Positions 1 through 64,000 of a stretch of DNA of 64,000 nucleotides are shown piece after piece. Within the stretch, counting starts at the first letter, position 1. Each line of letters begins with the position of its first letter. The stretch is from Ophelia neglecta (Eukaryota). The notes beneath the pieces are model-generated. The model made no database searches, was not told the DNA's origin, and was given only the letters and a program-made list of their open reading frames with translations. The stretch lies in NCBI GenBank assembly GCA_965285935.1, contig OZ260663.1, forward strand, positions 63,116,001 to 63,180,000, given 5' to 3'. Made by a program: the position numbers and the translations under genes.

Positions 1-207
1 AACTCCGCGTTGAAAGCTTCCGATGCTCTCTACGGCGCCCTGCGGCGTGTGAAAATCAGCTGATTATCGCACAACGTCTGTAATCACCGCCGATGTCCTC
101 AAGATTTTGGCCCGCGGAACACGCCGTACGGAAATGTGAATGGGGTATAAGAGGAAACATGATGTCCACAGGGGGCATTAAATATCAGCCGTATAGTAAA
201 GTTTGCG

Positions 208-345
208 TTGTGATACCACCCCCCAAAAACCAGGTGCCTGGCAGGGGAGCTATCAGTACCTATTTTTACGTCTTGGGTTTGACGCGATCGGGATTCGAAC
301 CCCGATCTACCACTTGCGATGCGGGCACCCTTAACCACGCTTTGG
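208..345 (-). mobile_element. 3'-truncated copy of the same SINE (tRNA head)
   Basis: Reverse complement GCAAGTGGTAGATCGGGGTTCGAATCCCGATCGCGTC..GACGTAAAAATAGGTACTGATAGCTCCCCTGCCAGGCACC aligns with about 33285-33425. Confidence 0.85.
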
Positions 346-1218
346 TGTCACTGAGGTAGGATTGAAACCAATCGAGAGCTCATGACCTTATAAAAGCTGC
401 ACACAAAACAAACCAATATTTTCATATTATATAAATGTATTTATTTCATTGACTAGGCCTACTAGTACATTACATATATTTTTTGAAAATAATATCAACA
501 AAGACATATGTACAACCATATTTGAAGCTGGTCAAATATTTTAAAAACAGTCCAAAAATAAAGTTCTGCAAGTAAGACCTTGCTCTGGATAAATTTAAGA
601 TTTATGATCAAGAAAGGGGAAAGAGAAGGAAAATGACAATCTAAGTAGGCCGCTGGAAATGAAATAAGATGTAGACCAAGTAGCAAGTACTCTGTTCTTA
701 TCGCCTCAACACCTGATTTAAGTGTAGTAGTGTAGTGTAGTAACCAGCTGATAAAGGCTGGACCAAAATATAGTATACCGTTCCATATCAGATCAACAAT
801 CTGACTGAAAGCAACCATGTGACCATGGCTCTTTATATTTATAAAATAATATACACTGTTGTGGTACTTTGCATTAACTAATGCACAGTTCATATTTTGA
901 AGCAATTAAATTATGACATAAAGTGGTGGATTTGCTGATTCTTATAAGCATTAATGCCTTGAATTCTATTAATGTATGATAGAATTTTGAAAAAAAAAAA
1001 CTATATGCAAATAAGGTTGGCCCATTGCAGTCACAGGATCTGAAAAAGAAATATGATAAAAATATATTTTCAAGTACGCTGATTAATGTTACGCCCACTT
1101 GTATCTTCCTGAAAGGTAGACCAAATTCACTATTCATAATAATGATTTTAGATCCTTCTTTTAGCTATCCAAACATGAAACCACTCCACTGAGTTCAAAG
1201 TAATACAACGGTTGTACA

Positions 1219-1241
1219 CTACTCCATCTCATACTCTTCCT
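1219..1241 (-). CDS. SNRPA1: SNRPA1 last coding exon
   Basis: TTTTTCCTATTTCAG acceptor, phase 1, EEEYEME-TAG; acidic tail like vertebrate EEEMEE. Confidence 0.8.
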
Positions 1242-4200
1242 CTGAAATAGGAAAAATTGTATATTGATTTACTGACAAATCAAAATACCATTTAATTAAA
1301 GAAAATTTTATTCTATCTACAAATTTAACATTCATGATTTAATTATATGTGTGAAATGCTTTGAACTGAAAATATTACATTCGATTAATAGAACATCAAA
1401 AAAGTTTTGCATAATTCATCTGGAACTATCTTTAGAATTCAGCAGTGGAGCCATCCTTTTACTGCGACTTAACAGATTAACCCAATGGCACTGTTGACCT
1501 GCCTGAGAAAGCTGATTAATACTGATCAAGTAGTCTCTTACAATCTTCTAGATGCACTCTCTGCTGATGACTGACTAACCTCTAATATAATACTGCATAA
1601 ATATTACTAACCTTTCACGATAATTTTACATCATTATAATGTAACTTGGCTCACCTGGTGTATTACCATTGGTGGCAGTAGGACCTGCTCCCGGCACCTG
1701 GCCTGTCTGTAAAAATCGGTTTAATCTCTCCACCTCCTCTAGGGTCTTAGCATTAGCAATTGCAGCCTGAAAATACAATAATACAATAGCAAGGGGTGCA
1801 GTAAGAGTTCCTCAAACAACTGGTGGATAAACACCGCCGTTTATTGTCCTTTAGGCTGTGCTGAATTTATAAAAAGGTTACCCTGGCCTTTTGAGGACAG
1901 GTGGAATGTCTTAAAGTAGGTATGCCCATTGTCAATCATAGGCAATTTTCTTAACAGATTTTCTAGCATATTTTCTTGTCATGCTGAACCATCAGCTTTG
2001 GTGACAACATAAAATAAAATTCACAGCATTCATTTAGGGTTAGTACTAGTTACTAGAACCTTATCTAGGCCCTTGGTGTTACCATGAGCATGTCTGTGAA
2101 CTCAATCCAAAATTATCATAAATTGATTTAGTTTACCTTGATGGCTTCTGCATCTGGTCTTGCTGCTTTTGCCGGTGCCCCAGCAGTTGAAGGTCCAGCT
2201 CTTTTCTCACCTGGGATAGGAGCGCCTGGGGTAAAAGTTTTTGTTCTCTTTCCAATGTCCCGAGCAAACTGTGATCCCTTCTTGCCTTTAAATAACTTGG
2301 CTGCCGCTTCCCTCTCCTGTGCGTGTTAAATCATAATGTATTTGGTTTGGGAGTTTACCTTAGATTTTGGGATATGCTGTGTTTAGTTGAATGGCTTAAG
2401 ATTCTTGCAATACTTATATATAAAGCTGTCTGTATAAATAATGGGAGAACTAACCTTTTGTTTGATTTTTTGGAAGTCCAGCAGTCTCAATTGTGGCAGT
2501 TTGTGAATTACATACAATCTGTAGTGCTTTTTTGTGGTCACTGGGTTTCTTAATAAACTAAGAAAATATCATTACATGAGTATTAAATACAACTAAATCA
2601 ATTTCATTTGTGTATATGCAGTGGCAATCAGCAAACTGATTCGAATTGGCAACATTTCAAAATCTGAGGCAAAAATATTTTATAGTATAACAAGTACAAG
2701 TTGTAAGTAGAGATACCAGCAGCCCCATGTCCAATCAGAGACCTACATAGAACTTTTCATTCCCAGGCCTAACGAATTCATTGACTGATCTAAAATTATT
2801 TATTGTCACTAGACATCTTTTCATCCAAGCAAATTCTTCTACATTCATAACTATAAAAGGGTCTCAATCCTAGATTCTCTGTGAACATTTAAATTCATAC
2901 GGTACTCCCCTTATTCTCCTGAAAGTTGAGGGGCAAATTAAGAACATGCAAAGCCAAATATGATGTTCTTATCAGTTATATTTACCTCTGTAAACTAAAT
3001 AACATACCTCAATACTTCAAGGGACTTCAAAGTTGCCAGATTATCTAAATCACCAAGCTCCTGTACACTATTGTTTGTCAGTAACAATGTCTCAAGGTTT
3101 GAAAGATTTTCTTCTAAATGCTCCCCAATTCTCCTGAAATTTGAATGATTAGAATGTATTGAGAGTGAGCCTCCATAGCCACAAATTTCTCAAAGGTGTG
3201 CAACAATCTCAAATTCTCAACAAAAGCCAACTAGTTGAAACATTAAATCACAATGTCAAAATTTAAACAATGAAAACATATATACTTTAAAAGTATTGTT
3301 TTGAATAATAATAAATTATAATAATAAATTCCAAAATATCTTAGACTCACTGTGTAACACATTCAATTTTCATATCTGCATAATTTTCTACACATGTATG
3401 ATTATCGAGTGCATATCTACGTGAAAATATATTATGATAATAAATTAAATATCTTTGATCTAAGATTCAATTATTGTCTCAGAATGATCACAAATGTCAC
3501 AAATGTTCCAACCATAAAAGTTTAAACAATAAATTAATGTGTGATAATCTTATGACCAATTTATGGGATGAAACAGAATGTACATAAAACCTTTATATGA
3601 GTTACTTACACAATCCTGTTATTATTTAACATTATACATTTCAGTCTTCTTAATAGGGGAAAGCCATCCACTTTACGAATTTCATTGTCTGACAAATCAA
3701 TAGTATCAAACTGGTCAAGTGTTGCACCCATATTCTCAATCACTGGTATTTTGTAGCCTGTAAAAAAATACATATTTCATAATTTTCGTCTAAATATTTT
3801 TTCTTTATCTTGGTCAAATCAATTGTTCAGGAATCAATTTACTATTTGATACCTTATTCTGTACAGTGTCTTTTTATGACAATAGGTGTCAGGGCTTTTT
3901 TTTTTGTTAATAAACTGACACCGTTCACGGGCGTCTTCCTCTCCCAAACTAAGCTTAATTTTTCCCCAGCTCTGAAGAAAAAAATCCCCTCCAGAGAAAA
4001 ATGCTCTTTAAAAGGTGTTTGAAATTTTAAGTTATTTTGAATTTTTCTGTAATATTCCCCTTTTGTAATATTCTATGCGTCAATTTTCCCCTGCTGATGG
4101 GCTATGGGCCCCTTCCCTCTCCTTTGAAAAAAAGCCCTGGGTGTAGTGATTGATTATGAAGATCTTGACTCCGGAGGTTTAAACTAATATGACTTTACAG

Positions 4201-5524
4201 AGATTTTGTTACAAATTGAGATCAATGAGTCCTAGGACTCACTGAATTTATTGCAATGAGTCCTGGGAAAATTTAATGAGTCCCAGGTCACATTAATGAG
4301 TTCCATCAGAGTACTTATTCGTATTTTTAACACACGCAATCAATTTTTTCTTCGGAGGCATCTTTGCTGCAGTGGCTGGTGACGGCTAGCAACTGAAACG
4401 CTCCTCTATTTTCGCCCACTGCTGCTGGCCGCTCATTGGTTACGAAGTGTAGCGATCACCGTTCGTTACTTTCCGTGGGTCTCGGCCGGTATGGATGGAA
4501 AACTCCGTCATAACTTTACCTGCTTACGCATTACGGACAGGATCGTATTCAATCACCCGTACACGACGGACGCAAAGCTGGGTTTTAGAGTGCGCCGTAT
4601 GGGACGCACTGCAAGAAGTTTCATGCGTTATTTCATAATTTTATGCGCCAATAACGCAGAACGCAGAGGTAACAAAATCTCTGCTTTATTTAGTCGAAAA
4701 AAAAGATCCTCTTGGGACAAGTTCACTGCGTACAGGTGTACCTGCCTACAGGTGTACCATGGCAAAGTTGCCCAGGAATTAGATATGAATTAAACCTGCA
4801 AGGGGCCTCAAATTTGCTTGCGTCCTCAGATTTGAAAGCGTCTTTTTTTTTGGGAGCTTCTGCGACCTGTTTATATGCGAAAGAGTTCATGCAAGGCTGC
4901 AAATGAGTAGTAGTCACCAACTTAATTGCTTGCTTGACCACTCGACCGTGACCCCAGGGCTCTTTCTTTCTATTATGCTGCCAATCCTCAATATGAGGGC
5001 TCCTGGCATAATGGTGGGGGAGAGTTAGGGGTATTTCCGATCATCGGGATTGGCCTTTTTAATTATTCTTGTAATGGGAATTTAAGGCTTAATTTCTTGT
5101 GAATAGGGATTCGACAATTGTGCTTGATTCGGGATCAATGATATGAATTTACTGGGACCTGGGAATGTTCTGTTTCATTTCCTGTGACAGGGCATCACTA
5201 TTATATTTTATCGGGAAGCGGGAAATACTTTATCATGGCATGAAAGTGCCGACTTAAATCATCAATGATGTGTCCATTTTAAACTGGAAACTGGGACCCA
5301 TACATGTAACCTCCACTCAATGCAATGGCGGTGAGCGCGGAACTATCGATTTATCTATTAAAACTAGATTTTAGACCGAATATTTTACACATCGAATAAA
5401 CATTTTTGCAAACACCTTATCAAGGAGGTAACTTAGCCTCACCTCTCAGGTCCAATTCTCGGTCCCGAACCGGATTGGTGTACTGAGCAGACTGCTCTAT
5501 CAAATCAGGTGTCAATTTCACCAT
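1219..5524 (-). CDS. SNRPA1: U2 snRNP protein A' (U2A'), complete 7-exon gene, 257 aa
   Basis: Exons 5443-5524, 3610-3757, 3008-3133, 2455-2557, 2137-2316, 1655-1766 and 1219-1241 all have GT-AG boundaries with compatible phases (774 nt). They translate to MVKLTPDLIEQSAQYTNPVRDRELDLRGYKIPVIENMGATLDQFDTIDLSDNEIRKVDGFPLLRRLK...NPVTTKKHYRLYVIHKLPQLRLLDFQKIK...AAIANAKTLEEVERL...EEEYEME*, the recognisable U2A' LRR/LRRcap sequence. Confidence 0.97.
1655..1766 (-). CDS. SNRPA1: SNRPA1 exon 6
   Basis: AAIANAKTLEEVERLNRFLQTGQVPGAGPTATNGNTP; G|GTGAGC donor. Confidence 0.93.
2137..2316 (-). CDS. SNRPA1: SNRPA1 exon 5
   Basis: EREAAAKLFKGKKGSQFARDIGKRTKTFTPGAP...DAEAIK; GTAAAC donor. Confidence 0.93.
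2455..2557 (-). CDS. SNRPA1: SNRPA1 exon 4
   Basis: LLRNPVTTKKHYRLYVIHKLPQLRLLDFQKIKQK (LRRcap); GTTAGT donor. Confidence 0.95.
3008..3133 (-). CDS. SNRPA1: SNRPA1 exon 3
   Basis: TTTCAG acceptor; RIGEHLEENLSNLETLLLTNNSVQELGDLDNLATLKSLEVL; GTATGT donor. Confidence 0.95.
3610..3757 (-). CDS. SNRPA1: SNRPA1 exon 2
   Basis: TTTTTTACAG acceptor; YKIPVIENMGATLDQFDTIDLSDNEIRKVDGFPLLRRLKCIMLNNNRI; GTAAGT donor. Confidence 0.95.
3890..4139. mobile_element. MITE, hAT-like CAGGG termini
   Basis: TIRs CAGGGCTTTTTTT / AAAAAAAGCCCTG; flanking duplication GGTGT. Confidence 0.75.
5443..5524 (-). CDS. SNRPA1: SNRPA1 coding exon 1
   Basis: ATG at 5524; MVKLTPDLIEQSAQYTNPVRDRELDLR(G); donor G|GTGAGG. Confidence 0.95.
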
Positions 5525-5830
5525 TCTGAACGTCTTTATTCCCGATTAGGCTTTTACAATGCCAAAAGTCACGCGCAGGTCAATTTGTTGAGACCCAATG
5601 CTATGCTCTTTTAAACTCTTACACAGTAAACCTTAAATTTGACTTAACAATACAATAAATTAACCCATTATATCAAGGAAAACGTAGCGTAACCGTCCTT
5701 ATGCTTCCACCGGAAAACGTGTTTAGCCGGGTTGCGCAAAAGTGTGCGCACAAGAAACTTTCGGAACATAAGTTTACTAAACATACGCTAGAGGTCATTA
5801 CCGGGTGGAAAGTTCCAGATGTGGCGCCAA
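5525..5830 (-). promoter_or_regulatory. Probable SNRPA1 5' UTR/promoter (CpG-rich)
   Basis: CpG-rich stretch immediately upstream of the ATG with ETS-like CGGAA cores; boundaries approximate. Confidence 0.4.
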
Positions 5831-6563
5831 ATCAAGACTTACGTTTACACGTTAGTATCGTTTAATTAACGTTATCCATCATCTATTAACTACATCCACG
5901 GGTCTAATTATCCAGATAGTCTGTTAGTACATTCCAAACTGCTAAATCTGCCCTACTTACCATCCCTTTTTGCCTATGGGAGTGTTAAGTGCAGTAATTT
6001 TTTATGTTGAAAATACATTATCAGATTATATGTCCTCAGGACTCATTCTCTGCCGGATGCTTATTTTGAAATGTTAAGTATTTTGCATAAGTGACCTTAT
6101 TGGCATATTACCGTAAATTCCCTAATTAAAGACTCATCTTTATCTGTTTATAGTTGTCGCACCCCATTTTCAATCATATTTATTGATTTTATTTTTCATA
6201 CCTAACTTGTAAGAAGCATAAGTTGCATTGATAAAAGTATTAACAAAAGCCATACATGTGTTGGAATACAAAGTGAACAAACCCACAAACATTAAAAAAC
6301 GGGGGTAACAGAAGTTTTTTGAAGACTGGCGTACCCAGGTATCGCCCCATGTACCTAACCCGAATACAAGCATCACAGTCCAGGGTCCACTGACAAAAAT
6401 GCCTGTCCAAGGCATCAATCCTTCGTTGTTTGCTCTAGGCTGCGATCGTTGAAATCGTAATTCTTGAAACTAAATCAATACACACATGCATATAAGCTTG
6501 AAGGGTTCCAGTGCTTTGACATGATGGGATGTTATAATTTGCCTCACACCTCTGCGTCGAAAT

Positions 6564-6648
6564 CACAGGTGCTAGTGTCAATGCTACCGACTGTGTATAA
6601 GAGCGACGCTCTTATACACAGTCGGTAGCATTGACACTAGCACCTGTG
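6564..6648. mobile_element. 85-bp perfect palindromic MITE with 8-bp TSD
   Basis: 42-bp perfect arms around a single A; GTCGAAAT at 6556-6563 and 6649-6656. Confidence 0.9.
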
Positions 6649-6817
6649 GTCGAAATAGCAATCTACAATTCGGTTTCCACATAAGATGAATCGCCAGGCA
6701 GGTGATTAGTATGCCATATAGATACTTGCGTTTGGTGTCTAGACCCAAGGTTTATGTTTTTAAGAATTATATACTCTCAGATGGGTATTTGCATTTATTA
6801 GGCATTTTGCATAAATT

Positions 6818-7292
6818 AGTCCAAATGAAATTGATTATGTGTTTCTGGTCACCCTACCGACCCTCGAAATGGCTAAAATGAAAATTTTATTTTATTCTAT
6901 CATACTGAATTTCATGGCATGCAATTCACTACCAGAAACTCCGCAAAATAACAAAAATAGTATTTATAGTATTTTAGATGGAGTGAATCGTCAGCTTTGT
7001 TCATCAGAAATAAACAACGTATACATTGTTTATTATAGTCATCATGGTTACTGTATTTTTAATGACTTTGCAAGAAATAAAATGAGATTTTACCAAATTA
7101 ATACTGTACTTTGAAATGACAGAAAAGAGTATGGGCAAGTAGAATATTCTTGGGGCAGGTAGAAATTTTGTTCACCTGCCCTACTGGGGCAAAAAAAAAA
7201 AATCAAAAATTAAATTAAATAATTTTCCTACTACCCTACCCTGATTTGTTTAGGCCCGTTAATGGAAACCCTTAATCAATTTTGTTTGGCCT
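6818..7292. mobile_element. Non-autonomous DNA transposon nested in an older repeat
   Basis: Imperfect ~28-bp TIRs AGTCCAAATGAAATTGATTATGTGTTTC / GAAACCCTTAATCAATTTTGTTTGGCCT; AATT on both flanks; internal CCCTACC motifs. Confidence 0.7.
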
Positions 7293-7929
7293 AATTAGAA
7301 TTTTAATTAGCCAAAATCACTTAGGCAAAAATATCTGCTTGAGTAATCGAGATATGTATTCCCATTTGGGGTCTAGGCTTTGGTCCTTAGAAATCTAAAG
7401 CCGTCAGATCTTCGATGCATACCAGGCTATATTTATCATTTTGAATAATTCACCTATTTAGTATATCAAAACACTAAACCAGGACCATTTTTCATAATAA
7501 GCCATTTACAGTATAGAGAATTCATTTTGGTGTCTACACCTATGTTTTAGATCCTAAGGAAATGACCTTGCATGGCTTCTATCATACTTATGACCACCTG
7601 ATATCCAATATGGCCACTGTGATTACTGGTGTAAACTGTAAAATTGACATAACTCAGAAAATGTTGAAAGTGATCTCTGTTGTTCTGACACATGTTTTTA
7701 ACCTAAAGGACTCCATGAAGAAAGGTTTTTAATGTGATTTATACCAGACAAGTGATTTTTAGTAACGAAGTGATGACCAGGTGTTATGACAATACATTTG
7801 GATATATTTCTAAAATGTTAAGAACCCTCCTCCTTCCTCTACATTTTCATGGTCACGATCATCTTCGGTCACCAGATCCTCTTGCCGTGCCCCTGCTCTT
7901 TTCATTCTCCTTTTGTGTCAATGGGTTCA

Positions 7930-8500
7930 TGAAAATTAGGATCTGACAGCACTGTTCCTAAGGTCCTTAACCACAGGTTTAGATACCAAATGAAAGTATC
8001 TATAATGTTTTAATACCAATTAAAGCAGATGTTCCTACTTTAGTGATTTAAGCTAATTAATATGCTAACTATGCAATTTATGCTAATGCTTCATTATGCA
8101 AATTAGCATCTGACAGCATTAGATTCCTCAGGACACAAATTTTGAGTTGTGATACCAAGAAGTCTCTATATTGCTTATTATAGCTGATACTTCTAATTTG
8201 GCGATTTTAGCTAACTAATATGCTAATTAGGTGAAATATGCTAAATGCCGAGTACATGCAAATTAGCATCTGATAGTTTTGATTCCTTAGGACCTTAATG
8301 TTGGATTTAGACCCCAAAAGGACATTTCAATGTGGCTTACTAAGGAAGGTATTCCTGATTCAGTGATTTAACCCATTAATAAGTTAATTAGGACAATTAT
8401 GCAAAATGCTCACCATATGAAAATTAGCATTCAGCAGTATTGGATTCCTGAGAACATATATATTGCATTTCAACCATAAAACCTCACTGCAATCAACATT
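7930..8500 (+). repeat. Diverged ~160-bp tandem repeat (about 3.5 copies)
   Basis: AAATTAG(C/G)ATCTGA-like anchor recurs at about 7933, 8100, 8260 and 8421; related units occur inverted at about 6700-7560. Confidence 0.7.
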
Positions 8501-11500
8501 TATGGGTTGACCAAATTGGCTAGTAGTCCAACACAATATTATATATTTTTAAAAATTGACAGGTGCACTACCCTACTTTTGCACTACACTACTGGTCGGA
8601 TAATACTTTCTCACTATACTACTAACTTCTCTATTTATTCCCTCTTTGATGATGGATATGAAAAAGGAAGTTTACTACTTTCAAATGGCCATTGAAACTG
8701 CATACTAAGGTTGAAATGGGGAAATGCATATTTAAATATTTCACCTTGAATAGGCCAACTGTGAATCGTTATTTAAATATGAAATAAGGTCAATTTCATT
8801 GTGAACTTCTGAACATCTAGTTTAGACAACAAAGATATGAGTTTAATGTGACATCGAATGTCGTTGTTCACTCAGGTTATCACTGTCATTTCAACGTTGT
8901 CAATTAAAGTGTTCAGTATCTATTTAACATATAATAAACTTGTACTATATTCTAAATTTCATATTGCACATTCCATGTTTAAATTCAACAGTTGCCAAAG
9001 AAAGATTTATAATGTCGATTTAATATGGCTCATTAAATTAATCTTATTGCATATTCCCGTCATTCTCATCGATGCACAAATTTACAAGGCTGGGTGTGCA
9101 TGTCTAGAGAATGGCTGCCCAAACGTACCTGAGGCTGTGCAAACTAATACCCAAATGAATTTCTCATTTTAATAGCTTATTTCGATATTGTTCATGCAGC
9201 AAAAATATTTAGTTCTTGTTGTTCCATATGATAATAATTTCAATAAGTGATCTACAGATAAAAAAAAGTTAAAAAAAACCCATACACTTAAATAGCAGAG
9301 AAAGCATTTTAGTTTGTGCAAGCAGTGCACAAAATTTCACACCTAGTGGCCAAAGACTTAATGCAAAATATCTATAAACGGTTATTACCATCAGAATACA
9401 ATATAGTCAAGGACAGTGGGCACAAACTAATAGTACCATTCCCAACGCCCCACCCCAAAAGAAAAAAATAATTTATGCATATTCAAAAATGATAGAGAAA
9501 CAAGAAATGTAATTATAATAAAGGTTGACTACAGTAAGTTGTCTTAAACACTGATATAAAGTAGACAAGCATTAATAAATAAAAGTAAAACCAGGCATGA
9601 TGCCGCACACCAAGTCATTCGCATTTACTCCCCCCCCCCCTGTGTATGTAGAATTGGGGTAGACAGGGAACCACCAGCATGATCATTAGGCCTATATTAG
9701 TCCATTTTGTGACCCCCTCTGAAGACAAATATATTTTGTCACCAGTGGATAGCTGAGAACTTGTGCTTTATGTATCCAAGTATTTTCTCCCTGCTTGGTT
9801 GTCCAGTGCCATGGTGACAGCTTTTAGACAAAGGAAAGGGAATTTGCCAGAAAAAAGGTTATGAAACCCCCAAGCAACATGTGTGTGTAATGAAAAAAGC
9901 TTAAAAACACCAGTGCACACCCCACCTGGTGCCAAACAATTTCGATTTGTTCTGGTTTGTCATGGCTAAGGAAATTTTGAACTCCACTGTGGGACCATTC
10001 TGTCATTCCTATTATCACATTCACTGCTGCCTCTCGGTAAGGAAAGGCAGTTTGGATAAGATATCTCACCAACCCCAGTGAATGATTTAAAATGCTCATG
10101 GCTAAATATATATTATTGAAATGAATATATGTATATATTTCGCAGGCACTAGTTAAAAGATGTATTGATTAAGTTAAAAGAAATTGGGGCTGATATCTTT
10201 TAAGTAAAGAAAATCATGGACATGCAAACCTCATTACCTCTGTCTCAATTTTGAGGTCACTTTATTTACCTCTGAATTTTAATTGAAAAGTAGAACATTA
10301 TTTTTTGATAAATTCAGTATTCTGGTTTCTTTTTTGTAGGTGAGCAGGCTTTTTATCTCAAATATAACCTCAAGTAATGGGAAAAACCTTCTGTTTAACC
10401 TGAAATACTTCCATGCCAGCTAGATCTTTCAATCTCAGTGCTTAAACTGTGACCCAGGGGCTTCACTTATGCACTATTATTAACTCTATAAGTCAAAACC
10501 AAGGTGAATAAACCTCCATATCATGGGGTTAGGTTTTTGCTGAGTTCCAATGAAGCTATTCTGTGTATGATGCTGGCAGCTTTATGCACACAATCAGTAA
10601 AAGGTCATGTGTATGTGAACACTGAAGTGTTGATTGGGGCTGATGTTTGACCACCCCCTTCCATGCTCACCAATAAGCAAATATGTAAATGTCAGTTGCT
10701 GCAATTAAGCATGAGGAAGTCCATCAACCATCAGTCAGCCAAATAGTAAAAGAACATGTATGTGGGCGTATCTGAATTGAAACCAGCTAAGCAGCTGTGG
10801 AATTCAGAAACTGGTTTAGTATCATGGCCAACCAGCTTCAAAATAGTAATTTTGTCTCTATCTGGTATCTAAATTTGATCATATGAAATGATACAAATAA
10901 AGTCTATAATGTGAGATTGATTTGTCTTTGACGACAATGGTCAGCTGACTTCAGATGCATATTACAATGCATAATTATTAGTTAGGTTTTTTTTACATTT
11001 TGTGACTGACTGTGCGTACTAGTACTGGGGTAAGGCCCATATTATATTGAAGAACACAGCTCTGAGATAGAATACATTATAAAGTACTTTATTGTTCAAA
11101 ATAGGATTAAGGATTAAATCAGTATTGTGTTTAATGTTTTAATTCCTCTGCCCCTGATTATCCAAAAACTACCTGTAGTGTCTCATAGTTATTCTAACAG
11201 AAGCAGCTAGCAGTCAGTGTTATCTTGCCAAGAACTTATTAATGCAAACAGTGAGTGGTTAAATGAGCGGTTTAAGTCCTAAATAATGAAATGAGCTTCT
11301 TGCTATTTTAAATGAGACATTTTGTAGTGTTTTGTAGTAAAAGTGTTTTTAAGTTTTTAGGGTTTTATTAGACAGGCTTAAATTTATAATGTGTCATCTC
11401 TTTCTTTATTTTTACTGGGACGCTCTCCAATTATACTTTAAAATGTGCTGTGCTGCTCTCCAATTATACTGATAGCTTTTTTAAAGAATTTATTCTTCAA

Positions 11501-13400
11501 TGTGTTGTATTTTATTTGAAGCCAAAAAAATAAAAATTGAAATAAAATAAGGCCGACTATATGAATGGACAAGCTCGATTATAATTGAAGACTGATCCAA
11601 AAAAAAGAATCAATTTGGGAACTGAATTGAATTCTGAATGTTTCTGGTCAGTTATAATGCATGTCCCATGTTCAGATAAGTAGTAACACCATGTTTGCAC
11701 CATATCTGAAAGTGGCGCTACATGTGATGTGGTGGTGCCTAATGACATGCACCTCGGACAAAACAATCTCCTGCATATCTGACCTGGATGCTCATTTTGT
11801 AAGAATCTTGATATATGAAATTGCACTGTTATCTTCAAACACGGTCGGAATAAAAAAGCAAAATTTTATCAACCAAGGAAATTGAACAAATTCCAATCAC
11901 TACCAATTTGAAAGAAAAAAGTCAAAACTCTCAGATTCTAAAGTTAAAAAATGAATAAACACATATCTAACATTACACTTTATGTATATTGGCATATTTT
12001 TTTAAAAAGTTATACATGATGCGGTACATTTGGTGCAAATACTTGGGGATTTAAGTGGTGAATATTTGGTAGCAACAAATATCAATAAAAAATAAGTACA
12101 TGTATGCATTGTCAAGTATTGTCATATCCTTAAATCTTCATATCTGCATGTTTATATATATATAATATATATATTTATTATAGTGCCTAAGAAGTAAACA
12201 TTCAAATAGGATGCTGTGAAGATGAAAACAAAAGTAGGAAGCCAATGCAGCTCTCATCAGGGGGCATGGAAAAATGTTCTTAATTATAAAGAATACTTAA
12301 CTGAAAAAGAACAGAAATCAAAGCTGTACAATAGTGAGGGGACCACATACCTAACAGGTCAGTGAAACATAAATGTACCAACAATAACGAGTCAATCTCA
12401 TTAGCAAAATGATTCTTTTATTGTCCTACAACTAACATTTGCTGACTGTACATCAAGTTGATAAAGGTGTTGACACATTCATTCAGGCAATGTAGGTCCA
12501 ACCTGGGCTTATGAAGATATGTTTGATATACAAAATAATAGTGATAAATATAAATTTTGAAAGATATTGAAAAACAGTGGTAATATTCTATTTATATATT
12601 AACATTGTACATACTGACACGACATCCTTTTAATGCCATGAACTGTAACAAGACTTAGTCATTGATAATGTACTTAGCAATCAGGCACTATTTTTCAACA
12701 GTATATATTTTCAAAACATGCGTTGTATGATAGCCTTGCAGCAAGTGTATATGCAGGAGTAGCAATATAATACAGGCTGTATGCAAGTTTTAGGTTCATT
12801 CAAGATAACATGTCCATCATTTCTAAAGACCACTGGAACAAACCTACCATCTCGGCCACTTGATATTGTTCCCACCAAATTATAGTAAATATACAATGAC
12901 CAAAGACTTTAAGGCAATCCAAATATACTATAGAAAGTAGATGTCCTTGCACAAGTGATGAAATCAAGAGAATTGGAGCTGACAAATGGTGAGCCAGCTG
13001 TTGGTAATATGGTACATGTACATGCATGCCAATGGTGTAGAATGTGTCATAGGTTCTCCATTTACCTGTGGCCTGTGCTGAGTCATAAGCAAGTTGCTCA
13101 CCTCTAATATTATACAAATTAGTTTGCTGCCAGGTTCTGAATCACTAGACTATTTCTCTTGTTCTATTTAAAGGGCAATGAAGAGAAGAGACTCCGATTG
13201 CTTTCAAATTTGGTAAAGGTTGCTTAGAGGCATGTAGGAGAAATGTTTATTCAAAGAAAAGAAGTCCAGGTAAGTTGAGCATAATTAAGAGAACAGAACA
13301 GCCAGGACACGATGGTGGTTTTTACATTTTATATGAAAATTGATGCTTCAGTACTTCAGCTTGCAATGTTGCACCAGTTCGTTAATGAGGCTGTTGCCTA

Positions 13401-13610
13401 CTGTAAACCCATTATAGTTTGCAACCTGTTATTTTTTTTGCAAATAACACCAAAATTGCAATAATTTTGTTGGCAAAATTAAAATAATGACAATGTTCAT
13501 CATTGGATGCCATTCAATTTTAACAATTCCACATACTCGTTTACCTTTTTCTACATTTTACAAAGGCAAAATCACAACCTCTTCCTGCTGCAAAAGTTTC
13601 TAATTTTACA
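13401..13610. mobile_element. Old Tc1/mariner-type MITE
   Basis: TA|CTGTAAA ... TTTACAG termini, degenerate interior. Confidence 0.45.
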
Positions 13611-14011
13611 GTTCGTCTGAGATAGGTATCTTTGTCTTCCATGCATTCATGTATCTGCATAATATTATGAATATTTTTGCTCTAAATGTTATCATCAGTT
13701 CATAGTGATCATTAATATGTACATATGTGAGTGCATGATGGCACCTACCAGTACACACTATATTGATACATGATTGATTAAGCTGTACAATCTATATATA
13801 TTATACAATCTATATACATTATTCATTCATTCTTAGATGCAAATATGCTAATCAAGGACATAAATTAATTCAATTGTATAATCATACCATGACAGGTATA
13901 AATGCATCCTTATGTTTCGAATTATCATAACAGTGCTGATCAGTCAATTCTGACCATGTTTATTGATATGAATTAGAGCATTAACATTTGATGTAATACA
14001 ATATGGAACAT

Positions 14012-14408
14012 ATAGTGACACATTCCAACCGGATCGAAACTTATCGTGATACAGGTTCACTTATAGTGTCCCAAGCACACATAAGTAGGAATGATTCAAT
14101 GCAGAACGAACTTTATGCGCCACTACTACCATTCGATGTAGGATAGGCTGGCATGGCCATATTTCCTAGTTCACAGCATGAAATTGATCAAAACTTGAGC
14201 AAAATAATCAAGTAAACATCAAAATCATGGGGTTTACTTACAACAGATGAAAAACTATGAAGGTTCGAGTAAAAAAAGGTTTATCCAATCGTATCCATTT
14301 TTAGTGGTTTTATTTGGCCATGTTTTGTATCGACCGTATCGTTCGACTGTGTTTTGATAGAAATATTATCGTATCACATCAAAATGCCAGTATATCGTGA
14401 CACACTGG
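14012..14408. mobile_element. Degenerate hAT-like MITE with subterminal (T)ATCG repeats
   Basis: CpG-rich island with repeated TATCG/ATCGTG motifs ending in TATCGTGACACACT. Confidence 0.4.
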
Positions 14409-15573
14409 TACAGGTATATATCAATTCACCTCTAATATAAATACATATCATTGATGACACACCATCTTCCCAATAATGGAATATTCAATTTATTAATGTA
14501 CACAAACAGTACATTTACCAAGTTTACAAACATTTTGGCACCTGACTTTTTGTTTCTCAGGGTTATTGTTGTATTTCTATATAAGGTGAAACAAATTCTC
14601 AAAATGTTATTGGCAATGGCACATCTTACTGACATATTCTCCAAGAATTATAAAGTAATCTGTTGTTCTATACCTACTTACTAGCAACTTATATCAATAA
14701 AACCTGCCTCATTTTGCTAGCAGTAATTTCTACCACAGAGGAATCTGACAGAAATCTTGACAATTGCTACACACACACCAGGCTACAAATAACATTAGAC
14801 TGACTGACTTGGTCAGTAACAGTAATGCCAAGCCTGCAGCCTAAAGTCATCAGTTAATTATTTTCATGTCTATTGACAATGTGCATTATGACAGAAATAA
14901 TCTAAGTAACAGAGATTTGTTTGTAAGAGTAAATAGTTCACATTACTGGGGATCAATCATCTTATAGATATGCAAGGTTGTAATGTAACCCTTAAGCATT
15001 CATTGAAAAGGAAGTTGATTTGGTCATATAAAAGGTACTTCCCAAAATGTTTATAGGGCTACATTTGCCATATTGAAAAATCTTACACATAAAATAGTAA
15101 ACACAGTCATTTAAATTGGGTGTCTTTTAACCTTGGAAGATAGCTGTTTAATTTGCGTTGCACATATTTTACAGACTATACCATGGTATAATTTAAGTAC
15201 ACTGGTATATTTTATACATGTTACTGTGGCTCTATTAATGTGGAAAACATGTTTCCTGTTACTTAGATTATACAAGTATATACATCTTTACAACACAACA
15301 CTAAATGTTTAAACATGCTGATTATGGCAGAAGCCATTTGAGTAGATGTAAACTGATCAATGGCACACGTTGCCTCATAACTGTCTTTGTGTGTGTAATC
15401 GTGCTCGGACTTAATTTTACCTCCATGGCACCAACAACAGGCCAAGTAAGTTATGCTCTAACGGCTAACAGCCTGGAAGCTCCAGTACAGTGACTGTCTT
15501 GCAACAGCCCTAAAAGTGAGCCATACAGAATTCTTCAATCAAATCTGGGCCTCTTGAGCCACAATTGGTTGTT

Positions 15574-15893
15574 TTAAGCTAGGACAGCCCCTGGTGTCAT
15601 CTCTGTATCATTTTCCTTCCGCAGTTCACTGTAGGTGCTACCATCTGTAGGCTGCTGTTGAACATTAGATTCACCTACATTTGTCTCTTCGTCCATACCC
15701 TCTGCCAGAGAGTCACACAGTTGCCCTCGCTCCACCGGGTGTTGCTGGTTTGTCGACCATTGTTTTGGGTAGGGAGAGCTCCGAGCCTCTCTTCTTGCCT
15801 TTTTTCTTTGTCTGCGCTCTTCTAGCATCATTTGTATGTGCTCTACTTTATCCCGAATTGTTTGGTTCTCTTCTTGAACAAATCCTTGGGATT
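15574..15893 (-). CDS. MIDN: Midnolin last coding exon (C-terminal helix/NLS)
   Basis: TTCTTTGCAG acceptor, phase 1; [42 protein letters not shown]...GAVLA-TAA. Confidence 0.93.
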
Positions 15894-18800
15894 CTGCAAA
15901 GAATAATAATAAAATCATATAACGTTATGTATTGCTGGAAATTGGGCCAATATCTACTCATTCATGAATAAGCGGTAAGTCACTCAACTTGATAAGTTCA
16001 GGGCAAGTAATGTAGTTTTTTTGTGTGTTTAATGTCAAGGTTATATCTTATTGTATAGTAGAAGAGCAGTGTCCATTATGCCTGTCCTTTACTTTTTGCA
16101 TAGTAAAGAAAGTAGAATTCCCAGGTATGTTGTATAAATTGTCTGTAACCTGAAAGCTAGAGTTTGACGTCACAACATAATCATAGCTCAGGCAAATAGC
16201 ATATTGCCAACCTCGAAGCCACACGTCAATTCAACCACTTATTCCACAACAAACTCAGAGCACGTGGCTAAGTACGAGTTGGAAAATTACTTCACTAGCC
16301 TAAGCAACATCCTTTTAATGACTATCAACTAGATCTAGGTATATAATAAGTGTAGTGTATTTTTGGAAAATACGACCAGATAATTTCTAACCATAGATTA
16401 TATAAAGGCGCATGGAGACGAAGTATTTCAATATTTTGACTTGTGCTTGTCAGTATGACTTTAGCTACAAATTTGTATATTTGTCTCCTAGAATAGTGAG
16501 CAAGTGACTTAAGGTTGGACCAAACTACGGCATTAGAGCTACAATACAACAGCACTGGTTTGTCTACAGAGTTAACCTTCAAACTCAACATGGTGCAGTG
16601 CAGTGCAGTGGTTAGGAAGTCGCGGAAAATATGCCAATTTAGCGAAAAAATTTGTGAATTTCTTACATAAAGCCATGTCAAAAGACACACATTTTCACAT
16701 CCTTTTTTCAAGAAGTGCTACACAGCTCAGTATGAAAATGTATGGGCTTGTATTGGAACTCTAAGTGTGACCATCCATATTATAATACACCCATTAGAGC
16801 TTTACACACCTTAGAGATGGAACATTGTGTTTGACATTTCACATGGTGTACATGATTCATCTGTATGTATATACATATACATATAAATACATGTATATTT
16901 AAATAGTATTCCTGTCAAACCAGATTTGCCATACTCTATATTCCCCCCTCTAAAGTCTGTGCTTGTCAGGCCTGTAATCGGTGTACTGTAGGCTATGCAA
17001 GAACATGTAAGCGGATTCATTACTTTGTAAAACAGGCAAATCCACTTATTCGAGACTTTAATCTGTGTCTTACTAAATACATATTTTAATAAAGAGTATT
17101 TAAATACCTAAATATTGAAAAAGTTGGGTGCAAACTCAAAACTTTTGGAAAATAGCTTGGAAGTCTGCATTCTTATACCAAGCGCCTTTATTAGCGGCGG
17201 CTCATTTTAAAGTATTGGGCACACGTCTGTTTGAAAATGTTTGAAAAGGCTGAATGCTCGAAAACATTTGGAATATAAATGTAGGTTGTACAGATATCCA
17301 CTTCTGAACACATTTTATGTGATTTTTGGGTAATACCGAAGCTGACACCTGCCCTTTAAAAGTGGCTGCAAAGTATCGGTTTTATAAAAACTGTGCCCGC
17401 CATGAGAAGAGAAATAAGGAAGAGGTTCACATGCATCAATTGAATGGACAATTAAAATGCCACCACACAATGTTTGTACATGTATATGTTGCTAGCTAAA
17501 GGGCAAATCAATGATGGCCCTGACATGCATCTCCTGGAGGGATAGGGCTTGGCTTCATCATTTTTACTTGTGTGTGGATGTATTTCATGGTTCCTCTGAA
17601 TGCAGTGGGCATGAAATGTCCAAAAGGAAAGAGGAAATGCAACTATCCAAACAGATTAAAAAGATAAAGAAGATATTTCAGAGATACTGGGCAGGATGAC
17701 CTTCTGATATTTCCATTACATCCTGCAGAATGTTGGCAATTGAGTTAGTTTGGAGAATGGAGCAAATGGATCGATCCCACAATGAAAGGGCAGCAGAGTG
17801 CAATGCCGTTGTTATGATGCTGGGCTGGTAATCAGGCAGCCTGGGCTTTCCGTGGTGAATGTCAGCGTTTGCGTCATCAGCCAGCACATGCGGTATGGAG
17901 CTGGGCAGGCCTATAGACAGAGAAAGGGATGGCACTCAAGAATTCACTCAATTATCATATTGCCACTGCTGCTGGCATTTGTTTACTAGATACAAATGCA
18001 ATAGGATGGTCTAAATGTAAAATGGATTACATTTAAAAAAAAGGTATAGTACTGCAAAGGACAGTCCCAAGCAGAATTTAAACATCCAGCAGGAAAAATG
18101 CAGCAAACTTCCCCCCTTGGGTGATAGTGGCCTTAACTGTCCTGGGAACACCTTGTCAGATGAATCTCCATGCTTTATGTATTGGTGTGGCACTTTGCTT
18201 TTAGGAAACTGACAATATATTGCTGTACATAAAAGTTGCTCTGACAAGGAAAATGTCATCAAGACTTCTACATAAGCCAAGTGGAAGCATGTAGCCCAAA
18301 GACCTATTAGCTAGATTTGGCATACATGTGCTAACTCAACAAGGCAACTTAAACACTAGTCAATACTGTCCAAATTAAAGGAGTTTTTTTTTGTCATTTC
18401 TGGACCATGTGTAGCAGCAGTCCACATTAATTTTGTCTTTGTTATGTGTTTTGGTAGAGTGGTTTAAACAATTGAATGAATGGCAACTTTGGCAAGAAAT
18501 TGAACATGGAGACTATTAGTCAAAGCATTTGTGGTTGAGACATTCTGGCATGGACAAAAAGTCATTACCCTTGGATATTTCTCAGTGGCCAGTCCTTTAT
18601 AAATTAACTACATCATTCTACTAAATACACTCCTACCTACATGTACAGTGTATGTTACATTAGAGAACCTTTTCTACCATGGTTTTTTTCATAATGAGAA
18701 AGTATTTTTTCCTCTGGGGGTGTACATAACAATAAATGCAACACAATTAGCAGCTATTAGATAACCAGTGTATCTGAAGATACGCGACAGCAAATCCACC

Positions 18801-21800
18801 ACAATGGAAGTTACATTGTACTAGATAAGTGTCCTATGAAAAGACATACCGGTCATATTCTGGCTGTCTTATTCAGTGTTGTTACATGCCTTCAACCTTA
18901 AGATTTTAACCAATTCAGGTATAATGGGTATAAAGTTTTGGTGCCACCATACCTCAGGGCATATGCATGCGGTTGTCTTATCAGCATATTATTTTATTTG
19001 ACAAATCCCAAAAAGGATATAAAATAAAAATCTGCCATAGTCCTTTAGTCATTTATTGAGTGGAATTTACAGTGAAGTAATAAAGCATAAGTCAGGCCAT
19101 TATGGGATGCATATAGACATGAACAGTGTAAGTCCGTTAAGTGGGAGTTCCTCAAAAGAAGACTGACTACCTTGATTGCCTCAGAAATGAATGATTATAT
19201 TATTCAAATTGAATTAATGACCTTTCATTTTTACCTCCATTATGAGGAGTTCTTTGCTTTTGAGTAATGAATGATACTCTCACCAAATAGGCAGATATTT
19301 GCCGAATATTAACCCCCAACCCCCAAAAAAGTCCAAAATATTCATTTGCTCCATGGATAATTTTTATGAGGAGCCATGAGTCCAGGGTTTTATCTGACAG
19401 CCTTTGATAACTCCCCCCAAGTAATTTTGGACAAAGACCAAAGCATTTAAATAAAATCAAAGCTCAGGAAATAATGGATAGCTAATTGTTTTTGAAGAAC
19501 ATTAGTTATGACATAAGAAATTATGAAAAAATTAGCACAAGTGGCACAAAGTCAAACCTAATTAACTTTAATACCAATACAGAGAAACCCGTGATGAAAG
19601 ACTAGCCAAGATAGTCCTATATGCAAAATGGTTTGCTAAAACTGTGTTTTACCCCAGATATTAGTAAGAGACCACCCTTTGTATAAGACAACTTATTTGT
19701 TAGTCTATCACAAGGGGTTCCACTGTAGTATAGTCTAGAAGCTTTTCTTTTCAAGCCATGCTGGCGTCTGGTCTGTCACGTCTGCTTGCCACAGAATGAT
19801 GTGATTAGATACAAGGTAGCCCGGGTCACAGGTGGGTCAAGCCATAAAAAAGTAACTTAATTTATGTTTCTATGTCATCAGCTTACCACTCTACCATATT
19901 GAAATACATTGAAAATCTCTGAACCAAAATAATCACATTGTGACCTGTTGTTCACAGCGACCCGGGTCACCATGTTTTGAATCACATGTAGTTGTTCAGC
20001 CTGGGTTAAACAGGATCAAATTTTCTGTATGACCCTTTTTTCAAACATGGGTATAAGTTGCAAAACCCAAAACAGTGACTTCAGTTGCATGCAGCATGAT
20101 CAGTCATTCCCTCATGAAGGCATCAATATTCCAATGACAACTTACCATTGTCAGAAAGCGACAGAGGCAGACTCCTGGGTGATTTCTGGTTAGTTCGGTG
20201 TGCAGCACTGTCATGGATCTTATACTGAGGGGATGCACCCAGCAAGTCGTTCAGGATGTGTACCATAGTCGTTATACTTCGCCTGGGCTTTCCATCTCTA
20301 TCTTGTAAAGCTGGATTTAGGGTACCTACAAAAAATATAGAGAAAAATGTTGCTTTTCTTTTACCTTATATATTATAGCAGGACATAATATGGGAATAAT
20401 AAAGGACTATGTAGGTGGTTGAAATCATCCACATCTGAAAGATAAATGATATTAGGAAGAGGTACCCTATGTACCCAAAAGGAGGAGGCCGGAATACTAG
20501 ATAGTGATTCCTTCACTGTCACCAGGGGCAGCGGGAAACAGATCTTACCTTTCACATCTTTCCGGTCGATGTGCCCTATCTTCCCGGCTGTGTAAAAAGA
20601 CAAACATATCGGTGCCCAGAGTGCTCGGGTACCTTGCCCAAGACTGCCAGTCATTTGGATGAAGTTTGTAACTTGGGTAGTTAATAAAATTTATAGCAAA
20701 TAGCCCTAACAACAGCAGTATTGTTTAGGTTAGCTTCGGATAATTTTGCTTCTGATATTTATCAAATTGCTTGTAACTTGGAAGCAAATTGTGAACCTGG
20801 TATATTTACATGTTTGGACGCCCATCAAAATGGACCAGGATTTAATCAAGTCAACTTCTTGTGCAAGCATGCATGTACATGATGTTGTGTTACACTAAGG
20901 TTTTGCACTTGATAAAAGTCAATGCTCCCACAATGAGCCTATTATAATAATACATGCCAATGAGCTGTCTTGAACATCGTAGAAAGTCATGTCTACACCA
21001 TTCATTGAACTATGATATTTAGCAAGGAATGGATGATTCTGATGAAACATAATGTCATCACAGTTTCAATTGTATTTCCATCTGGGAACTCATTATCAGC
21101 AAAGAACTTAAGAATACTCATGAGCTGTGAGGGATCATTAGATGAGAAGATGAATCATAACCTGGCAGTAAAAGCAGGTGGTGTCCCAACAATGAGCCAT
21201 GATGTACATATTTGTTACAGGTGTATAAAAATGAAAACTAATTTTCATTGACAGGTGATTCATTATGCTAAGTGCAAGAATTCTTGCTGTTCTAAGAGTA
21301 TGACATTTTGCTGAATACCAACACATGCATAGTATGAACCCAAATGGGAGTATTGATTGGTAGATCACCATCATCAGTCACTGTCCACAAGTCAGTTACA
21401 TAGTGAAGGGGCACATCTAAAAGCCAGAACTGAAATGTCAATGGCTGCATTATTACACACCAATTCACTGTTGATTATCCCCGTGTATGGTTTTAAAACA
21501 ACTAAGTGCCTGGTGGTTCTGTGACATTCAAAATGTCAATGGAGACTGGTCATAAGAGGCTTTGACATTATTTTTCTTGGTTGGGGTAGAGTATTTTATG
21601 ACAAACAGCTAATGCCAGGCCAGACAAGCATCAAGAACTAGTAGATCTTATACTTGATATGGAAATGGAAAGGGCAACAATTGTTCACAGGCTAGGTTAC
21701 CTCAGGCTACACCCAATAGAACTAGATATGATATGTTGCTAAGCTGATCAACCTAGTCTTTTGTACAGCGTACTTATAATTACTCACTCTTATTACGTAT

Positions 21801-24800
21801 GTATCTCAAAGGGGGGGGGGGGGATAAGTATCAGATAAGTAATATTGTAAGCCACAGAATGACCTAGTTTTATGGCTACCTTGAGGGATAAGAATCAAGC
21901 TTGCTTGATTGCTGGTTTATATCCTTTTAAATAGACATAAACCATGGTTGATTACTCTATACAGTTAGGTAGTATAGAAGTACACACACCTCCTGCTGAT
22001 TCGTCAATACACTTGAGTGATTCTAACCCACTTAGGTCAATATAATACACATGCATGTTGATTTCAACTAATCCTAAACCAGTCATTTATTATATGGAAA
22101 TTAATGGGTTTTAGTGGCATTGAAAACTCATGAAAGCCTTTACCTGAAAAAGTTCCTGAGTACACGCCTTGACCCAAATGATGCATACTCTCTATGATTG
22201 CGCCTGAAGGTCTCATCGAAGCTTCTGTGTTCTGAAATGAAATATACAACATGAATGGTCATGATGAATGATCTTTAATGATCAAGCTTATACCCCTTAG
22301 CATGGTTGTCTTGTTGGGAGATGAGCAATTTACATTTGTGAAATACACCTAGATAATGTTGTGTAAACATTCTTTTAGTAATTCATCCTACTCCTTCATA
22401 TATATAGAAATGTATATAGAATTATTATACATTATGAACTGATTGGTGGATTTGCCCCCATGGCTAGGTCTAACGTATGCATCGCGACAAAAAAAAACCC
22501 CGCTGTTGTGCATTAAATGTTGCACTGCAGCATTTTCACTAGACATGTCGAACGTAAATTTCATATCGCTAAGATAGATATATTTGCATATTAAAAAACT
22601 GCTGCTGTTTCAGCATCATTTAAGGATAGACATCTGTTAGACAATAGTCAATTTCAGACGACAATAACAACAACTGAGCTGTCGCGGCAGTAGGCTGGTC
22701 AATGGCAAGTTATATAGCCCACAATGCTATTTTATGATTGAATAAAAACACACAGATCTAACAGGAGCAATTTTTTATGGACATAAAAAATAGAGCATAG
22801 AATATATTTAATATACGGCGCCAAAGACGCCGTGATTTATGGGCCCAATTGGAACAGTACACTGCAATATACCGTGATCTTAGCCCGGCGTATTCAGCGA
22901 GTATAAACACCGCTCTGAAGAGGTGTCCGGTGGAAACAGGTACTCGGAGCAGACTTTTCTCAGCAAAAGGGGGACCAACTTTTCACACACCAAAGTTACA
23001 TGCACCATTCTGAATTGGCTTGTGCCAACAAATGAGATTGTTGAGTACTCAAAAAGAAAACAGCAATACAAGGACCAGGCAAGCGCTAGTAAACTCTCAT
23101 ACAATGGTCGCGAAAAACAGTTTTTGAAGAAATAATCTTGTTTTATATGCAATGCGATGCTGAGTCATGGCATGTTGGCATTTTACTGACTGACAAGTAT
23201 TGGTCTCAGCGTAACTTTTGGTGCTATGTGTGGGAGCTCGCTGTATGCTCTCTATGCCCCGCCCCCTTCCCTCTTGCATGATGACAAAGTTCTGGTCAGA
23301 TGAAAAGGATAATAGACTAGGTAGGTAACTGTAGTCTATACAGCAGGATCGCAATAAAATCTATGTTGTCTTTTTTATTTATTGCTGGTTTATGAAACTT
23401 GTTCAGAAATAGCCAGGGATACTTTCTTGCTCCACCAGGTTTTTTACAAGTACGAGTGTGTACACCTGTATTCTACAGTACATGTACTTCATTTAATACA
23501 GTTCTCTGAATAGTTGAATGCAATTTGATGTATCATGAAACTTTCTTCTGACCAATTCCTCTATTCAACCTGATGATGAATGACGTCATTAGGACATGCG
23601 CACATCAAAGGAGAGCAACATATTGTGACCTGTGGTGTTAGGTCAGAAAGTGGACTGTTGAATAGATACACCTGACATAGACACACCTGAATGCTTGTTC
23701 AACCCTTAATGACTGCCAAATTCACTGATCTCTGTGACCAGTTATATTTTCATATATATGTACTCAGCATGCCTCTTTTGAGTTTAGTCGTATATGATCA
23801 CCGGTAAAAGAATTTGTTTGACCTTTGGAATAGTGTACAGTTCTAATTCTACAAAGTGGTAATTTAGGTGGATGAACCTTAACCACACTGTTTAAACTAT
23901 TCTCTCATCAGGTTCTTACACCTGAACTAGTTTTCTTGACAGAAGCGGTCACTCACTGTGAAACATGATCTCCCAAAATGCCTACTTGTATTTGCACCTG
24001 ACACCACCTCCACAACATGGTTATTGGGTTTGTAAACAGGGAGATGTTTTATACACATACTGCATTAACTGATTACAAGTAGGGCTGGAAGGGCATGATG
24101 TGTTTAAAAAACACATCTCTTGCAAAGGATGTGGGAACCTGAGGCTAACAAATTCTGATCTCAACCTATGACATTTGTGTTTAGTGAAAGCCTTTGTGTG
24201 GTTTAGGAACTGTTTCACATATCTGCAGATTCTGGGATCCGCCAGTGCATGTGTAAGTGGCCAAGAGCATAGTGCCTGACTTTGAAAAGGTAGAGGCACT
24301 TTGGTCTGCATGCTTCTAAGGAAGCCCTTCACCTCACAGTCTACTCCCAGCAGAAGGTCACAAGTCATTGCGGCCTTGGTAATGGCTCCTTAGTTTGTTT
24401 TCATGGTGAAACAAATGGGATCTCAAACAAGAAATGATGTTCTAGTTAGCAACTGTCTACCAGTAGCTGACACGAGCCATGGATAAAGATTTGGTAGCAA
24501 TAAAAATGGAAAATTAAGGAGGAATTTACCCTTTCCATCTAGGCTTGATGTCATCATTAATGGTTTCTAATAAAGGTCACACATGAGCTTTAGCATTCAC
24601 ATGTATCTGATTTGTAACCAATACAGTGAATAATGCAACTTAGTGATCACTGTGTAGATTTGTGCTGAAGAGTCCCAGTTTTAAGTACATGTATCCCATC
24701 ATTCACCATCACAGACAGAACCTGAGGCCTAGAAGCCCATATAACATACATGATGGTTCATTCATATATATGCAGTACACTGTGTTGCATGTACACACTG

Positions 24801-27800
24801 TACATGTACACACTCTATAGGTTCAAGGGGTCCTTAGAAGTTTGTTGATGTAATCTCAATGAATCAGAGCATTCTAGATTTCTTCAGATTGTTTTCATAG
24901 ATTGTGTGTAAACATATATCACTGTTTAGAATACTGTGCACATTGCTTCAGTTACCTTTAATTTACGGTGAAATTATGCTGTTTTTAAAGCATGGTAAAT
25001 GACTTCATAGAATTTATATGTACATAAGCATAACCCTCCCCCACCCCACCCCCTCCACTCCCACTATGAACTGTATTCATTAATGTTCATGTACAATATA
25101 CATGTACAGCATAGACTCTATTAACCGAACTTCTATTAACCAAATTTCTGGATCAACCGAATCGAATCCATGTCCCCCGAAAATAGCATATAAAATCTAA
25201 AAAATATGATTCCATCATATATTACTTCGGAAACAACAGGTTTAAATCAGGTGTATGTCACAGGTATTTGTATGGTGTTAGCTAATTGCAGTTCGGATGG
25301 GTGCCGCATTCGCACTTCCCGACAGCCTTACATATACAATGTAATCAAAGGCCGTCTACATAATGTGTCTGAGAATCGGCCCTTCTTTGATTAACACTGA
25401 TAGTCTTACGTCTAAGGCCTCCATGGACGACACAACTCACTTAAATCAGTGAACAAAATAACAGTAGAAGTGTCAGAAAGAACTCGCGATAAGCCACGCT
25501 CATGCAGCCTCGTTTTCAAGCTTTTCGGAACCGCCATGTTGGGAAGTATTTTCACGGATCGCATGGGCGAATCTCCAGCAATGTTGTCACTTGTCCCGAA
25601 TATCAGTTGTAAAGAGAACGAACTTTAAGTGGCATAATAATCCTCGTCAAGTATTTGTATGAAGTAAATCTGTAGAAACATTCACTGCTACTACTGCGTA
25701 TGCATTTCCAAGGCATTGTCAGACGGGAACTGAAAAAATGTACACGACCGATCTCCGAAGCTAGCTGATCTTTCAACTAGTATGTTTGTACCGATGAATA
25801 TACATTTACATGTAATTTTATTTTATTTGTCTTGTTTTCTGATAAATTCAGAAATCCATATCTAACTCAACCACAAAACCATATAATATCGTACTGAACT
25901 CCGCTGAATGAAATGGGGTGGGGGGGGGGGGACTCAATCAACCGAAACCCCTGTTAACCGAAGAAAATTGTTGTCCCCGGACGAGTTCGGTTAATTGAGT
26001 CTATGCTGTATGTGTAAACTGGGAATGTTAAAAGAAATCAAAGCATGTGGTCATTGGGTGAACCTGACATAGCAGCAGGTCAGGATGTGGTTTGCCTCAG
26101 AATGCACAAAAAATGTCTCATAATGAGGATGAAAAGTTCCTGCCTATTGAGAAGGTTACCACCATTCTTTCACACTCAGACCTATGGCCTTTCACACTGG
26201 ATTTTATTCATCTGGCCTTCCAACACTAAGCTTTGTAACCAATCAGCATCTTAAATATAAATATGCACTTAAAGTAACCATAAACATGAATGCCTGTTTT
26301 AAAGGCCCCAAAACAAGTGGCTGTTCAGTATTGTAGCCTGGCCATCCACACACAGCTGAATAGCAGTTAAAAGTGAAAGTAAATGAGTAAAAGTTCACAT
26401 GACCTTCCTTATCGGGATGATTATATGAAAAAACCCTGTTTATTCCAAGAGAGGAATCCTATTGCTTATCATATAGCACTATCTGTGTATGTGTGTAAAG
26501 GTAAGGGTTAGCAGGGAGTGGTAGGGAAGATCTTATTTTAAAATCTATACAAGTTTTAATCAGAGGAGTGGGCTTATGAAGCTGGCAATAAACGCAAAAT
26601 GGTATTGTTGTATTTTACCTGTTTAATCTTTCTTCCATCAATAAAATAAACCCAAATCGATTTCAACAATAAAATAAACCCAATAAAATAAACCGAAATT
26701 GATTTCAACAATAAAATAAACCCAAATTGATTTTTCTAACTTTGCAATGACTATTTTGTTCACCAACTATTCCCTCTTCAATAAAACTTTATCTGGTCCT
26801 ATTGATACATTAAAATTGATTTCCAGCTCTTTAGAAATGTAAGCAAAGAAATCAGCTTTGCAAACAACAGGCACATTTTCCCCAGACACCACATGCATTG
26901 AAGTCTCGAACACATCCCACTTGCTTCATCTGTGCCTGGGTGAAGGGCATTAAAGCCTGTAAACATGCAAAGGTGGTTTTTGTTAGACCTGCTAAACCTG
27001 AATATACCACAATTTGCACAGCAAATGTTTACTACAGGCTTACAGGTTCCTGTAGGCTCATAGCTCTAACCAATCAAATAAAGGCTAGAATCGACATATT
27101 TGGAATTAACTTCTTTTTTTTTGGGGGGGGGGGGGGGATTTGACCCAAATATGAAGTCTAATCTTGTACATAACCGGAATTGTTAATGCTATGGTATTCA
27201 AGAAGATTGAACAACATATTATACTTTTTAATTTTGTTGTTGTAAATGATCCCAATAACAGAATATTATTAGATTTCTCTTATATATATTATACTCGTGT
27301 ATATACTCTTCTTTCTGGTTACCCTTGCAATCAAACTATTTTGAGATGTAAGTAAGGTTTGGTATTAAAGCACAATTACATAACTTTTTCTTAAGTACAT
27401 TATGTTCTAGGTTTTTGAAAGTACAAATTTATCTGCCTATGCCAAACATTTTAATAGGTCAAGAAGGCCCTTAGGCTTGGCCATATGTAAGTGCAGTGGC
27501 TAAGGATGCATGCTTCCCTATACAATCCTCTATTGTTGTTCTAGAAAAGATGGATCTATAATATAAAGAACCTGTAGGAGCTAAGCTTCCCATGTAAATT
27601 AGTTTCATATATAAACATTGACTGCAGACTTACCTCTATGGTGCTTTTGGCAGTCGATGATGCCTTCTTGGAGAACTCTTTCAACTTTTGAGACAGGCTT
27701 CGCTTGGCCTCAGCCAGCGTGTTGCTGTCCAGAAAAGTGACAGGAGTAGGGGCGGTAGGCTCTCGTACCACACCACATGGAGGGCTCTGAGAGGGATGTT

Positions 27801-30800
27801 TAGCCCTGACACTCAGAGCTGGGGATTTTCTATGCAAAGGTAGTGTAGGAGACACTGGGGGAGGAGTGGAGGCAACTGTTGGAGATGGGGGAGAAATCAA
27901 CTGGCTGCATTGTCCTGAGGATTCCATGCCTCCTGCAGAAGGACGCTTAGCTTTGCCAGCATTGCGGTTTCCTCCTGATGAAAGTGCAGTTCTTTTAGCG
28001 GGTGTTGATGTAGACAGCTGTAACTGTACTAACATCATGTGCTCTCCTAGCCTCATGGCTAGAGTCAGGGGGGATTTGCCTGTCAGGAAGTCATTCACCT
28101 GGAGAATAAATGCAAGAAATTAATAAAAGTGTTTGTTAAAAGCTTAATTACAATGCCCTTTTCAGGGATTGTAAAGAAACATAATGAAGAGTAAGTATCC
28201 AGCACATCTTAAATTTAAGTAAAAAATAAATCCATTTACCAATAATCAGATTATTAATTATGGACTGGTAGAATACCAAGGATTGTTTCGACTTGCAGGA
28301 ATGTTTTATGAACATATTGCTTTCACTATTCCACTTCCATGGTTGAAATGGGCACAGGTTGCAAAACATATATTCTTAACTACATTTTTATGACTGGAAA
28401 GCTAAGAAGTCTTCATTGTACATATGATTGTATACACAATCTGTGAAAGGTGGATGAATAATGCATTCATTTGCAAAGGGTAAATTGTATGCATTTCATG
28501 TTTAAAGAAGCAAAAACAAGGGTGGATGGTTGGTGGAGCAATGGCAGCTGACATGATTAGACACCAACATGATTAGATAACCCAGCCATCTTTATTAATA
28601 TCAAGCTGGGCTTCAAGTGTGGCCATTGAAACATGACCATATTACAACATGATACTTGCTGTCACAAACAATCTTTGCCTAAACATCCCTAACTTTAAAT
28701 ATTGTACTCATATTTGGGATCTTCCAACTGCACAAATACAGTATGAAAATTATATGGTTACCTTTAACAGGAGTAATGGCCTTCCTGTGCTTAAAAGTGT
28801 TGGAAGAACTTGTCCAAATGAAGTCATCCATGCCACGAACACATGCACTTCATAATAGAGAATCAGCCCCTCTAACTTGCTAGTGCGGAGCATTTTGTTG
28901 TCAAACAGATGTGAACTGTAGCAGACACCCTTTCAATTTCAAAAAGCATGCATGTTTGATTTTTACTGAAACCCAGAAGTAGCGCTGCACAATCTTCCTT
29001 GGAATGATTAAAGAATCTGAATTGTCATCTACATGTAACCACCAAGTTACTTCCAACAAATCATATTAAGCAGTAGTAAAGTTAAACTTGGATGACCGCC
29101 ATTTTGCATCATGTGTTACAATGATCGTTTGACACACTGTTCTACCCATGTACCCAGGAGATAAGATGAAAACCTACATGTAAACATGGAAAATAAAGAC
29201 GCTTGCTAGTTTTATTTCCATAAGAAACTTTGTTAGATTTAAAATGGCAAGTGTACCACAAATAAGTTGGTCACTTGAAGGAAATGATTAAAAAATACCT
29301 TAATGGTATACTTAAATATACATATATGTATATGCAAAGTTGAAAGTGTTTTAGATAAGATGGCAGCATGTTATTATTACTTGCCATTACCACTTGTGTT
29401 AAGTCATCTCACTTATACAGGTACATATACATGTACATGTACATGACAAAAATAAATGCATTCAACTCTGGCTGCACCAATGTATGTCACCATTTAATGA
29501 AATAAGCAAAAACAGCCTCTGCATGTCATGTATAATAAGCTCCATATAGGAACCAGTTATCACTCTGAAGTGGAGGCATTGTAAGATAAAAAGTACATAG
29601 AAATCAAAAGTGTTCTATCTCCATTCATTGTGAGGTCATGCCCTAGGTCACACAAACCACACAAACCAGTCACCTCAAATTGGTTCTCACAGATCATGCC
29701 TCAAGCCCTTCTTGCCTGGCTTGGTGTTGGCGGCTTGTGGTTTCTGTGGTTGGCTGATATACCAAACTTGTTATGTTGCTGTCTCTTTAGGTTAATGATA
29801 CCAAAGTGAGTAATAAAAACCGTACACAAATATTATTTATTTTGCTGCAGTAACTTTTCAAACCCCTTTTTACAATAGGAACTATTCTAGGCATTTGACA
29901 AGTTATATAACCAAACGTATATGATTATACCAATACATAATTGACCAGCACGTAAAATACTCCTAACATTGTCTGTCTGGGATAACCTTAGTATTAGAAA
30001 ACTGCAATTGGATAGGTTGTAATAATCTAAAAAATATTAAAGCGTAGGAAGTGAATTGGATTAACAGAGATTGCTGTTGAGGACATCTACTATATATACT
30101 CCCACGCAGCCTGTGTCAATTGATCTGCTACTGATGGTAGTTGGAGGCTGACCAGTTGGCCGAATTTGCTGAACAAGAATTCTCTCCGCAGACTTGATAG
30201 GAGGCCAAATGCTAGCAGAGATTTAGTGAAGCTTTATCCTTAAGACTTTTAGCTTGCGTGGGTTTCATCTACAGGAATTTATTCCTCTTGTTGTGCTACT
30301 GATTTATTTAGCCGCAGATTAAAAACATGAAGCTTTAGTAGTTTGTTTTTTGTTGTTGTTATAGTAGAGTGCCATTCATTTCTACACTTCTGGTTGCCTG
30401 TGTCCTCAATGACTCTGTGTGGGCGGCTAGTATAAATACCAAACCAGTTAGCTGACAACAACATGGCGAAACCTTACAAACCACAATGAACATTGCTGGT
30501 TGCAGCAGGATTTCTTGTGGTTTGGTTGTACCATTATACAAGTAAAATAGCTAAAGTAGTGAAACTGAATTACAGTGATTTATAACAGTTTCAGAGTTTA
30601 TTGGGAATTTTTGCCTTGTGATTATTTAGCTTCTTTCATTGATACATTGAAATAGCTAGAAATACAGGATATGCATGTAAACATTTCGGCCATGTGCTTT
30701 AAGGCATATACATGCATTTCATTTTGACCATCTTAAACTTAAAAAGAATTGCAAATCCCTACATATACATATTCATTACTAAAGCCTGGTCCACTACAAT

Positions 30801-33800
30801 TTGTACTTTTACTGTAATCACAGTACAAAGTATTTGTTAAATAAAAATATTAAGATTTTCCACATTTGTTCGTCCCAATCTTTGGGAGAGGCTGGCTTCC
30901 CTTTCAAATTTTTATGTAAAGCACAATGTGTTCAATTTAGTAGTAGTTCTGTAGAGGAATATTAGAGATAATGGTGGCACAAATGCTTTTCCAGCCACCA
31001 ATCCTGCAAAATTATTGGAATCTAGTTGTGCATCTTCTGTCACCAGTGAAAGTCACCTAGAGTTCACTGGCTAATTTCGTTGCCCTGCTCCAGTAACAGA
31101 GAAGGTACTCCCAAGGCTCATCTTGCATAATGAGTGCAGTGACTGTATAAACATGCACTAGCTGCCCCATCCAATCAATACTTCACCTTAATTCTGCAAT
31201 CCCACAACCATCCTTTGTTCTGCCAACATTTCTTGACTCTGGATGCATGCTTTCACTAAGCATTAGTTTTCCTGAATGGTAATGTCAGACTATAAAACAC
31301 AATTTAATATGTGGTGTGTTTTGCTTATGTTCTGCAGTATCTGCTGAAGAAATGGAGGAAATGTTAGTGAACCTTTGTCCTCCACCAGGAGAAAGACAAT
31401 GGTTAATATGAGATATACATGTACCTAGTAACATTTCCATCAAACCACTATGAATGTAAATCACCAAGTACAAAGATGACACTTTTGATATAGCTAAGTG
31501 TCCATCATGGCAATGCAAAATAAGTTGAATGTACATAACCAAAATACATACATGTGATATACAAGTTTCTCAAAGTTGTCAGCGGTTTGATAGGTTCAAA
31601 TTTACTTATTGATGATTACATCCAAACCTCGGATCAAATTCAATGCTCCATTGTGAATTCTCCATCAGACTGGGTAAACAGCCGAAGGGAACATGCCAGG
31701 CGGTGAGCCCAGACTCACCCACAGAGAAGGGGATACAAGGCCGTACCGCCCACACAGACGAAATACTCAGCCCAACTGGTCTCATCTGAAAGGACAGGGA
31801 GGTGGGCACAGAATTCTTGCGTGGGAGCAAGATTCAGAACAAGCTGGCCTTTCACCAAGTTTACATCATCATTGGCATCAATCCTTCTCCTGGCATCAAT
31901 TACAAACCCATGTACCAACCTTACAGCATTGTGCTTGCTGTATGATTTTATCCACGATATTCTACATTGTTGACCTACCAAATAACATGCAGGTTCAATG
32001 TAACCAAATGACAAGATTAAACCAGAGAGGCAGCAATGACGTCAGACCATTGCCAAACATGAGACACAAGCTTAGAAATGTCTAAGAAAATCCTTCGAGG
32101 AGATTAGAAAAACTATCATTAACCTCTTAGATGCAAGGATCAAGAACATTGAAATACAAGACCACATTGGTCCCTTTCTTAAGTGGAATCAAAAGCTAGG
32201 GCAATGTTAGTTCCTCTAAGGACAGATATTGGTTGTGTTGAAACTGACCTACAATTATTCGCATACATGTACATGTACAACAAAAGCCACAAATTGCATT
32301 AATTAATAGAACTTGAACTAAATAATCCTTATTATCATTTGCAAGCACTTTTGACTCTAATAACACCCTGGTAATTACTGTAATGAGGCAAGTTGCAAGA
32401 ATTGTTGGGGGCCTGCCTAGTTGGTTGTTCATCCTACTGGAACTAAAAGGGACAAGGGTCACACTGGTACCCTGGATAACAGCCATCCATTAAGGTCAAC
32501 CCTCACTGTTGCTTCTCATATCAGGGACAATGACCTATGAAGAGGGACACCCCTAGATCTGCTGATGAGCCTTACCAATGAGATATGTAGCTTTCCCAAC
32601 TAATGCTAATAACCTTTAAAGGTCTCCAATGACGTAAACGCCATAAAATAAGCCTCCATAAGGAACAAGTAACGTCTGCATTGTATGACATGAGCACTGA
32701 CAACACTGAAGGAGGCTCATGTAGAACTAGTCATCTCACATGTCTGTTAATTGCAGCATTTCATCAGAAAAACCATGTTATTGTGCAACAAAACATTGAA
32801 TAAATGGCAATATAATGAATAATAATAACAGAAAGATATTATTGTTAAACAGCAATTATAAACCTTTACCTAAAATCATTTATTTTTCTCTTCATGTACA
32901 AGATTATATAAAAGTTCTTTGAGACATCATAAAGTTATGACCAAAACATCACAGTTCCAGAAACACCATATTTCTGCTTCCTAATACATCATAGAGGTAT
33001 CTTGTGCTGGGCCAGTTTTATCAGAATAAATCAAGGTTGGAGTCCCTGGACTTCCACTTCCAATCATTACTGGTAGTTTTCTCCAGTTGATGTATGTTTT
33101 ATAATACAATGAATACTGTTGGCAACATGCCTAAGATGAAAAGTTCAATGCTCTATCCTAAATATCCCAAAATAAGCCTATATCTAAATGTGGGCATGTA
33201 AATTGCATTTGACATGAAGACTTGTACCCTTTCTATATGGGACACCCCCTGGTGGTCAGTAAATCCCTTTACTGTTACACCACAAAAGCGTGGCCGAGTG
33301 GTTAGGGTGTCCACCTCGCAAGTGGTGGATCGGGGTTTGAATCCCGATGGTGTCTAACTTTAGACGTAAAAATGGGTACTGATAGTTCCCCTGCCAGGCG
33401 CCCGGTATTTCAGGGGTAGTATCATACCTGGCCAATCCGGTGTCAGAATAATGTGACTGGGTGGGGTTCCCTGTCTGGTGTCTATGGCAGGTACTCCAGT
33501 GAGGCAGCACTCTAAAGAGGCCATTGGGCCCACTGTCACAAGTAGGCACCATGGTTTTAGGACCGATAAGTGTTGAAAGCCACGAAAAACCCCAAACAAC
33601 AACAACCTTTACTGTTACAAAATTCTTATAAAGGTGTCATGGGAATAAAACCAAGCTCACAACTATGTTCTTTAGTAATGTATCAGTCTATGGTAGTGAT
33701 TACTATACTTGGCATGCAAATCATGCAAATTTAAGACACCAGGAGCCACTGAACACCCACTTTTCTCAATATGATCTTGAAAAAGAAACCAAGTAGGGTA

Positions 33801-36800
33801 TGACATAACCTTTACAAACTATTTGCCTGAAACTTAATAGCTGAGTCTTGTGGTGTAAGACAGCTGTAAATGAAGCTGAAATTCACCTACCAGGCATTTT
33901 CACTTGCCCTTGGGCAGTTCCTTATGTAAGTCCTTACATGGGTAAAGTAAAGGTAACCAGTAGATACCTCATATTTAAATTCCTATTAGTTGTCATAACA
34001 TTTGATGGATATATCTTCCTCTATTCAGACAGCAGATGCCCTTGAATACCTGTTTTCTCAATATGATCTAATACAGAGAAGAGCAGGCAATGGCAAATTC
34101 AAGATACCATTAGGCTCCTTATATCCCAGCTCCATTTAGCTGTCAAAACACATGAAGTATCTATCTTGCACCGCCAGACACTGGAAGCCATTAAAAACCC
34201 TTTTCCTCAAAATAACCTTGAGCAAGAGGTCAATGATTAATTACCATACAATATCATATTGTGTTTTGTTGGTTTTTGTCCAATTATTCAGTTTAATATA
34301 CCAACATTTGTAATTTGTGGTCCTGAACCATTGATCCTCAGAGCATTTACATATTGAATTCATTCATGTACATGTACATGCACAAGTACATGACTAGTAA
34401 ATTCCCATGAATGAGCCCATTTTTGCACATACTGTAATGGTAAAATGTTTGCGGTGGTTTAAATTTTTGAATTTCGAGCAGCAGTATGGAAGAAAACTCA
34501 CGATAATAATATTTGCAAGTATGTATAAGACCTACATATCTCTGGCCAGGAAATAAAAATACTCAAGAGTGTCACTTATTCAAAAGTACTATTTAATCCC
34601 ACCAAAATGATTGCCATTAGAGTATAGTGTACTACATTCACCAAGTCTACCTTCACAGCTCATCATAGTGTCAAATTCTTCCATGATGTAGCAGTAGTAA
34701 AGTATGTTTATTGCTATGGGAGTGCCAAGTATTTACTAACTCTGTAGTCAGAATGAGAAAACAGAGCAAATAAAGCCTAGAAAAGACTAATAAAAACGTT
34801 TGAAATGGCAAAAACTTCTGAGCTAATTCATGGCTAATAATATCTAGTTCAGCAGTGAATCAGTTAAGCAATGATAACTATTTGCTACTCTTACTTGTGA
34901 ATCTGTTAAATTCTCCAGGGCCTGAAGTACAGAATGTTCTGGTTTCTGTGCCTGAAAATATATAATGAAAACTTGCATATCTTACGAATAAGTGACATTT
35001 TTACTTCAACATGTAATGAGAACAGTAACTAGGAAAACAAACCAATTTATTTCATATCCAGCATCTTTGTAGAGTAAACTGAGGGAATATACCATGCAAG
35101 CTTAAATGAAAACAGTAAAACTGTCTCAGTATACCATAAACATGAAGTTGTAGAAGTTTGAGCCATGCAATTTGGTTTGAGTAATATACTTGGTTATCTA
35201 ATAATTTTTCTAAGACTAAAATGCTGACTAAATGCATATGATATTTGGACTTTAACCGATATCTGAATTTGAAAAATTATTCTATATGGGAAACACAAAT
35301 ATATAAACCAAAGCAGGTGGTGAGAATGTAAGCTTGCTATTTTATTGTATCAATTACACATCAGTATGATAATATAGTTTTGCAGGATCAAGTATTCACA
35401 AGAGGCCACCCCAAATTTAGTGGAATGTTAAATTTGTAATAATTTAAAAGGTAACTTATAAAGGCACTATTGATATTATTCTTTTCATTTTCATGATATA
35501 CATATCATGTTTGCAAATCTTTTATCCTTTTGCAAACTAAGTGCATGTGAATTATCATGTTTTACATCAAGACACCCGCCCCCATTTATTCTTGTAGTGA
35601 GATCTGATATTAGCCTTATGCCTTCACCTGGAACTAGGTGCACCGATAGCATGTTTTAATTTCCTGGTAAACACATCAGGTACTAACCAAGGAGCACTTG
35701 TTGAACTGAAGTGCAACAAAGCAATGATATACTACAGATCTTAAAGACAGACTATCAGCTTTCTGTCATCTGAAGAACCCTTTGTTCATTCAACATCCTG
35801 TCATTTTACCCATAATCTCACAATAAACATACAAATTATCGCTATAATATTTCTACCCTCCCCCTCCCCCCAGCCAATTAGGTTAGGGAAACCCATACAT
35901 AAAGTAATTAAAACTTTGGACTATCAAAATGCCCTTGGTGGAGCATACTGTCTGTACCAGGAGCTGACCAAAGGCTGGACTATCAAAACACCCTTGACGA
36001 GCTAGACGTCTATACATGGGGCAAACAATATTAAACTAACCATTGCAAGACCAATCCCTTAACATGATTTTATAAACAAATATTGGCAATGCAATGAAAA
36101 AGTAAGTGTATCTTCCTGCACTCTCACATATATATCATATTTTCCACATCCTTTAAACATTTACTTCTTAACAAAGGACCTGCATGGCTTAGCATATGGC
36201 AAGACATTTTAAAGACAATAAGTATATTGGCAAGAGCATTCCAATTGCACACTTTTGTCATAAACGTGCCTAAGAAAGATACTTAAAAGAAAAATTATAT
36301 TAGAAATTAATAATAAGAATTGCCCTCTTTTACTATTCAATAGTGCCAGATATATAGTACAAAAAAAGTTTTGACAAGTTATGAGTTTTCCAGAAAGTAC
36401 CCCCAACAGGGAGCAGGCAGCAGCAGTTTTGGCCATAGGGTTAGAACTTGAACCCACAGAGATGGGAAAGAATAGCATTTTGTGTCTTGGGTCATTGAGA
36501 GCTACCAGTCTGTTGGAATTTTTGCCACCAAGTTACAAATGAAAGTTACATATATCCAATTTATAATTTTTTTTTGGTCTTTGTTTTTCAACACTAAAAT
36601 GTACATCCCCAAACAACAATTTGCAATGAACATTTACAATAACATGTATAAATAATTTGGATATCTTGACTTTTTGCATTTTTGCAATTCCTCCTGCAAA
36701 CAGATGATAATCATTTCAGCAAAATAAGACCTATATGTACATTATACATGTACTATTAATTTCCAAAAAGATTCCACAGATTTTTGTACTGATGAGTATT

Positions 36801-39618
36801 CACATTTTACTTGGTAGGGGCATACCAGGTAGTTCAGATGTGTTTTTTTTCTGTTTGTGAGAGACCTGTGAGTAATACCATTAAAACACAAGTTTGGAAA
36901 GCCCTAATTCAAACCACAATGCAGTATCAATTTGATTTTAAAAAAGCTTGAAAAATGCTGCTAGTTTCAAATGGCTTAATGCAGTCTTACAAGAGTTACA
37001 TATCAATTAGTTTTATCCATTGACAGAGGTGTCTCCCACAGCTTTAGTTTATAGAGTTTTGATAAAGATACTATAGTAACAATACTTACCACAAGTCCAG
37101 TTTCAACATTGGGAAGCAAGGTTATCTTGGAGCCATCAGAAATACCACTCTGTTTTAATAAACCATCCTTCAGCAATCTGAGTAAAATAGGATGATGATC
37201 AGCACAACAAGAAACTCTGGCATAGTAACTTAGAGAGTTGGCATCTTGGAGGGTGCCGAGGCATGGGGGGACATGGCCCTTTCCAAGGTATGGGATGGCT
37301 GTTGGATGAGTGCCTCCTCCCAGAGGCTGGTCTGGCAGCTAATCCCATGTTTAATTCTAAGCCCTAATATCCCCACCTGGGGGGGGGGGGGGGGGGGGAT
37401 AAATGTTTTGGCATGCCATTAATTTCTTGTTCTGGAGACACCTCACAGAAGTTTACAAATAACCAATGCCTTATGGACGTAGGAATTGTAATTGGACGCA
37501 GGATTTAATACTGCATTTAAAATGCTGAAAAAGTAAAATGAAAAATTGAGACCACAGAGGCATAACTAGTTTTGTGTACATTTGATGCTGCTATTAAATG
37601 ACGGATAATATTAATATATATCCGATAAGGAATGGCACATGTGACCGTAAATAATGTTTGTGCAAGATTCAATTCCCTCTTTGGCAAAAAATGACATGTG
37701 TTAATTCCAGGCCTACAAATAGGTTCTTTTAGGCCCCACATCTCCAAGGTAGAGCAGTTTGCGTGCAATTTGCTAATTCAAACCTGCATGAACATTTTTA
37801 CCTTTGCAATTGCTCTAGAAATAGATCAAGCTTTATACAGTTATGGTGGCTTAGATTTAAAGCGAGGTCAATATATGAGAAATACTAGCACAGTCTACAT
37901 AATTATACTATGTTAATAGTGGTCACCATCAGAACAAAGACTGGTGGCATTACATGTATTGGGCTCATACGATCAGGCTCCTGGTCAATGATTTATTGTG
38001 CCAAAGGCTTACTTTGTTTCTTGCCATACAAAGAAATTGAGACACATTATAAGAAAATATGGCATATATTTATACATATTAAATGGCATTATACTTCCAG
38101 CATGATCAGGGAGGCACATATTGACATAGTAATACTATAAGGAAACTACCGAGTATATACTCTAGTAAATAAATAACATTCCAAATAAAGCTGTGAATTA
38201 AAGCCATTATATGATAGACCCATTTATAGGCTAGCATTCTTTGTGTCAGAATTTTATACATGTGGTCATTCCATCATTTCATGATCTTTGCATCAAGAAT
38301 CGTGATGTGAACCTTACCATGTCAATCTGACATTGATAATGAAAATAAACACACACAGTCAGTTAACTAAGGTTGCTTGCCTGATGTGGGCAATGAGATA
38401 ATGTATGGGTGCCTATCAACCATATCCAAAGTCATGTGTACAAAACAATTGAAAAGTGCATATCGATCAAGGACTAGTTCAAATACCAGTAGCAAGAATG
38501 GGATAGTATGGTGGAATAGGATAGAGGTTCAGGATAGTGGGTGGATTTCCAAGAACAGATTGGACTACTTGATGACAACCAGTGGCTGCTGAGCTAACGC
38601 TAACGTTGGCCCCCTCTCTAGCACCCACATTAAACCATCCCACACAAATCCATCCAGGGTAACCTTCGGCTGTGTGGGTAGCTGTGGATTGTGTAGGTGG
38701 TACATGTAGTGTGTATGTTTAGTGAGGTCAAATAACACAAAGCCAGACGCCTGAATAATGTATAGTGAGAACCAGCCAAACGTACATACCAACCCACAAC
38801 AACTGCTAGGTATATACATGGATACCCGCCTACCAGACGACTACTTAGAGATTGAACTTTAAGCATGTATACATTTACCGACAAATGTCTGGGGTTGTTC
38901 ACTAGTTAAAGGAAGGTTCACTGACTTGTGTTGAAAGTATAACACTAGCCAGTGAATCTACATGTAGACATGGTAGATAGTCGTGCAATCTGAAGTTTGA
39001 AAACGTGTCTTCTAGCACCCTCTGAAAACTACCAAACTATGATTAATTCCAGAGCCCTGGACTAGGGCAATCCTTTACAGACTTTCAGTCCTTCATATTC
39101 GTGTTTTTGCCAAGTAAAAACAACTTATTATGTGGTGGATTTTCAATGCTAATAATTTTCAGAGGCGAGACATTGAAATGGGGAAAGAGAATGTCATTGT
39201 CACGGTCCCTGAGTCGGGTCAGGGTACTGACCCATCTTATGGCGTCTAGACGCCGAATCTCCCGCCCAAGCCAATTCGATCTCGTCCCAGGCAGGGATCC
39301 CATAGCGTGACTACGCTCTCACACGCCCCTGCTACATGATAGATTACCATAGCCAAAGCAAAAACAAACAACCCGGCTAACTTACTTCTCTTTGAATAGA
39401 AGGCTTATCCGTTCTTTGGGGATTCTCAGTTTCTTGCCGACTGCTTTCTTTAGGCCATCGACAGTTTCCTTTGAAGAAATTTGCTGGTCAAATTGTCCTC
39501 CGGTGGTTGGGCAGACCTGGACGGTCCAATGGGGAGACATACCAATGGTGACGGCTCTATTGGAATCCAGCCGACGGGACGGGCTACTATCACTTGTACT
39601 AGATTGACGGGAATCCAT
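15574..39618 (-). CDS. MIDN: Midnolin (Stuxnet/MIDN ortholog), complete 7-exon gene, 476 aa
   Basis: Exons 39386-39618, 37090-37177, 34895-34951, 27634-28098, 22144-22231, 20146-20325 and 15574-15893 have GT-AG boundaries with compatible phases (1431 nt). Motifs: Ubl ([49 protein letters not shown]), Catch1 ([41 protein letters not shown]), Catch2 ([43 protein letters not shown]), C-terminal helix/NLS ([34 protein letters not shown]). Confidence 0.95.
16165..16172. promoter_or_regulatory. Perfect CRE palindrome TGACGTCA (midnolin intron 6)
   Basis: Exact motif; ACGTCA half site and CACGTG within 100 bp. Function untested. Confidence 0.35.
17678..17910 (-). CDS. Candidate alternative (terminal or cassette) exon in midnolin intron 6
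   Basis: Acceptor CCCTTTCTCTGTCTATAG in phase 1; open reading GLPSSIPH...GKPR...[20 protein letters not shown]; possible weak in-frame donor AAG|GTCATC at 17701/17700. Confidence 0.45.
19580..19725. mobile_element. Short pogo/Tigger-like MITE
   Basis: TA|CAGAGAAACCCGTGAT ... ATCACAAGGGGTTCCACTG|TA. Confidence 0.5.
20146..20325 (-). CDS. MIDN: Midnolin exon 6 (Catch2 second part)
   Basis: TTTTTTGTAG acceptor; [35 protein letters not shown]...; ATG|GTAAGT donor. Confidence 0.94.
20549..20587 (-). CDS. Candidate 39-nt in-frame cassette exon in midnolin intron 5
   Basis: Acceptor TTTGTCTTTTTACACAG, donor AAG|GTAAGA; phase 1-1, no stop, adds [13 protein letters not shown]. Confidence 0.6.
22144..22231 (-). 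CDS. MIDN: Midnolin exon 5 (Catch2 first part)
   Basis: [29 protein letters not shown](G); CAG|GTAAAG donor. Confidence 0.94.
22420..23360. mobile_element. Probable non-autonomous transposon insertion (CpG-rich island in intron 4)
   Basis: Abrupt CpG-rich block in a CpG-poor intron; starts with ...ACTGATTGGT and ends ...GCAATAAA; class and ends uncertain. Confidence 0.35.
23579..23590. promoter_or_regulatory. Extended CRE palindrome AATGACGTCATT (midnolin intron 4)
   Basis: Exact 12-bp palindrome containing TGACGTCA. Function untested. Confidence 0.35.
25107..26008. mobile_element. Tc1/mariner (pogo-like) non-autonomous element, 902 bp
   Basis: 25-bp TIRs CAGCATAGACTC(T/A)ATTAACCGAACT (24/25 match), TA TSD, subterminal AACCGAA repeats, CpG-rich interior. 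Confidence 0.9.
26638..26735 (+). repeat. Short tandem repeat of CAATAAAATAAACCCAAATYGATTTCAA
   Basis: About 3.5 copies seen directly. Confidence 0.8.
27634..28098 (-). CDS. MIDN: Midnolin exon 4 (Catch1 plus S/P-rich linker)
   Basis: [28 protein letters not shown]...STAKSTIE; GAG|GTAAGT donor. Confidence 0.95.
31719..31785 (-). other. Candidate 67-nt frameshifting (poison) cassette exon in midnolin intron 3
   Basis: Acceptor CCTCCCTGTCCTTTCAG, donor TGG|GTGAGT, GC/CpG-rich island; inclusion gives a stop (GGT GAA TGA) at the start of exon 4. Confidence 0.6.
32037..32044. promoter_or_regulatory. Perfect CRE palindrome TGACGTCA (midnolin intron 3)
   Basis: Exact motif; TGACGTAA variant at 32630-32637. 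Function untested. Confidence 0.35.
33280..33605 (+). mobile_element. Full-length tRNA-derived SINE (Meta-domain-like body)
   Basis: A box TGGCCGAGTGG, B box GGTTTGAATCCC, (CAA)n tail, 14-bp TSD CCTTTACTGTTACA at 33266-33279 and 33606-33619; central GTCAGAATAATGTGACTGGGTGG...CAGTGAGGCAGCACT resembles the MetaSINE core (recalled). Confidence 0.9.
34433..34623. mobile_element. Old Tc1/mariner-type MITE
   Basis: TA|CTGTAATGGTAA ... TTGCCATTAGAG|TA imperfect TIRs. Confidence 0.45.
34895..34951 (-). CDS. MIDN: Midnolin exon 3
   Basis: TTTTCAG acceptor; [19 protein letters not shown]; GTAAGA donor. Confidence 0.93.
37090..37177 (-). CDS. MIDN: Midnolin exon 2 (Ubl C-half)
   Basis: TTTTACTCAG acceptor; [29 protein letters not shown]; GTAAGT donor. 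Not in the ORF track. Confidence 0.93.
39386..39618 (-). CDS. MIDN: Midnolin coding exon 1 (Ubl N-half)
   Basis: ATG 39618, MDSRQSS...[13 protein letters not shown], phase-2 donor GTAAGT. Confidence 0.92.
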
Positions 39619-39619
39619 A

Positions 39620-39960
39620 GTAGAAGGCAAATGGTACTGTAACCTTGTGGTACTTGTCACACTCTCTTGTGAGCAGCCTTAGTAGAGAGCTGATCACTGT
39701 AGTACTACACCAATAGAGAGATGTAGCGATGACTTCTCTGTGGTTGTTAGCCGTTTAACGTGCAGTTCAACAAACCTTCAAGATCTAGCGTCGGACGCGC
39801 ACTAAGCTAACTTGTGAACCTTCCTAGTCCTTACTCACAATACCGGCAGGTCGTCCAATCAGCTGGCTGGTTGGGTCATGGACGAGTCCATTACTACTAG
39901 AGGGAAAGCGACTTTGATCCAAGCGCCAGCCCCTATATTGACCTGTGTCATTCGGATAAT
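39620..39960 (-). promoter_or_regulatory. Probable midnolin 5' UTR/core promoter
   Basis: CpG-containing region upstream of the ATG with CCAAT at about 39855 and a TATA-like AATATAG on the minus strand at about 39932-39938; TSS unknown. Confidence 0.35.
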
Positions 39961-40087
39961 ATAGATCTAGTGAAACATCAATTTACATGTAGGCCTATAA
40001 GAATAGCGGGTATGAGTGATTGTTTACGGAGTCTGTGTATGTATGTGAATGTATTCTGGTGTGATGATGTGGGTGTATGTGTGTGTT

Positions 40088-40089
40088 AG

Positions 40090-40122
<33 letters not shown>
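40088..40122 (+). repeat. (GA)n microsatellite
   Basis: Seen directly. Confidence 0.9.
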
Positions 40123-41090
40123 CATATCTTTATATACAAGTCCGTATACTACGTACAGCTATATTTGTCATGCTAGGCCCAGAGCTTGCTTGAATAGTTA
40201 TTACCTTTACTCGGTAATCCAGAAGTCAGTAAATAAATGGCTAAATAAAAAGCCACGTTTTTAATTTCAGAAGTGGTAATTATTTACAAGAAGAATGTGC
40301 TAGGGGTGGGGTTTGGGTGTGTGTGGGGGGTTGGGGGTGAGGGGTGGGGTGGGGGTAGGTGTTAGTCTGTTAATTATACATAGCCTATAATATACGAATA
40401 TTTACCACAGAAGGCTCCATTACCAGTGGCCGCATGTGACTATAATTGTTAAAACTACTAACCAACCCTATATCGATATGAGTTTTGAACGAGGTATATA
40501 GTATCATGTGGAACAAGAGTAGAAATTCGGCCGGATTAAAAGTCGCGGCCTATTGGTTTTTCTCGGGTGATACTTTAATGGAGCTCAAAGTTCGTGTGTA
40601 AGTAAGCCGACTTCTGACAAATCCTCTTTCGCTAGGAATCTCTCGGTTTCTTAAATCGTGCCAACATTTTATTTATTTTTTTGCTAATTGAGTTCGCATA
40701 AATTTATAGCTAAACTCGCGAAATCATGTTTTTTTTCCGAAATTAATATGTGGTCAACAAGAGCTCCTTTACAGTATTCGCCCAAGCATTCGGCCTTTCA
40801 CCTTTGTTGACACAGTAGACTGAAGATAGGTATTCAGCGTACTACTCATTCCGCGTATCTTATGTTACATATAGATAGTTCTGAACTTCATATTCGATCA
40901 ATAAAAAAATAACATTTGTTAATACAAGCCTACCTTTCCATGTACAATCACTCTTAGATTATTTGTATATGGATAACTATTTGTATCGCTTTTGGATAAT
41001 ATAATTTCAGTTATTAAATAATCTCACAACAGTCTTGACATAGGAAATAAAGTAGACCTGTATAAGTTTACAGTGAAATCAATCATTGTA

Positions 41091-41280
41091 CCCATCGTCT
41101 ACCATATAATTATTGTTCGCAAATAATATACGCATCAATTCTCACTCGAGTTCGCATTTTCATTGCGCTATCTTTTGGAGTCGGACCCATCGTCTACCAT
41201 ATAATTATTGTTCGCAAATAATATACGCATCAATTCTCACTCGAGTTCGCATTTTCATTGCGCTATCTTTTGGAGTCGGA
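41091..41280 (+). repeat. Perfect 95-bp tandem duplication
   Basis: CCCATCGTCTACC...GGAGTCGGA at 41091-41185 and 41186-41280. Confidence 0.95.
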
Positions 41281-42559
41281 CGTACCACGTTATGTAACAG
41301 CAGGAAACAGTTCTCGTTGTCAACTTTAGCAGGGAATAATATATTCTGCTTAGGTCTCTGCATTAAGCCATAAAGCCCTTATTTGAAACCTGGAATATTA
41401 GCGAATTGGCGTTTACTGCGAAATGACCTTGAATGGCCATGCATTCATGATGCTTCTTTGCACAGATAATGTTCACGAATGTTCCGTGGCGAAAGCTGTA
41501 GGAGTCACATTCTTCCGCCCCCGATTACAGTAAACCCTGCGACTTAAGATGCAGGAGTCCCTGTAGTCTGCCCCCGATTACAGTGAACCCCGTGACATAA
41601 GATGCAGAAATCACTGTCTAATTATATTAGCAATTGGGTAAAAATTATTTTAACACACCTTCACCAGCTCGATTTTTCAGCATATGCCATTGAAAGTGCT
41701 TATCCTCTGTGAACATGGTAAATTGGATCTACTTTTTATTTAGCAAGTAGTATTTAGCAAATGTAATTCTGCTTTTTTTTCAGAAAAAAAACATTTGTTA
41801 CTGTCTCAATTACTAAGCTACAGGGGCCACTGTCTTCCGCCCCGCACGGAAGCATAAGATCTAGAAAAGGTACAGCCAAGGAGAATAGGGAACCCCGGAT
41901 ATATTTTAACTACTAGGCAGCATAACATAATCGACTTGTACGCCGCTAGGTACCGCCACCAGTTGTGTCATAATCGCGCGGGATTAGCGATTTCTGGAAC
42001 AAAGTAGGGTTAAAAAACCAGCTGTTTACAACAACACATGCGTTATGGAAGTGTAAGCCGATAATCGCCGTGTTATATAATGGATATATGAATATTTACC
42101 ATTTTCATCTTTATAGTGCCATGTGTTCATAGAACATGTACAAAATATTGTCGACTGGACGCCTATAATTTAGTGAAGCACTGAGCAATTGAAATAAGTA
42201 AAAACAAAACAAGTGACTTTGAAAAGTCATTATCGAAGGCTTATATGCGAGTGAGACTTTTTTGTATTGCACAAGAGGAAGATAGTTGTACAGTGAACAA
42301 ATTAAGAAATAATGGTGATAGTGGTGACGGTTTTATCTAGTCCGTTTTTATCTTTATCTTAATTAGTCCATTCTTTACCACTTTAAACTTTTCGAATAGA
42401 GGAAAGAAGAAAACACACATCCAGTGCTCGGAGTACGAAGTGTTTATTAGTTGAAATCATCATGAGCATTATTGGCTTCTACTTTAACTACAGCATATCC
42501 GTCATACATCGGTTAGACTTGTTAATATATAAGAATCTAATTGAAGTAATTATGGTTTC

Positions 42560-43000
42560 AAATTAAGATATACATACATAGTAAGGAATGAAACGAAGTT
42601 GTAAAAAACACACTTTTGTAATAATAATGTTATACATTTCAAGTTTAAATAATACTAATTAAGATATACATACATAGTTACAAAGTTCTAAAAAAAACAC
42701 ACTTTTGAAATAATAATGTAATACATGTTGAGTTTAAATAATACTGATTAAGAAAAAAAAGTGTGAATTTTTAGAACTTAGTTTCATTCCTTACTATGTA
42801 GTAAGGAATGAAACTAAGTTCTAAAAATTCACACTTTTTTAGTGATAATGTTATGCATGTTGAGGTGAAATAATACAAGTATAACTAGCTATGTTTTGGC
42901 ATGATTAGTACAATCTATGATATACATACATAGTAAGGAATGAAACTAAGTTCTAAAAAACACTTTTGTGGTAAAAATAGTATACATGTTGAGAAATAAA
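42560..43000. repeat. Repeat array TAGTAAGGAATGAAACTAAGTTCTAAAAA.. including a perfect 86-bp palindrome (42755-42840)
   Basis: Direct copies at about 42578, 42799 and 42931; 42-bp arms with TG spacer. Confidence 0.85.
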
Positions 43001-43167
43001 ACTAGCCAACCACCTTTTATGAATAATTAACTTGGGAATGAGATATATCATCATAGATCAGGATTACAAGAAATTAGCAGCAGGGCAGACAAAGTAGTAC
43101 CAGTACTCTAGTAGTATGTGGAGCACAATCATCAGTTCAAGACTAAAGATTATGGCCTGACTTATAC

Positions 43168-43313
43168 AATCTATATACATGTACAATCGTAACAACATAT
43201 CGTAGGTATGTTTATTTGGCCTCCCCATCAATAAAAAGTAAATCTATATACATGTACAATCATAGCAATATATCGTAGGTATGTTTATTTGGCCTCCCCA
43301 TCAATAAAAAGTA
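43168..43313 (+). repeat. 73-bp tandem duplication
   Basis: AATCTATATACATGTACAATC...CATCAATAAAAAGTA x2 with few substitutions. Confidence 0.9.
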
Positions 43314-43552
43314 ATGTAGCGAACAAAGTTTGAATAATCATATAATGTGCGAGACAATAGAAAAGGGTATATCAGAAGTGGTGTGTAACCGACAAATATT
43401 TGGTATGCGTTTATGTACGAGGAGATATAAGATGACATGTTTTACAGATGCAAAGGAAATTACATATTCAATAGGAATTTGTATTGCAGATAGTAATTTA
43501 TGTTACAAGCAGTGTATATGTGTGTGGGATGGGTGAGGAAGTAATTGCTACT

Positions 43553-44540
43553 TTAAATATCCAAATTTTCAAGAGAGGTGACAGCCCAAGATTCTTCATT
43601 GTAGGTGATTTTTAGGTTTTTATTAATTTGGGTGAGCATAAATATCTGAATGTCAATGGGAGTCATGAGATCTAAATCCTCCAGATCATGATGGGTGGAC
43701 ATGTAATGCCTGAGAGTGTCTCTGTAAAGAGTGAGGCGGGTGGATTGAATGTGTATGGGGACACTAAATTTCATCCCTGATGCATCAGCTGCCATGACCA
43801 GGTTACAGGATCCACATTGCAGCAATTGTTGTGATGATGGATGGGGTGTGGTACGCTTGTTGCACTTTGTGCATGCTGTGATGTATGTGACCTCACCGCA
43901 ACTGGTTATTTTGCCAGTGATGGTCTGGTACTGCGGCCCTGTTTCTGATAAGTGGTCGTTGCGAGTTGCCCTGTATTCCGTCAGGAACCTGTAATACAAA
44001 GGAGAAATACAAAGGTTATCAAGTGTTAATTCTTGTAGTATTTCAGTCTGCAGTTAAATTTTTCAGTTTGTATAGGTTTGTATTTTACTTCATATTGTAG
44101 GATCAGGATTCTTAGACAAAATAGATTGACATTTTGTACCATTTTGATATTATTCTTATCCACTAGGTTTTCACATATCATCAATTTAGTTGAGATTTTA
44201 ATAAATGCATTGATGGATGGTAATGACAGTCTGCCAATGGGACTGGGCTGCATTATTTTTACAAATGGTAGTGGCAGTGCGCAGAATATCACTTACATTC
44301 ACAGGTCTGACATCAGCATTAACTTTTTTAAAGGTGCTAGTTACTGTTCTGCTTGTGCTGACAAAAATTTCTTCTTTCTTGTTGTATCTTGAAACCAAGA
44401 CATTGCTCATCTTGTATGTGTGGTTTTCTTTGAGCACATCATGCAGTGGCTCCCAAAGGGCTAGTCTGCAAGTAAAATTTCAAGCTGTCAACTAACACGG
44501 TAAGTAGGCAAGTGCCGAAGCAAGTCAGTAGTGACCTGCA
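43553..44540 (-). pseudogene. Decayed spliced RPA70-like OB-fold/zinc-ribbon ssDNA-binding gene inside the Helentron
   Basis: First OB fold CRLALWEPLHDVLKENHTYKMSNVLVSRY (upstream frameshift); last exon 43553-43988 after acceptor TTTCTCCTTTGTATTACAG: TITGKITSC..ACTKCNKR..LQCGSCN..RLTLY (CxxC/CxxC inserted in an OB fold, as in RPA70 DBD-C). Confidence 0.65.
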
Positions 44541-44974
44541 GGTTTGGAGGGGGGGGGGGGGGGGTACAGCAGAATAGTGTACATATGGGAGGGGGGGGGA
44601 TATGTTATAGAGGTTAATCGGAGGACACATGTGCAAAGGGACGTATCCTCGTCCTTGTACTGTTCTGATATAACTTTCAGTCATGTTAACAGGTTAAAAG
44701 GAAATTAAATCATACAAGAAGCACAGCATTTAGTCCCCAGTGTCTATAAAGTTCAATGCGTTCAAAGCACGCTGCATTCTCGATCTTTTCATCGAGCACT
44801 TGAGAAGACGAAAATGAGAATATTACTCACATTTTGAGGTGCAGTTCTGTACGTGCGTGTCGTTTGATCAGTTGAATTTGGAGATGTACGAGCTTTTGTC
44901 GTCTTTGCTAACTGTTGTTCATTGATGGTCCGAGGTAGAATGTAAAACTGCCAATGTTCCTTGCCACGCTGAAT

Positions 44975-45455
44975 TTGTCCGGATGTTATTGTAAGCAGCC
45001 TGCGCACAAACGTGTGATTTCGGAGTAATCCGCGTATGAAAGTAGTGCCGACAGTATATACAGAATTCCCCTAGTAGCTTCTCCCTCAACATGTCATTAA
45101 ATTCACGCAGTGGTGTTTCTCGCATGTGTAACTCAAATAATGCGGGGAAAAGACCGTTGAAGCGAGTTATCTATAGTATTTTTGTGTATTGATATTTGAG
45201 CCTTGCCACGAGGTATCAGTCCGGATGTTATTGTTACAGCCTGCTTGTCGGAGTAATCCGCGTATGAAAGTAGTGCCGGATGTCATTGTAAGCAGCCTGC
45301 TCACAAACGGATGACTTGTCGGGGTAATCCGCGTATGAAAGTAGTGCCGCCGGTATCACAGAATTCCTTGTAGCTGCTCCCTCAACTTGTCATTAAATTA
45401 ACGCAGTACTATTTCTCGCATGTGGTAACTGAAATAATGCGGGAAAAAGACCGTG
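44975..45455 (+). repeat. Internal duplicated blocks of the Helentron
   Basis: GTAATCCGCGTATGAAAGTAGTGCCG x3 and CAGAATTCC..CTCCCTCAAC..TCTCGCATGTG..AAAGACCGT x2. Confidence 0.85.
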
Positions 45456-48400
45456 TTCTCTGCGCCTGCGTGACTCTACAGTGACAAACGGCATGAACGG
45501 GTTAATATATGCAGACATCCTCCAGCAAGGTAGCATCTGACAAGTAGTATATGGAAAGCGCCGTCTGGCGGACAGAAAACCCCAAAATCCTAAAACTTGG
45601 TCACGTGACCCGAAAGTGGAAACAAATATCGAAGGCTGAACGCCTTCGATAAAAAAATGGTTGGTATACCATAAATATGCAACCTTATTCCCCATTCCCT
45701 CTCCTCCCTCCATCTCTATCTTGAATATAGAACGGTCCATACGTTTCTGTATGCCTTATGTTAGTATATGCATAAATATCGTAAGAATTGTTCATTCTTT
45801 CCATATAAAGCTTGGTACATGTCGTGACATCGGGCATGCCTACTAGTCGAAGATCGGGGTCGAGGATGGTATCGTTTAGCCTGGGATTGTTTTATCCTTT
45901 GAAACTTTATTCTGTAACGAAGCGTGTTTTAATTGGCATCGATCGCACAGCTCCTGTTGTTTTCCCTGCCCTGTGTGTTGTTCACCTGGGCAGATCGAAT
46001 TCAAACCTTATAAGGTTCAGCCTCGAATATTTCATGCTTGTTGAATAGTTTTGAAAATGCGTCGTCAACTATGAAGATCCCACACGACGCGAGCTGTCTT
46101 TTGACCGCAATAAACTATCCGCAAAAAGAACCAACCATGCGATAATATAATGTAAACGGATACGATGACGGATCTACAGTCCCCAATTTAAATGGTGGTC
46201 TCTCAATCAGTTTGTGTTGTGTTAAAATCAAAGTTGAAAAGGAGGCGACTTTCAGCTAATATTTGCCCAACACAGATTTCGTGTATGTACGTGTCTTGTA
46301 CTAACTTTATAGCCAGCTGAAGTAGCATTGGCGTTCACTGGACTTTCCTCACAGTCGATCGTGGATCGTGAAAGACTTCTTCCGAAAGGGCCCCGACTCA
46401 CGTGGCCTAGTGAGTAGTTTGCGCCCACAGGCGCAGTGTAAAATTTATAGGAGCTGCTATAATGGTTTCTCTGCGAAGCAGCCAAAAGTAGACTTAAAGC
46501 CAGAGCCAGTCACTTTCGTCTTATTCCCTATATAGGTATTGGACCCATGTTGCCTCGCCATGTAGGTAGATATTTTACTTTTCTAACGATTTTTTGGCCA
46601 TATTTTACATTAACGCCGTTTCGGAACCCTATCTGTTTTGTGCTAGGACTCATGCAATGGGAAACCGTTGACCACTACTCATTGCAATTGTTATCAATTT
46701 TAATTTATTAATATTAATTTCATTAATTTTTACAGTTGTGGAACTGGGGATTTGTGTTTGTGGGCCTGCAGCTGGCGGTTCCTTGTGATCTAGCGCCGAT
46801 TTAATGGCCTATTCCTAATGTGCTTTGTTTGTCGCGTATCCTCTGAAGTTTTTCCTATCTCGGACACTATAAACTACCCATTATCACTTACTCCGGAAGG
46901 TCAATATTAGGCGAATATTCGCATGATTGCGCCACCCGAACATAGAGTTTGCTCATCGAGAGCTGACTATATGAGCATATTAGCCATAATCGCGATTACC
47001 AGAAGATATTCGAACATTAACTTTAAGGAAGGTTTGCTGTTTGAAGTATTTATGAACAACGGACAATTCGCGTACATTCCATGTGCCAAACAATGGCTAA
47101 ATCTGAAATGGCGAATATTCCCTGCGCGAACCTATCATGGGTTACTGTAATTTTTTGAAACCACTTTTACTTTCAGGGTGGGCCCAGAATATGTAAAACA
47201 GACCTTTCCGAAACCAGTATCTTTCACCTTTTCTCTGGTTCTTAATAATTATAATAAGCTTACTTATGATATTTCTTTTAACAGTTCTGTTATTTCATAT
47301 AAACAAATGTGATATTGAATGCTCGTCCAATAAAAACACGAGTAGCTATTCAAGTGATTGATATGTGGACTCCATGTATTAAACCTGCAATCACTCTACA
47401 GTTCTTGAACTGCTTGAGCAACAGTTATAATTAATATACATAGGTATTGCATCAGTTATTAATAAGCTCAGATAGTGCGTCTCCCTAACTCGAAACTACG
47501 CCTACCATGTGTGTCTGTTATTTTCTATAATGCGCTGGAGTAACGTATCACCGTCTCATCTTTCTACACCTGCCACACGTGCGTCATACGCCCAACATTA
47601 GAATACGAACACCACACAAGTCTACACAAAACTCAACTGCCTCCCTGGCCAGAGACATTTCGTCCTCCCTGTCTTTCCCTTTAGAAACAAGTCGTTCACC
47701 TTTTTTCACACGTCTACACGACTAGTGCAGATGTTAATCAAGCAATAGTAAATATATATCTTGAATAATTTGATTTATGAATGTGGGCCTGTGGCAACTG
47801 GTTCCTAACAATTTCGGATCTCTTTTACGGACTTTACATAGTTAATAATTTTGCTTTTTCCGGCTGGCATACACTCCCGTTTACAATTTGGATAAACGTC
47901 TGAGAGATTCGTGTGGGGTGGAATGGGGGGCAACATACCTCAGTTGTTACACGGTCTCATCATATAATGTGCACACCCATGTTATAAACGTAACCGTTCT
48001 CAGGGCGCATTATTTAAGAGAGCTGCTGGGTACTGATTGGAGGGTCCACAAAGTGCCGGTTACATGGTTCCTAGTAACATCCCACTATTCCCATAAAAAT
48101 GGAAGATACGGGATACATTATATCTTTTCTGATTTCTTTGCAATACTATAGGCCTATGTGGTCACAGACGTTACTCACTCATTCTAGGAATCAAAGAACT
48201 ACTAGATGAAGTGTACAAGCGGACGAAAGAAAACATACATTCACATCATACGCAAGTCTGTTTATTAAAAAGTGTTTTCACCTGTAGTGACAATTTATTA
48301 AGACAGTGGAAATGTTATCTAGATAAAAAACCTTGTATTTTTTTCGGATTTGTATTTTTGTTTCAGAATTTGGAAAGGGACCTTAATTTGATCCTCATTT

Positions 48401-49699
48401 TGGAGGCGAAGGGGGTGGCGCCTGATACTTTTGTACTTGGAATTTTTCCATTTTCCGCAACACTTTCCCCGCCCCCCCCCCCCCCCACTGCCCTTACATT
48501 ATGGAAGAATGGTGCTTTTAATTATTTGCAATGATTAAACCTACCAATGTGAGATGAAAGACCAGGTAAAAAACAAGGCCATTATCTTGCAGGCAGATTA
48601 AAATGATTTAAATTAATGGCTGCCAATATTTCATATGGACTCTTGAATAGTGCTGCCCTTCCGCAATTTTTAACTACTGAGTGCCAAACTTCAAATATAT
48701 GGCGAATTTCAAAATTTTGTAACTAATCATCAGTTGCGCAAAAAATAGTGAGTGGGCATTTGCACTGGTAGTTGCACTTTGAAAATTCCTAGAGAAAAAG
48801 GCAGGCAAGTCGACAGAGGTTTGTTATGTGATCAAGCCTTGTTATAGAATATTTAACGACAAATTGCTACATTAAAAGTATGATTTATGATAGTTTCTTA
48901 AATTAGGTCACCAGTTACTACATTTGTAGGAGACACCAAGGTTGTTATAATGCTTATATAAATTCCTGCCAGGTACACCAACACTTGAACAGTCCGAAGG
49001 AAATTGGGCCTTGAATATAACATTGCATTTCTATAAAAAAAAAATTGCTCCCCCTTTTAACTTTTCAATCATAAAAAAGGGCATTGATACCTTGCAGACA
49101 AGAACAAATATTTAATCAAGAAGTATTCAAATAATTTTTTTTCTCATCCTACCTTAAGTTTGGTAGGAAGCAACATCAATATCATGATATTTAAGTGGGT
49201 TGCCTATTTTCGATTTGGACAATATACATCTTCCGCTATTGAGGGAAGTTTTAGGTTTCCTTTAGCGCGGCTCCAGGGGAGGCATTTCCGTGTGTGGAGG
49301 GATTAGTACTGCACCATCTGTAGTACGTCGTTATGCACAGGATTTGGATTGTTTATCCCGCTTACTTTTTTTTTTAGTAAAAACATGGTTATTTTGTCCT
49401 AAGCGCATTGCTGGTGGGAAAACGTGTTTTAATTAGACCCAAAATATCACATTTGCCAAATTGATGTCGCCGTTTTTGTAACAGACCAACCCAGTGTACA
49501 CTTCACTTCCGGTTAAACTGCAGTGATAAAACACAGCAAAATGTAAATCTCATAATCAATGCATTTGGACCCGATTAAGACTTTGGATAATATTTATTGT
49601 TATAGGTCATGTAGATGAAATCCCATTCTCTGGATTGCGATGAATGAAAGGGCCTGACATGTCGTCCAAGAAAGAAAACTTCACCACCGAGTAGCGGTC

Positions 49700-50035
49700 T
49701 TCCACGCGACTTTCCACTCAGGTGGTAGGTAAGTACACTCAGAAATTATACTAACAAACTCCTTCCTTAATTTTAACCAAATAGCTTTTTCCCATTCTCC
49801 TATATGGACAGTTACGTATTTTCTCAGATGCAGCATAACCACCAGACCTGTTTTTGAATTTAATTGGGTCCTGTCTGAAGATATAAAAAACATCTATTCT
49901 GAGTTCATCCGAGGGTTCCAGCTTAGTCTCTTGCAGACAAATAATATCAACATCTAATTACATCTGCAAAAAATCAGGAAATTTCAACTTTAAGCAAATC
50001 CATTTATATTCAAGCTACATATTGTAATTCCAATA
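49700..50035 (-). pseudogene. LINE (CR1/L2-like) ORF2 AP-endonuclease relic
   Basis: Minus-strand fragments ITICSLNINGF, DVDIICLQETKL, AIWLKL and TYLPPE with stops and frameshifts; lysine-rich ORF1-like relic upstream (50408-50560). Confidence 0.75.
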
Positions 50036-53000
50036 TTTTTACTCTCACAACTGCGAACTGTTCTTTTTTTCTGTCATGGGCGTTCAACCAACTAACCTAC
50101 CCAAATGGACCTTCCTAATTGACGACTCAGTGCTATATTTTTTGACACATTGGTTGCTGGATCAATTCTAACATTAACATTATAATTAACAGTTTTCAAG
50201 ATTTACAACATGTTCGGCATATGCACAACGTATTACATGTTTTTTTTTTTTTTTTTTTTTACCTTCCGGCACTTTGAATACTAGTCGACATTTTCAGCGT
50301 TCTGCTCACATTGTATCAAATTTTCAATAAGAGATGGGTCCTGCGAAAGTCTCTCTTGCCATTCCTCTTCACCATGATTTTTGTGTACACACTTCTTATC
50401 CCTTTAGCTATCCGCTTCTTTTTCTCATTTTCCCTTTTTGATACTCAATTTCTTCTTTCGACTCTTTATGTATCTGTTTGAGTTTGTCTTGATCTATACT
50501 AATGTGTGCCTTGTGATCAGCCATTTTGTGTCTTCTCAGGATAATTTTGAAATACACAGAAGTACCAAATACTAGTTTTCGTCGACCCGACATGGGCTAC
50601 CGTCTTATATTGCTCACTAAATCGCACCTCAGCGCACCCCAACCCAGCCTCATCTCTCTGCAAACATGGCAAGAACAAAACCACATAAAGCTCATAAAAT
50701 GGCTTTGGCTCACGTCTAGGGCCTATCAGTCTATGGCTGCAACAAATGTACTCGCACGGATCCTCCTGGATCTAAAACGCAATGCAAAGTACGTTTGCAT
50801 TATTTTATTCTAGCATGTCTTGATTCAAAACATGTTATGTTAGATTCAATTCATTCACATCCTCTCCCGCCTCCTTCCACCTGGCGTCCAATCACCGTCG
50901 CCATGACAACAAGCTTACGTAATGCGTGCTGCTTGGCAGCGATCAGTAGTTCAGTCAGTAAGGTAAACTTATGCGTTATGGCACAGTGTGAACCGGGTGC
51001 AAATATCATTCATCAGCAGAGGCTCATAAGGACGCACTAACCCGCGATACCATGTGTAGGGGTGACAGGTAGGACAGCGTCTATTCCTTAAGCGATGGTT
51101 GGAAACCTGCAAACGAGTGTCTGTAATACGTCTGAAATCATGCAAGCCATTGACGAAATCAAAGAATACAGTAATAGTCAGCTGGTTTAAGAGAATCCAG
51201 AACGTATTAGCCTAGAGGCAAAAGACTTTATCCCAAAAAAATACAGCTTGTTCGGACTTTTTTTTTCACTAGGATGTTAAATACCAATTTGTTGGTTTAA
51301 ACTGGATGATGCACCCAAGAAGAACATTTAATTGATTCCACAAATAAAAAGGTCAATGCTGAATGAAGAAAAGTCATTATATTTCAACTGTGCAGACGCT
51401 TGTCCGCTGCTAGCTATGTGTCACGAAACGTATGACCCTTCCTAGTGTAAATATCGCACCCGGGCCGGGCTGCACGTTGTTGACAATGATGGACGGCCTC
51501 GCCTTATGTGAACCATATTCAGCCACGGTAAAATATGAATTACATGAAAGGATTACTTTCTTTTTCATCGATAGACCCCTAGTATGAAATAAAACTGACC
51601 ATAGGTTCGATTGAAGGTCTTTTGTGATTAATTTACTCCCAGAAATTGCAACGGCAGCCGAAAAGCACAACTGTAGAAACGAAGCAGCGAAATTAGTATG
51701 GACCCGGCGCGATGCTAGCCCCACAGCGTGGAGATGCATACCTTTATTCACAATTAATGTTATTCCGTTTCCTCTTGATCTGATATTTAATGGAATCACC
51801 ATTGATTATGTTGCTACCACTCTTACCTATTCACAATTATTGGAAACCCTAGATGAGGCAGTTTCAGAATGGCGTAAGCCTATAAGTGTTTTGTCAGTAA
51901 TTTTAATGTTGCTCCCACACATTCCAAATGCAGCTTAAGAGAAATAAACAGTTCATATAAAATTATTCCTGGCATTTATTGTCCATTTTGGTTCTTTACC
52001 TCACAAGAAATCGCAAAAGGTCACAGTTGAGCTCATCGGTCATTATTCTTTGGATATCGCTAAGTATGTGTCTGCTCTCTGGAATTTCAATTTTCTCGAT
52101 AGATACACGGCTCCCTTGTTCCTAGAATCAGTACCTGGTAAATCTAAAATAAAAGTAACAAATAAAAGCGCACTACGAGTAGGTGAATGGATTCATTCCA
52201 TGAAAAAGTGAAGGTTATTGCTCATGGAACGCACATCCGAGGTCAGTATTAACAACACGTGAAAGGACTCGCTCCTTGAACAGCTCTCTTAAATACAGTG
52301 CAGGCTGTCTACTCAAAGTTTACATGCAACTAGAGCTCTTGAGCACTCACTGACACGGGTTTCAAAATATGTCAACTCAAGTAGCAAACATTTACTGTAA
52401 ACAATACACTTGACATGGCATTTGCAATCATATTCACTACTACTTAACAGGTGAGATGATTGCCTGTCTATAGACCTTGCTCTTTGATAAGCTTCGGTAT
52501 GCAGCATTTTTGATGACCTTCGTGATCCTTTAGATGAAAATAAAATAGAACGAATTTTGTGTTCCAACGCCATATTTTGGATATCATAACTCACTGTCGA
52601 TAGGGTAGGGTTGGCTGGACAATGGATATGTGGGTGCATATATACTTCTTTTGTCAAATCTGGTAACCACATGACCCCAACAAATTCTGTTATGTTTCTG
52701 GGACACAAGTACCACAGGAGTTGATTTGAACAGCATGAGCCATTAAGATATGTAGATCTATAATACTAAAACAATATTTCTTGATATGTTACTGAAAGGG
52801 ATGCCACAATCGTAAATTCCTCGAAGCCGTTTGATACTGATGTCCGATTGCGTCTATTGATAGTCGTTTATATGTGCTGTTGTGTTATACGTGACTCATT
52901 TTGATTTTTCATGTTAACGGAAAGGAGTATTTCACTCATAACATACGTGTACAAGCCCGTTGCATTTTTACAGTCATCGATGTATTGCTTGAATTACATT

Positions 53001-53540
53001 TCTGTTTAGTCTCATCTGATTTTTATATTTAGATTACCATGGTTTTACGTATCCATACTAGTAACGCCTTCTGCAACTGTTTCTTCAGATATCTTTATTT
53101 AAACTGTTCATTGTTCACACATTGCACTATTCGTATATTATTCCAAATTAAACTCTAATATGCGCAAAACACATAATATATATATATTTTTTATATCTTT
53201 GGAAGTTTGCTTAGGGATGAGTCAATTATGAATATATAAATGTCGTGTCAAAGATTAATGATTGTATGCAGGACATGTCTTTAACTGTAACAAAGGCAAC
53301 ATAAAGCGTTTCGTTGTAGGCTATTCTGCTTACCAGTCCGTATAGGCAAGACTTATATCGATCATATATATGTTTTCAAATAGTCAAATACAAAAAGCAA
53401 AACGTTGAACCTTTTCAATGGTCTCATTCAATTCTCGACTTTATGGTGCTTTCTCTTTAGCATTTTTGCTAATTAAGCTTTCATCAAATTTCTGCCCACA
53501 GAAAAGTCATTCAGTTTTGATACTCTTTAGGCCACTACGT

Positions 53541-53700
53541 CTAATTTGGGCCTTCGCTTGAATCGAAAGGGCCGTATCTGGCTTTAAGTGGAATAGATGT
53601 AATAACTTGTACTGCTTGGCCCAGATGGAAACTACTGATCTTTGGAGAAGTAGTCGTTTTTCCAAAGAAGCCTTTGATTGATGCGTGAATTGCTGTCGTT
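53541..53700 (-). pseudogene. Possible Gypsy integrase C-terminal (GPF) relic
   Basis: FHLGQAVQV...PLKARYGPF resembles the F.xG..V.V...L..RY.GP(Y/F) motif; short and degenerate. Confidence 0.3.
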
Positions 53701-56700
53701 GCTCTTGGTTTGATAGCAGAACAGCATTGAGTTCTTTCTTCGATTGCAGGCTTCTTATAATTCATCATCGAGATTAACTGCAAGAAGGTCTCGAGATAAG
53801 TTTCTTTGAAGTGTCGATCTTTAGGTGTATAGATGTCGCTTTGGGGAGTTCATCAGGACGTCTGAGAGCGACATCGTTTAGATCATTCAGGGAGTGGGTT
53901 TGCTGTTCTTGGGCTTCTCTTCCCAGGGCAGTGACTATTACATAAATGTCTAGGGCTTTAGTAAAGGAATTAGATACCTAGCCGAACTTGCTACCGTTTC
54001 ATTGTAGATTTTGTGGTCAGTCGCTGCTTTCCAGATTTCATATTGAGTATATGATTGATTACTTGTTCCTCCCTGGATTGGCAAGCAGCTGCTTTTGGAC
54101 AAGTTAGTTCAAACCTTTGAGAGTGGATTGAGCGACTTTTGTGGTGACAGTAGGGCATGGTCATGTGGTGCCAATCGAGCCATGTTTTATAATAAAATGC
54201 ATCAATTCAGTCAGGAAGGGTAATAAGCCTTTGGCACAATAATGATTGTGTTAGCATTGAGTGGTGGTTCACGGTAGATGACTAACCCAGCATCACTGAT
54301 AGCTGGGCTAATCTCTCCGGGGTTTCTTCCTATTATAAACACATTCCTGCTTTTGTAATGGAATAAAAGGCATCATGACACCATCTAGGCCGCCTTGGGT
54401 TCTTTGAGATGACAGAAATCGAAATTAGTGTATTATTACTGTTATCAGACTTCTTGTCCACATAATGTATATTTTCGTTTCTTTGACCAGTTTTCCACGA
54501 AACTACCACAATAAAGCAGGTAACCACATTTCTTAAACTTGAATTAAACTTGAATTAAATACTATGCCAAGAATAGCGCATAGGCCCTCTAACGTTTGTT
54601 TTAATTGCAGCTTGAGTAAATGTGCAGTTTTACCTTCGCTCTAGTCACGTAATACATCTTGTGGCTTGATCTACACGAATTTGATCCCATGTCAAGCAAC
54701 GCTTTGGCGTAATAAAAAAAAACCTGCATTGCAAGCAAATTTTTGAACGGAATAACCAGGAGCCAATCTACCCGCCCTTATAAAACTACTGTCTAGAGGA
54801 ACTAGTGCCAACTTTTAGACCAACGTCTGTAAGATTAATGCGGAAATTCAAATTCGCTCAGCGCAGGTATATATTCTAATTTCATGATACGGTGATGATA
54901 CGGCAGTTGACTGGGCTTAACTGGCTAGGACGAACCGGTGTCCATTCAGTATGTGTTTGTGGGGGGGAACGGGGGGGGGGGGAGGGGGGGGGGGAGAAGC
55001 CGCTCCACCTCCCCATTCTTCGCTTCTCGAACCGAAAATTAGTAGGACCCGACCGCTCCTCTTAGTTTCCCGGCTGGATACTGCCCAAACCATTTTATTC
55101 CTCCTCCACGTGTTCGGTAAGCCTATATAGATCTGCCCTTACAGCGCGTACTCCTGGAAGCGAGTCGGGCTGTTAGGAGGCCCACTTCCAAATATGATAT
55201 AAGTATATTATTGCCCCACAAGGAAGTGAGCCCTGATGGTAGGGAATTTTTAAAAATGATGCACCTAGAAGGGAGTTCACCCTGAAAACAGGCAACCTCA
55301 TGCAAGCGTATAATAAAGAAAAAGCAACCTAGCAGAATTTCACTTAAAAAAAAGTAATCTCTGAAGAATGGTAGCACTTTCGGATAGACGTAGGCCCCTA
55401 CGTAATATCCTAAGGAGCTTTTTGAGATTATAACTCCCTAAGTGAGCAAGATCTAACGGAGCCCACCTGGGATTGGGGCTTGTGAAAAACAATTGTTTAT
55501 TGGATAATTATTTAACAAATAATATTTGTTTGTTTTTCATCAGCTGGCCTTGGTCTTATCAAACTCATAATTCACTATTTTACCACGACTGCCTGTATTC
55601 GGCGCTGCGCAGTCGGCACTGCGCTGCGAGAGGAGAATAGCGCAACCCAAAATAGCCAGAATAGCTTTACGAAAATAAACAGCGCAGCGCAACAGCAGAA
55701 TACACATCAACAGAACTGGATACCATACATCCCCGAAATTGAGCACTTTTCGGCCCATAGCTCTGCGTATGGTAGCATCAGATGCCATTAACATTGACAG
55801 CACTTCGTTGCGAAACAAAGTATATGAAAATGTATAAAATTTGTGTACCAAGTATTAAAGACCGAGACTTATTAGTGTGTACGTGTTCAAAAAGTGTTGT
55901 TTGTGACTTTCTTGGCTTTTCATTACGTGCCCTTTTCTGTCTTCACATAGCTAGAAAACCTTTAGTTCGATGTTGGTCTTTTGGATGGTGTAGCCTGTTA
56001 TCAATTTTACAGAGGATTACGTTTTGATTGACCTACTTGATGTAATTTCTAGGTCATGTACTTTTTTTTAATCGTGAAATGCTCGTATTTCTGTGGCTTC
56101 GTTGACCTTATTAAGTATACCGCCAGTATGTTATTTGACATTGGTCGGGCAAAGATCAGAGTATCTGGAAAAATCATTTGATTTGATGTGTATTACATCC
56201 GAAGTTGTGGCAAAAGTCAATTTCTCAATAAATCATCAAATACGAAAGGTTGTTCATCCATACTTAACCCCCTCGGTGAAATCTGCAGGTTAAAACAAAT
56301 AAACATAAGAAGTGCACACTTCAAAGTTACCCCTTACCGTTTAAACTGTAAATTTGGAATTATTATCTGTCGTTCAAATTTGAGGACATAGTCAAATCAT
56401 ATACAGTTCAATGCTCTATCTGGCTAAGGTAGGTATATAATGTGCCTCCTTGAACAAAATTCGTTCATATTTATACCGGTTATGTGCAAGCCTGGTGAAG
56501 GTTTTTGTACTGCACTCCCCGGTTAGCGATGTTAAAAATGTTAATCCGTGGCCATTTCAGTCTTGGCACGCCGGATTAAACTATCAATTGACCTGTCATA
56601 TTAGCCCATTTCTTTATTGTTATGGCTTTTTTATTGTTTAAATATCACGCTACTTATATTATAGTATAAACCAGATTTTATAACGTTTGATTGGCTTTTC

Positions 56701-59700
56701 CTCAAAAGATTATCGTTCGGTTTATTACACTTAAACTCGTGATTAGGTAGAGGATAGAACATATGATGGATAGCATGTTATAAGCCTTTGTGTCTACCCT
56801 TCCATAGTATTGAATATTTGTATTGAAAATTTGACCGATTTAAATGAATGACGTTACAAGTGCAGTTCGTATATTAATGTATAAATTGCAGGTGTTTATT
56901 TGGATAAGTTCGCGCCTCTCTGACTAAAGAATTTCTGGCCGAGCCAGTTTATAGTAATCTTCTTGAGCCGAACATATGAATGGTTAATTCCGCAAGCATG
57001 CATATCGAATGACTTTGGAATGGGACCACGTAAGGCGGCGATTGAGCTCAATCCACTCACGTTCTGCTGCTAAACATCCGTTTAAGGCGAAGTACGTGTA
57101 GCTGGCGCTACAAAACTTGTCGATTTAATCAGTGCTGCCACAAAATATTCATATCACAAATCAATTAAGGAATTAAAAACACCGGATTCATATCATCGTT
57201 TAGGTATTGTGTACTTTTTATATTTATAGATCATCAAGCGATCGAATTTAAAATATATTACCATGTATTTGAAATTAAACATTTTATTATTTATTTAGAA
57301 GTTATGAGATTAGGAATTTATTCAAGCTGATTTTCTTTACAACTTAATTCTACGAAATCTTGTTGCCCACAAATAACCCATTATATGTGATTTCTTAAAC
57401 TTCTTTATGGTAGTTCAGTATCAATGCAAGTAAATATATACTTATTGTCTTCAAAGACATTGCGCGATATCCCTGGCAAGGAGACTTATGTTTGTGCACA
57501 CAATTATGTTTGAGAAGTTTGAACAAATGCTATATTATTTGTCTGTAAAATATGTATGGATACAACTGTGTTATAATGTTAATACACAATTGAACTAACA
57601 GTTATAACTTTTCCGTTATAAACATGACACATACGATTTGCAAAACTTTCTTGACATACATGTTTGAATTCATATAGTATTTTTATACGCTATGCTTTAG
57701 ATATGTATGTACGTGTGTGTTTATTTGCGATCAGTTAATAGAAGAGTAGTATGTTTGTGTGTGTTTGTGTATTTACATATGTTGTATACATATGTGTATT
57801 TATGCATGTGTACGTATGTAAGATAAAGATATAATGGTGTGATATGATTTTGTGTTTTTAAAATGTGTCCTTACAGAAGGCCTATATTATAATTAGACGA
57901 TTGCCTTAATTTTTCCAAACGTTATTCCCAAATATAACTGTATCACATATAGGATAAGAGAGATTGGTGAAAATACAATCATGTCACATATTATTGATGT
58001 TTTTCAGAAGTTATACTTCTATTATATTTTCAAACATTAATGCGATATTTCTATACGTTTTACAGTTGCTATGCAGGCTTTACTGGCCTGTAAACATTCA
58101 TTGTCTAGTTCGTAGGTGGGGTATCTTTTTCTATGGAAAGGAGAGCTTACAATTCCATGCCAAATGGCGTTGCTTGAATGCTTTTTAATAAACTGGATCA
58201 ATAATGAATGAATTTCGGTGTCGATTGGTAAAACAGGAATTTGACCTCCACATTATTGATTTTCTCAAAATCAAATATCTCATTAGAATTCAAAAATTGA
58301 ATAATACATCTGTAGTAACCATTAAAACGGGATTAAACTCGGTAATCACTAGATTGTACTGCTAAATAGCTTTTGTTTCTTTTTTGGCCTAGTTCTTTTT
58401 TCTGGTCGGACCTCAATTCTCAAACTGCCAATGAACAACTGACCAACGATAAGCTGTTGGGTGTCTAACTTACTGTCGAGGTTTGTTAGCGTTTCTTGCC
58501 GCCAACGAAAATATGTGTACGAAGAGCTCTAAATGTTGGACTCGGAAATATAGGGATGTACTGTCCTTGCTTAATATGAAAGCAGGAGGCGTTTAGCCTA
58601 AGGGGCTCTATGTTCCGTGTTTAAAATTGTCCTGGATAAAAGAAATTGCACTTGATTGTATTTATACATATTGATAATTTCTACCATAATAAGCTGGCAA
58701 AACGTAGCTTAATTTTTCCAGAACTTTGCTGATTTTTTTAATCCATAGATAGTATAATTTATATAAGCTTGACTTAGTTTTGATCCCTATTACAGATAGC
58801 AACCTCATACATACATGTGTCTCACAGGACAGACAGAAATGATGATTAATAATGATTAAGGCTAGAGGAACAGATGTTTACACCATAAATGAACCACATT
58901 AAATCAGTACCACCCATCACAGGGCCAAGAAAATACAAGAAAAGCTCTATATGAACTAATACACCTATTTCCGTGGCTATCCATATTTAATACAAATAAC
59001 AACCTTTGTGGAAACGCATTCTTTGCATACAATGTCATGTTGGTAACATTATAATTAAGGTTCATGCTCTTAAAAGAAATAAAAAGGCATCTTTTATTCG
59101 GTCAGCCTGGGCATACCATATTCTGCATATAATATGAACCGGGTGGTACATTTGGCCTTGACATTCATTGAAAGGCCTGTTACGGAAATATAAACCGATT
59201 TGTTAGTTCCCTTTATTTGGCGAAAGTGGATAAACAGAACTGTCCAATTATCACGTGAACGCTTTCTAAGCTGCACGGCGCTTTTCAAGCTTCAGTTGTG
59301 TTTTGAAGTCTTTGTATGTAACATATAAACAGGCCATTTATAACTAACATGGTAAGACTTTTTTTTTTAAAATTATTTATTATATTTGATCAATATAATT
59401 GAATGGGAAGAAAATCGGATTTTGTGTGTGCACATTAACACCATCGTTCAATACTGCGGGCAAATAATTCATAGTATTATACATAGTTTATGTTATATTG
59501 AATATATCCTTATCCACGGGCAGTCAACCAACGGGGAATGAATAATTAAACACGAGTCCTGGCAACTCGTTTCTTGATTCCTACAGTCTTTACACTGATC
59601 GCCTTTTAATTGCATGAGCAATTTATGTCACTTTTTCCCAGCAGGAGCAGGGGAGAGCTTGATAATTTCAGCTGTTTGCAAAAGCTTATAATAGTTTTAT

Positions 59701-59859
59701 CAACGATACACCAAGAGCCGTTCTGACCCACATAAAGTCGTTTCGATAATGCTTCCAAATTAAAATTTCGAAAATTATGCTTCGGCAACCCCTGGCAATT
59801 GGTGTGATCTGCCTCCTTGTGTCAATTGGTGATATCTAATAATGTTGTCTCTGTTTGTG

Positions 59860-60745
59860 ATGTCTATGTATATTGGCTCTACTTATAATATCTAATTATA
59901 TTTGCTCTACTGGAGAGGCCTTTGTTTGTTGGCTCTACTGGTAATGGGCTTATGTATGTTGGCTCTTCTAGTGAGGCCTATGTATGTTGGCTCTGCTGGT
60001 GAGGCCTATGGATGTTCGTTCTACTGGTGAGGCCTATGTTTGTTCGTTCTACTGATGAGGCCTATGTATGTTCGTTCTACTGGCGATGACTATGTATGTT
60101 GGCTCTACTGGTGAGGCCTATGTATGTTCGTTCTACTGGTGAGGCCTATGTATGTTCGTTCTACTGGTGATGCCTATGTATGTTGGCTCTACTGCTGAGG
60201 CGTATGTATGTTGGCTCTACTGATGAGGCCTATGTATGTTCGTTCTACTGGTGAGGCCTATGTTTCTTCGTTCTACTGGTGAGGCCTATGTTTCTTCGTT
60301 CTACTGGTGAGGCCTATGTATGTTCGTTCTACTGGTGAGGCCTATGTATGTTGGCTCTACTGGTGAGGCCTATGTATGTTGGCTCTGCTGGTGAGGCCTA
60401 TGTATGTTCGTTCTACTGGTGAGGCCTATGTTTCTTCGTTCTACTGGTGAGGCCTATGTATGTTGGCTCTACTGGTGAGGCCTATGTATGTTGGCTCTGC
60501 TGGTGAGGCCTATGTATGTTCGTTCTACTTGTGAGGCCTATGTTTCTTCGTTCTACTGGTGAGGCCTGTGTATGTTCGTTCTACTGGCGATGACTATGTA
60601 TGTTGGCTCTACTGGTGATGCCTATGTTTCATTGTTCTACTGGTGAGGCCTATGTATGTTCGTTCTACTGGTGAGGCCTATGTATGTTCGTTCTACTGGT
60701 GATGACTATGTCTGTTGGCTCTACTGGTGACATCTAACTATATTG
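59860..60745 (+). repeat. 28-bp minisatellite, about 31 copies
   Basis: Unit CTACTGGTGAGGCCTATGTATGTT(CGTT/GGCT); register preserved exactly over 15 units between 60301 and 60721. Confidence 0.97.
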
Positions 60746-61169
60746 GCCCTTCTACATGGTTATACTATGTTCTGCTCTGGGTGATGACTAAACACAAGCA
60801 AATTTAACCAAAGTCATCTGGCAAAACTACCCCAGTCTCCTAATTTTTTTTTTTAACAAAATTGCGTAAATCTTGGACCAGAGGATTTTAGTGAATTGAT
60901 TAATAATCACACATATGTATATTTTTACATATACACGTACACATATATCTTATTACTAAAATGATATCCTGTAGCTCATTAATTGACCCCCGTCTTTTAT
61001 AGTAGACTACAGCTTATCATTATCCTAGATTAATTAATTCCAGGACTAATAGAGGGTTTTTCTTAAGATATCAAAATATAGCAGTTTATTTTATTATTAT
61101 TATTGGTGCTAATGCACCCCAATAAGCAAAATAAAGTCAATCTAACTCATCGAAAAGTGCCGGTGAAAG

Positions 61170-61385
61170 GGAAATTTTCCATGAGAAGCGTGGGGTGTAT
61201 ATGTTACCCTTGTCTCGTTCGCACGGATTGCGTATTCTCGTAAAAAACGTTTCCGAGTTTGTTAGTACGCGCATGGGAACAGGATTGTATACCAAGCTGC
61301 CCGGCCTTCCCCGGGCTTATAGTAGAGCATTCCGGCTGTGAATTTGGACTTGAAACTAAATTAAAACCAATCAATCAATCAAACC
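61170..61385 (+). mobile_element. 3' end of a SINE/LINE with (CAAT)n tail
   Basis: CpG-rich block ending AAATTAAAACCAATCAATCAATCAA. Confidence 0.4.
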
Positions 61386-62386
61386 ACTGATTGGCAGCCC
61401 CACAAGGGTACATGTATACCGTATAAAACTGTCGATTAGATAGTCGCCTAGGCCCTACGACTCAGTAAAGTGAGAAATGTCAATAGCACGTAAAAACACG
61501 GTCCACTCATGATTTTCCCACCTCACTCCAATGATAAAAATTCAGGAGACCACCTCGACGTTGAGAATAGGCGTACTGAAATATAAAGTAATAACTTGTT
61601 GTAGGAGTCAAACCACTTTAATATGTCTTCAGGTGATCGTGCATGCCGAACGATTTGTCTGTTTGCACACATTAATTGAATTGTGTTGATTATAACTGTG
61701 CAGTAGCACGTGTTTTGGCGTAAAGCGCATTTAATCATTTTTCAAACGACATCAAACATTACATCCAGCAAGAAAGTTTGTTCGTTTGGGGTCTTTTTGT
61801 CAAATGACGTTTCGAGAGGGACTCTTCTAGAATGCCCAGACGTATAGTTTTTCACCTGCTCTGTTGCTATCGACAAGTTCACTGACCTTGGATACAACAA
61901 AAAGACCGGGGCTTCTTATAAAGGGAGCCAATCCAGGGCAAGATGACTGTGTTGTCGTGCTACAATTGCCCATGTAGCGCTTAACATATTATATGTATTA
62001 TATGTAAATTATATTACTATGTAAATGTATATAAGTATACATATAAAATTATAATACTGACAAGGGATAGTCCAACTAAGATATACAATAGATCCCTAGC
62101 ATGGCGCCATCGTACTGGTGCAAGTGTAGCAAACGCCGGGAAGCCTAAGCCCGGACATTGGCCCAATGCTTCGGAGTATGTGGGTATACGTATGAGCTTA
62201 TAACACAAGTGTCTGTCTTGTTATGATATATTATTATTAACTTATGTTTTAGGTACTCTGAATGACGTACCATGATATCGTCAACAACAATTCGAATTTA
62301 TCATATTTAGCTGTGCATTATCGATTGAGTGCTGTTCGGTGGACCATTCGGTGACGCCAAGAGGTCCCGTCTCATATTGGAATACG

Positions 62387-62840
62387 ATGCCACAAAGAAA
62401 TGACCCCTGTAAACGACTAAGTCAGGCGTTCACTGAAGGCGATACCAAAGTGATATGTCACACAATTCAACAGTTCCACCATGTAGTGAATACTAGAGAC
62501 GAAAGCCACGGACTGCAAACCCCTCTGATGCGAGTTTGTCATCTACGAGTGGACCAAGCAGAAAGAGAGATCATTCTTAATCTGATAGGTAAAACCTGTC
62601 CGGATTCTAACATACGCGATGGAGCAGGAAGAACTGCGTTGTGTCACGCGTGTATATCGGAGAAAACCGAGGTAGTGACCTTCTTGTCCCGTCTTGGCAA
62701 CTGTGACCCTAACATTGCCGATGATGACGGGAACACACCTCTTATCTACGCAACAAAATCTAGGAAATTGAGCGTTGTGCAGACTTTACTTTCAAGTTTC
62801 AAAGACATCGGCTTGGATGTCAACCACAGAAATGAACGAG
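62387..62840 (+). CDS. Ankyrin-repeat protein, ANKRD63-like; first coding exon (no further exon found in this window)
   Basis: ATG 62387; ankyrin repeats TPLMRVC / D.GRTALCHAC / DPNIADDDGNTPLIYA; ...SFKDIGLDVNHRNERG resembles ANKRD63 SFRRLGLRLDRTNRAG (recalled); donor GAG|GTAAGC after 62840; likely acceptor TTTTAG ending at 62252. Confidence 0.85.
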
Positions 62841-63160
62841 GTAAGCTCTCTGTCTTTAGAGAATCTCGGCCACGGCTTATCGTAGTAGACCATGCAATGA
62901 ACCTTATTGCCAAAGAATTCGATTTAAGATAAAAATGCATACATTTGCCAATTAACTTACAAATATTCGACATCCTCTTTTTGACAACTCGCGAATGTGA
63001 CATCCAGAACGAGAAATTCAGAACGAGTCAATAATTATTGATGCATGAATAGCTATTGGTGGTAAACACGAATAGTGAGTCCCTTGGCTGCCAAGTCTCC
63101 TGGACCATATTTGAATAAGACCCGGGGAAAATATACATGCACTTAGAGACCGGGGAAGGT

Positions 63161-63400
63161 AAGGCCTAAAAAATTGTTTGTTTTCGGATTCCCGACAGAT
63201 CCTAAAATTTACTTCCCGTCCCTAAAAGTGTTCGCCAGGCACTCGTGGTAAATGCCGCAATTGACAGTCACATTGTTCGGCTGCTGCAAAGTCCGCTGAC
63301 GGCATAGTTCGTTTATGAGAAAATTGTCTCGCACTGTATGTATGCATATATGTTTATACATATATTATTTAAAACAATTTTTGAAATTTAAACTTATGAG
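63161..63400. mobile_element. Left end of an element related to 6818-7292
   Basis: AGGCCTAAAAAATTGTTTGTTTTCGGATTCCCGAC...CCCGTCCCTAAA; right end not identified. Confidence 0.35.
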
Positions 63401-64000
63401 AATAGCCAATGTATGAATGCTATTCGTTTTCATTATTAATATCTTCTAGTCACAAAACGAGGGATTCTTTAAAGGTGACAAAAGGAAAAAGTCTCTTACA
63501 GCCCGTGTTTGAACTGAAATTGAAAATGAACAACGGGAAGTACCCGATGAGGTCTTCATCTATTATTGTTACCAAAATGTTGTGTAACTGAGCATTATCT
63601 TTATTAGGTTGTGTATGGGCCCTAAGTTGATTAAGCTAGTTTTTGTGGACACTACGGAATTGAGGTTAGGTTATAGCTAGTACCGTGTTAATTACCTGCT
63701 ATGACCTGGCACGCCAAAGCAAAATATACATCGGGCAAAACAAAATACACTGTAACGATAAAAAATGTTGTATATATATATATGCTTATGCGCCTTGATA
63801 AACATTAAGAAACGTCCACAACCTATCCTCATTACTCGCTTGGTCCAGTCAACGCTTCCAAAAACCACAGATTTCTCCATTAATCATCATTAATTAAATG
63901 CTTATAGGCATGCAAACACACCAATGAACTTACAGTATCTTTGTTTATTGGCTTGATTCGTTTAATAAGCCGACTTAGGTTACACCCTATTATCGTTGAT

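What the first reader, a model, noticed from the sequence alone, without database searches (positions are those of the whole stretch)
31719..31785. 67-nt poison cassette exon between midnolin exons 3 and 4
Seen: pyrimidine-rich acceptor CCTCCCTGTCCTTTCAG and consensus donor G|GTGAGT. Inclusion reads [22 protein letters not shown] then G-E-stop within the first 8 nt of exon 4, more than 400 nt upstream of the next junction, which fits the NMD rule. A weaker internal donor (GCG|GTACGG) would give an in-frame 39-nt version. From memory, mammalian MIDN has an alternative insertion at this same ETQ|VSDFL junction, which would make it an ancient regulatory site; that needs verifying. A perfect CRE lies about 250 bp away.
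Basis: partly seen in the sequence, partly recalled or inferred. Interest (0 to 1): 0.7.

Follow-up and report, generated by a model that had tools for sequence, protein, structure and literature searches.

The report
Hairpin-masked pseudo-exon in midnolin intron
An intron of an invertebrate midnolin gene holds a single-copy, GC-rich island with an exon-shaped 67-base piece that would wreck the message if spliced in, but both of its ends are predicted to be folded away, so it is likely skipped, and the island could equally be a small nucleolar RNA.

Summary
The sequence is as described: an AG/GT-bounded 67-nt piece (31785-31719, minus strand) in intron 3 of a 476-aa midnolin most like annelid and brachiopod proteins. 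Inclusion gives a stop 457 nt before the next junction. It is single copy and not a transposon. That it is ever spliced is not shown: no RNA run was listed.

Under a T-rich acceptor matrix (the form of this gene's real acceptors) the splice pair is matched 2 times in sense and 3 times in antisense intron DNA. No branch-point motif lies within 60 nt, and both splice sites fold into stems. The mouse insertion in Catch1 is in frame (43 aa), and MIDN is absent from a human NMD-event table. Eleven orthologous intron stretches from distant animals show no likeness. The 'ancient switch' claim is therefore unsupported.

New here: the island is framed by a perfect box C and a box D. The D box has an 11-bp antisense element to this animal's 28S, at the SNORD87 target but one base off. 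The odds are pseudo-exon 0.42, regulated poison exon 0.25, box C/D RNA 0.25, internal first exon 0.08. The scan had no earlier midnolin note.

The parts
39386..39618 (-). midnolin coding exon 1 (start codon, most of the ubiquitin-like domain)
   Evidence: Pfam ubiquitin E 8e-5, below cut-off
37090..37177 (-). coding exon 2
34895..34951 (-). coding exon 3 (first helix of Catch1), phase-0 donor
33279..33606 (.). high-copy, tRNA-headed SINE-like repeat in the same intron; unrelated to the cassette
   Evidence: depth above 100,000; weak tRNA hit 33284-33355, below gathering score
32037..32044 (.). perfect CRE; two more at 23581 and 16165, all three in midnolin introns
   Evidence: 3 found, 0.42 expected, 0 of 100 shuffles reach 3
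31660..31859 (.). single-copy GC-rich island (GC 0.56)
31866..31872 (-). perfect box C motif ATGATGA, preceded by CCA that can pair with TGG after the box D motif (3-bp terminal stem)
   Evidence: this motif alone occurs at chance rate, 26 found and 26.4 expected
31786..31803 (-). candidate acceptor; C-rich tract, no branch motif within 60 nt; CAG|ATGAGA lies in a predicted 9-bp stem with 31763-31755
31719..31785 (-). 67-nt candidate cassette (frame-shifting if included)
   Evidence: inclusion not shown
31741..31749 (-). weaker internal donor (39-nt in-frame version), predicted paired with 31704-31698
31702..31719 (-). main donor G|GTGAGT with an adjacent complement (7-bp hairpin, 4-nt loop); in longer folds the donor is instead inside a 54-nt stem-loop
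31672..31682 (-). 11-nt antisense element to this animal's 28S (positions 2506-2516 of L020's 28S; a second option at 2119-2129), one G-U pair each
31665..31668 (-). box D motif CTGA, 204 nt from box C
31636..31644 (-). 9-nt complement of 28S 2490-2498, next to the first target; lies outside the C-D span
   Evidence: 48 of 2344 random intron 60-mers do as well
27634..28098 (-). coding exon 4 (rest of Catch1 and linker); premature stop at 28093-28091 if the 67-nt piece is included
22144..22231 (-). coding exon 5
20146..20325 (-). coding exon 6
15574..15893 (-). last coding exon (C-terminal helix, stop)

Best explanation
The 67-nt piece has exon-like ends and would put a premature stop into midnolin mRNA, but it is likely a pseudo-exon that the spliceosome normally skips, because both splice sites are predicted to be buried in hairpins and no branch-point motif lies within 60 nt. 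Shown: the boundaries, the frame shift, the stop position, single copy number, the missing branch motif and the atypical acceptor. Inferred: the folding, the skipping, and that any rare leak-through is cleared by NMD as noise and not as a switch. The regulatory load of this long intron is likely transcriptional (CRE-type enhancer elements acting on an inducible gene), with the splice-like pair a by-product of a GC-rich stretch.
For: The splice pair is at background level under the T-rich matrix: 2 sense and 3 antisense pairs as good in 22.6 kb. By summed score with uniform background, 13 sense and 11 antisense pairs are as good. The acceptor differs from 6 of 6 real acceptors, and TNAY is absent where 6 of 6 real acceptors have it. 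Donor opening energy is 10.45 kcal/mol, rank 9 of 308 donor-like sites. 31790-31694 folds into two hairpins that cover the acceptor and both donors, z -2.17, 5 of 200 shuffles (boundaries chosen after looking). 210 of 214 measurable homologous proteins have no insertion at this junction. The 4 that do are low-quality, hypothetical or unnamed gene models, and none of 287 proteins holds the cassette peptide motifs. None of the 11 orthologous intron stretches with hits examined, of 12 compared, resembles the island, and a covariance model of it finds only itself in the window plus 16 loci. All 3 perfect CREs of the window lie in midnolin introns. Two related animals (L003, L004) keep a CRE-half/ETS-like motif and an AP-1 motif in this intron, with no AG/GT pair scoring 6 or more in L003. 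Rat Midn is induced by forskolin and NGF (PMC5517452, passages).
Against: The pair sits inside the most GC-rich unique 200 nt of the intron, and only 0.2-0.7% of island shuffles give a pair as good. It is the top pair of intron 3 under both matrices. Regulated exons also have weak branch points and masking hairpins (recalled), so those features do not exclude use. Protein collections cannot show NMD isoforms well, and all orthologous introns available are from distant animals, so their silence is weak. This reading leaves the GC content and the box C/D features as coincidences. The CRE lies 180 nt outside the island.
Confidence: 0.42

Rival explanations
1. A regulated poison cassette exon. Melting or remodelling of the hairpins lets U1 bind the main donor. 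The 67 nt are included, the frame shifts and NMD removes the mRNA, capping the level of an inducible degradation adaptor. The internal donor would instead add 13 aa inside Catch1.
For: Top AG/GT pair of intron 3, in a GC island that extends about 60-75 nt on both sides. 7-21 of 3000 shuffles do as well. The stop is 457 nt before the next junction. A 6-bp complement beside the donor occurs in 6 of 167 minus-strand donor-like sites and 9 of 500 flank shuffles. The intron position is shared with vertebrate-like and other loci, and this intron is the longest visible in 4 of 4 genes where it is complete (window, L004, L010, L012). Mouse has alternative splicing inside Catch1 (PMC11022886).
Against: No branch motif and an atypical acceptor. 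Background-level score with the T-rich matrix. The mouse event is in frame. MIDN is not in the human NMD table. There is no paper with both 'MIDN' and 'poison exon'. No stop lies inside the cassette itself.
Confidence: 0.25
2. The island is the body of a long (about 205 nt) intron-encoded box C/D RNA. It is released from the spliced intron, closed by the C/D kink-turn and carries internal hairpins. Its D-box antisense element guides 2'-O-methylation, or chaperones folding, of 28S just upstream of helix 69. The splice-like sites are then accidental parts of its hairpins.
For: Perfect box C at one edge of the island and box D at the other, with a 3-bp stem. There is an 11-bp duplex with the animal's own 28S next to box D, extending to 14 of 15 pairs, -22.9 kcal/mol, rank 5 of 209 CTGA sites in the gene span, 6 of 150 shuffles. 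Of 14 such guide-bearing CTGA sites among 491 in the window, only this one has a perfect box C upstream. Box C plus guide-bearing box D arises in 87 of 20000 shuffles of the region, and with the stem in 29. The element nearly repeats the guide of the Rfam SNORD87 consensus. A second 9-bp match to the adjacent 28S stretch resembles extra base-pairing (PMC3116282, PMC8053127, passages).
Against: At window scale 0.73 such C-plus-guide-D cases (0.23 with stem) are expected and 1 is seen. The guide-plus-CTGA pattern occurs 8 times in the genome against 17 for the reversed control. The D+5 rule points one base upstream of the SNORD87 site. That site (human Gm3744) is listed only for human, mouse and Xenopus, not for fly, yeast, Arabidopsis or Dictyostelium (PMC11014333 Table S4 rows). 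No Rfam family reaches gathering score. No convincing C'/D' pair was found. The second match lies outside the C-D span. The whole island folds no better than shuffles (z -0.75). There is no such element in the orthologous introns. The idea was formed after looking at the sequence.
Confidence: 0.25
3. An internal first exon. A CRE-driven promoter in intron 3 starts a transcript that splices from one of the two donors to exon 4. With the internal donor the ATG at 31785 is in frame and gives a midnolin lacking the ubiquitin-like domain and half of Catch1.
For: The cassette begins with ATG, and the 39-nt version is in frame. A CRE lies 252 nt upstream. It needs no acceptor or branch point. Mouse has annotated isoforms without the UBL domain (401 and 358 aa; PMC11022886).
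Against: The in-frame donor is the weaker one (5.2 vs 8.5 bits). No homologous protein starts with such a peptide. There is no promoter evidence.
Confidence: 0.08

Closest known systems
Midnolin (MIDN; UBL + Catch1/Catch2 + C-terminal helix; PMC10617673, passages; PDB 9mbo, 8vqp)
   Same: The host gene has the same domain order and Catch1 sequence, with an intron at the same phase-0 place inside Catch1 as in a vertebrate-like locus (L016).
   Different: Invertebrate gene, best matches 43-45% identity to annelid and brachiopod proteins.
Mouse Midn 508-aa vs 465-aa isoforms (PMC11022886, figure legend passage)
   Same: Alternative sequence inside Catch1, by inference in the same intron (the only one inside Catch1).
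   Different: In frame, 43 aa, protein-coding. No sequence likeness could be tested because no protein with the insert was retrieved. The exact junction is recalled, not read.
Poison cassette exons such as those of SRSF3 and HNRNPL (rows in PMC7347940 supplement)
   Same: Inclusion would place a stop more than 50 nt before a later junction.
   Different: Inclusion, NMD sensitivity and conservation are not shown. The host is not a splicing factor, and human MIDN is not in that table.
SNORD87 (Rfam RF00439; guide for human 28S Gm3744)
   Same: Antisense element to the same 28S stretch, followed by AG and a CTGA box.
   Different: One extra base before the box; the guide sits at the far end of a 204-nt C-D span, not at D' of an 85-nt RNA; no Rfam match.
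SNORD86 in NOP56 pre-mRNA (described in review PMC8162545, passage; primary paper not read)
   Same: An intronic box C/D element whose folding could restrict a nearby splice site.
   Different: Here the splice sites lie inside the C-D span, the host is not a snoRNP protein, and nothing is shown experimentally.

Membership tests
midnolin (host gene) | UBL domain, Catch1, Catch2 and C-terminal helix in one open frame | tested here: met
   476 aa from 7 exons without stops
poison cassette exon | AG and GT boundaries inside an intron | tested here: met
poison cassette exon | inclusion creates a stop more than 50-55 nt upstream of a later junction | tested here: met
   457 nt
poison cassette exon | splice signals above intronic background, with a branch point | tested here: inconclusive
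   matrix-dependent; no TNAY within 60 nt
poison cassette exon | inclusion seen in RNA and raised by NMD block | not testable with these tools
   only DNA-type contigs could be laid
poison cassette exon | exon and flanks conserved in relatives | tested here: inconclusive
   no match in distant animals; no close relative available
box C/D snoRNA | box C near the 5' end, box D near the 3' end, terminal stem | tested here: met
   stem only 3 bp; span 204 nt, longer than usual (recalled)
box C/D snoRNA | 10-21 nt antisense element next to D or D' | tested here: met
   11 bp with one G-U to own 28S; 14 of 491 CTGA sites do this by chance
box C/D snoRNA | D+5 nucleotide is a methylated site | tested here: inconclusive
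   D+5 is one base from human Gm3744; no methylation map for this animal
box C/D snoRNA | discrete RNA bound by fibrillarin | not testable with these tools
   needs small-RNA data or immunoprecipitation
SNORD87 (RF00439) | match to the covariance model at gathering score | tested here: not met
transposon fragment | multiple genomic copies | tested here: not met
   1 match in the assembly; flat single-copy depth at 80% likeness

The most novel reading that the evidence does not exclude
The island is a cis-acting box C/D element with a poison exon built into it. SnoRNP assembly on the nascent intron (or its absence) chooses between the fold that hides both donors and a fold that frees one, so midnolin mRNA survival is tied to snoRNP supply. 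This would be a SNORD86-like switch on a ubiquitin-independent degradation adaptor, in an invertebrate, with a guide related to a site so far listed only for vertebrates.
Probability: 0.07. Interest if true: 0.8.

Novelty: new member of a known kind. Interest (0 to 1): 0.35.

Why it matters
[quoted passage not shown] I found no paper describing a splicing brake on it. A real poison exon would be the first such brake, and a real box C/D RNA would make midnolin a snoRNA host. If it is a pseudo-exon the finding is ordinary. One RT-PCR with and without NMD block and one small-RNA blot would separate the three readings.

Tried and rejected
No RNA holder was listed for the stretch. The three listed runs are DNA-type contigs of one sample, possibly the assembly's source. 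They give copy number only; no variant fell inside 31637-33200, too few variants overall to show constraint.

An exact 22-nt scan of metagenome contigs across the acceptor gave 0 hits. A search for truncated UBL-plus-helix proteins with a new tail found 14 hits, none of that form. There is no midnolin paralogue in the genome. The four ORFs overlapping the island have no Pfam family near cut-off. No protein-atlas result was obtained for them.

Transposon was rejected. miRNA and H/ACA RNA had no Rfam support. Guides to U1, U2, U4, U5, U6, 5.8S and 18S gave only 7-9 bp chance-level matches, including a 9-bp match to U6 41-49 just before the donor. A paralogue of the box C/D candidate was not found among 36 other loci, where only the guide itself aligns; a structure-based search of the whole genome is still open. 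The best SNORD87 model hits in the genome are all below cut-off.

The prokaryotic promoter scan was irrelevant. PMC13507809, PMC13172543, PMC12088389 and PMC11529416 (passages) gave nothing on this junction. The figure showing mouse isoform structure and bioRxiv supplements could not be seen and may bear on the mammalian event. In one search the exon-6 donor was placed one base off and is left out of the comparison.

Full report
Gene and observation. The minus strand carries a seven-exon midnolin of 476 aa. Exon 4 matches the Catch region of human midnolin structures, and the best named homologues are annelid and brachiopod proteins at 43-45%. No paralogue was found. Intron 3 (6796 nt) is the longest intron. 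The piece lies in the most GC-rich 200 nt of the intron. It is single copy in the 762-Mb assembly and in three DNA contig sets laid at 80% likeness. A high-copy SINE-like repeat lies 1.5 kb away.

Is the splice pair special? With a recalled mammal-like matrix it is the only pair this good in 22.6 kb of intron. With a recalled T-rich matrix it is matched by one other sense pair and three antisense pairs, and by summed score by 13 sense and 11 antisense pairs. The gene's six real acceptors are T-rich while this one is C-rich. All six have a TNAY motif within 60 nt and this one has none. In its favour, only 7-21 of 3000 shuffles of the island give a pair as good (thresholds set after the fact).

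Structure. The main donor has a complement four bases downstream that forms a 7-bp hairpin. In longer folds both donors lie in a 54-nt stem-loop and the acceptor in a second stem. Opening the main donor costs 10.45 kcal/mol, rank 9 of 308 donor-like sites and matched by 27 of 500 flank shuffles. Five real donors cost 0.6-6.7. The 97-nt core has z -2.17 and the 231-nt region z -0.75.

Is it ancient? The intron position is old: genomic loci from many animals have an acceptor at the same codon, and the intron is the longest visible in the 4 genes where it is complete. Nothing like the island was found in 12 orthologous intron stretches, 3 of them complete, by covariance model in 16 loci, or by exact scan. 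All these animals are distant, so the test is weak. Of 214 homologous proteins where the junction could be measured, 210 have no insertion. The four exceptions are low-quality, hypothetical or unnamed models; 73 further proteins could not be measured by the pattern. Mouse has 508- and 465-aa isoforms that differ inside Catch1 (PMC11022886, passages), an in-frame event. Human MIDN is absent from the NMD-event table of PMC7347940 (supplement searched). No held paper contains both 'MIDN' and 'poison exon'.

Transcriptional reading. All three perfect CREs of the window lie in midnolin introns (0.42 expected). Two related animals keep three blocks in this intron, with a CRE-half/ETS-like motif and an AP-1 motif (motif names recalled), but L003 has no AG/GT pair scoring 6 or more. 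Rat Midn is induced by NGF and forskolin (PMC5517452, passages). The CRE is therefore more simply part of an intronic enhancer than of the cassette.

Box C/D reading, found here. A perfect box C (31872-31866) and a CTGA (31668-31665) frame the island with a 3-bp stem. The 11 nt before the D box pair with this animal's 28S at 2506-2516, and alternatively at 2119-2129. They nearly repeat the guide of the Rfam SNORD87 consensus, with one extra base before the box. Controls in favour: 14 of 491 CTGA sites carry such a guide and only this one has a box C, and 29-87 of 20000 regional shuffles reproduce the arrangement. Controls against: 0.2-0.7 cases are expected per shuffled window, and the guide-plus-box pattern occurs 8 times genome-wide against 17 for the control. 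The D+5 base is one off from human Gm3744, a site listed only for human, mouse and frog (PMC11014333, Table S4 rows). Targeting at position 6 is known, but only from D' guides (PMC8053127, passages). No Rfam family passes. At the scale of the island this signal is about as unlikely by chance as the splice pair; neither is compelling at window scale. A precedent for a box C/D element that restricts a host splice site is SNORD86 in NOP56 (review PMC8162545, passage).

Verdict. I put a skipped, structure-masked pseudo-exon in an enhancer-bearing intron at 0.42, a regulated poison exon at 0.25, a long box C/D RNA at 0.25 and an internal first exon at 0.08. These odds are judgement, not computed posteriors.

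Noticed in passing
window 16165, 23581, 32037: All three perfect CRE palindromes of the 64-kb window lie in midnolin introns (0.42 expected, 0 of 100 shuffles); a TTACGTCA variant lies at about 32638-32631.
   Followed up: partly
L012:3445-3810 (orthologous intron 3), also L013, L017: A block of about 350 nt is 98% identical between L012 and L017, against 80-92% elsewhere in the intron, and folds well (z -2.84, 0 of 100 shuffles). No Rfam match. It could be a structured RNA, an alternative exon or a nested gene.
   Followed up: partly
L003:33-186, 618-822, 939-1082; L004 intron 3: Three conserved blocks in midnolin intron 3 of two related animals, holding TGCGTCACTTCC and TGACTCA motifs; GCGTCACTT also occurs in the vertebrate-like locus L016.
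   Followed up: partly
window 33279-33606: Very high-copy tRNA-headed SINE-like element in intron 3.
   Followed up: no
window 37524-37377 and 20587-20549 (minus): Two other AG/GT pairs in midnolin introns score as well as or better than the cassette under the T-rich matrix: 148 nt in intron 1 (overlapping a repeat-like stretch of raised depth) and 39 nt, in frame, in intron 5.
   Followed up: no
L027:1528-1556 and L047 (own genome, contigs C8 and C5): Two unlinked places share about 29 nt that include the same 28S-complementary element followed by TTGA/TGATCATTTTAG; neither has a clear box C, and there is no longer homology. L027 lies in an intron of an EGF-repeat gene.
   Followed up: partly
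P0203 (Ciona savignyi model): Carries a 43-aa insertion at this junction, the same length as the mouse isoform difference; it looks like intron read-through, possibly a gene-model artefact.
   Followed up: no
L006:238-1962: Midnolin coding sequence without introns on a 7.8-kb contig: a transcript or a retrocopy.
   Followed up: no
window about 1600-3200 (minus) and 62276-62929 (plus): Exons of a U2A'-like (SNRPA1) gene and an ankyrin-repeat-like ORF, named from recall of the translations.
   Followed up: no
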